This document shows positions 1 through 35,673 of a stretch of DNA of 35,673 nucleotides, piece by piece. Origin of the DNA: Thermodesulfobacteriota bacterium. Its GTDB lineage: Bacteria > DASVDK01. Location of the stretch: the NCBI GenBank assembly GCA_036562265.1, contig DATCKS010000522.1:1-35673 (forward strand), written 5' to 3'. Under the pieces are notes generated by a model. That model ran no database searches. It saw nothing but the letters and a program-made list of their open reading frames with translations, and had not been told where the DNA came from. A program made the translations under genes and the position numbers. How positions within the stretch are numbered: position 1 is the first letter of the stretch; each line of letters begins with the position of its first letter.

Positions 1-8377: not shown

Positions 8378-9526
8378 ATGGCGGAGATCGTCTTCTGGGT
8401 TTCCCTCGGTGGCGTCCTCGGCACCTACGTTGGGTATCCGCTCGCCCTCTGGGCGTGGGCCCGGCTTGCTCCGAAGCCGGTGGCACGCAGGCCGGTGCTG
8501 CCGACCGTCTCGGTCGTGCTCGCCGTCAGGGACGAGGCCGACCGGATCGCGGCGCGGCTCGCCGACCTGCTCGCGCTCGACTACCCGCCGGACCGGCTCT
8601 CCGTGATCGTCGTCTCCGACGGCTCGACCGACGGCACGCCGGAGCGCGCCCGGGAGGCGGCCGCGGGCGACCCGCGCGTGACGGTGATCGCGCTCGACCG
8701 GCCGACCGGCAAGGCAGCCGCCCTCAACGCCGGCGTGGCGAAGGCGAGCGGCGAGATCGTCGTCTTCGCCGACGCGCGGCAGCGCTTTCGCCGCTCGGCG
8801 GTCCGACGCCTCGTGGAGAACTTCGCCGACCCGAGCGTGGGGGTCGCGAGCGGCCGCCTCGTGCTCGAGGACACCGAGGGGGTGGAGGTCGCCGAGGGGC
8901 TCTCGCTCTACTGGCGCTACGAGCTGTGGCTACGGGCACGCGAGAGCGCCGTCGGCTCGACGCTCGGGGCGACCGGCGCCATCTACGCGATCCGCCGCCA
9001 CCTCTATCAGCCGATCGCGCCCGACACGATCCTCGACGACGTGGCGATCCCGATGCTGGCCGTGCTCGCCGGGGCGCGCAGCGTCCTCGACGAGCGGGCG
9101 ATCGCGATCGATCGGGTGGCGCCGAGCGGCAACCACGAGCTTGCGCGAAAGGTCCGGACGCTGTACGGCAACTACCAGCTCCTCGCCCGCTACCCGGCGC
9201 TCCTCAGCCGGCGCAACCCCGTGCTCGGCCGGTTCCTGGCGCACAAGGTGGCGCGGCTCGCCGTCCCGCTCTGGCTCGCGCTGATCGCCGTCTCCACCGT
9301 CTTCCTCGACGGCGCCTACGCCGTCTTCGGCCTCCTGCACTGGGCGGCGTACGGCGCCGCGCTCGTCGGGTCGGCCGCCGACGGGCGCCGCGGCCGGCGG
9401 CGCGGCCCCGTGGCGCGCGTGGCGAGCGCGGCCTACGTCTTCCTCCTCCTCAACTGGGCGGCCCTGCTCGCCCTCGTCCGGTTCCTGCGAGGCGATCGCG
9501 CCGTCTGGGTCCGCACACGCGCCTGA
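8378..9526 (+). CDS. Membrane-embedded family 2 glycosyltransferase (COG1215-like, synthase-type architecture)
   Basis: N-terminal TM, then the GT2 core TVSVVLAVRDEADRI, VVSDGSTDGT, FADARQRF and ILDDVAIP. A degenerate QxxRW-position motif reads ARKVRTLYG. Three to four C-terminal TM helices follow (LAVPLWLALIAVSTVFL, AAYVFLLLNWAALLALV). Confidence 0.85.
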   Translation: MAEIVFWVSLGGVLGTYVGYPLALWAWARLAPKPVARRPVLPTVSVVLAVRDEADRIAARLADLLALDYPPDRLSVIVVSDGSTDGTPERAREAAAGDPRVTVIALDRPTGKAAALNAGVAKASGEIVVFADARQRFRRSAVRRLVENFADPSVGVASGRLVLEDTEGVEVAEGLSLYWRYELWLRARESAVGSTLGATGAIYAIRRHLYQPIAPDTILDDVAIPMLAVLAGARSVLDERAIAIDRVAPSGNHELARKVRTLYGNYQLLARYPALLSRRNPVLGRFLAHKVARLAVPLWLALIAVSTVFLDGAYAVFGLLHWAAYGAALVGSAADGRRGRRRGPVARVASAAYVFLLLNWAALLALVRFLRGDRAVWVRTRA

Positions 9527-9529
9527 GCG

Positions 9530-9545
9530 CGGCACGTTACTTGCT
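9530..9545 (+). promoter_or_regulatory. Sigma-54 (-24/-12) promoter candidate CGGCACG-TTAC-TTGCT. Alternatively it is part of an intergenic hairpin.
   Basis: GG is at 9531-9532 and GC at 9543-9544, with canonical spacing, inside a 32-nt gap. The -12 C is 15 nt from the ATG at 9559. Caveat: GGCACG (9531-9536) and CGTGCC (9546-9551) are inverted repeats, extended by GCGC/GCGC. The element could therefore be an RNA stem-loop instead. Confidence 0.45.
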
Positions 9546-9558
9546 CGTGCCAGCGCTC

Positions 9559-10542
9559 ATGTCGACCCCCAACGTGAGCGTCGTCATTCCTGCGTACAAC
9601 GCTGCGCGGCACGTCGCCGGCGCGATCGAGAGCGCGCTCGCGGAGACCGACGTGGACGTGGAGGTGATCGTCGTCGACGACGGGTCGCAGGACGATACGG
9701 CGGACGTCGCCAGGGCCGTGTCGCCGCGCGTGCGCGTGCTGCGGCGCGGCAACGGGGGTCCCGGTGCGGCGCGCAACGCGGGCATCGCCGCGGCGCGGGC
9801 CCCACTCGTCGCCTTCCTCGACGCGGACGACCGCTGGCGACCGGGAGGGCTGGCACGGCGGCTCGCGGCTCTCGAGGCCGAGCCGTCGGCCGTGCTCGTG
9901 CATGCCCTCGTGACGTTCGTCGACGAGGAGGGGCGCGAGATTCCGTTCGATCCTCTGGCGTACCGGGTGCCGGCGGACGTGCGACGCGGGTGGGTGCTGC
10001 GTGCCCTCTTCTGGCACAACTTCGTGCACACCTCCACCGTCGTGGCGCGCCGCGACGCGCTCTGCGCCGTGGGGGGCTTCGACGAGCGGCGGGAGATCAT
10101 CGAGGACTACGACCTGTGGCTCAGGCTCGCCGCGCGCGGCCGCTTCGCCTTCCTGCCGGAGGTCGCGGCCGTGTACCGGTGGCACGCGCGGAGTCTCGGG
10201 CGCACGAACGTGGAACGGAGCTTCCTCGGGCAGGTGGCGCCGCTCGAGGGCGCGCTCGCCCGCGGGGGGCTTGCGCGGACCGCGGTCGGCCGGGCGTGGC
10301 TCAGGCGCCGCCGGCTCGCCCTCTTGCACGCGGATCACGCGGACGACCTCCTGCGGTTCCGGGGCGACACGGCCGGCGCCGCGGCCGCGCTCAGGCGGTC
10401 GCTCGCGCTGCAGCCGCTCGCGCCCCGCCGGGCGGCGATGCTCCTCGCGGCGCAGGCGGGACCGGGGGCGGTGGAGCGGGCGCGCCGCGTCATCCGGGCC
10501 GTGCGCGGGCTCGGCGCAGGGCGCCGCCCGAGGCGGGCGTGA
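9559..10542 (+). CDS. Family 2 glycosyltransferase (soluble/peripheral type)
   Basis: Canonical N-terminus MSTPNVSVVIPAYNAARHV, then VIVVDDGSQDDT and the DxD-equivalent FLDADD. A helical C-terminal domain follows. Confidence 0.9.
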   Translation: MSTPNVSVVIPAYNAARHVAGAIESALAETDVDVEVIVVDDGSQDDTADVARAVSPRVRVLRRGNGGPGAARNAGIAAARAPLVAFLDADDRWRPGGLARRLAALEAEPSAVLVHALVTFVDEEGREIPFDPLAYRVPADVRRGWVLRALFWHNFVHTSTVVARRDALCAVGGFDERREIIEDYDLWLRLAARGRFAFLPEVAAVYRWHARSLGRTNVERSFLGQVAPLEGALARGGLARTAVGRAWLRRRRLALLHADHADDLLRFRGDTAGAAAALRRSLALQPLAPRRAAMLLAAQAGPGAVERARRVIRAVRGLGAGRRPRRA

Positions 10543-10591
10543 GCGGAACGGCGAGGCCGGCGGCGGCGACCTTGCGACGACGGGGGGGCGC

Positions 10592-11821
10592 GTGAAGCTG
10601 CCGCGGTGGCTCACGAAGGCCCTGCGCGACGCCGACGATGCCATCGACACGCTGCGAGCCCGGCCGAGGCGAATCCTCTTCGACGCCAGGACGCCGATGA
10701 ACTACGTCATGTGGCGTCCGGTCGCCATGCGGCTGGCCGCGGACACGAGGATCGAGCAGTGGCACATGGCCGGCGAGGAGACGGGCCGACCCTACGCGCT
10801 CTACGAGCAGGTCGGCGTCCGCGACCGCATCATCTCGCGCTTCGAGGCGCAGCTCATGCGCTTCGACCTCTACGTGTGCGCCGACTTCGTCGCGACCTGG
10901 CTCAAGCGCCGCGTCCGGCGCGTGCACATCTTCCACGGCGTCGCGGGGAAGTACGGCCTCGACACGCCCGACCCCTCCATCGGACGCTTCGACGCCTACT
11001 TCTTCGTCAACCGCGACCGCCTGCGGCGCTACCGCGCGGCCGGGCTGGCCGATCGGCACAACACCTACCTCGTCGGGATGCCGAAGGTCGATCGGCTGGT
11101 GGACGGGTCGCTCACGCGCGAGGCGGCGCGCGCGGCGCTCGGGATCACCGGGTCGCGGCCCGTGGTGCTCTACGCGCCGACGTGGTCGCCGCACTCGTCG
11201 CTCGCCAGGCAGGGGGAGGCGCTGCTCAAGGCGCTTGGGAGGTTGGACGCCGAACTGGTGGTCAAGTTGCACGACCGGGCGTTCGACCCGAGACCGGCGT
11301 ACTCGTCGGGGGCCCACTGGCCGGCCAGGCTCGCCGCGCTCGAGGCGGCGGGGCGGCTGCGGCTCGTGCGCGACCCCGATGCCACGACGGCGCTGGCTGC
11401 GGCCGACTGCCTCGTCACCGATCACTCGTCGATCGGCTTCGAGTACCTCCTGCTCGACCGACCGCTCGTCGTCGTGGACGAGCCCGAGCTGCTCCGCGCC
11501 GCTCGGGTCACCGGCGACCACGTGATCTGGCTTCGGGAGGCCGCCACGACGGTCCGCGCCGCCGAGGAGGCGGCGGCCGCGGTCGGGGCCGGCCTCGCCG
11601 ACCCGGCGGCGCGGCGGGCCGAACGGCGCCGGGTCGCCCGGCGCCTCTTCTATCGACCGGGGACCGCCACGGATCGGGCCGTGGCGGCGATCTACAGGCT
11701 GCTCGAGCTTGCGCCGCCAGAGGCGGCGCTCACCAAGGAGTCCGACACCGATGGCCGAATCCTCCTGCGCCGTGATTCTCGCGGCAGGCGTGAGCCGGCG
11801 ACTCATGCCCCTCACGCGTGA
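10592..11821 (+). CDS. CDP-alcohol (glycerol/ribitol-phosphate type) phosphotransferase, TagB/TagF family (copy 1)
   Basis: Glyphos_transf-like motifs: VHIFHGVAGKY, VLYAPTWS, VVKLHDRAFD, LVTDHSSIGFEYLLLDRPLVVVD. It is a clear paralog of 17420-18670. GTG start. The non-conserved C-terminal tail overlaps the next gene by 71 nt. Confidence 0.75.
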   Translation: MKLPRWLTKALRDADDAIDTLRARPRRILFDARTPMNYVMWRPVAMRLAADTRIEQWHMAGEETGRPYALYEQVGVRDRIISRFEAQLMRFDLYVCADFVATWLKRRVRRVHIFHGVAGKYGLDTPDPSIGRFDAYFFVNRDRLRRYRAAGLADRHNTYLVGMPKVDRLVDGSLTREAARAALGITGSRPVVLYAPTWSPHSSLARQGEALLKALGRLDAELVVKLHDRAFDPRPAYSSGAHWPARLAALEAAGRLRLVRDPDATTALAAADCLVTDHSSIGFEYLLLDRPLVVVDEPELLRAARVTGDHVIWLREAATTVRAAEEAAAAVGAGLADPAARRAERRRVARRLFYRPGTATDRAVAAIYRLLELAPPEAALTKESDTDGRILLRRDSRGRREPATHAPHA

Positions 11822-12554
11822 CATCCCGAAGTGCCTGCTCGTCCTCGGCGGCCGCACGCTGCTGGAGCGCCAGCTCGCCCTTCTCGCCGATCTCGGCATC
11901 GAGGACGTGGTCGTGGTGACCGGCCACGGCGCCGAGGCGGTCCGCGCCGCGTGCGCGGGCCGGGCTCGCTGCGTGCATAACCCGCACTTCGAGGTGACGA
12001 ACAGCCTCTACAGTCTGGCGCTGGCGGAGGACGCGATGCCGGAGGGACCGATGCTGCTGCTCAACAGCGACGTCCTGATCCACCCGGCGCTGGTCGAGCG
12101 CCTGCTCGCCGATCCGGCCGACGACGCGCTCCTCGTCGACCTCGACTCGCGGCTCGACGACGAAGCGATGAAGGTCGCGATCTCGGCGGGCAAGGTCGTC
12201 GCCATCGACAAGCGGCTCGACCGGTCGATCACCGACGGCGAGAACGTGGGCGTCGTCAAGTTCGGCCGGGAGGGACGCCGGGCGCTCTTCCGGGCGGCGC
12301 GAGGGCTCCTGTCGGAGGGGCGGCTGTCGGCCTGGGCCCCGGCCGCCTACCAGGAGATCCTCGAGGAGAGGCCGATCACCGCGGTACCGACCGACGGGTT
12401 GCCGTGGATCGAGATCGACTTTCCGGAAGACCTCGTGCGGGCGATGCGCGACGTCGTGCCGCGGATCGACGGCGCCGTCGGCCACGGGCGCGCCAGGGGG
12501 CGCGCCGGGAAGGGGACCCTGCGGGCGAGCGCCCACATCGGCGCGAGACCGTGA
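11751..12554 (+). CDS. Nucleotidyltransferase of the LicC/COG1213 type (putative cytidylyltransferase making a CDP-activated alcohol phosphate)
   Basis: N-terminal NTP-binding loop AVILAAGVSRRLMPLTRDIPKCLL, then NSDVL, GENVGVVKF and the C-terminal WIEIDFPEDL. ATG at 11751 gives the typical short N-terminus. Confidence 0.75.
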   Translation: MAESSCAVILAAGVSRRLMPLTRDIPKCLLVLGGRTLLERQLALLADLGIEDVVVVTGHGAEAVRAACAGRARCVHNPHFEVTNSLYSLALAEDAMPEGPMLLLNSDVLIHPALVERLLADPADDALLVDLDSRLDDEAMKVAISAGKVVAIDKRLDRSITDGENVGVVKFGREGRRALFRAARGLLSEGRLSAWAPAAYQEILEERPITAVPTDGLPWIEIDFPEDLVRAMRDVVPRIDGAVGHGRARGRAGKGTLRASAHIGARP

Positions 12555-12594
12555 CGGTGTCGGCCTGATCGAGAGGAGGCGCGGGGAGGGAGGC

Positions 12595-13365
12595 ATGATC
12601 GGGATCGAAGCGCTCAAGCTGCGCGTGCGGCGACGAGAGACCCCGACCGCCCGGGCGCTCTACCGTCTGGCGAAGGCGTATCGCTCGGCCCACGTGCCGG
12701 TGATCCGCCCGCTCCACCTCGCGCTCTACTACGAGCGCGAGGCGCGCCTGAGCCTCTGGCGGACGTTCCTCAAGGCGGTCTACCACGAGCCGCTCTTCCG
12801 GGCGCGGTGCGAGCGGGTGGGGGAGCGGCTGCGGCTCACCAACGGGATCCCGTACATCGAGGGGCACCTCGTCATCCGGCTCGGCGACGACGTCGCGATC
12901 GACGGCGTCTCGTCGCTCATCGCCGCCAAGGTGCACGACCGGCCGGTCTTCGAGGTGGGCGACCGGGTCTTCCTGGGACACCAGCTCACCGTGAGCGTCG
13001 CCGAACGGGTGACGATCGGCTCCGACGTGCTCGTCTCCGACCGGGTCATGATCGCGGACAACGACGGCCACCCGCTCGACCCGGCGCGCCGCGCCGCGGG
13101 CCACCCGGTGGCGGCTGCGGACGTACGACCGGTCCGGATCGAGGACGGCGCCTGGATCGGGACGCGCGCCGTCATCCTCAAGGGGGTCACCGTCGGGCGA
13201 GGGGCCGTCGTCGCCTCGGGGAGTGTCGTCACCCGGGACGTGCCGCCCTACAGCGTCGTCGCCGGGAACCCGGCGCGGGTGGTGAGGCGGGACTGCCGCG
13301 ACGGCGCGCCGCCGGAGGAGCGCGCCCCGCAAGGCGTTGCCGGGTTGGCGGGGGAGGCGCGGTGA
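12595..13365 (+). CDS. Hexapeptide-repeat (left-handed beta-helix) O-acetyl/acyltransferase
   Basis: Hexapeptide repeats IGDDVAIDG, VGDRVFLGH, IGSDVLVSD, IEDGAWIGTRAVILKGVTVGRGAVVASGSVV and the terminal PPYSVVAGNPARVV. SD GGAGGGAGG lies upstream of the ATG. Confidence 0.88.
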   Translation: MIGIEALKLRVRRRETPTARALYRLAKAYRSAHVPVIRPLHLALYYEREARLSLWRTFLKAVYHEPLFRARCERVGERLRLTNGIPYIEGHLVIRLGDDVAIDGVSSLIAAKVHDRPVFEVGDRVFLGHQLTVSVAERVTIGSDVLVSDRVMIADNDGHPLDPARRAAGHPVAAADVRPVRIEDGAWIGTRAVILKGVTVGRGAVVASGSVVTRDVPPYSVVAGNPARVVRRDCRDGAPPEERAPQGVAGLAGEAR

Positions 13366-14879
13366 GCATCCGGGCGAGGCTCATCGAGCGAGGCCGGGCG
13401 CCGTCGGACGACCGATCCGCCGGCGCCGCGCCGAGACGGCTCGACGGCGCGAGGCCCCGCGAGACGACCGACGGCAGCCGGCCGGTCCGCCTCGGCGGTC
13501 CGGCCGCGAAGGCGGCGACGAGCGAGCCGGCGCCGCTTGCACGTCCCGCGGCGCCTCGCGCGTCGACGGCGGCGTTCGGGACGCTCGCACTCTTCCTCGT
13601 GGTCCTCTACACGCGTCCACAGGACCTCGTCCCGCAACTCGCCGTGCTCCGCCTCGCGTTCGTGACGGGGCTCGCCGCCGCGTTCTTCCACGCGACCGAT
13701 GCCCTGCGGCGGGGCGAACCGATCGTCCGCGCCGGGCGGGAGGTCTGGCTCGTGGCGGCGCTGCTCGCGCTCGGGGCGGCGTCGATCCCGTTCGCCCTCT
13801 GGCCAGGCGGCAGCTTCGCGGTCTTCACCGACCAGCTCGTCAAGGTGGCGCTGGCCTTCGTCCTCGTCGCCCACGTGGTCGACACGCCGGCGCGCGCGCG
13901 CGTGCTGGTCGGCGTCCTGGTGGGCGCCGGGGTCTACCTCGCGGCCGGCGCCCTGTACCTCGTCGCGACCGGCGAGGCGACCCGGTACGGCGGCCGCGCC
14001 GAGGGCATCGTCGGCGGGATGTTCCGCGATCCGAACGACCTGGCCCTCTCGCTGGTCGTGATGATGGGGCTCGCCGGCTTCGAGGCGATCGGCAGCCGCA
14101 GCCGGACGGTCAGGCTCCTCTACGTCGGCGCGCTCGGCGTCATGCTGGCCGGGATGCTGTCCACCTTCTCGCGCGGCGGGCTCGTGGCGCTGCTCGCCGC
14201 CGCCGCGGTCGGGCTCTGCCGGGTCGCCCGGCACGGCCGCGGGCTCGCCCTGGCCGGCCTCGTGCTCCTGGCCGGGGTCGCCGTGGCCGCCGCCCCGTCC
14301 GGCTACTCCGAGCGCGCGTCGTCCATCGTCACCGGGGAGGACAACGGCTCGATCGAGGCGCGGCTCACGACGCTGCGCCACGGCGTCGCGATCCTCCTCG
14401 AGCACCCGGTGGTCGGCGTCGGCCTCGGCAACTTCCGCATCGCCGAGGGCGAGCGGCACGGCTTCGTCGGCAAGTGGAACGAGGCGCACAACGCCTTCAT
14501 CCAGATCGGCGCCGAGACCGGCTGGGCGGGGCTTGCGGTCTACGTCGCCCTGGCCCTCGCGGCCGTGGCCAACGCGCGAGCCGCCGCGAGACGGTCGCGC
14601 GACCCGCGGCTCGTCGGCACGGCGCACGGCCTCGAGACGGCGCTCGTCGGCTTCCTCGTCGGCGCGATGTTCCTGTCGCAGGCCTACACCTGGCACTTCT
14701 ACATCCTGCTCGGCCTCGCCGTCGCGCTCAGGCGAATGGCCGACGCGGAGGCCGCTGGCGACGCGCCCAGGCCCGTGCCGGTCGAGCGCGTCCCCGCCGC
14801 CCCCGCGCGGCTGTCGCGGTGGTCCCCCCGGCCGGCGGGTCGGGCCGTCCCGCCCGGCGCCGCGGAGGCGAGGCGTTGA
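13362..14879 (+). CDS. O-antigen ligase/polymerase family membrane protein (Wzy_C domain; Wzy-like polymerase or exosortase-associated O-glycosylation ligase type)
   Basis: At least 10 predicted TM segments. Wzy_C core is FSRGGLVALLAAAAV ... NEAHNAFIQIGAETGWAGLAVYV. The GTG overlaps the upstream stop (GTGA). The Arg/Pro-rich N-terminal extension of about 85 aa makes the exact start uncertain. Confidence 0.8.
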   Translation: MSIRARLIERGRAPSDDRSAGAAPRRLDGARPRETTDGSRPVRLGGPAAKAATSEPAPLARPAAPRASTAAFGTLALFLVVLYTRPQDLVPQLAVLRLAFVTGLAAAFFHATDALRRGEPIVRAGREVWLVAALLALGAASIPFALWPGGSFAVFTDQLVKVALAFVLVAHVVDTPARARVLVGVLVGAGVYLAAGALYLVATGEATRYGGRAEGIVGGMFRDPNDLALSLVVMMGLAGFEAIGSRSRTVRLLYVGALGVMLAGMLSTFSRGGLVALLAAAAVGLCRVARHGRGLALAGLVLLAGVAVAAAPSGYSERASSIVTGEDNGSIEARLTTLRHGVAILLEHPVVGVGLGNFRIAEGERHGFVGKWNEAHNAFIQIGAETGWAGLAVYVALALAAVANARAAARRSRDPRLVGTAHGLETALVGFLVGAMFLSQAYTWHFYILLGLAVALRRMADAEAAGDAPRPVPVERVPAAPARLSRWSPRPAGRAVPPGAAEARR

Positions 14880-14892
14880 CGGAGGCGACACC

Positions 14893-15918
14893 GTGACCTG
14901 GACCGTCCTCATCTGCACGCGCGACCGGGCCGGGCTCCTCGCCGAGACGCTCGACTCGCTGCGCCGTCTCGACGATCCCGGCGAGCCCTACGAGGTGGTC
15001 GTCGTCGACAACGGCTCGACCGACGACACCCGCGCCGTCGTCGAGCGGGCCGCCGCCGCGAGCCCCGTGCCGCTGCGCTACGTGTACGAGCCGAGGGGCG
15101 GGCTGTCGGCGGCTCGCAACCGGGGGGTCCGGGAGGCGCAGGGCGACCGGATCGCCTTCACCGACGACGACGTGCTCGTCGAGGCCGGCTGGCTCGCGGC
15201 CTTCGCCCGCGCCTTCGCGGCCCGGCCGGTCGACTTCCTCGGCGGTCGGGTCGTGCCGCGGTGGGGCGCGGAGCGGCCCTCCTGGCTGCCGGCCGGGCGC
15301 ACCCGTGGGGAGATCTGGGGCGCGATCGCCCTCTTCGACTACGGCGACGAGCCGCGCCCACTCGCCAAGCCGCTCGGCGCGAACATGGCCTTCCGGCGGC
15401 GGCCGCTCCTCGAGGTCGGCGGCTTCCGCGAGGACCTCGGCCGCGACAGCGCCTCGCTCAAGGGGCAGGAGGTGCCCGAACTCCTCGAGCGCCTGAAGGC
15501 GGCGAGCGGCAGGGGCGGCTGGTACGTGCCGGACGCCGTGGTCCAGCACTGGATCCCTCCCGACCGGCTCACGAAGGGCTACTTCCGGCGGTGGTTCTAC
15601 TGGAAGGGGATCTCGCGCGCGGCGGTACGGGACCGGGTCCACGTGCGGGGGGTCTGGCTCCCCGCGTCGCAGGTGCGGCGAATCGCCGGCCTGCCGCGCG
15701 GCCTCTATCGAGACGTCCTCGAAGCGGCCGGCCGCCTCGCGCTCCGGACGGCCCGCGGCGACCGGGCGGGCGCCTTCGAGGCCGAGGTCCGACTCTGGTA
15801 CGCGGCCGGCTACGCGCGGGCCACCTGGCTCGGCGACCCGTCGCCGACCGGCGCGAACGCCCGGGCGTCCGTCCCCGGGAGGCCGGAGCCGGCGGCCGCG
15901 GCGACGCGCGACTCGTGA
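14893..15918 (+). CDS. Family 2 glycosyltransferase (paralog pair with 18667-19662)
   Basis: WTVLICTRDRAGLL, YEVVVVDNGSTDDT, FTDDDVLV and the C-terminal WFYWKGISRA motif are all shared with the paralog. Confidence 0.88.
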   Translation: MTWTVLICTRDRAGLLAETLDSLRRLDDPGEPYEVVVVDNGSTDDTRAVVERAAAASPVPLRYVYEPRGGLSAARNRGVREAQGDRIAFTDDDVLVEAGWLAAFARAFAARPVDFLGGRVVPRWGAERPSWLPAGRTRGEIWGAIALFDYGDEPRPLAKPLGANMAFRRRPLLEVGGFREDLGRDSASLKGQEVPELLERLKAASGRGGWYVPDAVVQHWIPPDRLTKGYFRRWFYWKGISRAAVRDRVHVRGVWLPASQVRRIAGLPRGLYRDVLEAAGRLALRTARGDRAGAFEAEVRLWYAAGYARATWLGDPSPTGANARASVPGRPEPAAAATRDS

Positions 15919-17423
15919 GCACCGCGCGGACGCTCGGCCGCAACACCGCGGCGCGGTACGGCGCGCTGGCGGTCGACGCCCTCGTCGGCCTGGTGCTCCT
16001 CCCCTACAACCTGGGGCACCTCGGCGCGGAGGACTACGGCCTCTGGATCCTCTCGGCCACGGTCGCCCGGTACGTGTCGTTCCTCGATCTCGGCTTCGGC
16101 GGGGGGCTCGTGCGCTTCGTCGCCGAGTGCCGCGCGACGGGTGACAGCCGCCGGCTCTCGGAGATCGCGAGCACCGTCTTCGCCGCCTTCTCGGTCGCCG
16201 GCGTGGCCGCGCTCGCGATCATGGGGGGCGTCGCGCTCGCCTACGACCGGCTCTTCGCCGTCGAGGCGGCCCAGGCCGAGGTGGGGCGGACGGTGCTCCT
16301 CGTCGTCGCCGCACGGCTCGCGCTCGGCCTCCCGCTGTCGGTCTTCGGCGCGGTGATCAACGGCGCGCAGCGCTACGCGATGAACAACGCCGTGGCGATC
16401 GTGACGACGCTCGCCGCCGCGGCCGCCAACGTGATCGCCATCGAGCGAGGCGGCGGCGTCCTGGCGGTCGTCGTCGCCACGACGGCCGTCCACCTCCTGG
16501 CCTACGTCGCCTACGTGGTGAACGCCTACCGGGTGCAGCCCGACCTCACGGTCTCGCCGCGGCTCGCCAGCCTGGCGAGGCTGCGCGAGGTCGGCGCGTT
16601 CAGCGGCTACCTCTTGGTCCTCGACTGGTCGCACAAGGTGAACTACTCGCTCGACACCTTCGTCATCGGCTGGGCGCTCGGCCCCCGAGCGGTCTCGCTC
16701 TTCACGCCGTCGGTCCGCGTCGCGCAGACCATGCGCGACCTGACGGCGCAGTTCCACAGCGTCCTCTTCCCGGCGGTCGTCGACCTCGGTACCCGCGGCG
16801 ATCATCGGCGCCTCGTGACGCTGCTCATCGAGGGGACGAGGCTGTCGACGGCGCTCGCCCTGGCGGTCGGGCTCGGCGTGATCGTCCTGGCCGAGCCGCT
16901 CCTCGTCGCGTGGGTCGGCCCGAGCGTGGCGTCGAGCGCGGCGGTCCTCCAGGTCCTCGCCCTCTCGATGCTGATCCGCGTCGGCCAGGCGACCGGGGCG
17001 ACCATCCTCAAGGGGGCGGGCGGGCACCGGTACCTGGCGGCGAACAACGCCGCCGTTGCCGCCTGCAACCTGGCCCTGTCGGTCGCGCTCGTGGGGCGGC
17101 TCGGGATCCTCGGCGTCGCGCTCGGCACCGCGATCCCCGTGTCGGTCGGCTCCGTCTTCATCGTGCCGCGGGCCTGCCGCCGCCTCGGCGTGCCGGTCCG
17201 GCGGTTCTGGCGGGAGGCGATCTGGCCGGTGCTCTGGCCGGCCCTGCCGGCCGCGGTGGCGCTCTGGGTCGGCCGCGAGACGCTCGAGCCGAACCACGTC
17301 GTCACCGTGCTCGCCTGCGGCGGCGCGGCGGCGGCGCTCTACCTGGGCCTCGTGTACGGGTTCGGCCTCACGCCGGACGCCAGAGCCACGCTCCAGGCGC
17401 GGCTCAGGGCGGCGGTCGCATGA
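15915..17423 (+). CDS. Wzx-type oligosaccharide flippase (MOP/polysaccharide biosynthesis protein family)
   Basis: N-terminus RTLGRNTAARYGALAVDALVGLVLLPYNLGHLGAEDYGLWIL is typical of Wzx/RfbX. About 12-14 TM helices run throughout. GTGA overlap with the upstream gene. Confidence 0.88.
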   Translation: MSTARTLGRNTAARYGALAVDALVGLVLLPYNLGHLGAEDYGLWILSATVARYVSFLDLGFGGGLVRFVAECRATGDSRRLSEIASTVFAAFSVAGVAALAIMGGVALAYDRLFAVEAAQAEVGRTVLLVVAARLALGLPLSVFGAVINGAQRYAMNNAVAIVTTLAAAAANVIAIERGGGVLAVVVATTAVHLLAYVAYVVNAYRVQPDLTVSPRLASLARLREVGAFSGYLLVLDWSHKVNYSLDTFVIGWALGPRAVSLFTPSVRVAQTMRDLTAQFHSVLFPAVVDLGTRGDHRRLVTLLIEGTRLSTALALAVGLGVIVLAEPLLVAWVGPSVASSAAVLQVLALSMLIRVGQATGATILKGAGGHRYLAANNAAVAACNLALSVALVGRLGILGVALGTAIPVSVGSVFIVPRACRRLGVPVRRFWREAIWPVLWPALPAAVALWVGRETLEPNHVVTVLACGGAAAALYLGLVYGFGLTPDARATLQARLRAAVA

Positions 17424-18670
17424 TCGGCTGGCGCACGGTCCGGCGCCGCATCGTCGAGGCGCTGCGCGACCTCGACGACGCCTGGCACGCGCGCACGGCC
17501 AGGCGGCGCCGCGTCCTCTTCGAGGCGCGCACGCCGGTCAACTTCGCCTGCCTCGCGCCGATCCACGAGCGGCTCGCGGCCGATCCGCGCGTCGAGTGCT
17601 GGTACACGGCCACCGAGGGGGACGTGCCGGCCGACCGCCTCTACGCCGCCTTCGGCATCACCGAGCGGGTGGTGCCGCAGGCCAAGGCCGAATGGCTCAA
17701 GGTCGACCTCTACCTGAACAGCGACTTCGCCAGGATGGCGCGCCTTCGACGCCGGGCCGCGCACGTCCACTTCTTCCACGGGGTCGCCGGCAAGTACGAC
17801 CTCGACGGGACGACGACGCCGGTCAGGGACATGAGCCACTTCGACACGCTCGCGCGCTTCGACCGGATCGCCTTCGCCAACGAGGACCGGCTCCGCAAGT
17901 GGCGGGCCGTGGGGCTCCTCCGCCCTGACGACCCGAGGCCCGTTCTGATCGGCTACCCGAAGGTGGACGGCCTCGTGACCGGGCGCTGGCCGCGGGCGGC
18001 CACGCTCGCGCGCCTGGGGCTCGACCCGACCCGCCCGGTGCTCCTCTACGCGCCGACCTGGTCGGCCGCCGCGTCGCTCCACGTCTTCGGCGGCGAGGCG
18101 ATCGTGGCGGCGCTCCGGCGGACCGGCCACCAGGTGATCGTCAAGCTGCACGACCGGGCCTACGACCGGCGGGAGCGCTACTCCGCCGGCATCGACTGGG
18201 CCTCGCGCCTCAGGCCGCTCGAGGCCGACCCCGCGGTGAAGATCGTGACCTGGCCCGACGCGACGCCGCTGCTCGCCGCGGCCGACCTCTTGGTCTCGGA
18301 CCACTCGTCGGTCGCGTTCGAGTACCTGCTCGTCGACCGGCCGGTCATCGTCTTCGACCTGCCCGAGCTGATCGTCCGGGCGCGCATCAACGCCGATCAG
18401 GTGCGGTGGATACGCCAGGCGGCCGACGTGATCGCGACGCCGGACGAACTCCCCGATGCGGTCCGGCGTGGGCTCGACGCGCCGAAGGCGCGGTCGGCCG
18501 AGCGCCGGGTGGTCGCCGAGCGGCTCTTCTACCGTCCCGGGACCGCCACCGACCGCGCCGTGGCCCTCTGCTACGAGCTGATGGGCCTGCCGGTCCCGGA
18601 GACAACCGGCGCGCGGCTCCTGGCCGGCGACGACGAGCGGGACGCCGTGGCCCTGGGGAGCCGGCCGTGA
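17420..18670 (+). CDS. CDP-alcohol phosphotransferase, TagB/TagF family (copy 2)
   Basis: It has the same motif set as copy 1: VHFFHGVAGKY, VLLYAPTWS, IVKLHDRAYD, LVSDHSSVAFEYLLVDRPVIVFD, LFYRPGTATDRAV. ATGA overlap upstream and GTGA overlap downstream. Confidence 0.75.
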   Translation: MIGWRTVRRRIVEALRDLDDAWHARTARRRRVLFEARTPVNFACLAPIHERLAADPRVECWYTATEGDVPADRLYAAFGITERVVPQAKAEWLKVDLYLNSDFARMARLRRRAAHVHFFHGVAGKYDLDGTTTPVRDMSHFDTLARFDRIAFANEDRLRKWRAVGLLRPDDPRPVLIGYPKVDGLVTGRWPRAATLARLGLDPTRPVLLYAPTWSAAASLHVFGGEAIVAALRRTGHQVIVKLHDRAYDRRERYSAGIDWASRLRPLEADPAVKIVTWPDATPLLAAADLLVSDHSSVAFEYLLVDRPVIVFDLPELIVRARINADQVRWIRQAADVIATPDELPDAVRRGLDAPKARSAERRVVAERLFYRPGTATDRAVALCYELMGLPVPETTGARLLAGDDERDAVALGSRP

Positions 18671-19662
18671 CGGTCCCCCGCGCCTCCGTCGTCGTCTGCA
18701 CCTACAACCGCGCCGGCCGGCTCGCCGACGCGCTCGCCTCGATCGATCGGCTCGAGGACCCGGGGGTGCCGTACGAGGTGGTGGTGGTGGACAACGGCTC
18801 GACGGACGGCACCCCCGCGCTCCTGCGCGACTGGGTCGCGCGGGCGCATCCGGGCGGCCCGGTGCGCCGGACGCTCCACGAGCCGCGCCCCGGGAAGTCG
18901 TTCGCCCTGAACCTGGCCGTCACGTCCACGACGACCGACTGGGTGGCGCTCACCGACGACGACGTCCTCGTGGCGCCCGACTGGCTCGCCGTGGCGGCCA
19001 GGAGCCTCGCCGAGCGTCCCGACGTCGACTACCTCGGCGGCAAGGTCCTCCCGCTCTGGGAGACCGAGCCGCCGGCCTGGTTCTCCATGGCGGAGCGCGA
19101 CCTCTTCGGGACGATCGCCATCCTCGACTACGGCGACGAGGGCTTCGACTTCGACGGGAGGGTGCCGCTCGGCGCCAACATCGTCTACCGCCGCCGCGCC
19201 TTCGAGCGGGCCGGCCTCTTCCGGACCGACCTCGGTCGCGACCACTCGACGCTGCGCGGGCAGGAGTTCCCGGAGCACCTCCTGCGGCTCGAGGCGGCGG
19301 GGGGACGGGGGCGGTACGTGCCCGACCTCGTGGTGCACCACCACGTCCCGGCCCGGCGGCTCACGAAGCGCTACTACCGCGAGTGGTTCTACTGGAAGGG
19401 GATCTCGCGCGCGCTGGTGACCGAGACCGCGCCGATCGACGAGCTCGGCGTCGACTACCGCGCCGTCCCGCGCATCGCCGGCGTGCCGCGCTTCATGCTG
19501 CGCCAGGCGGTCGTGACCGCCGTCGACATGGCGGGGCGCAGGCTCCGGGGCGACCTCCCCGGCGCCTTCGTCCGCGAGGCGTGGCTCTGCTACCTCTACG
19601 GCTTCGCCCGGCAGTCGTGGCGCATCTGGCGCGAGAACGGGCACCGGAGGCGGAGCGGGTGA
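18667..19662 (+). CDS. Family 2 glycosyltransferase (paralog of 14893-15918)
   Basis: ASVVVCTYNRAGRL, YEVVVVDNGSTDGT, LTDDDVLV, LGANIVYRR, WFYWKGISRA. Confidence 0.88.
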   Translation: MTVPRASVVVCTYNRAGRLADALASIDRLEDPGVPYEVVVVDNGSTDGTPALLRDWVARAHPGGPVRRTLHEPRPGKSFALNLAVTSTTTDWVALTDDDVLVAPDWLAVAARSLAERPDVDYLGGKVLPLWETEPPAWFSMAERDLFGTIAILDYGDEGFDFDGRVPLGANIVYRRRAFERAGLFRTDLGRDHSTLRGQEFPEHLLRLEAAGGRGRYVPDLVVHHHVPARRLTKRYYREWFYWKGISRALVTETAPIDELGVDYRAVPRIAGVPRFMLRQAVVTAVDMAGRRLRGDLPGAFVREAWLCYLYGFARQSWRIWRENGHRRRSG

Positions 19663-21713
19663 GGCGGACCGCGCTCGTGGCGCTCGCCCTCCTCTGGGCC
19701 ACCCTGTCGTCATCCGGCCGGCCGGCCGGTTCGACCGGGCCGGTCGAGGCGACGCTCGTCCTCGGCACCGCGGCCGACTTCGAGGCGCCGTCGGCCGCCT
19801 CGCCGCTCGTCCTCGCCAACGACGGCGAGGGCCGGCACGGCTGGTCGCGGCTCACGACGGGGTACGAGTGCCCCGACCGCGAGGACGGCTGGTACCCCTA
19901 CGCCGTCGAGGCCGATCTCCCCGAGGGGGGCCGCGGCTGCCTGCGCTGGCGCGCCATCAAGCCGATCTACGTCGCCGAGGTGCGGCTCGCGCCGACGGCC
20001 CCCTGGCGCAGCCTCACGATCCGCTACAAGGACAACCTCTTCCCGCCCGGCATCGACCGCTACCGTCCCAAGCCGGCCGTCACGGCGGCGGTCTGGGACG
20101 GCACGGCGTTCAGGACGGTCGCCACGCTCGAGTCGCGCCGCGACCATGCCTGGAAGTCGGTCGTCGTGCCGCTCGACCGCGCCAGGCCGACCGAGAAGGG
20201 GTACCTCGCGGTGCGGCTCGGCGGCGGCCCCTGGGGACGCAACGAGTTCTACGGCTCCGCCCTGGTGCACCGCCTCGTCGCTTCCACCGCGCCGGCGTCC
20301 GCCGTGGAGCCGGAGGCGCCCCGCGCCGGCTTCTGGCCGGACGTGCCCGAGAGGCCGCAGCGCCGCTTCGGCGAGCGAGGGTTCCACCGGCCGGACGGTC
20401 GGCCGGCCTTCCCGATCGCCGCGACGATCCCGATGCTCGACTACCATCCCGAGCAGTTCGAGAACCTCGCGTGGGCCGGCTTCAACACCGCCTTCGCCGT
20501 GGTGAGCGGGGAGGGGGCCGGCTGGGCGGCCTGGACCAGCCGGCGGAGCGAGCCGACCCGGCGGGGGGACGTCTACCTGGGGCTCCCCGAGAAGCTCGAG
20601 GCGTACCGCCGCGCGGGGCTCGACGTGGTCGTCTGGAACCAGACCGACACGCGGCGGTGGTGGGTGCGCCACTGGGGTCGCAAGGGGAAGGGGGGCGTCG
20701 ACCCCTGGTTCCTCGCCAGACCCTACCGCCGCCTGTACGACGGCACGGCGCAGGGGGTGGTGCGCGTCTGGCGCCAGGCGCTCCGCGACTACGCGCGCCA
20801 TCCGTCGGTCGTCGGCTGGTACCTCAAGGACGAGTTCGACCACGACGACGACACCTGGGGCAGCCCCGAGGAGACCGTCCGCCAGCTCTACGCCCTCGTC
20901 GCGCGCGAGGCGCCGAACCTTTCGACCTTCGTCGGGGCGATGGCCTGGAAGCCGGGGATGCTCGAGGCGGCACGCGACCTCGGCGACATCGTGGCGTTCG
21001 ACCGCTACCCGTCGGGGGACGAGGGGTCGCCTCGCGGCGAGACCGCCCAGTGGGCCGAGGCGGCACGGCGGGCGGTCGACCCCGGGCAGATGTGGGTCTC
21101 CATCGCGGCGCTCTCGCGGGCCTACCGCGAGAAGGACTTCCGCGACCCGGCGAGGTGGGAGCCGATCGAGACCGGCGTGCGCTTCCAGTACTACCTCGCC
21201 CTGGTCCACGGCGCGCAGATGGTCTGGACCTTCGGCGACGTGGGGCCGCGAAGCCGCTACGGGGAGCGGGGGCTCGCGTGGTGGACGGCGCTGCGCGAGG
21301 CCAACCGCGAGGTGGCCGCGCTCGGCCTGCCGTTCTTGCACGCCGGCGCCGGCCGGACGCTCGGCCGCAGCGTGGCGGCGAGCGAGCCGTCGCGCAACGC
21401 GCCCTACCCGCTCGAGCCGTCGGTCGAGGGGGACGGCACGAGCGGCCACCCGCAGGTGTCGACCCTCTACCGGGAGGCGCGCGACGGCACGCGGGTGCTC
21501 CTCGCGCTCAACGAGTGGAGCCGGCCGGCGTCGCGGGTACCGCTCCGGATCGAGGGCCTTCGCGCCGGGCAGTGCGTGACGGTGCTCTTCGAGGGGCGGT
21601 CGGCCTGCGCGCCGCGGGAGGGGATCCTCGTCGACGACTTCGAGCCGTACGCCCGCCACGTCTACCTGGTTCGCCCCGCCCGGGCGTCCGGAAAAGGCGC
21701 CCCCGGGCGGTGA
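19659..21713 (+). CDS. Secreted two-domain protein: an N-terminal beta-sandwich-like module, then a putative (beta/alpha)8 glycoside-hydrolase-like domain and a C-terminal beta-sandwich. Family not recognised.
   Basis: Sec signal VRRTALVALALLWATLSSSG. It is a paralog of 24738-26846, sharing blocks RWRAI, YKDNLF.P..D.YRPK, RDH.WK.VV, NEFYGS.LVHR, GFWP, YLKDE[FW]DH, WKP, ALSRAY and EPYARHVY/APYERHVY. The alternating strand/helix pattern and a [ND]E after a hydrophobic strand suggest a clan-A-like barrel. Confidence 0.6.
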   Translation: MRRTALVALALLWATLSSSGRPAGSTGPVEATLVLGTAADFEAPSAASPLVLANDGEGRHGWSRLTTGYECPDREDGWYPYAVEADLPEGGRGCLRWRAIKPIYVAEVRLAPTAPWRSLTIRYKDNLFPPGIDRYRPKPAVTAAVWDGTAFRTVATLESRRDHAWKSVVVPLDRARPTEKGYLAVRLGGGPWGRNEFYGSALVHRLVASTAPASAVEPEAPRAGFWPDVPERPQRRFGERGFHRPDGRPAFPIAATIPMLDYHPEQFENLAWAGFNTAFAVVSGEGAGWAAWTSRRSEPTRRGDVYLGLPEKLEAYRRAGLDVVVWNQTDTRRWWVRHWGRKGKGGVDPWFLARPYRRLYDGTAQGVVRVWRQALRDYARHPSVVGWYLKDEFDHDDDTWGSPEETVRQLYALVAREAPNLSTFVGAMAWKPGMLEAARDLGDIVAFDRYPSGDEGSPRGETAQWAEAARRAVDPGQMWVSIAALSRAYREKDFRDPARWEPIETGVRFQYYLALVHGAQMVWTFGDVGPRSRYGERGLAWWTALREANREVAALGLPFLHAGAGRTLGRSVAASEPSRNAPYPLEPSVEGDGTSGHPQVSTLYREARDGTRVLLALNEWSRPASRVPLRIEGLRAGQCVTVLFEGRSACAPREGILVDDFEPYARHVYLVRPARASGKGAPGR

Positions 21714-21791
21714 GGCCGGCCGCCGAGGTCCCCTGGGCCGGCCCCGGCGCGTCGCCGCGAGGCCGCCAGGGTCGCGCGGAACCGCCGCGAT

Positions 21792-21818
21792 CCGCTTGCC
21801 CGTCTAGTAAGCAAGCGG
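21792..21818 (+). terminator. Stem-loop CCGCTTGC-(11 nt)-GCAAGCGG downstream of the long + strand operon. Possible terminator.
   Basis: A perfect 8-bp inverted repeat lies 79 nt after the stop at 21713, in a lower-GC spacer. No T-run follows it. Confidence 0.3.
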
Positions 21819-21962
21819 CTGCCAGGACACTAGGCATTTCGGGGAGTTAGGCGACCTCATGTCTTGACCCGTGATGAGCAGCGTGGTACGGTCGCCCGGC
21901 TTCCGGTAACCGGGACACACCGCGGTCGGTGTGGTCCGTCGGTTCCCTTCGAGATCCGCGTC

Positions 21963-23071
21963 ATGTCGTCCGCAGACCTGGTCGCCCGACTCCTCAGCGT
22001 GGCCCGCAGCGGGGCGATCGTCGTCGACGCTGCCGGGCACGTGACCCTGCTCAACGACGCCGCCCGGGAACTCCTCGGCCTCGCGCCCGGTGACCACACG
22101 GGCCGTCCCCTTGCGGCGGTCCTGGAACCGTGCCCCTCGCTCGCGCGGCTGCTCGACGAGGCGCTCGCGGCGGCGGCCGAGGGCGGGTCGACGGCCGACA
22201 AGGCCGAGGCGGCGGTGGTGGTGGGGGGACGGGAACGGGCGGTCGGGTTCACCGTCCACGCCGCGCGCGACGACCAGGGGCGCCTGCTCGGGGCGCTCGT
22301 CCTCCTCAGGGCGCTCTCGCAGATCGAGACGAGCATCGAGATGACGCTCGCTCGCGAGCGCCTGGCGGCCGTCGGCGCCATGGCGGCCACGATCGCCCAC
22401 GAGATGCGCAATCCGCTGGCCGGCATCCGGCTGTCGGCGACCATGCTCAGGCGGCGCATCGAGGCCTCGCCCCAGGAGGCGGACCTGATCGACGCCATCA
22501 TCGCCGAGGTGCGCAAGCTCGAGGAGACGGTCAACCGTTGCCTCACGTACCTGCGCCCCCTCGCCCTCGACCTCGGCGAGGTCTCGGTCAACGACACCGT
22601 GCGCGAGGCGCTGGCGCTCGCCGAGGCGGCGCTCGCCTCCGCCGCCGCGCCGATCGAGGTTCGGCTCGACCTGGCCGAGGGGCTCCCGCCGGTGACCGGC
22701 GACGCGAACCGGTTGCGCGAGGCGGTCTGCAACCTCGTGACGAACGCGATCGAGGCGATGCGCGACCGCGGCGGGACCCTGACGCTGGCGACCGGCTCCT
22801 CGCCGGGGCCGGGCGTGACGATCACCGTCGGCGACACCGGCCCCGGCATCGCTCCGGACATCATGGACTCCATCTTCTACCCGTTCTTCACGACGAAACC
22901 CGAAGGCTCCGGCGTCGGGCTCGCCACCGTGCAGAAGATCGTCACGGGCCACCGCGGCGGCATCGAGGTCTCGAGCGAGCCTGGCCGAGGCGCCACCTTC
23001 CGCATTCTCCTGCCGGCCGCGCGAGGCGCATCCGGCCACACCAACCCCGATCCGCGACGGAGGCTGGCGTC

Positions 23072-23075
<4 letters not shown>
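21963..23075 (+). CDS. Cytoplasmic PAS-domain sensor histidine kinase (NtrB/AtoS-like)
   Basis: PAS-like N-terminus (GAIVVDAAGHVTLLNDAARELLG). H-box AHEMRNPLAGI, N-box NLVTNAIEAM, G1 DTGPGI, G2 GSGVGLATV. No TM segments. ATG at 21963 is preferred over the TTG at 21864 used in the ORF track. Confidence 0.88.
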
Positions 23076-24526
<1,451 letters not shown>

Positions 24527-24700
24527 TTCGGTTCCGTTCACCCCGTCACGGTATTGTCACCGCGCCTTCCGCCATCGGGCCGTAACTCCTACGTTCCCAG
24601 CTCCCTGACCCCGCACCGTTAGCCCGGGCGCCCGTGCGTGCGCTCACGCGGCCTCCAAGGAGGCATAGCGCCTGCTTCGTATGCCGCTCGGTTGCCAACC

Positions 24701-24716
24701 TGGGCATAGCTTTGCC
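24701..24716 (+). promoter_or_regulatory. Weaker sigma-54-like promoter candidate TGGGCAT-AGCT-TTGCC
   Basis: TGG and TTGC are at canonical spacing (GG 24702-24703, GC 24714-24715). The -24 flank is degenerate: it looks like TGGCAT with one extra G. It lies 23 nt upstream of the ATG at 24738 and downstream of GGCATA half-site repeats. Confidence 0.3.
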
Positions 24717-24737
24717 GATCAGCGAGGGAGGGGTGGC

Positions 24738-26846
24738 ATGCAGAGACGACGACGGCTCGGAGCGACCGCGGTGGCGGCGTTGTGGCTCCTCGCGACGGCG
24801 TGCGGCGCCGCCGTCTCACCCGACCAGCTCTCCGGAGGAGCCGGGCCGGGTGCGGGCGCGGGCGACGGCACGACCCCGGGAGACCAGCCGGGCACCGGTG
24901 AGCCCGGAGGCGCGCCGGGGACCGGTGATCCGGGAGGCGAACCGGGCAGCGGCGGCCCCATCGGCGGGCCGCTCGGGTGGCCCGACGCCCCGCTCGGCGA
25001 CCGTGCCGTCTCGCGCACGCTCGGCGACGCGAACGACAAGGGGAGCGGGCCGATCCAGATCGTCTCCGGCGACCAGGACGGGGCGTACGCGTGGAACGGG
25101 CCGGCCGGCTACGAGCGGCCGGGTGATCCGGAGGGCTTCTGGCCGTACGCCTCGGCGGACGAACTGCCCGACGGCGGCAGCGGCTTCGTGCGCTGGCGCG
25201 CCATCGTGCCGACCTACCCGGCCGACATCTACGTCCCGGGCACCAGCACGCACGTCGCCTTCGAGTACAAGGACAACCTCTTCTCGCCGAAGCTCGATCC
25301 CTATCGGCCCAAGGGGAACGGGCCGAGCGTGAAGATCGGATCGGTCCTGCTCGGGGAGCTCGAGGCGAAGCGCGACCACCGCTGGAAGCGGGTCGTGCTG
25401 GCGATTCCGGCCAACGCCCCGCGCGAGGCGGACGGCCGCTACCGGATCCGCATCGGCGGCGGCACCTACGGGTGGAACGAGTTCTACGGGTCGATGCTCG
25501 TCCACCGCATCATCGCGGCCGAGGGGCCGATCCCGAGCCGCGCGCCGGTGGCCGGCTTCTGGCCGGCGACGACCCCCATCATGGCCGACGGCAAGCTCTA
25601 CGACCGGCAGGGCCGCCCGTACGTGCCGATCATCGTGAACATGCCCTCGGCCGTCAACGACGCGAACCAGTACAAGGCGGCCAACATGATGGGCGCCAAC
25701 ACGAACATCGCCGTCGGCTACGCCGAGGGCAACGGCCGCCGCTGGTGGGCGGAGGGGCACTGGACCTGGATCGACGGCGCCGGCCGGCCGCAGGAGCAGA
25801 TGGGCATCACGACGCTCATGGAGACCTCGGTGCGCGAGGGGCTCTTCACGTCGCCCATCGCGTTCCAGGACACGTGGCAGGCGTACATCAAGATGATGGG
25901 CAAGACGATGACCTACGGCGGTCCCGGCTACCAGGAGCTCTACGACGGGACCTGGCGAGGCGTGACGAAGGTCTTCGAGCGGGCCATGACGAACCTCGTC
26001 AAGTCGAACCCCCACGTGCCCTTCATCTACCTCAAGGACGAGTGGGACCACGAGGACCAGTACTGGGGGAGCCTCGAGGAGCAGGTCCTCGAGCTTCGCG
26101 CGATCGCCAACCGCGTGGCGCCCGGGGTGCCGACGACGGTGGCGACGATGGGCTGGAAGCCGCTCATGCACCGGGCCGGGTTCGAGCTGGCCGACTTCCA
26201 GATGAGCGACACCTACCCGACCTACGACAAGCTCCAGACCATCGCCCTCTTCGCCGAGTCGATGCGGCGGCAGGCCGGCAGCCGGGCCTTCTTCAACATC
26301 GTGGCGCTCAGCCGCGCCTACGAGGGACGCACGACACCGGACAAGTGGCTCGGCGTCAACTACCACCGCCCGGCGCTCTACATGAACCTGGTCCACGGCG
26401 GGCGGGGGATCTGGTTCTGGGGATCGCCGGCCGGGATGAACGACCCGCAGGCCGCCGACTACTACCGGTCGTTCAAGCCGCTCACCGACGAGATCCGGGC
26501 GCTGGCCGACGTGATCCACGGCTCGGCCAAGGAGCTCGGGCGGACCGTCGCCACCGCGAAGGTGGGCGACACGATGTACCCCGAGAAGTACCGGAAGGAG
26601 GGGGACGGCACGAGCGACACCGACGGCGTCGCGACCGCGTACCGGCAGTCGGCCTCCCGCAAGGTGCTCCTCACGGTCAACGAGTGGAACCAGCCGCTCA
26701 CGGCGCGGCTTCGCGTCTCGTCGATCCGCGCGGGCGACCGGATCCGCGTCCTCTTCGAGGACCGGGTGGTCATAGCCGACCAGGACGGGTCGTTCACCGA
26801 CTCGTACGCGCCCTACGAGCGGCACGTGTACGAGATCCCGCGGTGA
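24738..26846 (+). CDS. Lipoprotein paralog of 19659-21713 (beta-sandwich + putative glycoside-hydrolase-like barrel + C-terminal beta-sandwich)
   Basis: Signal with lipobox MQRRRRLGATAVAALWLLATACG, then a Gly/Pro-rich low-complexity tether (GAGPGAGAGDGTTPGDQPGTGEPGGAPGTGDPGGEPGSGGP). The remainder shares the conserved blocks listed for its paralog. SD GAGGGAGGGG lies upstream. Confidence 0.6.
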   Translation: MQRRRRLGATAVAALWLLATACGAAVSPDQLSGGAGPGAGAGDGTTPGDQPGTGEPGGAPGTGDPGGEPGSGGPIGGPLGWPDAPLGDRAVSRTLGDANDKGSGPIQIVSGDQDGAYAWNGPAGYERPGDPEGFWPYASADELPDGGSGFVRWRAIVPTYPADIYVPGTSTHVAFEYKDNLFSPKLDPYRPKGNGPSVKIGSVLLGELEAKRDHRWKRVVLAIPANAPREADGRYRIRIGGGTYGWNEFYGSMLVHRIIAAEGPIPSRAPVAGFWPATTPIMADGKLYDRQGRPYVPIIVNMPSAVNDANQYKAANMMGANTNIAVGYAEGNGRRWWAEGHWTWIDGAGRPQEQMGITTLMETSVREGLFTSPIAFQDTWQAYIKMMGKTMTYGGPGYQELYDGTWRGVTKVFERAMTNLVKSNPHVPFIYLKDEWDHEDQYWGSLEEQVLELRAIANRVAPGVPTTVATMGWKPLMHRAGFELADFQMSDTYPTYDKLQTIALFAESMRRQAGSRAFFNIVALSRAYEGRTTPDKWLGVNYHRPALYMNLVHGGRGIWFWGSPAGMNDPQAADYYRSFKPLTDEIRALADVIHGSAKELGRTVATAKVGDTMYPEKYRKEGDGTSDTDGVATAYRQSASRKVLLTVNEWNQPLTARLRVSSIRAGDRIRVLFEDRVVIADQDGSFTDSYAPYERHVYEIPR

Positions 26847-27505
26847 TCGCCGCGCATCTCCTCGCCGTCCTCGCCGCCGCCGTGCTCGCCGCGCCGGCGG
26901 CGGGGACGGCCTTCGAGGGGCCGCGGCTCGTCGGCACCTGGCTCGTGCCGGGGCAGGCCGGCTCGGCCGTCTTCGAGGACGCCTCGGGCCGGCAGGTCGC
27001 CAGGCGGGTGGGGGACCTCGTGGCGCCGGGCCTGCGTCTCGCGGCGGTGCGGCGGGGCGCGGTGGACCTCGTCGACGACGCGGGGCGTCGTCTCACCCTG
27101 CGCACCGGCCGCGGCGGCGGCCGCGTGCCCGAGCCGGTCGACGGCGTGCGTCTCGCACGGGCCGCGCCGGTCGACGCCGGGCGCCTCGCGCACGCCGGGC
27201 CGGTCGATAGGGACGGCCACCCGCTGCACGTGCGGCACGGGTCGCGGCTCGCGCGCGCGCACGAGGAGGGGCGGTTCGCGGGGCTCAGGCTCGTCGGCGG
27301 GCCGCCCGACACGCCGCTCGTGCGGGCGGGGCTTCGGCCGGGTGACCTCATCGTCGCGGTCGACGGCCGCGAGCTCGACGGCGACGATCCGCAACTGGTT
27401 CCCTCGCTCCTCGAGGCGCTCGACGCCGCCGACGCCGAGTCGCCGCTCCTCGTCGAGGCGCGGCGCGGCGACGAGGTGATCCGCGTGGCCGTCGGCGAGC
27501 CCTGA
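26843..27505 (+). CDS. GspC/PilP-like protein: signal/anchor + HR (secretin-interaction type) domain + PDZ domain
   Basis: N-terminal hydrophobic segment IAAHLLAVLAAAVLAAPAAG. HR-like pattern LVGTWLVPGQAGSAVFEDASGRQVARRVGDLVAPGLRLAAVRRGAVDLVDDAGRRLTL. PDZ-like segment FAGLRLVGGPPDTPLVRAGLRPGDLIVAVDGRELD. GTGA overlap upstream. Confidence 0.65.
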   Translation: MIAAHLLAVLAAAVLAAPAAGTAFEGPRLVGTWLVPGQAGSAVFEDASGRQVARRVGDLVAPGLRLAAVRRGAVDLVDDAGRRLTLRTGRGGGRVPEPVDGVRLARAAPVDAGRLAHAGPVDRDGHPLHVRHGSRLARAHEEGRFAGLRLVGGPPDTPLVRAGLRPGDLIVAVDGRELDGDDPQLVPSLLEALDAADAESPLLVEARRGDEVIRVAVGEP

Positions 27506-27524
27506 CGCCGCAGCCCGTCCGGCT

Positions 27525-27540
27525 TGGCATGTGCCTTGCT
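27525..27540 (+). promoter_or_regulatory. Sigma-54 (-24/-12) promoter candidate TGGCATG-TGCC-TTGCT
   Basis: It matches TGGCACG-N4-TTGCW with a single C-to-T change. GG is at 27526-27527 and GC at 27538-27539. It fills most of the short gap after the stop at 27505. The -12 C is 15 nt from the in-frame GTG at 27554. A 7-bp inverted repeat flanks it: CCGTCCG (27515-27521) and CGGACGG (27546-27552). Confidence 0.6.
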
Positions 27541-27553
27541 GGACGCGGACGGC

Positions 27554-28717
27554 GTGAGCGCCGTTCCCCGCGAAGCGAGCCCCGGCAGCCCCCCTCGGCC
27601 TCGGCGCCCGGTCACGATCCTCCACATGATGGAGACGCCCGACCCGGGCGGGGCCGAGCGGATGCTGCTCGTGCTCCTCGATCGTCTCGATCCCGCGCGT
27701 TACCGCTCGTGCGTCCTCACCTGGCGCGAGGGGTGGCTCAACGAGGAGGTGCGCCGGCGCGGGATCCCGACGGCGAGCCTGCCGCTCGCCCGCCCCATCG
27801 ATCCGACCTGGCCCGCACGGCTCCTCCCGCGGCTGGCGGAGTGGCAGGTGGATCTCCTCCATGCCCACGAGTTCGCCATGAATACCTACGGCGCGATCGC
27901 CGCCAGGCTGGCGCGCAAGCCGATGGTCGCCACGGTTCACGGCAAACAGTACTACGGCGAGCGCTTCCATCGTCGACTGGCCTACCGGTTCGTCGGCAAG
28001 GCCGCCTTCCGCATGGTCGCCGTCTCCCGCGACATCGCCCGCGACCTCACCGAGCGGGTGGGGGTCCGACCGGACGGGCTCGTCACCATCTACAACGGCG
28101 TCGACCTCGCCGCCGTGCGCCGGCCGGGCGAGGGGCGACGGTTGCGGCGGGAGCTGGGCCTCGCCGAGGGGGCGCCGGTCGTCGGCGCCATCGGCAACCT
28201 CCTGCCGGTCAAGGGGCACATCTTCCTCGTCCAGGCGGCCGCGCGCCTGGTGCGCGACTGGCCCGACCTGACCGTGCTCCTCTGCGGCCGGCCGGTCCTC
28301 GGCCCCGACCTCGAGCGCCAGGCCGAGCGGCTCGGCCTGGCCGGGCGCGTCCGCGTCCTCGGGTTCCGCGACGACGTCGGCGCCCTCCTCGACGCCTTCG
28401 ACGTCTTCGTCCTGCCCTCGCTCTCCGAGGGGCTCTCGCTCGCCCTCCTCGAGGCGATGGCGGCCGGCACGCCGGTCGTCGCCACCGCCGTCGGCGGCAC
28501 CCCCGAGCTGGTCCGCGACGGCGAAACCGGCCTCCTCGTGCCGCCCGGCGACGCCGCCGCGCTCGCGGCCGCGATCGGGCGGCTCCTCGCCGACCGGACG
28601 CTGGCGCAACGGCTGGCCGCGAGCGCGCGGGCCCACGTGGAGTCGAGCTTCGGCGCCGACGCCATGGCGGCCCGGTACGACGCGCTCTACGCGGAGATGA
28701 TCGGCGCGAGGCGATGA
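27554..28717 (+). CDS. Family 4 (GT-B) glycosyltransferase
   Basis: N-terminal strand VTILHMMETPDPGGAE. C-terminal EX7E region EGLSLALLEAMAAGTPVVATAVGGTPELVRDGETGLLVPPGD. The start is uncertain. The ORF track uses the TTG at 27524, which lies inside the promoter motif. GTG at 27554 is the only other in-frame start upstream of the first conserved strand. Confidence 0.85.
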   Translation: MSAVPREASPGSPPRPRRPVTILHMMETPDPGGAERMLLVLLDRLDPARYRSCVLTWREGWLNEEVRRRGIPTASLPLARPIDPTWPARLLPRLAEWQVDLLHAHEFAMNTYGAIAARLARKPMVATVHGKQYYGERFHRRLAYRFVGKAAFRMVAVSRDIARDLTERVGVRPDGLVTIYNGVDLAAVRRPGEGRRLRRELGLAEGAPVVGAIGNLLPVKGHIFLVQAAARLVRDWPDLTVLLCGRPVLGPDLERQAERLGLAGRVRVLGFRDDVGALLDAFDVFVLPSLSEGLSLALLEAMAAGTPVVATAVGGTPELVRDGETGLLVPPGDAAALAAAIGRLLADRTLAQRLAASARAHVESSFGADAMAARYDALYAEMIGARR

Positions 28718-29832
28718 GGATCGTGCACGTCGCCTCGGGCGACCTCTGGGCCGGCGCGGAGGTCCAGGTCTTCACCCTCCTCGAGTTCCTCAGGCGCGAC
28801 CCCGCGCTCGACGTGCACGCCGTCGTGCTGAACGACCGGGAACTCGCGCAAAGGCTGCGCGAGGCGGACGTGCCGGTGACGGTGGTCGACGAGACGCGGC
28901 TCACCGCGGTCGCCATCCTCGGCCGGCTCGTCCGGATCCTGCGGCGACTCCGTCCCGACGTCGTCCACACCCACCGCTACAAGGAGAACATCCTCGGGGG
29001 GCTCGCGGCCGCCGCCGCCGGCGTGCCGGCCAGCGTGTGCACCGTGCACGGTCTCACGGAGCGCTACACCGGCTTCGCCCGGCTCAAGATGGGCCTCTAC
29101 ACGGCGCTCGACCACGCGGTCATCCGCGGCCGCCGCCAGACGGTCGTGGCGGTGTCGGCGGACATGGCCCGGCGCCTCGCGCCGCGCCTCGGGCCGGCGA
29201 TCTGCCTCATCCCGAACGGGATCCGACTGCCCGAGGACGCGCCGTCCGATCGGCCGAGCTGGCCCGTCGGGGCGCCGGGCGGCGTCGTGCTCGGCACGGC
29301 GGCGCGGCTCGTCCCGGTCAAGGGGCTCGACGTCCTGCTCGAGGCGCTGCGCCTCGTGTCCGGCGCCGTCGGCGACGTCCGCCTGCTCGTCGTCGGCGAC
29401 GGCCCCCTCCGCCCGGCGCTCGAGGCGCGCGCGGCCGCCCTCGGCCTCGCGGATCGGACCTGGTTCGTCGGCCACCGGACCGACGTGCCGCGCTGGCTCG
29501 CCGCCATGGACGTCTTCGTCCTGCCGTCGTTCGCCGAGGGGCTTCCGATGTCGCTCCTCGAGGCGATGGCCGCGGGACGGCCGATCGTGGCGAGCCGGGT
29601 CGGCGGCGTGCCGGAGGTCGTGCGCGACGGCGTCGAGGGGCGTCTCGTGCCGCCCGGGGACCCACGCGCGCTCGCCGAGGCCTGCCTGGCGCTCGCGACC
29701 GACCCCGACGCCCGGGCGGCGCTCGGCGCGGCGGCGCGGCGGCGCGTCGCCGAGGCCTTCACGATCGACGCGACCGGCCCGCGCTACGTCGCCCTCTATC
29801 GCCGGCTCGCGTCGACGAGGGCGGCGGCGTGA
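28714..29832 (+). CDS. Family 4 (GT-B) glycosyltransferase
   Basis: MRIVHVASGDLWAGAEV and EGLPMSLLEAMAAGRPIVASRVGGVPEVVRDGVEGRLVPPGD. ATGA overlap upstream. Confidence 0.9.
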   Translation: MRIVHVASGDLWAGAEVQVFTLLEFLRRDPALDVHAVVLNDRELAQRLREADVPVTVVDETRLTAVAILGRLVRILRRLRPDVVHTHRYKENILGGLAAAAAGVPASVCTVHGLTERYTGFARLKMGLYTALDHAVIRGRRQTVVAVSADMARRLAPRLGPAICLIPNGIRLPEDAPSDRPSWPVGAPGGVVLGTAARLVPVKGLDVLLEALRLVSGAVGDVRLLVVGDGPLRPALEARAAALGLADRTWFVGHRTDVPRWLAAMDVFVLPSFAEGLPMSLLEAMAAGRPIVASRVGGVPEVVRDGVEGRLVPPGDPRALAEACLALATDPDARAALGAAARRRVAEAFTIDATGPRYVALYRRLASTRAAA

Positions 29833-31127
29833 GCCGGCGCCTGCGGATCCTCTGGCTGTCGCACATGCTGCCGCACCCGCCGGTGAGCGGCGCCCTCCAG
29901 CGGGCGTTCCACCTCCTCGCCGGCGCGGCGGCGGCGCACGACGTCACCCTCGTGAGCTTCACCCAGCGGTCCCTCCTGCGGACGCGGGAGGAGGTGGCGG
30001 CGGCCGTACGGGCGCTCGAACCGCGCTGCCGCGAGGTCGTCGTCTGCGACGTGCCGTCCGACCGGTCGCGCGCTGCCCGCGCGGCGGCGCTCCTCGCGGC
30101 CGGGCTCTCGACACGGCCGTTCATGGCGCGCCGCTTCGCCTCCCGTGCCTTCACCGCGGAAGTCGCCCGCGTCGCGGCGGCGACCCGGTTCGACCTGGTC
30201 CACGTCGACACGATCGGGCTCGCCCCGTACGCGGACCTCGTGCCGGGCGTCCCGTTCGCCCTCGACCACCACAACGTCGAGTCGCACCTCGCCGGCCGCC
30301 GGGCCGCGGCGACCCGCCCGGGTCCGGCCCGGCTCTACCTCGCGGCCGAGGCAGCCAAGCTCGCCGCGCTCGAGCGGCGCTACGCGCGGGCCGCCGCCGT
30401 GAACCTCGTCTGCTCGGCGCTCGACGCCGAACGGCTGTCGGCCGTCGCGCCCGGCGCCCGGACGGCGGTCGTGCCCAACGGGACCGACCCCGCGCGACTC
30501 GGCCGCCCGCGCCGCGCGCCCGAACCGGGCCACCTCCTCTTCGTCGGCGGGCTCTCGTGGTTCCCCAACGCGAACGGCCTGCGCTGGTTCCTGCGGGAGG
30601 TCTGGCCGGTCGTGCGCGCGTCGCGCGGCGATGCGCGCCTCACGGTCGTCGGCGCCGACCCGCCGCCGGACCTGCGTCGGGCGGCGTCGGCCGACTCCCG
30701 GATCGTCCTGGCCGGTCGGGTCGAGGACGTCGCGCCCGCCTTCGCGCGCGCCGCCGCCTTCGTCTGTCCCATCCTCGACGGCGGCGGCACGCGGCTCAAG
30801 GTGCTCGACGCCCTGGCGGCGAGGACGCCGGTCGTCTCCACGACGCTCGGCTGCGAGGGACTCGACCTCGAGCCCGAGCGCCACTACCTCGCCGCCGACG
30901 ACGCCGCGACGTTCGCCCGGCAGACGCTGCGGCTCCTCGCCGACCCCGGCCTTGCCGACGCGCTCGCCGAGGCCGGCCGCCGCGTCGTCGTCGACCGTTT
31001 CGCCTGGCCGCGCATCATCCCGCGTCAGCTCGACGCCTACGAGGCCGCCGTCGCACACCCCCGGGGTCAGGCCTTTCCATTTTCCATGGGGTCAGGCCTT
31101 TCCATTTTCCACACCGGGGAGCGTTGA
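29829..31127 (+). CDS. Family 4 (GT-B) glycosyltransferase (resembles the PEP-CTERM/EpsH1-associated sugar transferase type)
   Basis: LRILWLSHMLPHPPVSGALQRAFHLL, FVGGLSWFPNANGLRWF, GGGTRLKVLDALAARTPVVSTTLGCEGL. The last 20 or so codons run through an AT-richer 25-bp tandem repeat and are probably not ancestral coding sequence. Confidence 0.85.
   Translation: MSRRLRILWLSHMLPHPPVSGALQRAFHLLAGAAAAHDVTLVSFTQRSLLRTREEVAAAVRALEPRCREVVVCDVPSDRSRAARAAALLAAGLSTRPFMARRFASRAFTAEVARVAAATRFDLVHVDTIGLAPYADLVPGVPFALDHHNVESHLAGRRAAATRPGPARLYLAAEAAKLAALERRYARAAAVNLVCSALDAERLSAVAPGARTAVVPNGTDPARLGRPRRAPEPGHLLFVGGLSWFPNANGLRWFLREVWPVVRASRGDARLTVVGADPPPDLRRAASADSRIVLAGRVEDVAPAFARAAAFVCPILDGGGTRLKVLDALAARTPVVSTTLGCEGLDLEPERHYLAADDAATFARQTLRLLADPGLADALAEAGRRVVVDRFAWPRIIPRQLDAYEAAVAHPRGQAFPFSMGSGLSIFHTGER
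31063..31112. repeat. Perfect-phase tandem direct repeat, 2 x 25 bp (GGGGTCAGGCCTTTCCATTTTCCAT / ...CCAC)
   Basis: Read directly: 31063-31087 and 31088-31112 are identical at 24 of 25 positions. GC content is far lower than the surroundings. Each unit contains the sub-repeat TTCCAT-T-TTCCA. It sits at the junction of convergent genes. Confidence 0.9.
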
Positions 31128-31139
31128 GCCCAGGTCCGG

Positions 31140-31799
31140 TCAGAAGCTCCAGGTGAGGTCGAGGCGGACCTCGGGGCCGCCTCGGGTGGTGGACTGGCCG
31201 CCGGTGAACGCGAGGATCAGGCGATCGGAGAGGGGGCGGCGGACGGTCATCTCGATCCGCTCGGTGAAGGGCCGGTAGGCGAGGCGCCAGTCGAGGACGC
31301 CCCGCACGAGGTGGAGCCCCGGAGCGAGATCGAAGCCCTCGCCGACGGCGTTGACGCGAAGCCGCAGCGAGAACCGGTCGTCGACCTCCGGCCCGTCGCG
31401 CGGCATCCCGGCCGCGAGCGTCTCGCCTGCCGCGTCGGGGTCGTCGCCCGCGATCTTCAGGGTGGCGTGCCGGCGGTAGCGGGCCTCGAGACGACGCAGG
31501 AGCGGGACCTGCTCGATCACCTCGTCGGCCAGCTCGTCGCCGAGCCGGTCGAGGTAGGCGCGCGCCACGCGCGCCCGCGAGTCGTCGAGCCGTTCCCGTC
31601 CGACCCGGTCGGCGGCCGCCGACATCGCCGCCGCGGCGCCCGGGCTCTGGAACCGGCTGCGATAGTCGAGCTCGACGGCGAGATCGACCCGCGGTCCCGG
31701 GACGAAGACGTCGGCCAGCGCCGCGAGCAGCGGGGAGGGGACGAGACAGATCGCTCCGGCGGAGAGGACTCCCATCGCCGCCCATCGCGCACGCGCCAC
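31140..31799 (-). CDS. Hypothetical secreted/outer-membrane-associated protein, co-oriented downstream of the GGDEF/HD-GYP gene
   Basis: Only the last ~219 codons of the 861-aa reverse ORF look like real protein. A GTG start at 31799 gives the signal-like N-terminus VARARWAAMGVLSAGAICLVPSPLLAALA. The alternative ATG is at 31775. The protein ends ...RLDLTWSF, an aromatic C-terminus as in OM proteins. I recognise no family. Confidence 0.5.
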   Translation of the reverse strand: MARARWAAMGVLSAGAICLVPSPLLAALADVFVPGPRVDLAVELDYRSRFQSPGAAAAMSAAADRVGRERLDDSRARVARAYLDRLGDELADEVIEQVPLLRRLEARYRRHATLKIAGDDPDAAGETLAAGMPRDGPEVDDRFSLRLRVNAVGEGFDLAPGLHLVRGVLDWRLAYRPFTERIEMTVRRPLSDRLILAFTGGQSTTRGGPEVRLDLTWSF

Positions 31800-31843
31800 G
31801 GCATGCTCCGTCGACCCTCCCGGGAAGACGTGACGAACGGAGG

Positions 31844-34060
31844 CTATGCAGCCGGCATGCCCGACCCGCGCCGGATGATGCGGCCGAGGGCTGCGACCAC
31901 GCGGTAGTCGAACTCGGAACCGGCGCGCCGCGTAAGCTCGGCGAGCGCCTCCTCCTGCGAGAGCGCCGGGCGGTAGGGGCGCGGCGACGTCATGGCGTCG
32001 AACGCGTCGGCGACCGACAGGATGCGGGTCGGGAGCGGGATCTGCGCGCCGGCGAGCCCCTCGGGATAGCCGCTGCCGTCGAGCCGCTCGTGGTGCGAGA
32101 GGACCATCGCGCGCTCGGCCTCGAAACCGGGGACCGCCTCGAGGATCTTGGCGCCGAGCGTCGCGTGCGTGCGCGCCAGACGGGTCTCGGCCTCGGTGAG
32201 CGGGCCGGCCTTGCGGAAGAGATCGCCGGTGATCGCGAGGCGGCCGATGTCGTGCAGCCGCCCCGCCACCCGCAGGCGCGCGAGCTGCGGTTCCGGCAGG
32301 AGCAGCTCGCGGCCGATGGCGCACGCGAGGTCGGCCACGCGCCGGCCGTGGCCGTGGAAGCCGCTGCGCGCGTCCACCATGACGGCGATCGCCGAGGCCG
32401 CGAGTTCGAGAAAGCGCCGCTGCTCGCGCTCGAGGCCGACCCCCTCGCGCACGAAGTCCGCGATCGGCTCGGCCAGGGCGAGGACCACGTCGAGGTCGGC
32501 CTCCGTGAAGGCCTCGCGGCGTCGCGGGTTGGCCACGTGGAGCGTGCCGATCACCTCGTCGCCGGCGACGAGCGGCACGGCGAGACAGGAGCGGCTCGTG
32601 TAGTCGCCCGACCCGTTGGGCCGAAGCCCCGGCACCGTGGCCGCCAGCGCCGTGATGTCCGGCGTGGCGAAGGCGCGCCGCGTGGCGGCGACGACCCCGG
32701 CCACCCCCTCGCCGAGCCGCACGCGAAACGTGGCCAGCACGGCCGGCGAGGCGCTCTGGCCGTGGGCGCTCTTGACGACCAGCTCTCCACGCTCGCGGTC
32801 GAGCACCATGAGCGAGGCCCGGCCGCCGCCGACGGCCTCCATCGCCATGCGGGAGAGGAGGTCGAGGAGCTGGCCGACGGTCGCGAAGGAGTTCACCGCC
32901 CGCATGACGAGGTCGTAGTCGATCGTGCCGGAGGCGTCGGCCGCGGGCACGTCCTCGGGCGGAAGCTCGGCCGCCTGGACCACGCGGTTGCGGCCGAGCG
33001 CCTTCGCCCGGTAGAGCGCCAGGTCGGCCGCGCGCACCAGGTCGGCCGGTTCGCGCGCGTCGCCCGGCGCCGTGGCGGTGCCGATGGAGATCGTGAGCCG
33101 CACGTCGGGCTCGGGCCCCGACCCGGGGAACCGGTGCCGCTCGACCGCCTCCGCCACGCGGCGGGCGAAGGTGAGGGCGCCGACCTCGTCGGTCTCGGGG
33201 AGGATCACCGCGAACTCCTCCCCCCCGAAGCGGCACGCGGTGTCGCCGCGCCGCGTCGCGTGGCCGAGGATGCGGGCCACGTCGCGCAGCGCCTGGTCGC
33301 CCGCGGCGTGGCCGTAGCGGTCGTTGTAGGCCTTGAAGTGGTCGACGTCCGCCATGAGGAGCGACAGCGGGCGCCTGGCGCGGAGCCCCCGCGTCAGCTC
33401 GCGGGCAAGCGTCTCGTCGAAATACCGCCGGTTGTAGAGACCGGTGACCGGATCGGTGGTCGCCAGGCGGGCGAGGAGCGCGCGGTCCTGGTGGCGGTGG
33501 AGGATCGCCTCGGCCTGGACCGCGAGGATCATGAGGAACCGGGCGTCCTCCGTCGAGAAGGCGCCGCGCCGCCGGGCGAACAGCTCGAGCGCGCCGCGCG
33601 GCTGCCCCGCCACGAAGAGCGGGACCGAGAGGGCGGAGCCGGCCTCGAGGGGGCCGAGGACCGCCGCGGCTTCCGGATCGTCCGGCGACGGCAGCAGCAT
33701 CGGCTGGCCGAGTCCGAGCGTCCACTCGGTGAGGCGCGTCCCCTCCGCGAGGGCGTCGTCGAGCGGGGCCTCGATGCCGCGGGTGACCGCGAGCGTGAGC
33801 CGCTCGCGGTCCTCGTCCCAGAGGTAGAGGAGCGCTCGGTCGAAGCGCACCATCTCGGCGGCCTGATCGACGAGCACGTTCAGCGCCACGCCGAGGTCCA
33901 TCTGCAGCGCGCCGAGGAGGCTCGCCCGGAGGAGGACGTTGACGTGCGCCACCCGCCGCCTGATGGCCTGGGGCGTCAGCTCGGGCGCCAGCGCCTGGGC
34001 GAAGCGTCGCCCGGCGTCCAGTCGGCCTGCCGCGCTACGCGGGCGCACGTCCATGGACAT
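31844..34060 (-). CDS. Multidomain c-di-GMP turnover protein: GAF - GGDEF (diguanylate cyclase) - GAF - HD-GYP (phosphodiesterase)
   Basis: GGDEF domain DPVTGLYNRRYFDE...DVDHFKAYNDRYGHAAGDQAL...RFGGEEFAVIL, with an RxxD I-site (RRGD) five residues upstream of GGEEF. HD-GYP domain AGRLHDIGRLAI...SHHERLDGSGYPEGL...ADAFDAMTSPRPYR. Start choice: ATG at 34060 lies just downstream of the predicted sigma-54 +1. In-frame ATGs at 34072 and 34054 are alternatives. The ORF is open to 34234, but that would abut the divergent gene. Confidence 0.9.
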   Translation of the reverse strand: MSMDVRPRSAAGRLDAGRRFAQALAPELTPQAIRRRVAHVNVLLRASLLGALQMDLGVALNVLVDQAAEMVRFDRALLYLWDEDRERLTLAVTRGIEAPLDDALAEGTRLTEWTLGLGQPMLLPSPDDPEAAAVLGPLEAGSALSVPLFVAGQPRGALELFARRRGAFSTEDARFLMILAVQAEAILHRHQDRALLARLATTDPVTGLYNRRYFDETLARELTRGLRARRPLSLLMADVDHFKAYNDRYGHAAGDQALRDVARILGHATRRGDTACRFGGEEFAVILPETDEVGALTFARRVAEAVERHRFPGSGPEPDVRLTISIGTATAPGDAREPADLVRAADLALYRAKALGRNRVVQAAELPPEDVPAADASGTIDYDLVMRAVNSFATVGQLLDLLSRMAMEAVGGGRASLMVLDRERGELVVKSAHGQSASPAVLATFRVRLGEGVAGVVAATRRAFATPDITALAATVPGLRPNGSGDYTSRSCLAVPLVAGDEVIGTLHVANPRRREAFTEADLDVVLALAEPIADFVREGVGLEREQRRFLELAASAIAVMVDARSGFHGHGRRVADLACAIGRELLLPEPQLARLRVAGRLHDIGRLAITGDLFRKAGPLTEAETRLARTHATLGAKILEAVPGFEAERAMVLSHHERLDGSGYPEGLAGAQIPLPTRILSVADAFDAMTSPRPYRPALSQEEALAELTRRAGSEFDYRVVAALGRIIRRGSGMPAA

Positions 34061-34076
34061 GACGCACCGCATGCCG

Positions 34077-34092
34077 AGCAAGCGGTGTGCCA
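34077..34092 (-). promoter_or_regulatory. Sigma-54 (-24/-12) promoter candidate on the - strand: TGGCACA-CCGC-TTGCT
   Basis: The reverse complement of 34077-34092 reads TGGCACACCGCTTGCT, a perfect TGGCAC and TTGCT at canonical spacing. The -12 C is at 34078, so the predicted +1 is near 34066. That is 6 nt upstream of the ATG at 34060. Confidence 0.6.
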
Positions 34093-34124
34093 GAGGCAGA
34101 CCGGTCGTACCCGCCGCTGCTCGA

Positions 34125-34153
34125 TTGACACGCGCCGAGCAGGCACCAATAAT
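34125..34153 (+). promoter_or_regulatory. Sigma-70-type promoter candidate TTGACA-N17-AATAAT for the epimerase/dehydrogenase genes
   Basis: A perfect -35 TTGACA (34125-34130), a 17-nt spacer and a -10 AATAAT (34148-34153, 5 of 6 matches). It is followed by a 5' UTR hairpin CTCGGG-tcttcgg-CCCGAG (34169-34187) and SD GGAAGGGAG before the ATG at 34237. Confidence 0.55.
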
Positions 34154-34236
34154 CCCCGGAGGCGCTTGCTCGGGTCTTCGGCCCGAGTGGGGAGAATCGG
34201 GTGCGTCGGCCGGAGCGCCGCGGAAGGGAGACATCC

Positions 34237-35193
34237 ATGGCGAAGACCCTCGTCACCGGCGGCGCCGGCTTCATCGGGTCGCACCTGGTCGAGGCGCTCC
34301 TGGCGGCCGGACACGAGGTGATCGTCGTCGACAACCTGTCGACCGGCACCCTCGACAACCTCCGGTCCGTCCGCGGCGCCATCCGGTTCGTCGAGGGCGA
34401 CGTCCGGGACCAGGCGATGCTGCGCCCGCTCCTCGCCGGCGTGTCGTGGGTCTTCCACCTGGCCGCTCTCGCCTCGGTCCCCCGCTCGGTGGCCGACCCG
34501 TTCTCGAGCCACGACCACAACGCCACCGGCACGCTCGCCGCGCTCCTCGCCGCGCGCGACGCGGGCGTCGCCCGATTCGTCTACTCGGCCTCCTCGTCGG
34601 CCTACGGCGATACCGAGACGCTGCCCAAGGTGGAGACGATGCCGGCCCGTCCGAGGTCACCCTACGCCATCGGCAAGTACGTGGGCGAGCTCTACGCCGA
34701 GACGTTCCACCGCCTCTACGGGCTCGAAACGGTCTCGCTCCGATACTTCAACATCTTCGGCCCGCGCCAGACGCCCGACTCCCCGTACGCGGCCGTCATC
34801 CCGAAGTTCGTGACGGCGCTGCTCCGCGGCGAGCCGCCCGTCGTCCACGGCGACGGCCGGCAGACGCGGGACTTCACGTTCGTGGCCAACGCGGTCGCCG
34901 CCAACCTGCAGGCGGCCGCGGCGCCGGCCGAGCGGGTGGCGGGACGGGTCTTCAACGTCGGCTGCGGCGCGCGGACGAGCCTCCTCGACCTCCTCGACGA
35001 GCTCGGCTCGCTCACCGGGACCCGCATCGCGCCGCGCCACGTCGAGCCGCGCGCCGGCGACGTGCGCGACTCGCAGGCCGACATCGAGGCCGCGCGCCTG
35101 GCCTTCGGCTACGAGCCGTCGGTCGGCCTGCGGGACGGCCTCGCCCGCACGGTCGAGTGGTACCGGGAGACCGCGAGGGCGGGAACCCGATGA
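34237..35193 (+). CDS. NAD-dependent SDR epimerase, WbpP/TviC-like (UDP-GlcNAc / UDP-GlcNAcA 4-epimerase type)
   Basis: Rossmann motif LVTGGAGFIGSHLVEALL..GHEVIVVDNLSTG. Catalytic region SSSAYGD...PRSPYAIGKYVGELY. LRYFNIFGPRQTPDSPYAAVIPKF and GDGRQTRDFTFV. ATG at 34237 follows the SD. The GTG at 34201 in the ORF track is less likely. Confidence 0.85.
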   Translation: MAKTLVTGGAGFIGSHLVEALLAAGHEVIVVDNLSTGTLDNLRSVRGAIRFVEGDVRDQAMLRPLLAGVSWVFHLAALASVPRSVADPFSSHDHNATGTLAALLAARDAGVARFVYSASSSAYGDTETLPKVETMPARPRSPYAIGKYVGELYAETFHRLYGLETVSLRYFNIFGPRQTPDSPYAAVIPKFVTALLRGEPPVVHGDGRQTRDFTFVANAVAANLQAAAAPAERVAGRVFNVGCGARTSLLDLLDELGSLTGTRIAPRHVEPRAGDVRDSQADIEAARLAFGYEPSVGLRDGLARTVEWYRETARAGTR

Positions 35194-35673
35194 GCGGGGG
35201 GCTCATCGCCGGCCGCCGCGTCGCGGTGGTCGGGCTCGGCTACGTCGGCCTGCCGCTCGCCGTCGCCTTCGGGCGCAAGGGGCGGGTCATCGGCTTCGAC
35301 ATCGCGGCCGAGAAGGTGGCCCGGCTCGCCCGGGGCGAGGACCCGACCGGCGCCGTCACTCCCGACGACCTCGCCCGCGCGGAGGTCGAGTACACGACCG
35401 ATCCGGCCCGGCTCGCCGAGGCCGACTTCGTCATCGTGGCGGTTCCCACGCCGGTCGACGAAGCCAAGCGACCCGACCTGCGGGCGCTCGCGTCCGCCTC
35501 GCGCCTCGTGGGGGAGCAGCTTCGCCGGGGCGACATCGTCGTCTACGAGTCGACCGTCTATCCCGGCTGCACCCGTGAGGTCTGCGTCCCGCTCCTCGAG
35601 CGCGCCTCGGGCCTCGAAGCCGGGCGCGACTTCACCTACGGTTACTCGCCCGAACGGATCAACCCGGGCGACA
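35190..35673 (+). CDS. UDP-N-acetyl-hexosamine 6-dehydrogenase (TviB/WbpO-like nucleotide-sugar dehydrogenase). N-terminal 161 codons only; it continues past the window edge.
   Basis: My own translation of frame 3 from the ATG at 35190 gives MSGGLIAGRRVAVVGLGYVGLPLAVAFG...DFVIVAVPTPVDEAKRPDL...IVVYESTVYPGCTREV...GYSPERINPGD. ATGA overlap with the epimerase stop. It is absent from the ORF track because no stop lies in the window. Confidence 0.85.
   Translation, partial: MSGGLIAGRRVAVVGLGYVGLPLAVAFGRKGRVIGFDIAAEKVARLARGEDPTGAVTPDDLARAEVEYTTDPARLAEADFVIVAVPTPVDEAKRPDLRALASASRLVGEQLRRGDIVVYESTVYPGCTREVCVPLLERASGLEAGRDFTYGYSPERINPGD

What the first reader, a model, noticed from the sequence alone, without database searches (positions are those of the whole stretch)
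10592..12554. TagF-family phosphotransferase plus a LicC/COG1213-type cytidylyltransferase in a diderm Wzx/Wzy EPS locus
A TagB/TagF-like enzyme (motifs HGVAGKY, YAPTWS, KLHDRAFD, DHSS..FEYLLLDRP) is followed by a nucleotidyltransferase whose motifs fit enzymes that make CDP-activated alcohol phosphates (CDP-glycerol, -ribitol, -choline, -inositol or related). A second TagF-like paralog lies at 17420-18670. Together they predict one or two phosphodiester-linked substituents, or a teichoic-acid-like segment, in the repeat unit. TagF-like polymerases are known in some Gram-negative group 2 (ABC transporter) capsules. Here they are embedded in a flippase/polymerase pathway. No gene for the alcohol-phosphate precursor is visible, so the identity of the transferred group is open. 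The two genes also overlap out of frame by 71 nt.
Basis: partly seen in the sequence, partly recalled or inferred. Interest (0 to 1): 0.6.

Follow-up and report, generated by a model that had tools for sequence, protein, structure and literature searches.

The report
CDP-alcohol cassette decorating an exopolysaccharide
A slime-polysaccharide gene cluster of an uncultured high-GC bacterium carries a widespread but unstudied enzyme pair, a LicC/PntC-type cytidylyltransferase and short TagF-type phosphotransferases, that most likely hangs a phosphate-linked small alcohol (probably glycerol) onto each sugar repeat: a new member of a known kind of pathway.

Summary
TagF-like gene 1 lies at 10592-11821. 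The nucleotidyltransferase lies at 11751-12554 and overlaps gene 1 by 71 nt out of frame. TagF-like gene 2 lies at 17420-18670 and is 49% identical to gene 1.

Both TagF-like proteins pass the PF04464 cut-off. Copy 1 was modelled and folds like TagF. The subfamily keeps both catalytic histidines.

By sequence profile and predicted fold, the nucleotidyltransferase belongs with PntC, LicC and inositol-1-phosphate cytidylyltransferase, not with sugar-1-phosphate enzymes.

The two gene types form a conserved cassette. It occurs in 36 of 41 full-flank related loci and is directly adjacent in at least five other lineages (by record labels). No precursor gene travels with it.

The closest nucleotidyltransferase relatives that lack a TagF partner sit beside CDP-alcohol phosphotransferases.

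The proteins have no polymerase N-domain, so single additions per Und-PP repeat unit are most likely.

The head group is unresolved. Glycerol phosphate is the best guess. Inositol phosphate is weakened, and choline and phosphonate are unlikely.

TagF-like enzymes in Wzx/Wzy pathways are already known from pneumococcal capsules and E. coli O antigens, so this is a new member of a known kind.

The scan had noted the same cassette before on other DNA.

The parts
10592..11821 (+). TagF-like phosphotransferase, copy 1 (409 aa, GT-B only). Catalytic H115 lies in FHGVAGKY and H227 in KLHDR. Residues 383-409 form a disordered tail that overlaps the next gene.
   Evidence: PF04464 E 8e-17. AF2 pLDDT 86.5. 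Foldseek best TM-score 0.60-0.62 to TagF 3L7x, with further hits to Bcs3, Cps3D and TarL. hhalign places H227 on TagF H584. Invariant motifs.
11751..12554 (+). CTP:phospho-alcohol cytidylyltransferase of the LicC/PntC/IPCT clade (267 aa). It is the predicted maker of the CDP-alcohol donor.
   Evidence: PF12804 E 6e-18. Family profile against PDB: PntC 113 bits, LicC 94, TM IPCT 75, Af IPCT 66, sugar-1-P enzymes below 59 and partial. AF2 pLDDT 92.8. Foldseek top 22 hits are all PntC, IPCT or LicC, with TM 0.83 to PntC.
11751..11821 (+). 71-nt out-of-frame overlap between the TagF-like 1 tail and the cytidylyltransferase start. An AAGGAG Shine-Dalgarno sequence lies inside the TagF gene.
   Evidence: Same geometry in the window, L004 and L002. 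The TagF tail is disordered.
17420..18670 (+). TagF-like phosphotransferase, copy 2 (416 aa), 49% identical to copy 1. It has 4-nt overlaps with Wzx upstream and a GT2 downstream.
   Evidence: PF04464 E 3e-18 over the full profile, positions 12-362. BLASTP 49% identity, E 7e-109. Start and stop positions.
9559..10542 (+). GT2 glycosyltransferase, the likely working partner of TagF-like 1. In other bacteria its homolog is fused to the N-terminus of the TagF-like domain.
   Evidence: PF00535 E 1e-31. In 15 of 16 two-domain homologs examined (of about 620-710 aa) an N-terminal GT2 part matches this gene best; the 16th carries a Wzy part.
18667..19662 (+). GT2 glycosyltransferase translationally coupled to TagF-like 2.
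   Evidence: PF00535 E 4e-23. Homologs (GT2c/d type) are present in 58 of 64 related loci.
15915..17423 (+). Wzx-type flippase.
   Evidence: PF13440 E 2e-13.
13362..14879 (+). Wzy_C polymerase/ligase-type membrane protein.
   Evidence: PF04932 E 2e-19.
12595..13365 (+). Hexapeptide-repeat O-acetyltransferase (WbbJ/WcaF-like).
   Evidence: PF00132. NF007240 E 2e-21.
6730..8127 (+). Priming polyprenyl-phosphate sugar-phosphate transferase, XrtA/PEP-CTERM system type.
   Evidence: TIGR03013, 499.6 bits against a cut-off of 393.

Best explanation
The cytidylyltransferase (11751-12554) condenses CTP with a small phospho-alcohol taken from general metabolism, giving a CDP-alcohol. sn-Glycerol-3-phosphate is the most likely substrate (about 0.4).

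The two short TagF-like enzymes would work at the cytoplasmic face of the inner membrane. The N-domain histidine (H115 in copy 1) would activate a sugar hydroxyl of the undecaprenyl-diphosphate-linked repeat unit. That hydroxyl attacks the beta-phosphate of the CDP-alcohol and releases CMP. H227 would contact the leaving group. The result is one alcohol-phosphate phosphodiester per enzyme.

Each TagF-like enzyme probably acts in tandem with its neighbouring GT2. In that case the alcohol phosphate may lie within the backbone as well as on a side branch.

The finished unit is then flipped by Wzx, polymerised by Wzy, and exported by the Wza / chain-length / tyrosine-kinase set of this XrtA-type locus.

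Shown here: family membership, fold (AF2 model of copy 1 and of the cytidylyltransferase), catalytic residues, and gene linkage. Inferred: donor identity, acceptor, and the number and position of additions.
For: **TagF side**
- PF04464 scores are above cut-off for both copies.
- The AF2 model is closest to TagF by TM-score.
- H115, H227, YAPTWS and DHSS are invariant in 41 relatives.
- H227 aligns with TagF H584.
- The aromatic-H-G-x-x-x-K loop has the length of the glycerol-type loop described for TagF and TarF (PMC10901376).

**Cytidylyltransferase side**
- The family profile and the predicted fold both rank PntC, LicC and IPCT first.

**Linkage**
- A cytidylyltransferase homolog lies within 10 kb of the TagF-like gene in 58 of 79 loci, and in 36 of 41 loci with full flanks.
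- The two genes are directly adjacent in records labelled Blastocatellia, Thermodesulfobacteriota, delta-proteobacteria, Planctomycetota, Aquificales and Sandaracinaceae, including outside EPS loci.
- On the NTase tree, TagF-linked rows form several clades across these lineages.
- NTase relatives without a TagF partner sit beside CDP-alcohol phosphotransferases (PF01066). One neighbour is an IPCT/DIPPS-like fusion. The family's partners are therefore always CDP-alcohol users.

**Availability of the substrate**
- No kinase, reductase, MIPS or PEP mutase is conserved in 64 clustered loci.

**Own genome (95% complete)**
- It holds only these two PF04464 genes and one copy of this NTase.
- It has no TagD-type GCT, no LicD, no choline kinase and no true PEP mutase.

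**Single addition rather than polymerisation**
- Both proteins are GT-B only (409 and 416 aa), like the primases TarB and TarF. Polymerases carry an extra N-domain (PMC10901376).

**Coupling to the GT2**
- 15 of 16 two-domain homologs examined carry an N-terminal GT2 part that best matches the upstream gene 9559-10542.
Against: - No biochemical data exist for any member of either subfamily.
- Known CDP-glycerol synthases belong to the TagD (HxGH) or FAD-synthetase families, not to the LicC fold (PMC8262930). A glycerol-3-phosphate activity for this enzyme would be unprecedented in what I could read.
- The polyol-loop residues are Ala-Gly. They are neither the Pro-Leu of glycerol-phosphate transferases nor the Gly-Ala-Phe of ribitol-phosphate transferases, so the head group could be something else.
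- Equivalence of H115 with TagF H444 rests on motif pattern, invariance and position after a beta-strand. It does not rest on a residue-level structural superposition, which I could not run.
- The assembly is fragmented (626 contigs), so absent genes may simply be unassembled.
Confidence: 0.72

Rival explanations
1. The donor is CDP-inositol. The cytidylyltransferase is an inositol-1-phosphate cytidylyltransferase, and the TagF-like enzymes add inositol phosphate to the repeat unit.
For: - The best NCBIfam hit of the NTase is the IPCT domain of IPCT/DIPPS (NF041135, E 1e-19, full coverage).
- IPCT structures rank 8-22 in Foldseek.
- The own genome has a myo-inositol-1-phosphate synthase.
- 34 of 35 cassette-bearing Acidobacteriota-type genomes have one too.
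- A sister clade of the NTase pairs with CDP-alcohol phosphotransferases, as IPCT/DIPPS does.
- The Ala-Gly polyol loop could leave more room than Pro-Leu.
Against: - The MIPS association disappears under control. 116 of 121 genomes of the same order have MIPS regardless of the cassette.
- Outside Acidobacteriota only 6 of 11 cassette-bearing genomes have MIPS, and none of the three Planctomycetota do.
- MIPS is never in or near the loci. In the window's genus it stands alone next to a respiratory operon.
- PntC and LicC score higher than IPCT.
- The genome has five CDP-alcohol phosphatidyltransferases that could account for MIPS through inositol lipids.
Confidence: 0.1
2. The head group is another small phospho- or phosphono-compound. 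Candidates are ribitol-5-P, glycerol-2-P, phosphoethanolamine, phosphocholine, 2-aminoethylphosphonate, or a phospho-acid such as phosphoglycerate.
For: - The closest solved structure is the AEP-specific PntC (TM 0.83).
- The polyol loop (Ala-Gly) and the NTase pocket residues (invariant N105 and W195-A196-P197) match no characterised specificity class.
- LicC-fold enzymes are known for many head groups (PMC6697681).
Against: - No PEP mutase above cut-off (best 137 bits against 319), no choline kinase and no LicD.
- No TarJ-like reductase or kinase is conserved in 64 loci.
- The two Glu residues that hold the amine of AEP in PntC, E104 and E196 (PMC6697681), align with invariant Asn and Pro here. 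This argues against a cationic head group.
Confidence: 0.2
3. The TagF-like enzymes transfer hexose-1-phosphate from a UDP-sugar, as some TagF-like capsule polymerase domains do. The nucleotidyltransferase is then an ordinary sugar-1-phosphate enzyme, or is unrelated to them.
For: - TagF-like domains that transfer hexose phosphate exist (PMC5974469).
- The NTase also hits sugar-1-P nucleotidyltransferase families at lower scores (TIGR03992, E 4e-18).
Against: - Profile and fold place the NTase with phospho-alcohol cytidylyltransferases. Sugar enzymes score lower and align only at the N-terminus.
- The NTase is tightly and anciently linked to TagF-like genes.
- Its alternative partners are CDP-alcohol phosphotransferases.
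Confidence: 0.06
4. The TagF-like proteins are processive polymerases that build a poly(alcohol-phosphate) or poly(glycosyl-alcohol-phosphate) teichoic-acid-like chain, together with the adjacent GT2s.
For: - The GT2-TagF fusions mirror the GT-A plus TagF-like domain layout of capsule polymerases (PMC5974469).
- There are two GT2/TagF pairs in the locus.
Against: - There is no N-terminal polymerase domain and no TPR domain. The proteins have primase-like size.
- The locus has its own Wzy polymerase, Wzx flippase and chain-length system and no ABC exporter.
Confidence: 0.1

Closest known systems
Streptococcus pneumoniae Wzy-dependent capsules carrying glycerol phosphate: WchX/cps23FK TagF-like transferase with gct (CDP-glycerol) or gtp1-3 (CDP-2-glycerol)
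   Same: - A single-addition TagF-like phosphotransferase and a CDP-alcohol synthase sit inside a Wzx/Wzy repeat-unit pathway.
- They give a phosphodiester-linked polyol on each repeat (PMC1391919; PMC10901376).
   Different: - The pneumococcal host is Gram-positive.
- Its precursor genes (gtp1, gtp3) or a TagD-type gct accompany the transferase. Here a LicC/PntC-clade enzyme stands alone with no precursor genes.
- The host here is a diderm with a Wza/Wzc-type, XrtA-system export set.
TagB/TarB and TarF glycerol-phosphate primases of wall teichoic acid synthesis (PF04464)
   Same: - GT-B-only architecture of about 400 aa.
- Two catalytic histidines and the YAPTW(R/S) and D(Y/H)SS motifs.
- Presumed single or few additions onto a polyprenyl-linked intermediate.
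   Different: - Only about 15% identity.
- The polyol loop is Ala-Gly, not Pro-Leu (TarF) or Gly-Ser/Ala-Leu (TagB/TarB).
- The donor comes from a LicC-fold enzyme, not from TagD.
- The acceptor is an EPS repeat unit, not the teichoic-acid linkage unit.
TagF-like capsule polymerases of Gram-negative group 2 capsules (Cps3D, Cps7D, Cps1B, Bcs3, CslB)
   Same: - A TagF-like domain in a diderm works with a glycosyltransferase. Here it is a separate GT2, which is fused in relatives.
- The model also hits Cps3D 8QOY and Bcs3 8A0M by fold.
   Different: - Those are large multidomain processive polymerases in ABC-transporter pathways that build on a lipid-linked poly-Kdo primer.
- Here the enzymes are short and sit in a Wzx/Wzy pathway.
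PntC (Tde1415) / LicC / IPCT cytidylyltransferases
   Same: - Fold and N-terminal CTP-binding signature.
- TM 0.83 and rmsd 2.2 A to PntC. The profile E-value is 9e-32 to PntC and 7e-26 to LicC.
   Different: - 20-26% identity.
- The amine-binding Glu104 and Glu196 of PntC align with invariant Asn and Pro here.
- No ppm, lic or DIPPS partner genes. The partner is a TagF-like transferase instead of LicD or a CDP-alcohol phosphotransferase.
E. coli O antigens with polyol phosphate (O118/O151 ribitol phosphate with the rib gene; O130 glycerol phosphate; TagF-like WbeS)
   Same: - A Gram-negative surface polysaccharide (O antigen) that carries a phosphodiester-linked polyol.
- The CDP-polyol gene lies in the cluster (PMC7685785; PMC10901376).
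   Different: - The activating enzyme there is an IspD/TarI-type bifunctional reductase-pyrophosphorylase.
- Membership of those transferases in this subfamily was not tested here.

Membership tests
TagF-like / Glyphos_transf (PF04464) | Profile match above the curated gathering score | tested here: met
   61.6 and 66.5 bits against a cut-off of 22.1. The family profile hits TagF at 1.5e-12 and Cps3D at 1.8e-9 in PDB.
TagF-like / Glyphos_transf (PF04464) | GT-B two-Rossmann fold resembling the TagF C-terminal domain | tested here: met
   AF2 pLDDT 86.5, pTM 0.85. Foldseek TM 0.60-0.62 to TagF. UDP-GlcNAc 2-epimerases score lower, at 0.52-0.56.
TagF-like / Glyphos_transf (PF04464) | Second catalytic histidine (TagF H584, TarL H433) | tested here: met
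   hhalign aligns H227 (KLHDR) with TagF H584. It is invariant in 41 sequences.
TagF-like / Glyphos_transf (PF04464) | Catalytic base histidine preceded by an aromatic residue (TagF W-H444, TarL W299-H300), with a Lys closing the polyol loop | tested here: inconclusive
   F114-H115-G-V-A-G-K120 is invariant and follows strand 109-113. The pattern matches the description in PMC10901376. No residue-level alignment to H444 could be obtained: sequence alignments stop at about TagF residue 460.
TagF-like / Glyphos_transf (PF04464) | Uses a CDP-polyol (or NDP-sugar) donor and releases the nucleoside monophosphate | not testable with these tools
   Only inferred, from linkage to a cytidylyltransferase.
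TagF-family polymerases (TagF, TarL, TarK, capsule polymerases) | Additional N-terminal domain (or TPR/GT domains) preceding the GT-B domain | tested here: not met
   The proteins are 409 and 416 aa. The GT-B fold starts after one N-terminal helix. Criterion from PMC10901376.
LicC/PntC/IPCT clade of cytidylyltransferases (COG1213-type) | N-terminal LAAGxGxRL...PK nucleotide-binding signature and C-terminal EIDxxxDL | tested here: met
   ILAAGVSRRLMPLTRDIPK and WIEIDFPEDL are invariant or nearly so in 40 sequences.
LicC/PntC/IPCT clade of cytidylyltransferases (COG1213-type) | Closer to phospho-alcohol cytidylyltransferases than to sugar-1-phosphate nucleotidyltransferases | tested here: met
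   Profile against PDB: PntC 113, LicC 94, IPCT 75 and 66 bits over the full length; sugar enzymes at most 59 bits, N-terminal only. The Foldseek top 22 are all PntC, IPCT or LicC.
LicC (phosphocholine) / PntC (AEP) specificity | Acidic residues contacting the cationic amine (PntC E104, E196), with lic or ppm genes nearby | tested here: not met
   These positions align with invariant N105 and P197. No LicD, choline kinase or PEP mutase is present in the genome.
TagD/Gct-type CTP:glycerol-3-phosphate cytidylyltransferase | HxGH cytidylyltransferase family (PF01467, TIGR01518) | tested here: not met
   The NTase is PF12804, not PF01467. The best TIGR01518 hit anywhere in the genome is 31.7 bits against a cut-off of 165.
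XrtA/PEP-CTERM exopolysaccharide locus | System-specific marker genes (chain-length determinant TIGR03007, sugar transferase TIGR03013, ATPase TIGR03015, OMP TIGR03016, tyrosine kinase TIGR03018) | tested here: met
   TIGR03007 (298 against 279) and TIGR03013 (500 against 393) are above cut-off. TIGR03015 (309 against 324), TIGR03018 (160 against 231) and TIGR03016 (65 against 91) are best hits but fall below cut-off.
XrtA/PEP-CTERM exopolysaccharide locus | An exosortase (EpsH/XrtA) in the genome | tested here: not met
   No PF09721 match in the 95%-complete, 626-contig assembly. Absence is not proven.

The most novel reading that the evidence does not exclude
The cassette defines an uncharacterised CDP-activated head group, or a third, LicC-fold class of CTP:glycerol-phosphate cytidylyltransferase. 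The TagF-like subfamily has its own invariant HGVAGKY donor loop. The NTase subfamily has its own N/WAP pocket. Together they would install a phosphodiester substituent not yet described in diderm exopolysaccharides. The same donor would be reused by a sister clade, with a CDP-alcohol phosphotransferase and a flippase-like protein, to make an unknown membrane lipid in Acidobacteriota and Gemmatimonadota.
Probability: 0.3. Interest if true: 0.6.

Novelty: new member of a known kind. Interest (0 to 1): 0.38.

Why it matters
Phosphodiester-linked substituents change the charge, metal binding, hydration and phage or immune recognition of exopolysaccharides.

This cassette recurs widely among species-representative genomes: at least 259 TagF-like loci and at least 579 NTase loci. 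Soil Acidobacteriota dominate the best-matching records, which also include records labelled Planctomycetota and Thermodesulfobacteriota. The EPS chemistry of these groups is almost unknown.

Identifying the head group would let hundreds of EPS loci be annotated. It might also add a new cytidylyltransferase specificity that is useful for enzymatic synthesis of teichoic-acid-like polymers.

For this window alone, the finding is a solid functional annotation rather than a surprise.

Tried and rejected
1. **MIPS co-occurrence as evidence for inositol phosphate.** It looked striking: 34 of 35 cassette genomes against 59% of the phylum sample. It collapsed at order level, where 96% have MIPS regardless. 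Outside Acidobacteriota the figure is 6 of 11.
2. **Phosphonate reading**, prompted by PntC being the top structural neighbour. There is no PEP mutase above cut-off, and the amine-binding Glu residues are not conserved.
3. **Phosphocholine.** No LicD or choline kinase is present.
4. **A survey within the window's own GTDB phylum** was impossible. It holds only two genomes.
5. **Looking up MIPS in the genomes of L086, L088, L001 and L002** failed because the records are not held.
7. **Literature searches.** The search for 'WbeS' returned only unrelated acronyms. The search for PEP-CTERM plus glycerol phosphate returned nothing relevant.
8. **My recollection that a COG1213-type glycerol-phosphate cytidylyltransferase is characterised in Archaeoglobus or Aquifex** was not borne out. 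The characterised Aquifex enzymes belong to the HxGH and FAD-synthetase families (PMC8262930).
Full report
**What is there**

The window is about 74% G+C. Third-position GC analysis and ORF listing give a single long plus-strand operon-like array. Pfam and NCBIfam annotate it as follows.

| Coordinates | Annotation |
|---|---|
| 1-975 | sigma-54 activator (partial) |
| 1082-1720 | Wza-like exporter |
| 1723-3006 | PEP-CTERM-system outer-membrane protein |
| 3044-4528 | XrtA-system chain-length determinant (TIGR03007, above cut-off) |
| 4541-5644 | XrtA-associated ATPase |
| 5641-6654 | tyrosine autokinase |
| 6730-8127 | priming sugar transferase (TIGR03013, above cut-off) |
| 8378-9526 | GT2 |
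| 9559-10542 | GT2 |
| 10592-11821 | TagF-like 1 |
| 11751-12554 | nucleotidyltransferase |
| 12595-13365 | hexapeptide acetyltransferase |
| 13362-14879 | Wzy_C protein |
| 14893-15918 | GT2 |
| 15915-17423 | Wzx |
| 17420-18670 | TagF-like 2 |
| 18667-19662 | GT2 |

Further right lie two unassigned secreted proteins, a two-component system, three GT4 genes, a GGDEF/HD-GYP protein and an epimerase.

**The TagF-like proteins**

- Both pass the PF04464 gathering score. They are 49% identical to each other.
- A search of 5.8 billion proteins returned more than 1900 relatives at E<=1e-5 among the 8000 candidates scored, almost all from metagenomes.
- In a 41-sequence alignment the motifs FHGVAGKY, YAPTWS, KLHDR and DHSS..FE are invariant.
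- The AF2 model of copy 1 is confident (pLDDT 86.5, pTM 0.85).
- Its best TM-scores in PDB are to S. epidermidis TagF (0.60-0.62). Bcs3, Cps3D and TarL also match. UDP-GlcNAc 2-epimerases, the generic GT-B neighbours, score lower.
- Profile-profile alignment puts H227 on TagF H584.
- H115 sits in an aromatic-His-Gly-x-x-x-Lys loop directly after a beta-strand. This is the pattern described for the catalytic base of TagF (W-H444) and TarL (W299-H300) (PMC10901376). I could not obtain a residue-level alignment for this histidine.
- That paper also reports that family polymerases carry an extra N-terminal domain, whereas the primases TarB and TarF do not. The proteins here are 409 and 416 aa and GT-B only, which points to single additions.
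- The donor polyol loop has the length of the glycerol-type loop (Pro-Leu in TagF and TarF). Its residues are Ala-Gly, which matches none of the described classes.

**The nucleotidyltransferase**

- It must start at ATG 11751. That start is preceded by AAGGAG and is conserved in the two nearest genomes.
- The public gene call starts 18 codons later and removes the LAAGxxxRL motif.
- A 40-sequence family profile searched against PDB ranks:
  - the phosphonate cytidylyltransferase PntC first (113 bits, full length);
  - then LicC (94 bits);
  - then the T. maritima and A. fulgidus inositol-1-phosphate cytidylyltransferases (75 and 66 bits);
  - sugar-1-phosphate enzymes score at most 59 bits and align only at the N-terminus.
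- The AF2 model (pLDDT 92.8) gives the same order by fold. TM is 0.83 to PntC, and the top 22 hits are all PntC, IPCT or LicC.
- The two glutamates that hold the amine of AEP in PntC (PMC6697681) align with an invariant Asn and Pro in this family. This argues against a cationic head group.

**Are the two linked?**

Yes, strongly.

- The species-representative genome collection holds at least 259 loci with this TagF-like subfamily. The best 80 records are mostly labelled Acidobacteriota (Vicinamibacterales, Blastocatellia, Pyrinomonadaceae); a few carry other labels, including the window's sister genome.
- An NTase homolog of mostly 40-49% identity lies within 10 kb in 58 of 79 loci, and in 36 of the 41 loci with full flanks.
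- Searching with the NTase family gives at least 579 loci.
- With only 4-kb flanks, 31 of 79 have the TagF-like gene directly adjacent. These include records labelled Thermodesulfobacteriota, delta-proteobacteria, Planctomycetota, Phycisphaerales and Aquificales.
- In a Sandaracinaceae genome and in another metagenome contig, the pair is adjacent outside any EPS locus.
- On a maximum-likelihood tree of 122 NTases, the TagF-linked sequences form several clades spanning these lineages. The window groups with L004 and L002.

The remaining close NTase relatives are informative. They form one clade (9 rows, SH-aLRT 99). They sit between a CDP-alcohol phosphotransferase (PF01066) and a flippase-like LPG_synthase_TM protein. 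In one case the neighbour is an IPCT/DIPPS-like NTase-CDP-alcohol-transferase fusion. Every partner of this NTase family is therefore an enzyme that consumes a CDP-activated alcohol. This supports the CDP-alcohol reading and counts against a sugar-nucleotide reading.

**Which alcohol?**

I clustered all ORFs of 64 related loci. The recurrent families are TagF-like, GT2, Wzx, the ATPase, Wzy, the NTase, a UDP-glucose-dehydrogenase-type enzyme, a PLD-plus-CBM protein, the priming transferase, GT4, an EEP phosphoesterase and a CofD/YvcK-like protein. No kinase, reductase, inositol-phosphate synthase or PEP mutase recurs. The substrate should therefore be a housekeeping metabolite.

The window's own genome is 95% complete but in 626 contigs. 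It has:
- only these two PF04464 genes;
- one copy of this NTase;
- no TagD-type glycerol-3-phosphate cytidylyltransferase;
- no LicD and no choline kinase;
- no PEP mutase above cut-off.

It does have a myo-inositol-1-phosphate synthase. 34 of 35 cassette-bearing genomes have one as well, against 59% of a random sample of the phylum.

That apparent association is phylogenetic. 96% of a sample of the same order has the synthase regardless of the cassette. Outside Acidobacteriota only 6 of 11 cassette-bearing genomes have it.

Inositol phosphate is thus possible in this organism but is not a general requirement. sn-Glycerol-3-phosphate is universal and is the usual TagF-family substrate, so it is the best guess at about 0.4. 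The caveat is that no LicC-fold glycerol-3-phosphate cytidylyltransferase is described in what I could read (PMC8262930).

**Partners and mechanism**

I examined 16 two-domain proteins among the 120 best TagF-like homologs. Fifteen carry an N-terminal GT2 part that best matches gene 9559-10542, the gene just upstream of TagF-like 1; the sixteenth carries a Wzy part. TagF-like 2 is translationally coupled to another GT2.

By analogy with the GT-A plus TagF-like layout of capsule polymerases (PMC5974469), each pair probably acts consecutively. The alcohol phosphate may then be glycosylated and lie in the backbone.

The likely sequence is as follows.
1. Assembly on undecaprenyl diphosphate at the cytoplasmic face.
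2. One phosphodiester added per TagF-like enzyme.
3. Wzx flipping.
4. Wzy polymerisation.
5. Export through the Wza / chain-length / kinase set.

**The overlap**

The last 23 codons of TagF-like 1 overlap the NTase start. The TagF tail (residues 383-409) is predicted to be disordered. The overlap geometry is identical in three genomes. In all other lineages the gene order is NTase then TagF-like. I read the overlap as a lineage-specific read-through tail that provides translational coupling, not as a feature with its own function.

**Comparison with the known, and novelty**

CDP-polyol synthase plus TagF-like transferase inside Wzx/Wzy pathways is established for pneumococcal capsules (PMC1391919) and is reported for E. 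coli O antigens (PMC10901376, PMC7685785). So the pathway context is not new.

Three things are new: the subfamilies themselves, their pairing (a LicC/PntC-clade enzyme instead of TagD or TarI), and their wide distribution in environmental diderms.

Earlier notes of this scan had flagged the same enzyme set in another genome (e1-4662224). Another note flagged its link to PLD- and EEP-type phosphoesterases in Acidobacteriota (e1-5017646). I confirmed the Pfam assignments and the recurrence of those neighbours. They are not present in this window.

**Verdict**

This is a new member of a known kind. The head group is unresolved.

Noticed in passing
whole genome G000; window 1-8127: The locus carries XrtA/PEP-CTERM-system marker genes (TIGR03007 and TIGR03013 above cut-off). 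No exosortase (PF09721) is found anywhere in the 95%-complete assembly.
   Followed up: partly
L121:2720-5702, L128, L147, L152:2941-5857, L161, L099, L105: A sister clade of the cytidylyltransferase sits in a conserved triad: CDP-alcohol phosphotransferase (PF01066), NTase, and a flippase-like LPG_synthase_TM protein (PF03706). In L152 the last two are fused. It occurs in Vicinamibacterales, Gemmatimonadota and Terriglobia. It looks like an undescribed head-group lipid pathway.
   Followed up: partly
P0023, P0027, P0075 and others (homologs of window 9559-11821): Many Acidobacteriota homologs are single GT2(N)-TagF-like(C) fusion proteins of about 630 aa. One homolog (P0094) is fused to a Wzy_C domain.
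   Followed up: partly
L028:9477-12599, L076:18431-19708, L040:15228-17309: In the Acidobacteriota loci the cassette travels with two kinds of neighbour. One is a 1040-aa PLD-like protein carrying three CBM6/35 modules (32 of 64 loci). The other is EEP-family phosphoesterases (13 plus 6 loci). This suggests extracellular trimming of phosphodiesters. Neither is detectable in this window.
   Followed up: partly
L064:3345-4454 and 12 other loci: A CofD/YvcK-family gene (PF01933, E 3e-91) lies directly after the cytidylyltransferase in 13 Vicinamibacterales-type loci. Its role is unknown.
   Followed up: no
whole genome G000: In GTDB terms, the genome's phylum holds only two species genomes, both of one genus. 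The nearest public record is labelled Thermodesulfobacteriota.
   Followed up: no
window 11751-11805: The public gene call for the nucleotidyltransferase (P0121, 249 aa) starts at ATG 11805 and omits the essential LAAGxxxRL motif. The same happens in L002 and L003, where the call is 230 aa.
   Followed up: yes
G000:C406:3-1334; L083:9260-10588: A stand-alone myo-inositol-1-phosphate synthase lies next to an alternative-complex-III-like operon, with no adjacent CDP-alcohol transferase. The genome has five PF01066 genes elsewhere.
   Followed up: partly
window 19659-21713 and 24738-26846: Two large proteins (684 and 702 aa) have no Pfam or NCBIfam match. They flank the two-component system. The 684-aa one was searched for homologs and matched only the sister genome among the related loci.
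   Followed up: no
PDB 3L7M: The entry title says 'H548A'. The deposited sequence differs from wild type at residue 584 (RMAYL against RMHYL), so the title is a typo for H584A.
   Followed up: yes

What the first reader, a model, noticed from the sequence alone, without database searches (positions are those of the whole stretch)
26843..27505. GspC/PilP-like HR + PDZ protein in an EPS locus without a secretin. Possible partner of the ExeA-like ATPase 21 kb upstream.
The 220-aa protein has a hydrophobic N-terminus and a segment matching the GspC HR / PilP pattern (L-VGT...SAVFED.SGRQ...VGD....GLRL..V....V.LVD..GRRLTL). It also has a PDZ-like domain (GLRPGDLIVAVDGRELD). In type II secretion and type IV pili, that HR fold docks onto the secretin N0 domain. 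ExeA/GspA works with the GspC-related GspB to assemble secretins. Here both a GspA-like ATPase (4541-5644) and a GspC-like protein sit in a polysaccharide locus whose only outer-membrane components are a Wza-like lipoprotein and an uncharacterised beta-barrel. One hypothesis is that T2SS accessory parts have been co-opted to bridge the inner-membrane machinery to the Wza-like or barrel export channel. Alternatively they might help PEP-CTERM-type cargo cross the envelope.
Basis: inference. Interest (0 to 1): 0.65.

Follow-up and report, generated by a model that had tools for sequence, protein, structure and literature searches.

The report
Anchorless GspC-like protein paired with hydrolase
The gene does encode a small secreted protein built like the type II secretion "clamp" GspC (a secretin-docking domain plus a PDZ domain), but it has lost GspC's membrane anchor and is always co-translated with a sugar-cleaving lipoprotein inside a slime-polysaccharide gene cluster, so it is probably that enzyme's helper and not a partner of the distant ATPase.

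Summary
Window 26843-27505 (+) is a real 220-aa gene with four parts:
- a short Sec-type signal peptide;
- a 60-residue beta-sandwich whose closest solved structures are GspC HR and PilP;
- a disordered linker;
- a PDZ domain.

The family's profile preferentially finds canonical GspC proteins: 111 of the 141 best non-family hits carry Pfam T2SSC. It still fails GspC membership:
- there is no cytoplasmic or transmembrane N-terminus;
- Pfam T2SSC and NCBIfam GspC_delta scores are below cut-off;
- there are no gsp genes or secretin in the window.

- The "ExeA-like ATPase" is the standard XrtA/PEP-CTERM-system ATPase (TIGR03015).
- The Wza-like protein plus barrel is the known short OPX/porin translocon, which needs no adaptor.
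- A syntenic sister locus has the same regulators, hydrolase, OPX and chain-length genes but no GspC-like gene.

The one constant partner is the upstream gene (24738-26846), a GH42-like outer-membrane lipoprotein. Its stop codon overlaps the start codon of the GspC-like gene in every context recovered. The pair lies between two conserved sigma-54-type promoters.

I read it as a lineage-specific, GspC-derived periplasmic adaptor for that hydrolase. It is a new variant of a known kind. The family is rare (about 13 sequences), its mechanism is inferred, and interest is moderate.

The parts
26843..27505 (+). g22: the 220-aa GspC-like protein (signal peptide + HR + linker + PDZ)
   Evidence: ORF and translation. 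Coding GC pattern and purifying selection. Orthologues at 62-84% identity.
26843..26914 (+). Residues 1-24: Sec-type signal peptide (n-region, 12-15-residue hydrophobic core, small-residue c-region; no Cys)
   Evidence: Hydropathy peak at residues 1-25. The same short N-terminus is seen in all 13 family members, e.g. ...AQA/DG and ...AAA/NE. pLDDT is below 50. Cleavage is inferred; no signal-peptide predictor was run.
26921..27103 (+). Residues 27-87: HR / PilP-type seven-strand beta-sandwich. The conserved beta1 motif is PRLVGT (R, L, G and T invariant), followed by the AVFED..GRQ..RVGD motif
   Evidence: AF2 pLDDT 90.8. Foldseek returns 3oss_C, 2lc4, 2ivw, 7oio and 6hcg_e. hhalign probability 97.6%. 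Invariant columns.
27104..27223 (+). Residues 88-127: low-complexity, disordered linker of variable length
   Evidence: pLDDT 26-44. Indel-rich in the alignment. dN/dS is 1.4 against L004 but 0.29-0.52 against the two more distant orthologues, L001 and L005.
27224..27496 (+). Residues 128-218: PDZ domain with an intact G-L-R-L carboxylate-binding loop (G147, L148, L150 invariant)
   Evidence: Pfam PDZ_6 28.3 bits. NCBIfam GspC_delta matches residues 135-182 only. Foldseek finds HtrA3 and EpsC PDZ. Invariant columns.
24738..26846 (+). g21: 702-aa GH42-like outer-membrane lipoprotein (lipobox LLATAC, Gly/Pro-rich tether). It is translationally coupled to g22
   Evidence: The start was chosen from homologue P0157 and the GGGAGGGG ribosome-binding site. 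Lipobox Cys is present in 13 of the 15 closer homologues, P0157-P0171. Family member P0171 passes the GH42 cut-off with 24.4 bits against 21; 5 of 22 members hit GH42 and 4 of 22 hit DUF4434. The stop/start overlap is conserved.
24661..24675 (+). Sigma-54-type -24/-12 element (aGGCATagcgcCTGCt) upstream of g21
   Evidence: Read from the sequence. The same element is conserved in L001 and L004, and a GGCAC-N5-CTGCT version in L006, while the flanks diverge. It has three mismatches to the consensus, so it is a candidate only.
27524..27539 (+). Sigma-54-type promoter TTGGCATGTGCCTTGC between g22 and the first GT4 gene. It marks the end of the g21-g22 unit
   Evidence: One mismatch to TGGCAC-N5-TTGC. 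It is identical in the window, L001 and L004 although the flanking bases differ.
31140..31775 (-). g26: 211-aa secreted protein of unknown family, ending in ...LTWSF. It is a candidate PDZ ligand, present or absent together with g22 in the loci compared
   Evidence: Correct frame from the GC3 plot and translation. Orthologues end in LTWSF or ITLTF. It has no family or PDB match and is absent from L006. The ligand role is speculation.

Best explanation
g22 is a real, secreted periplasmic protein that descends from the type II secretion protein GspC. It has lost GspC's cytoplasmic and transmembrane N-terminus.

It is made stoichiometrically with g21, a GH42-like outer-membrane lipoprotein, from a two-gene sigma-54-dependent operon. 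That operon sits just after the locus's own sigma-54 response regulator.

It most likely acts as a dedicated adaptor or holder for that hydrolase.
- The HR beta-sandwich would dock by beta-strand augmentation through its highly conserved beta1 edge (PRLVGT).
- The PDZ domain would grip a C-terminal Phi-x-Phe tail or a beta-sandwich surface. Candidates are g21's C-terminal domain and the co-occurring secreted protein g26, which ends in WSF.
- Together they would position or escort the enzyme in the envelope, where the exopolysaccharide is trimmed or released.

It is an accessory of this lineage's EPS locus. It is not part of the core Wzx/Wzy-PCP-OPX-porin export machine and not a specific partner of the TIGR03015 ATPase.

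**Shown:** domain architecture, GspC ancestry, absence of an anchor, gene coupling and synteny.

**Inferred:** physical binding to g21, the identity of the HR and PDZ ligands, and hydrolase activity.
For: **Architecture and ancestry.**
- Pfam PDZ_6.
- HR model with pLDDT 90.8, with GspC HR and PilP as its only low-rmsd PDB matches.
- hhalign probability 97.6%.
- 111 of 141 next-best hits in 1.84 billion representatives carry T2SSC.
- Collinear BLASTP to a T2SSC+PDZ protein.

**No anchor.** HR starts at about residue 27 in all 13 members, against residues 55-147 in canonical hits. The N-termini have signal-peptide form.

**Coupling to g21.**
- GTGA overlap in the window.
- 4-nt overlaps in L001-L004 and L005. 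The L005 upstream fragment ends ...PYDRHVYQIP like g21.
- P0165 (a g21 homologue) is directly upstream of P0012.

**Two-gene unit.** It is bounded by conserved sigma-54-type elements and lies after the enhancer-binding response regulator.

**g21.** It is a lipoprotein with GH42/DUF4434 affinity.

**Accessory, not core.** L006 has the kinase, regulator, g21, OPX and PCP genes without g22.

**Selection.** Both folded domains are under purifying selection.
Against:
- g21 orthologues at 42-58% identity occur without g22, so the hydrolase does not need it in general.
- Every characterised HR domain (GspC, GspB, PilP) binds a secretin N0 domain (PMC3169554, PMC9239104). No N0-like domain was detected in g21 or elsewhere in the window.
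- Signal-peptide cleavage is inferred from sequence pattern only; an uncleaved signal anchor is not excluded.
- The GH assignment rests on weak Pfam hits in relatives. g21 itself has none.
- There are only about 13 family members and about 8 contexts.
Confidence: 0.5

Rival explanations
1. Cargo-specific secretin adaptor. g22 keeps the ancestral HR function: it binds the N0 domain of a T2SS or type IV pilus secretin encoded elsewhere in the genome. Its PDZ domain selects g21, so that the lipoprotein hydrolase is delivered to the cell surface, as pullulanase is by the Pul system.
For: - All known HR domains bind secretin N0 through the beta1-beta3 face (PMC3169554, PMC9239104), and beta1 is the best-conserved motif here.
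- The GspC PDZ can select a single cargo through its Ig-like fold (PMC12369372).
- g21 is a lipoprotein with a long tether and is strictly coupled to g22.
- The PDZ domain is closest to the deltaproteobacterial GspC model.
Against: - g22 lacks the transmembrane and cytoplasmic part through which GspC joins the GspL/M platform.
- No T2SS or pilus genes occur in any of the contexts read, about 100 kb in total.
- g21 orthologues exist without it.
- Presence of a secretin in these genomes is unknown.
Confidence: 0.2
2. First reader's model. g22 is a GspB/GspC-like partner of the ExeA-like ATPase at 4541-5644. Together they bridge the inner-membrane machinery to the Wza-like or barrel export channel, or help PEP-CTERM cargo cross the envelope.
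For: - Both genes are in one EPS locus.
- The ATPase has the AAA_22 fold and an ExeA-like topology with one transmembrane helix.
- GspA works with an HR-domain protein, GspB, in some T2SSs (PMC9239104).
Against: - The ATPase is the generic TIGR03015 component of XrtA-type loci. The g22 family is tiny: 9 hits at E < 1e-10 in 1.84 billion representatives.
- The ATPase has only about 24 periplasmic residues.
- The two genes are 21 kb apart, in separate transcription units.
- L006 has OPX and PCP genes but no g22.
- The short contigs carrying the more distant g22 relatives show no such ATPase gene near them.
- The PCP-OPX-porin complex is complete without an adaptor (PMC12819527).
- g22 has no membrane anchor to bridge from.
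- No exosortase or PEP-CTERM gene was seen in the window.
Confidence: 0.07
3. Envelope sensor or quality-control module. The HtrA-like PDZ domain of g22 reads exposed C-terminal Phi-x-Phe tails, such as g26 (...WSF), the OPX protein (...SLF) or unassembled outer-membrane proteins. It thereby modulates hydrolase activity or signalling, by analogy with PDZ-based sensing in DegS and DegP.
For: - The best sequence and fold matches of the PDZ domain include HtrA3, DegQ, DegP and CtpA PDZ domains.
- The carboxylate-binding loop is intact.
- g26 orthologues keep a C-terminal Phe. g26 is present with g22 in the window and the closely related loci L001-L004, and absent with it from L006.
Against: - There is no protease or signalling domain in g22.
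- The locus kinase is cytoplasmic, with no transmembrane helix.
- The HR domain is unexplained by this model.
- The g26 link rests on only three independent orthologues from closely related loci (window, L001/L002, L004).
Confidence: 0.1
4. Decaying remnant of a displaced T2SS gene with no present function.
For: - The family is rare and confined to one lineage.
- Some distant members are truncated in the PDZ part (P0010, P0011, P0013, P0027).
Against: - The reading frame is intact in all close orthologues.
- dN/dS is below 1 in both domains, while the linker (against L004) and the signal peptide (against L004 and L005) reach values above 1.
- The start/stop overlap is conserved.
- Both domains are predicted with confidence.
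Confidence: 0.03

Closest known systems
GspC (T2SS protein C: EpsC, PulC, OutC, LspC; Pfam T2SSC PF11356 + PDZ; NCBIfam GspC_delta NF041515)
   Same: The order of periplasmic domains is the same: HR beta-sandwich, flexible linker, C-terminal PDZ. The HR model superposes on ETEC GspC HR at 1.6 A. The HR consensus motif is shared. The PDZ domain matches EpsC PDZ and the GspC_delta model. The family profile retrieves mainly GspC proteins.
   Different: There is no cytoplasmic N-terminus or transmembrane helix; a short signal peptide is followed at once by HR. It scores below the T2SSC and GspC_delta cut-offs. It is not in a gsp operon but is co-translated with a glycoside-hydrolase-like lipoprotein in an EPS locus. 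No secretin is nearby.
PilP (type IV pilus inner-membrane lipoprotein)
   Same: It has the same seven-strand beta-sandwich fold (2lc4 TM 0.77, 2ivw TM 0.69). Like PilP it is a small periplasmic accessory protein.
   Different: PilP has a lipobox Cys, no PDZ domain, and lies in pilMNOPQ. g22 has no Cys at its N-terminus, has a PDZ domain, and has no pil neighbours.
GspB/OutB-ExeB with GspA/ExeA
   Same: GspB carries an HR domain that binds secretin N0 and can work with an AAA_22 ATPase (PMC9239104). The window holds both an HR protein and an AAA_22 ATPase.
   Different: GspB is membrane-anchored, has no PDZ domain and is encoded beside gspA. Here the two genes are 21 kb apart, and the ATPase belongs to the XrtA-system family TIGR03015 with almost no periplasmic part.
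Periplasmic or OM glycoside hydrolases of EPS operons (PslG, PelA, BcsZ type), from general knowledge and not tested here
   Same: g21 would fill the usual slot of a locus-encoded polymer-trimming hydrolase.
   Different: To my knowledge, none of these is paired with an HR+PDZ partner. g21 belongs to an uncharacterised GH42/DUF4434-like family.

Membership tests
GspC (T2SS protein C) | Short cytoplasmic N-terminus plus one transmembrane helix that anchors it in the inner-membrane platform | tested here: not met
   HR begins at residue ~27, after a 24-residue signal-peptide-like segment, in all 13 members. In canonical hits the matched region starts at residues 55-147. Cleavage itself was not tested.
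GspC (T2SS protein C) | HR (homology region) beta-sandwich | tested here: met
   AF2 pLDDT 90.8. 3oss_C TM 0.76/0.80, rmsd 1.6 A; 6hcg_e; 7oio. hhalign probability 97.6%.
GspC (T2SS protein C) | Score above the curated cut-off of Pfam T2SSC (27 bits) or NCBIfam GspC_delta (150 bits) | tested here: not met
   No T2SSC hit at E <= 0.01. GspC_delta scores 32.1 bits, on the PDZ part only. The best family member, P0009, reaches 16.2 bits on T2SSC.
GspC (T2SS protein C) | C-terminal PDZ (or coiled-coil) domain | tested here: met
   PDZ_6 28.3 bits. Fold matches to EpsC PDZ 2i4s and 2i6v.
GspC (T2SS protein C) | Encoded with gspD-M; works with a secretin | tested here: not met
   No gsp or secretin domains in any window gene scanned or in the related loci. 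The rest of the genome could not be searched.
PilP | Lipoprotein signal peptide with lipobox Cys | tested here: not met
   No Cys in residues 1-30 of P0001-P0005, P0007, P0009-P0011, P0013 or P0027. The single Cys in P0008 and in P0012 lies inside the hydrophobic core (residue 7 or 9) and is not in lipobox position.
PilP | PilP-type beta-sandwich | tested here: met
   2lc4 TM 0.77; 2ivw TM 0.69; 4av2_M TM 0.69.
PilP | pilMNOPQ gene neighbourhood | tested here: not met
   The neighbours are the GH-like lipoprotein and GT4 glycosyltransferases.
GspB/ExeB (partner of GspA/ExeA) | Membrane-anchored HR protein encoded next to gspA and interacting with it | tested here: not met
   There is no anchor. 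The AAA_22 ATPase is 21 kb upstream, in another transcription unit, with about 24 periplasmic residues. The interaction itself was not testable.
XrtA/PEP-CTERM EPS system (NCBIfam TIGR030xx set) | Membership of one of the system's curated families | tested here: not met
   g22 hits no such model. Its neighbours do: TIGR03007 and TIGR03013 above cut-off; TIGR03015, 03016, 03018, 03027, 03087, 03088 and 03097 as best hits below cut-off.
HtrA/DegP/Ctp PDZ proteases | Protease domain attached to the PDZ domain | tested here: not met
   Only the PDZ part aligns to these proteins. There is no Trypsin_2 or S41 hit.

The most novel reading that the evidence does not exclude
An HR-domain protein that works without any secretin. 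In this reading a soluble GspC derivative docks a glycoside-hydrolase lipoprotein onto the short-OPX/porin polysaccharide translocon, or onto another non-secretin partner. That would be the first functional link between the T2SS clamp module and polysaccharide export, and it would show that the HR/PilP fold is a portable envelope adaptor.
Probability: 0.15. Interest if true: 0.7.

Novelty: new variant of a known kind. Interest (0 to 1): 0.4.

Why it matters
HR domains (GspC, GspB, PilP) are so far known only as secretin-N0 binders inside T2SS and type IV pilus machines. An anchorless HR+PDZ protein hard-wired to an EPS-locus hydrolase points one of two ways. Either secretins receive lipoprotein enzymes through a new cargo-specific route, or the HR/PDZ clamp has been reused outside secretin systems.

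It also flags two uncharacterised families that recur in XrtA-type EPS loci of uncultured high-GC soil bacteria: the ~700-aa GH42-like proteins g18 and g21, and g26. And it corrects the idea that the locus ATPase and barrel are unusual.

The practical weight is limited. The family is rare and known only from metagenomes.

Tried and rejected
**Searches that found nothing or could not discriminate**
- Whole-model Foldseek returned only PDZ matches, so the HR domain had to be modelled alone.
- The HR-only HMM against PDB sequences found no GspC or PilP. The link is visible only by profile-profile comparison and by fold.
- Pfam T2SSC does not hit g22 directly.
- Attempts to enlarge the family all failed:
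  - two metagenome scans found nothing;
  - genome scans gave one MAG only or nothing;
  - alignments A2 and A3 were too divergent for pattern scans.
- g21 and g18 have no PDB sequence relatives, even with a 22-sequence profile.
- The founding PEP-CTERM paper does not mention the ATPase or secretins, and a literature search for a GspA link found nothing specific.

**Not done**
- A genome-wide secretin/T2SS check was not feasible. The tools cannot restrict a search to one MAG, and any conserved-motif scan would saturate.
No multimer prediction was available.

**Ideas rejected**
- Displaced T2SS gene: the architecture has changed and the coupling to g21 is conserved.
- Spurious high-GC ORF: the codon-position GC and dN/dS values argue against it.
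- My first reading frame for g26 (the Arg/Pro-rich ORF 31015-31785): it is not the GC3-favoured frame.


Full report
**1. The window**

The 35.7-kb window is 68-78% GC. A codon-position GC plot places almost all genes on the + strand, many with 4-base stop/start overlaps.

Pfam and NCBIfam identify a Wzx/Wzy-type exopolysaccharide locus of the XrtA/PEP-CTERM flavour.

| Gene | Coordinates | Assignment |
|---|---|---|
| g02 | 1049-1720 | short OPX lipoprotein; best hits TIGR03027 and EpsY |
| g03 | 1723-3006 | TIGR03016-like outer-membrane barrel |
| g04 | 3044-4528 | chain-length determinant; TIGR03007, above cut-off |
| g05 | 4541-5644 | ATPase; TIGR03015, 308.9 bits against a 324.5 cut-off |
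| g06 | 5641-6654 | tyrosine kinase |
| g07 | 6730-8127 | priming transferase; TIGR03013, above cut-off |

The locus also holds GT2 and GT4 transferases, Wzy_C, a flippase, two glycerophosphotransferase-like genes, two sigma-54 activators, a PAS histidine kinase and a GGDEF/HD-GYP protein. No exosortase and no secretin were seen.

The "uncharacterised beta-barrel" plus short Wza-like protein is the composite OPX/porin translocon already described (PMC9601211, PMC9603273). Its PCP-OPX-porin complex has been reconstituted without further adaptors (PMC12819527).

The "ExeA-like ATPase" is the generic ATPase of XrtA-type loci. Here it has one C-terminal transmembrane helix (residues 313-343) and only about 24 residues beyond it.

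**2.

The gene at 26843-27505 is real.
- It shows the coding GC pattern 0.90/0.55/0.94.
- Against three orthologues, dN/dS is 0.25-0.5 in the first domain and 0.15-0.8 in the second. In the signal peptide it is above 1 in two of the three comparisons, and in the linker in one.

AlphaFold2 on the five-member alignment gives four regions:
- a low-confidence N-terminus (residues 1-24);
- a seven-strand domain (residues 28-87, pLDDT 70-88);
- a disordered linker (residues 90-127);
- a PDZ-like domain (residues 128-218).

The PDZ domain passes Pfam PDZ_6 (28.3 bits against a cut-off of 27). It matches HtrA3, DegQ and V. cholerae EpsC PDZ structures. NCBIfam's deltaproteobacterial GspC model aligns, but only over the PDZ part (32 bits, cut-off 150).

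The N-terminal domain, modelled alone with 12 sequences, reaches pLDDT 90.8.
- Its only low-rmsd PDB matches are PilP (2lc4 TM 0.77, 2ivw, 4av2), ETEC GspC HR (3oss_C, TM 0.76/0.80, rmsd 1.6 A over 64 columns), Legionella LspC and Klebsiella PulC HR.
- Foldseek probabilities are 0.98-1.0. E-values are only 0.05-0.5, as expected for a 60-residue domain. The interleaved ribosomal L2 hits have rmsd 12-14 A.

Sequence evidence agrees.
- A profile of the family searched against 1.84 billion representatives gives 423 hits at E <= 1e-3. Most are single stretches spanning both domains in 250-310-residue proteins.
- Of the 141 best non-family hits, 111 carry Pfam T2SSC.
- hhalign of the HR-only profile against those GspC-length proteins gives probability 97.6% and E 2.8e-12, on the classical L.L.G....A.I....G.Q...RVG..V motif.
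- These targets were pre-selected by the family profile, so the E-value is optimistic.

Negative results:
- Pfam T2SSC does not hit g22 itself.
- An HR-only HMM does not find PDB GspC or PilP sequences.

**3. How it differs from GspC**

In all 13 family members the HR domain starts at about residue 27. It follows a 20-25-residue N-terminus of signal-peptide form: a basic n-region, a 12-15-residue hydrophobic core and small residues before the junction. There is no Cys in lipobox position.

Canonical hits have 55-147 residues before the matched region, which is the cytoplasmic segment, transmembrane helix and spacer.

So g22 most likely is a soluble periplasmic protein. This is an inference, because no signal-peptide predictor was available. 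It therefore lacks the part of GspC that joins the GspL/M platform.

**4. Context**

The family is very small. There are five sequences at 62-100% identity and about eight more distant ones. Only 9 hits reach E < 1e-10 in the representative library. One GTDB genome carries it, a soil MAG labelled Thermodesulfobacteriota.

Wherever upstream sequence is available, the preceding gene is a g21-type protein.

| Context | Junction |
|---|---|
| window | GTGA overlap |
| L001-L004 | 4-nt overlap |
| L005 | 4-nt overlap; the upstream fragment ends GDGTSDTDGVATAYR...PYDRHVYQIP like g21, and a second g21 copy follows |
| P0012 contig | the upstream gene is the g21 homologue P0165 |
| P0027 contig | 4-nt overlap with a larger upstream gene of unknown identity |

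The g21 gene product:
- The true start is ATG 24738, from homologue P0157 and a GGGAGGGG ribosome-binding site.
- It carries a lipoprotein signal (LLATAC) and a Gly/Pro-rich tether. Thirteen of its 15 closer homologues (P0157-P0171) have the Cys.
- Five of 22 family members hit Pfam GH42. One (P0171, 42% identical) passes the cut-off over the catalytic half of the barrel. Four hit DUF4434. The weak hits centre on the invariant KDEWDHED motif.
- g18 (19659-21713) is a 34%-identical, non-lipoprotein paralogue.

g21 orthologues at 42-58% identity occur without g22 (L006, L007, L008).

L006 is syntenic: g18, kinase, regulator, g21, then the GGDEF gene, with OPX and PCP genes (and a barrel gene called between them) further on. 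It lacks the block g22 + three GT4 genes + g26.

A perfect copy of TTGGCATGTGCCTTGC, one mismatch from the sigma-54 consensus, lies between g22 and the first GT4 gene. It is identical in the window, L001 and L004, while the surrounding intergenic bases differ. A GGCAT-N5-CTGCT element is conserved upstream of g21.

So g21-g22 is a two-gene unit placed directly after the sigma-54 response regulator g20.

**5. Interpretation**

The strongest inference is a stoichiometric partnership with the GH42-like lipoprotein. I found nothing that links g22 to the ATPase 21 kb away.

Established knowledge gives two templates for how it might work.
- HR domains of GspC, GspB and PilP bind secretin N0 by augmenting a beta-sheet through their first strands (PMC3169554, PMC9239104). 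Here beta1 (PRLVGT) is the best-conserved motif.
- The EpsC PDZ domain selects one cargo through that cargo's Ig-like domain (PMC12369372).

I therefore propose a periplasmic adaptor that grips g21, or the co-occurring secreted protein g26, and docks it to a second partner. g26 orthologues end in LTWSF or ITLTF, a DegS-type Phi-x-Phe tail.

Whether the second partner is a non-secretin component of the EPS apparatus or a secretin encoded elsewhere cannot be decided here. I give the g21-adaptor reading 0.5 overall and the explicit secretin-delivery version 0.2 as a rival.
- g22 has no anchor.
- The ATPase has almost no periplasmic part.
- The two genes are in separate transcription units.
- L006 lacks g22.
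- The family sizes are mismatched.

**6. Verdict**

- g22 fails GspC and PilP membership on anchor, curated scores and gene neighbourhood, so it should not be annotated as either.
- It is a new variant of a known kind.
- Interest is moderate (0.4). The most novel reading, a secretin-independent HR adaptor, has a probability of about 0.15.

Noticed in passing
window 19659-21713 (+) and 24738-26846 (+): There are two paralogous ~700-aa proteins (34% identical) with no Pfam hit of their own. Their family has weak GH42/DUF4434 affinity and an invariant KDEWDHED motif. One is a lipoprotein with a Gly/Pro tether; the other has a plain signal peptide. They look like an uncharacterised glycoside-hydrolase-like family of EPS loci.
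   Followed up: partly
window 27524-27539 (+), 34078-34092 (-), 8130-8144 (+), 9530-9544 (+), 24661-24675 (+): Sigma-54-type -24/-12 elements sit in intergenic positions ahead of genes. There is a perfect TGGCAC-N5-TTGC ahead of the GGDEF/HD-GYP gene, and one-mismatch sites before the GT4 block and two GT2 genes. This fits the two sigma-54 activators in the locus. Counts at <= 2 mismatches are not above chance (22 observed, 18.5 expected). Conservation across loci was checked for two sites only.
   Followed up: partly
window 31140-31775 (-): A conserved 211-aa secreted protein with no known family ends in ...LTWSF (ITLTF in a relative). The longest ORF at this place (31015-31785, another frame) is an Arg/Pro-rich artefact of the high GC content. 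The gene is missing, together with the GspC-like gene and three GT4 genes, from the syntenic locus L006.
   Followed up: partly
window 1-35673: Many genes match XrtA/PEP-CTERM-system families best (two above cut-off, the rest below). However, no exosortase, EpsI-type or PEP-CTERM-tagged gene was seen in the window. The locus may be an exosortase-independent relative of that system, or the exosortase may lie elsewhere.
   Followed up: no
window 4541-5644 (+): The TIGR03015-type ATPase has a single C-terminal transmembrane helix (residues 313-343) and only about 24 residues after it. It therefore has ExeA-like topology without ExeA's periplasmic peptidoglycan-binding domain.
   Followed up: partly
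window 10592-11821, 11751-12554, 17420-18670 (+): Two CDP-glycerol glycerophosphotransferase-like genes and a MobA-like nucleotidyltransferase lie inside the EPS locus. They hint at a polyol-phosphate (teichoic-acid-like) decoration of the polymer.
   Followed up: no
window 1723-3006 (+) vs L006 19153-20334: The window's TIGR03016-like barrel ends ...ELAGLAP, without the usual terminal aromatic residue, whereas the L006 counterpart ends ...GTTAF. The window's OPX protein ends ...QSLF, while the L006 OPX ends ...LVVP.
   Followed up: no
L001 3201-4928 (-) and L006 5018-6700 (-): Related loci carry an extra minus-strand gene with a GINT1_N domain between the g18 paralogue and the histidine kinase. 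The window lacks it.
   Followed up: no

What the first reader, a model, noticed from the sequence alone, without database searches (positions are those of the whole stretch)
27515..27556. Best sigma-54 match in the window fills an 18-nt intergenic gap, again 15 nt from the only plausible start codon
TGGCATGTGCCTTGCT (27525-27540) differs from TGGCACG-N4-TTGCW by one C-to-T change. The TTG at 27524 used by the ORF track lies inside the motif. The only in-frame start between the motif and the conserved first strand of the GT4 (VTILHMM) is the GTG at 27554, 15 nt from the -12 C. The predicted leader is therefore about 3 nt. This is the same geometry as at 9544/9559. A 7-bp inverted repeat (CCGTCCG 27515-27521 / CGGACGG 27546-27552) brackets the motif. 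Two independent cases of identical spacing argue for a deliberate design: sigma-54 transcripts that are leaderless or nearly so and use ATG or GTG. I am not aware of this as a described regulatory architecture for EPS genes.
Basis: partly seen in the sequence, partly recalled or inferred. Interest (0 to 1): 0.7.

Follow-up and report, generated by a model that had tools for sequence, protein, structure and literature searches.

The report
Sigma-54 promoter abutting a start codon
A conserved sigma-54 promoter sits 14-15 bases upstream of the GTG start of a sugar-transferase gene in a polysaccharide gene cluster, so its messenger RNA probably has almost no leader; this pairing of promoter type and leaderless RNA is unusual, and no transcript start has been mapped.

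Summary
TGGCATGTGCCTTGCT (27525-27540) is a one-mismatch sigma-54 -24/-12 element. The window has four such sites against 0.10 expected, and all four lie directly upstream of genes.

In seven orthologous loci (GT4 61-94% identical), TGGCA, TTGCT and the GTG are invariant. The surrounding DNA is randomised (34-46% identity). The distance from the -12 C to the GTG stays at 14-15 nt, even where the upstream gene or the N-terminal extension differs. The GTG is the only start that is conserved and in frame.

Applying the E. coli rule (TSS = -12 C + 12) gives a 2-3 nt leader. E. coli sigma-54 promoters of protein-coding genes have leaders of at least 18 nt. The same geometry is conserved at the GT2 gene (ATG 9559). 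A similar one (4-6 nt) occurs at a GGDEF gene (ATG 34060). Three other conserved sigma-54-like sites in the cluster are followed by ordinary leaders of about 18-60 nt, two of them with a clear Shine-Dalgarno sequence.

The cluster encodes two GAFTGA enhancer-binding proteins.

The inverted repeat is a real, strong hairpin (z -5.2), but only in this genome and its sister.

No TSS data exist, so "leaderless" is an inference. Verdict: a real sigma-54 promoter (about 0.85) and a probable near-leaderless sigma-54 transcript (about 0.55). This is a new variant of known things.

The parts
27525..27540 (+). Sigma-54 (-24/-12) promoter element TGGCATGTGCCTTGCT. GG at 27526-27527, GC at 27538-27539.
   Evidence: one mismatch; 4 sites against 0.10 expected. 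TGGCA and TTGCT are 100% conserved in 7 orthologous loci while the flanks are 34-46% identical.
27541..27553 (+). 13-nt spacer that contains the predicted transcription start (27551 +/- 2). It is G-rich and Shine-Dalgarno-like (GGACGG), and a C precedes the GTG.
   Evidence: TSS rule -12 C + 12 from PMC4591121. The spacer length is 12-13 nt in all orthologs, while its sequence is only 42-46% conserved.
27554..28717 (+). GT4 glycosyltransferase gene (TIGR03088-like) that starts at GTG 27554. It carries a 19-residue Pro/Arg/Ser-rich N-terminal extension before strand beta-1 (VTILH).
   Evidence: TIGR03088, 1e-62, residues 21-382; the GTG is invariant; P0003 and P0005 are called from the homologous codon; length differences between the GTG and beta-1 are multiples of 3. 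In L066 the GTG directly precedes beta-1.
27502..27558 (+). Imperfect hairpin. Its 5' arm is 27502-27523 (the end of the upstream gene plus the gap). Its 3' arm is 27538-27558 (the -12 GCT, the spacer and the first two bases of the GTG).
   Evidence: -37.9 kcal/mol, z -5.2, 0 of 200 shuffles. L007 gives z -5.6, with a C-G to G-C swap at one pair of the window's fold. L001, L005, L006 and L066 are not significant.
26843..27505 (+). Upstream gene (PDZ-like, 220 aa) that ends at TGA 27503-27505. Any enhancer site for the promoter would have to lie inside it.
   Evidence: PF17820 PDZ_6, weak, in an ortholog.
28714..31127 (+). Two further GT4 genes (28714-29832 and 29829-31127) joined by 4-bp overlaps. 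They are the presumed remainder of the transcription unit driven by the promoter.
   Evidence: TIGR03088 and TIGR03087 hits. The synteny is the same in L001, L006 and L066.
9530..9561 (+). Second short-leader case: CGGCACGTTACTTGCT (9530-9545), a 13-nt spacer, then ATG 9559 of a GT2 gene (9559-10542).
   Evidence: The same motif and the same 15-nt spacing occur in L069 and L152. L071 keeps the motif, with in-frame ATGs at +18 and +21. L070 lacks it.
34058..34092 (-). Third short-leader case: TGGCACACCGCTTGCT (34092-34077), then ATG 34060 of the GAF-GGDEF-HD-GYP gene (34060-31844). The -12 C at 34078 is 18 nt from the ATG.
   Evidence: L001 has the identical motif with its ATG 16 nt from the C, and an N-terminus of equal length up to the RF motif.
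8130..8350 (+). Conventional sigma-54 site GGGCACGCCTCTTGCT (8130-8145), then a leader with the Shine-Dalgarno sequence GGAGGGAGG, then a conserved 58-aa membrane-protein ORF (8174-8350).
24661..24676 (+). Sigma-54-like site AGGCATAGCGCCTGCT upstream of the 24738-26846 gene. It is the candidate promoter for read-through transcription into the GT4 junction.
   Evidence: a motif at the equivalent position in L001, L007 and L066.
31847..31862 (-). Sigma-54-like site GGGCATGCCGGCTGCA in the last codons of the GGDEF gene, upstream of the 211-aa secreted-protein gene (31799/31775-31140), with an ordinary leader.
   Evidence: conserved in L001 and L007.
21864..24526 (+). Histidine kinase (21864-23075) and an NtrC-type response-regulator enhancer-binding protein with a GAFTGA motif (23072-24526). 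These are the candidate activator pair. A second GAFTGA enhancer-binding protein fragment lies at 1-975.

Best explanation
27525-27540 is a functional sigma-54 (RpoN) promoter inside a PEP-CTERM/XrtA-like exopolysaccharide cluster. An enhancer-binding protein encoded in the cluster (23072-24526, or the one at 1-975) probably activates it. It drives the three-gene GT4 unit 27554-31127.

The -12 GC sits 14-15 nt from the GTG start. Transcription therefore begins about 0-4 nt before, or at, the start codon. The resulting mRNA has no room for a Shine-Dalgarno sequence and must be translated in the leaderless, 5'-end-dependent mode from GUG.

Shown: the motif, its non-random occurrence, its conservation, the conserved spacing, the identity of the start codon, and the presence of GAFTGA activators.

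Inferred: sigma-54 binding, the position of the transcription start, which activator acts, and the mode of translation.

In this genome and its sister, a hairpin pairs the upstream flank with the -12 GCT, the spacer and the GTG. It would form only in read-through RNA. It could mask the start on read-through RNA or terminate upstream transcription, which would make GT4 expression depend on the sigma-54 promoter. This last step is speculative.
For: - Four sites with <=1 mismatch against 0.10 expected, all directly upstream of genes.
- Seven orthologous loci keep TGGCA-N6-TTGCT and the GTG at 100% identity, while the flanks are 34-46% identical.
- The -12 C to GTG distance is 15 nt in the window, L007, L001, L066 and L067, and 14 nt in L005, L006 and L064.
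- The spacing holds where the intergenic region is about 120-200 nt longer (L006, L064). It also holds in L066, where the upstream gene differs and the N-terminal extension is absent.
- The two TTGs are out of frame in the three loci with 14-nt spacing.
- Length differences between the GTG and beta-1 are multiples of 3.
- 110 more distant homolog loci lack a sigma-54 motif next to the GT4 start.
- TSS = motif centre + 19 = -12 C + 12. E. coli protein-coding sigma-54 promoters have leaders of 18-254 nt (PMC4591121).
- The same geometry is conserved at GT2, and a near-equivalent at GGDEF.
- These three genes lack a canonical Shine-Dalgarno sequence, whereas many others in the window have GGAGG or GGGAG.
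- A pyrimidine precedes the start codon in every case, which fits the Y(-1)R(+1) preference for transcription starts.
- Two enhancer-binding proteins carry GAFTGA.
- There is no sigma-70-like promoter or terminator in 27000-28000.
Against: - No transcript 5' end, proteomic N-terminus or rpoN gene is available for this uncultured organism.
- The TSS rule comes from E. coli.
- A 5'-terminal GUG, or a GUG behind a 2-3 nt leader, is a poor substrate for leaderless translation in E. coli (own knowledge; references 42, 44 and 45 of PMC3616915).
- The spacer is G-rich. It reads GGAGG in L005 and L067 and GGACG in the window, L007 and L006. It could serve as a very close Shine-Dalgarno sequence on read-through transcripts, so the gene need not depend on the promoter.
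- No shared enhancer palindrome was found upstream of the six sites.
- The hairpin is confined to two close relatives.
Confidence: 0.55

Rival explanations
1. The promoter is real, but GT4 protein is made mainly from polycistronic read-through mRNA (from the 24661 region). That route would use the G-rich spacer as a close Shine-Dalgarno sequence, or translational coupling to the upstream gene. Sigma-54-initiated transcripts would be translated poorly at the GTG and would add little GT4, perhaps serving mainly the downstream genes.
For: - The spacer contains GGAGG (L005, L067) or GGACG (window, L007, L006) 2-5 nt before the GTG.
- The gene sits in a tightly packed same-strand cluster with many 4-bp overlaps.
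- A conserved sigma-54-like site at 24661 could supply read-through transcripts.
- Leaderless GUG is inefficient in E. coli (own knowledge).
Against: - The Shine-Dalgarno-like element is not conserved in L001 or L066, and it lies too close to the start.
- The GT2 (9559) and GGDEF (34060) cases have no Shine-Dalgarno-like spacer at all.
- The GGDEF promoter stands alone in a divergent intergenic region where read-through is unlikely.
- The tight conservation of the promoter-to-start distance is unexplained if the promoter's transcripts are not meant to be translated from that codon.
- In the window, the hairpin would bury the Shine-Dalgarno-like bases on read-through RNA.
Confidence: 0.2
2. The site binds sigma-54 holoenzyme but is not a productive promoter for the GT4 gene. 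It would act as a roadblock, as an insulator against read-through, or as a poised inert site like many E. coli intragenic sigma-54 sites.
For: - Most E. coli sigma-54 ChIP sites are not demonstrated promoters (PMC4591121).
- Sigma-54 promoter sequences can silence translation of read-through transcripts (bioRxiv 10.1101/086108, abstract).
Against: - The site has the orientation, position and fixed distance expected of a promoter for the gene immediately downstream.
- It is conserved across loci whose GT4 proteins are only 61% identical, and across changed upstream contexts.
- The locus encodes its own activators.
Confidence: 0.1
3. The true start is ATG 27626 (or 27629), as in the NCBI annotation (363 aa). 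The GTG-to-ATG stretch would then be a 5' UTR of about 75 nt, so the transcript has an ordinary leader.
For: - Gene callers chose ATG 27626 for P0001 and for both NCBI proteins, and the homologous ATG for P0002 and P0006.
- The ATG-ATG pair is conserved in most orthologs.
Against: - That start removes strand beta-1 (T-I/V-L-H), with which more distant homologs begin (M-K/R-T-I-L-H-L-I-E).
- TIGR03088 aligns from residue 21 of the GTG-started protein.
- The beta-1 codons are conserved at the amino-acid level.
- L066 has CTG-ATG in place of the ATG pair, and its GTG lies three codons before beta-1.
- There is no Shine-Dalgarno sequence before ATG 27626.
Confidence: 0.07
4. The motif is a chance match in GC-rich DNA.
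For: With two mismatches allowed, 5 sites occur against 2.2 expected, which is not significant.
Against: - With one mismatch allowed, 4 sites occur against 0.10 expected, and none of 100 shuffles reached 4.
- The core bases are invariant across seven loci whose flanks are randomised.
Confidence: 0.02

Closest known systems
Sigma-54 (RpoN) -24/-12 promoters activated by bacterial enhancer-binding proteins (for example E. coli glnAp2, pspA and hypA; consensus TGGCACG-N4-TTGCW)
   Same: - GG and GC exactly 10 nt apart.
- 15 of 16 positions of the pattern match (11 of the 12 specified bases).
- Located directly upstream of a gene.
- GAFTGA activators are encoded nearby.
- Several such sites occur in one functional gene cluster.
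   Different: The predicted TSS-to-start distance is 2-3 nt (4-6 nt at the GGDEF gene). The 41 protein-coding genes in the intergenic-sense set of E. coli sigma-54 sites have 18 nt or more (PMC4591121, Table 1). There is no room for a Shine-Dalgarno sequence.
Leaderless mRNAs from sigma-70-type promoters, where the -10 box abuts the ORF (Actinobacteria, Deinococcus-Thermus, Caulobacter, S. meliloti; PMC12340547, PMC3616915)
   Same: - The last promoter element lies a fixed short distance from the start codon.
- There is no Shine-Dalgarno sequence.
- The start codon is at or within a few nucleotides of the predicted 5' end.
   Different: - The promoter class is sigma-54, which is activator-gated and has no basal activity, rather than sigma-70.
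- The start codon is GTG at the GT4 gene. All 171 leaderless mRNAs mapped in S. meliloti begin with AUG.
- In seven full-text searches I found no paper that describes sigma-54-dependent leaderless mRNAs.
PEP-CTERM/XrtA exopolysaccharide loci regulated by PrsK/PrsR and RpoN (Haft et al. 2006, PMC1569441; Aquincola floc formation, PMC9850573)
   Same: - The EPS cluster carries XrtA-system-type export, chain-length, ATPase, tyrosine-kinase, priming-glycosyltransferase and stp1/stp2-type GT4 genes.
- It also carries a histidine kinase and a sigma-54 activator pair.
   Different: - No exosortase and no PEP-CTERM protein is seen in the window.
- The activator and the kinase score below the PrsR and PrsK cut-offs (414.5 against 502.6 bits; 84.8 against 300 bits).
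- Most TIGR030xx hits are below their cut-offs.
Read-through insulation encoded in sigma-54 promoters (Levy et al., bioRxiv 10.1101/086108)
   Same: A sigma-54 promoter lies inside an operon-like array. When transcribed from upstream, its RNA could pair with the translation-initiation region of the next gene. The window hairpin buries the spacer and the GTG.
   Different: The described mechanism uses short CT-rich anti-Shine-Dalgarno motifs. Here it is a long GC-rich stem formed with the upstream flank, it is present in only two close relatives, and it is untested.

Membership tests
Sigma-54-dependent promoter | Conserved GG (-24) and GC (-12) dinucleotides separated by exactly 10 nt | tested here: met
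   GG at 27526-27527 and GC at 27538-27539. The same holds in all seven orthologs.
Sigma-54-dependent promoter | Match to the extended consensus TGGCACG-N4-TTGCW beyond chance | tested here: met
   One mismatch. Four such sites in the window against 0.10 expected.
Sigma-54-dependent promoter | Evolutionary conservation of the -24 and -12 elements relative to neutral flanks | tested here: met
   The core is 100% identical while the flanks are 34-46% identical across six lineages.
Sigma-54-dependent promoter | A cognate AAA+ enhancer-binding protein with a GAFTGA loop | tested here: met
   GAFTGA at residue 217 of the 23072-24526 product and at residue 68 of the 1-975 fragment. Strong hits to NtrC/AtoC/PrsR-type NCBIfam families, all below their equivalog cut-offs.
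Sigma-54-dependent promoter | An upstream activator sequence (enhancer) about 80-150 bp upstream | tested here: inconclusive
   No gapped palindrome is shared by more than 2 of the 6 upstream regions. For this site, any enhancer would lie inside the upstream coding region.
Sigma-54-dependent promoter | rpoN present in the genome, and sigma-54- and activator-dependent transcription from the site | not testable with these tools
   Only a 35.7-kb window of an uncultured MAG is available, and no expression data exist.
Leaderless or near-leaderless mRNA (5' UTR <= 5 nt) | A primary 5' end at, or within 5 nt of, the start codon | not testable with these tools
   The TSS is predicted at 27551 (-12 C + 12; rule from PMC4591121), which gives a 3-nt leader. 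It has not been measured.
Leaderless or near-leaderless mRNA (5' UTR <= 5 nt) | A correctly assigned start codon | tested here: met
   The GTG is invariant and is the only start in frame in all orthologs. In L066 it directly precedes beta-1.
Leaderless or near-leaderless mRNA (5' UTR <= 5 nt) | An AUG (or, in some phyla, GUG) at the 5' terminus, and no Shine-Dalgarno sequence on the transcript | tested here: inconclusive
   The start is GTG at the GT4 gene and ATG at the GT2 and GGDEF genes. A Shine-Dalgarno-like GGACGG or GGAGG lies upstream of the predicted TSS, so it would be absent from the sigma-54 transcript. Whether this lineage can translate leaderless GUG is unknown.
PEP-CTERM/XrtA exopolysaccharide system | An exosortase (XrtA/EpsH) and PEP-CTERM substrate proteins | tested here: not met
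   None of the 28 window proteins hits an exosortase model. One may lie outside the window.
PEP-CTERM/XrtA exopolysaccharide system | Associated EPS genes that pass the NCBIfam equivalog cut-offs | tested here: inconclusive
   TIGR03007 (298 against 279 bits) and TIGR03013 (500 against 393 bits) pass. TIGR03027, TIGR03015, TIGR03018, TIGR03088, TIGR03087, PrsR and PrsK are below their cut-offs.

The most novel reading that the evidence does not exclude
A lineage of uncultured, high-GC Thermodesulfobacteriota-labelled bacteria uses sigma-54 promoters placed 14-18 nt from start codons as a conserved design. The resulting transcripts would be activator-gated and essentially leaderless: no basal transcription, no Shine-Dalgarno sequence, and 5'-end-dependent initiation at AUG or GUG. 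This would apply to selected glycosyltransferase and c-di-GMP genes of an exopolysaccharide regulon, side by side with conventional sigma-54 promoters in the same locus. In some genomes a hairpin would make the genes blind to read-through transcription. A similar site in an unrelated soil contig (L148/L149: ATG 14 nt from the -12 C) hints that the design may be more widespread.
Probability: 0.45. Interest if true: 0.6.

Novelty: new variant of a known kind. Interest (0 to 1): 0.5.

Why it matters
Sigma-54 promoters are the tightest off-switches in bacterial transcription, and leaderless mRNAs bypass Shine-Dalgarno-based control of translation. If the two are combined, transcription initiation would be the main control point, with no leader-encoded translational control.

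It would also show that sigma-54 open complexes can start at, or next to, a coding sequence. That would extend leaderless initiation at GUG to a new phylum-level group, and it would give start-site callers a new rule for such genomes.

A practical consequence already follows. The public annotations of both genes have starts that the comparative data do not support: the GT4 protein is truncated by 24 residues and loses beta-1, and the GT2 protein is extended by 4 residues.

Tried and rejected
- Shared enhancer palindromes upstream of the six sigma-54-like sites: none occurred in more than 2 sites.
- Rfam scan of the whole window: no family.
- Sigma-70 promoter and intrinsic terminator scan of 27000-28000: nothing found.
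- Stop-codon read-through fusion of the PDZ gene and GT4 (same frame in the window): rejected, because the two are out of frame in L001 (43 nt from the TGA to the GTG).
- TTG 27524 and TTG 27536 as starts: rejected, because they are out of frame in L005, L006 and L064.
- GTG 9547 as the GT2 start (the NCBI call): rejected, because the sister genome has GCA there.
- Hairpin at the 9530 site (z -1.8): not conserved even in the sister genome, so treated as chance.
- Metagenome scan for more close orthologs: only one hit of 65% or more, and it is truncated at its 5' end.
- Distant GT4 homologs (52% identity or less; 110 loci): no sigma-54 motif next to the GT4 start, so the promoter is clade-specific.
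- Literature: seven full-text searches found no sigma-54-dependent leaderless mRNA. Barrios 1999 is not held. Table S10 of the S. meliloti paper is truncated. Isolated precedents in supplementary TSS tables therefore cannot be excluded.
Full report
**What is in the sequence.**

The window is 73% G+C. Positions 1-31127 form one same-strand, tightly packed cluster with many 4-bp start/stop overlaps.

NCBIfam identifies the cluster as a PEP-CTERM/XrtA-like exopolysaccharide locus. It encodes:
- an export protein, a chain-length determinant, an ATPase, a tyrosine kinase and a priming glycosyltransferase;
- several GT2 and GT4 enzymes, a Wzy-like ligase and a flippase;
- a histidine kinase and an NtrC-type enhancer-binding protein;
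- the C-terminal part of a second enhancer-binding protein at the left edge of the window.

Both enhancer-binding proteins carry the GAFTGA loop that contacts sigma-54. An exact cluster look-up shows that the window is a contig of an NCBI third-party-annotated MAG labelled Thermodesulfobacteriota.

**The observation.**

- TGGCATGTGCCTTGCT at 27525-27540, with one mismatch to TGGCACG-N4-TTGCW;
- in-frame TTG 27524, TTG 27536 and GTG 27554, with the next in-frame start at ATG 27626;
- the -12 C at 27539, 15 nt from the GTG;
- an exact 7-bp inverted repeat;
- the same 15-nt geometry at 9544/9559.

The motif is not a chance match. Four sites in the window have at most one mismatch, against 0.10 expected from 100 dinucleotide-preserving shuffles, and no shuffle reached four. 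All four lie directly upstream of a gene.

Minor corrections:
- The site is joint-best, not best.
- It lies in the 48-nt gap between the TGA (27503-27505) and the GTG, not in the 18-nt gap.
- The 7-bp repeat is the core of a longer hairpin.

**Which start codon.**

Distant homologs of the GT4 protein begin M-K/R-T-I-L-H-L-I-E, that is, right at strand beta-1. TIGR03088 aligns from residue 21 of the protein started at the GTG. ATG 27626, which NCBI and several gene callers chose, would delete beta-1.

Close homologs P0003 and P0005 are called from the codon homologous to GTG 27554. At the DNA level:
- The GTG is invariant in all orthologs.
- The distance from the GTG to the I-L-H codons is 21 codons in five lineages (window/L007, L067, L001, L005 and L006), 23 in L064 and 4 in L066. 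These differences are all multiples of three.
- The two TTGs are in frame only where the spacing is 15 nt. They are out of frame in L005, L006 and L064.
- In L066 the GTG sits three codons before beta-1, and a different gene lies upstream.

GTG 27554 is therefore the homologous start.

**Conservation.**

I recovered syntenic loci through exact-protein look-ups and one genome scan. The GT4 proteins are 94% (L007), 83% (L067, 5'-truncated contig), 78% (L001-L004), 74% (L005), 65% (L006), 64% (L064/L065) and 61% (L066) identical to the window's.

| Locus | Motif | Spacer to GTG (nt) | -12 C to GTG (nt) |
|---|---|---|---|
| window | TGGCATGTGCCTTGCT | 13 | 15 |
| L007 | TGGCATGTGCCTTGCT | 13 | 15 |
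| L001 | TGGCATGTGCCTTGCT | 13 | 15 |
| L005 | TGGCATCGGCCTTGCT | 12 | 14 |
| L006 | TGGCACATCGCTTGCT | 12 | 14 |
| L064 | TGGCACGTCACTTGCT | 12 | 14 |
| L066 | TGGCATGCCCGTTGCT | 13 | 15 |
| L067 | ...CTTGCT (contig end) | 13 | 15 |

In the alignment, the only invariant non-coding columns are TGGCA, TTGCT and GTG. Pairwise identity by segment (L007 excluded) is:
- 100% in those cores;
- 34% in the 30 nt upstream;
- 46% in the six bases between the two elements;
- 42% in the spacer to the GTG.

About 31% is expected at this base composition (my own calculation). The intergenic region is about 120-200 nt longer in L006 and L064, yet the distance from promoter to start does not change.

A 56%-identical homolog (L068) lacks the motif, and 110 loci with 52% identity or less have no sigma-54 motif next to the GT4 start. 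The promoter is therefore a feature of this clade, not of the protein family. This pattern is the phylogenetic footprint expected of a sigma-54 promoter coupled to a start codon.

**Predicted transcript.**

Bonocora et al. place the TSS 19 bp downstream of the centre of the 17-nt motif. That equals the -12 C plus 12 (PMC4591121). In their Table 1, the intergenic-sense sigma-54 sites upstream of E. coli protein-coding genes lie 18-254 nt from the start codon, apart from one outlier at 3,739 nt whose predicted start is intragenic. Only the sRNA gene glmY scores 1.

The same rule gives these leaders here:

| Gene | Locus | Predicted leader (nt) |
|---|---|---|
| GT4 (GTG 27554) | window (TSS 27551) | 3 |
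| GT4 | L005, L006, L064 | 2 |
| GT2 (ATG 9559) | window | 3 |
| GGDEF (ATG 34060) | window | 6 |
| GGDEF | L001 | 4 |

Every one of these start codons is preceded by a pyrimidine. That fits the usual Y(-1)R(+1) preference and leaves open initiation exactly at the start codon.

None of the three genes has a canonical Shine-Dalgarno sequence, whereas many other genes in the window have GGAGG or GGGAG. The organism's Shine-Dalgarno usage is therefore ordinary.

The TSS position is an inference. No 5'-end data exist for this uncultured lineage.

**The other sites.**

- **GT2 gene (9530).** The motif and the 15-nt spacing recur in L069 (77% identity) and L152, the sister MAG. L071 keeps the motif, with in-frame ATGs at +18 and +21. 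L070 has overlapping genes and an AGGAGG instead. The GTG 9547 used by NCBI for the window's protein reads GCA in L152, so ATG 9559 is the conserved start.
- **GGDEF gene (34092, minus strand).** TGGCACACCGCTTGCT is identical in L001. The N-termini from ATG 34060 (window) and from the L001 ATG have equal length up to a shared RF motif. This promoter stands in a divergent intergenic region, where read-through is unlikely.
- **Conventional sites.** Three further sigma-54-like sites recur at the equivalent positions in the orthologous loci and are followed by ordinary leaders:
  - 8130, before a conserved 58-aa membrane protein, with a clear Shine-Dalgarno sequence;
  - 24661, before the 24738 gene, also with a clear Shine-Dalgarno sequence;
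  - 31862 (minus strand), before a 211-aa secreted protein, whose start codon is uncertain.

The locus is thus a multi-promoter sigma-54 regulon. Half of its promoters abut start codons.

**The inverted repeat.**

In the window, RNA 27500-27560 folds to -37.9 kcal/mol (z -5.2, 0 of 200 shuffles). The stem pairs the end of the upstream gene and the gap with the -12 GCT, the spacer and the first two bases of the GTG.

L007 folds equally well (z -5.6). One pair of the window's fold (27516/27545) is swapped from C-G to G-C in L007.

L001, L005, L006 and L066 show nothing (z about 0). L064 is marginal (z -1.6). The repeat is therefore real but lineage-restricted, and it is not part of the conserved design.

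The hairpin would exist only in read-through RNA, because its 5' arm lies upstream of the predicted TSS. It could mask the start codon on such RNA, or act as a U-less terminator. This resembles in spirit the read-through insulation described for sigma-54 promoters (bioRxiv 10.1101/086108, abstract), but it is untested.

**Rivals.**

The strongest rival is that GT4 is translated mainly from read-through polycistronic RNA. The spacer is G-rich: GGAGG in L005 and L067, GGACG in the window, L007 and L006.

Against this:
- The element is not conserved.
- It lies only 2-5 nt from the start.
- It is absent at the GT2 and GGDEF sites.
- It would be buried by the hairpin in the window.

The remaining rivals are less likely, for the reasons given in their entries: a non-productive sigma-54 binding site, a start at ATG 27626 with a leader of about 75 nt, and a chance match.

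**Comparison with what is known, and novelty.**

Sigma-54 control of PEP-CTERM-type EPS loci is known (PMC1569441, PMC9850573). Leaderless mRNAs are common in several phyla, where a sigma-70 -10 box abuts the ORF (PMC12340547, PMC3616915).

What I could not find is the combination. Seven full-text searches returned no paper that describes sigma-54-dependent leaderless transcripts. The nearest mention is a sigma-A-type leaderless pexR next to sigma-54 promoters in Myxococcus (PMC12754779). Isolated precedents in supplementary TSS tables cannot be excluded.

I rate this as a new variant of known kinds, of moderate interest. The interest is limited by the lack of any transcript data.

Noticed in passing
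window 8174-8350 (+): A conserved 58-aa ORF with one predicted membrane helix (MRRIVRRAKRLFNWDVVIRLALVPAVGYVLAGAALGA...). It lies behind a sigma-54 site and a strong Shine-Dalgarno sequence, between the priming glycosyltransferase and the first GT2. It is 64-90% identical in L069, L152 and L071. No function is known.
   Followed up: partly
window 27626 and 9547 (public annotation): The NCBI proteins for this contig start the GT4 at ATG 27626 (HEY8370548.1, 363 aa, losing strand beta-1) and the GT2 at GTG 9547 (HEY8370534.1, 331 aa). Comparative data favour GTG 27554 and ATG 9559.
   Followed up: yes
L148 598-583 and L149 2153-2138 (minus strand of each locus): In an unrelated high-GC soil metagenome contig, GGGCACGCGTGTTGCT is followed after 12 nt by the ATG of a 185-aa ORF with a VGCGDG motif that looks like a methyltransferase. 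The -12 C is 14 nt from the ATG, and the site lies in a true intergenic region. It may be another short-leader sigma-54 promoter in a different lineage.
   Followed up: partly
window 34125-34153 (+): A near-consensus sigma-70-type promoter, TTGACA-17-AATAAT (11 of 12 matches; 0 expected), faces the epimerase gene (ATG 34237, Shine-Dalgarno GGAAGGGAGA). It shares the divergent intergenic region with the sigma-54 promoter of the GGDEF gene. Its AT-rich boxes also appear in L001.
   Followed up: partly
window 31140-31799 (-): The mechanical ORF 31015-31785 is in the wrong frame (Arg-rich nonsense). The real gene is in another frame: start GTG 31799 or ATG 31775, end 31140, about 211 aa, with a signal-peptide-like N-terminus. 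This matches the 212-aa ortholog in L001.
   Followed up: partly
window 24701-24716 (+): A second, weaker GG-N10-GC element (TGGGCATAGCTTTGCC) lies 40 nt downstream of the 24661 site, about 23 nt before ATG 24738. Its TTTGCC part is kept in L001 and L007. It is unclear which of the two tandem sites is the promoter.
   Followed up: no
window 27503-27556: The upstream PDZ-like gene and the GT4 are in the same reading frame, separated by a single TGA with no further stop. This holds only in the window and L007. In L001 the two are out of frame, so a read-through fusion is not a conserved feature.
   Followed up: yes
window 9524-9558 (+): A second hairpin (GAGCGCGGCACG / CGUGCC-A-GCGCUC, -27.3 kcal/mol, z -1.8) pairs the -24 element of the 9530 site with the spacer before ATG 9559. 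It is disrupted in the sister genome L152 and in L069, so it is probably fortuitous.
   Followed up: yes
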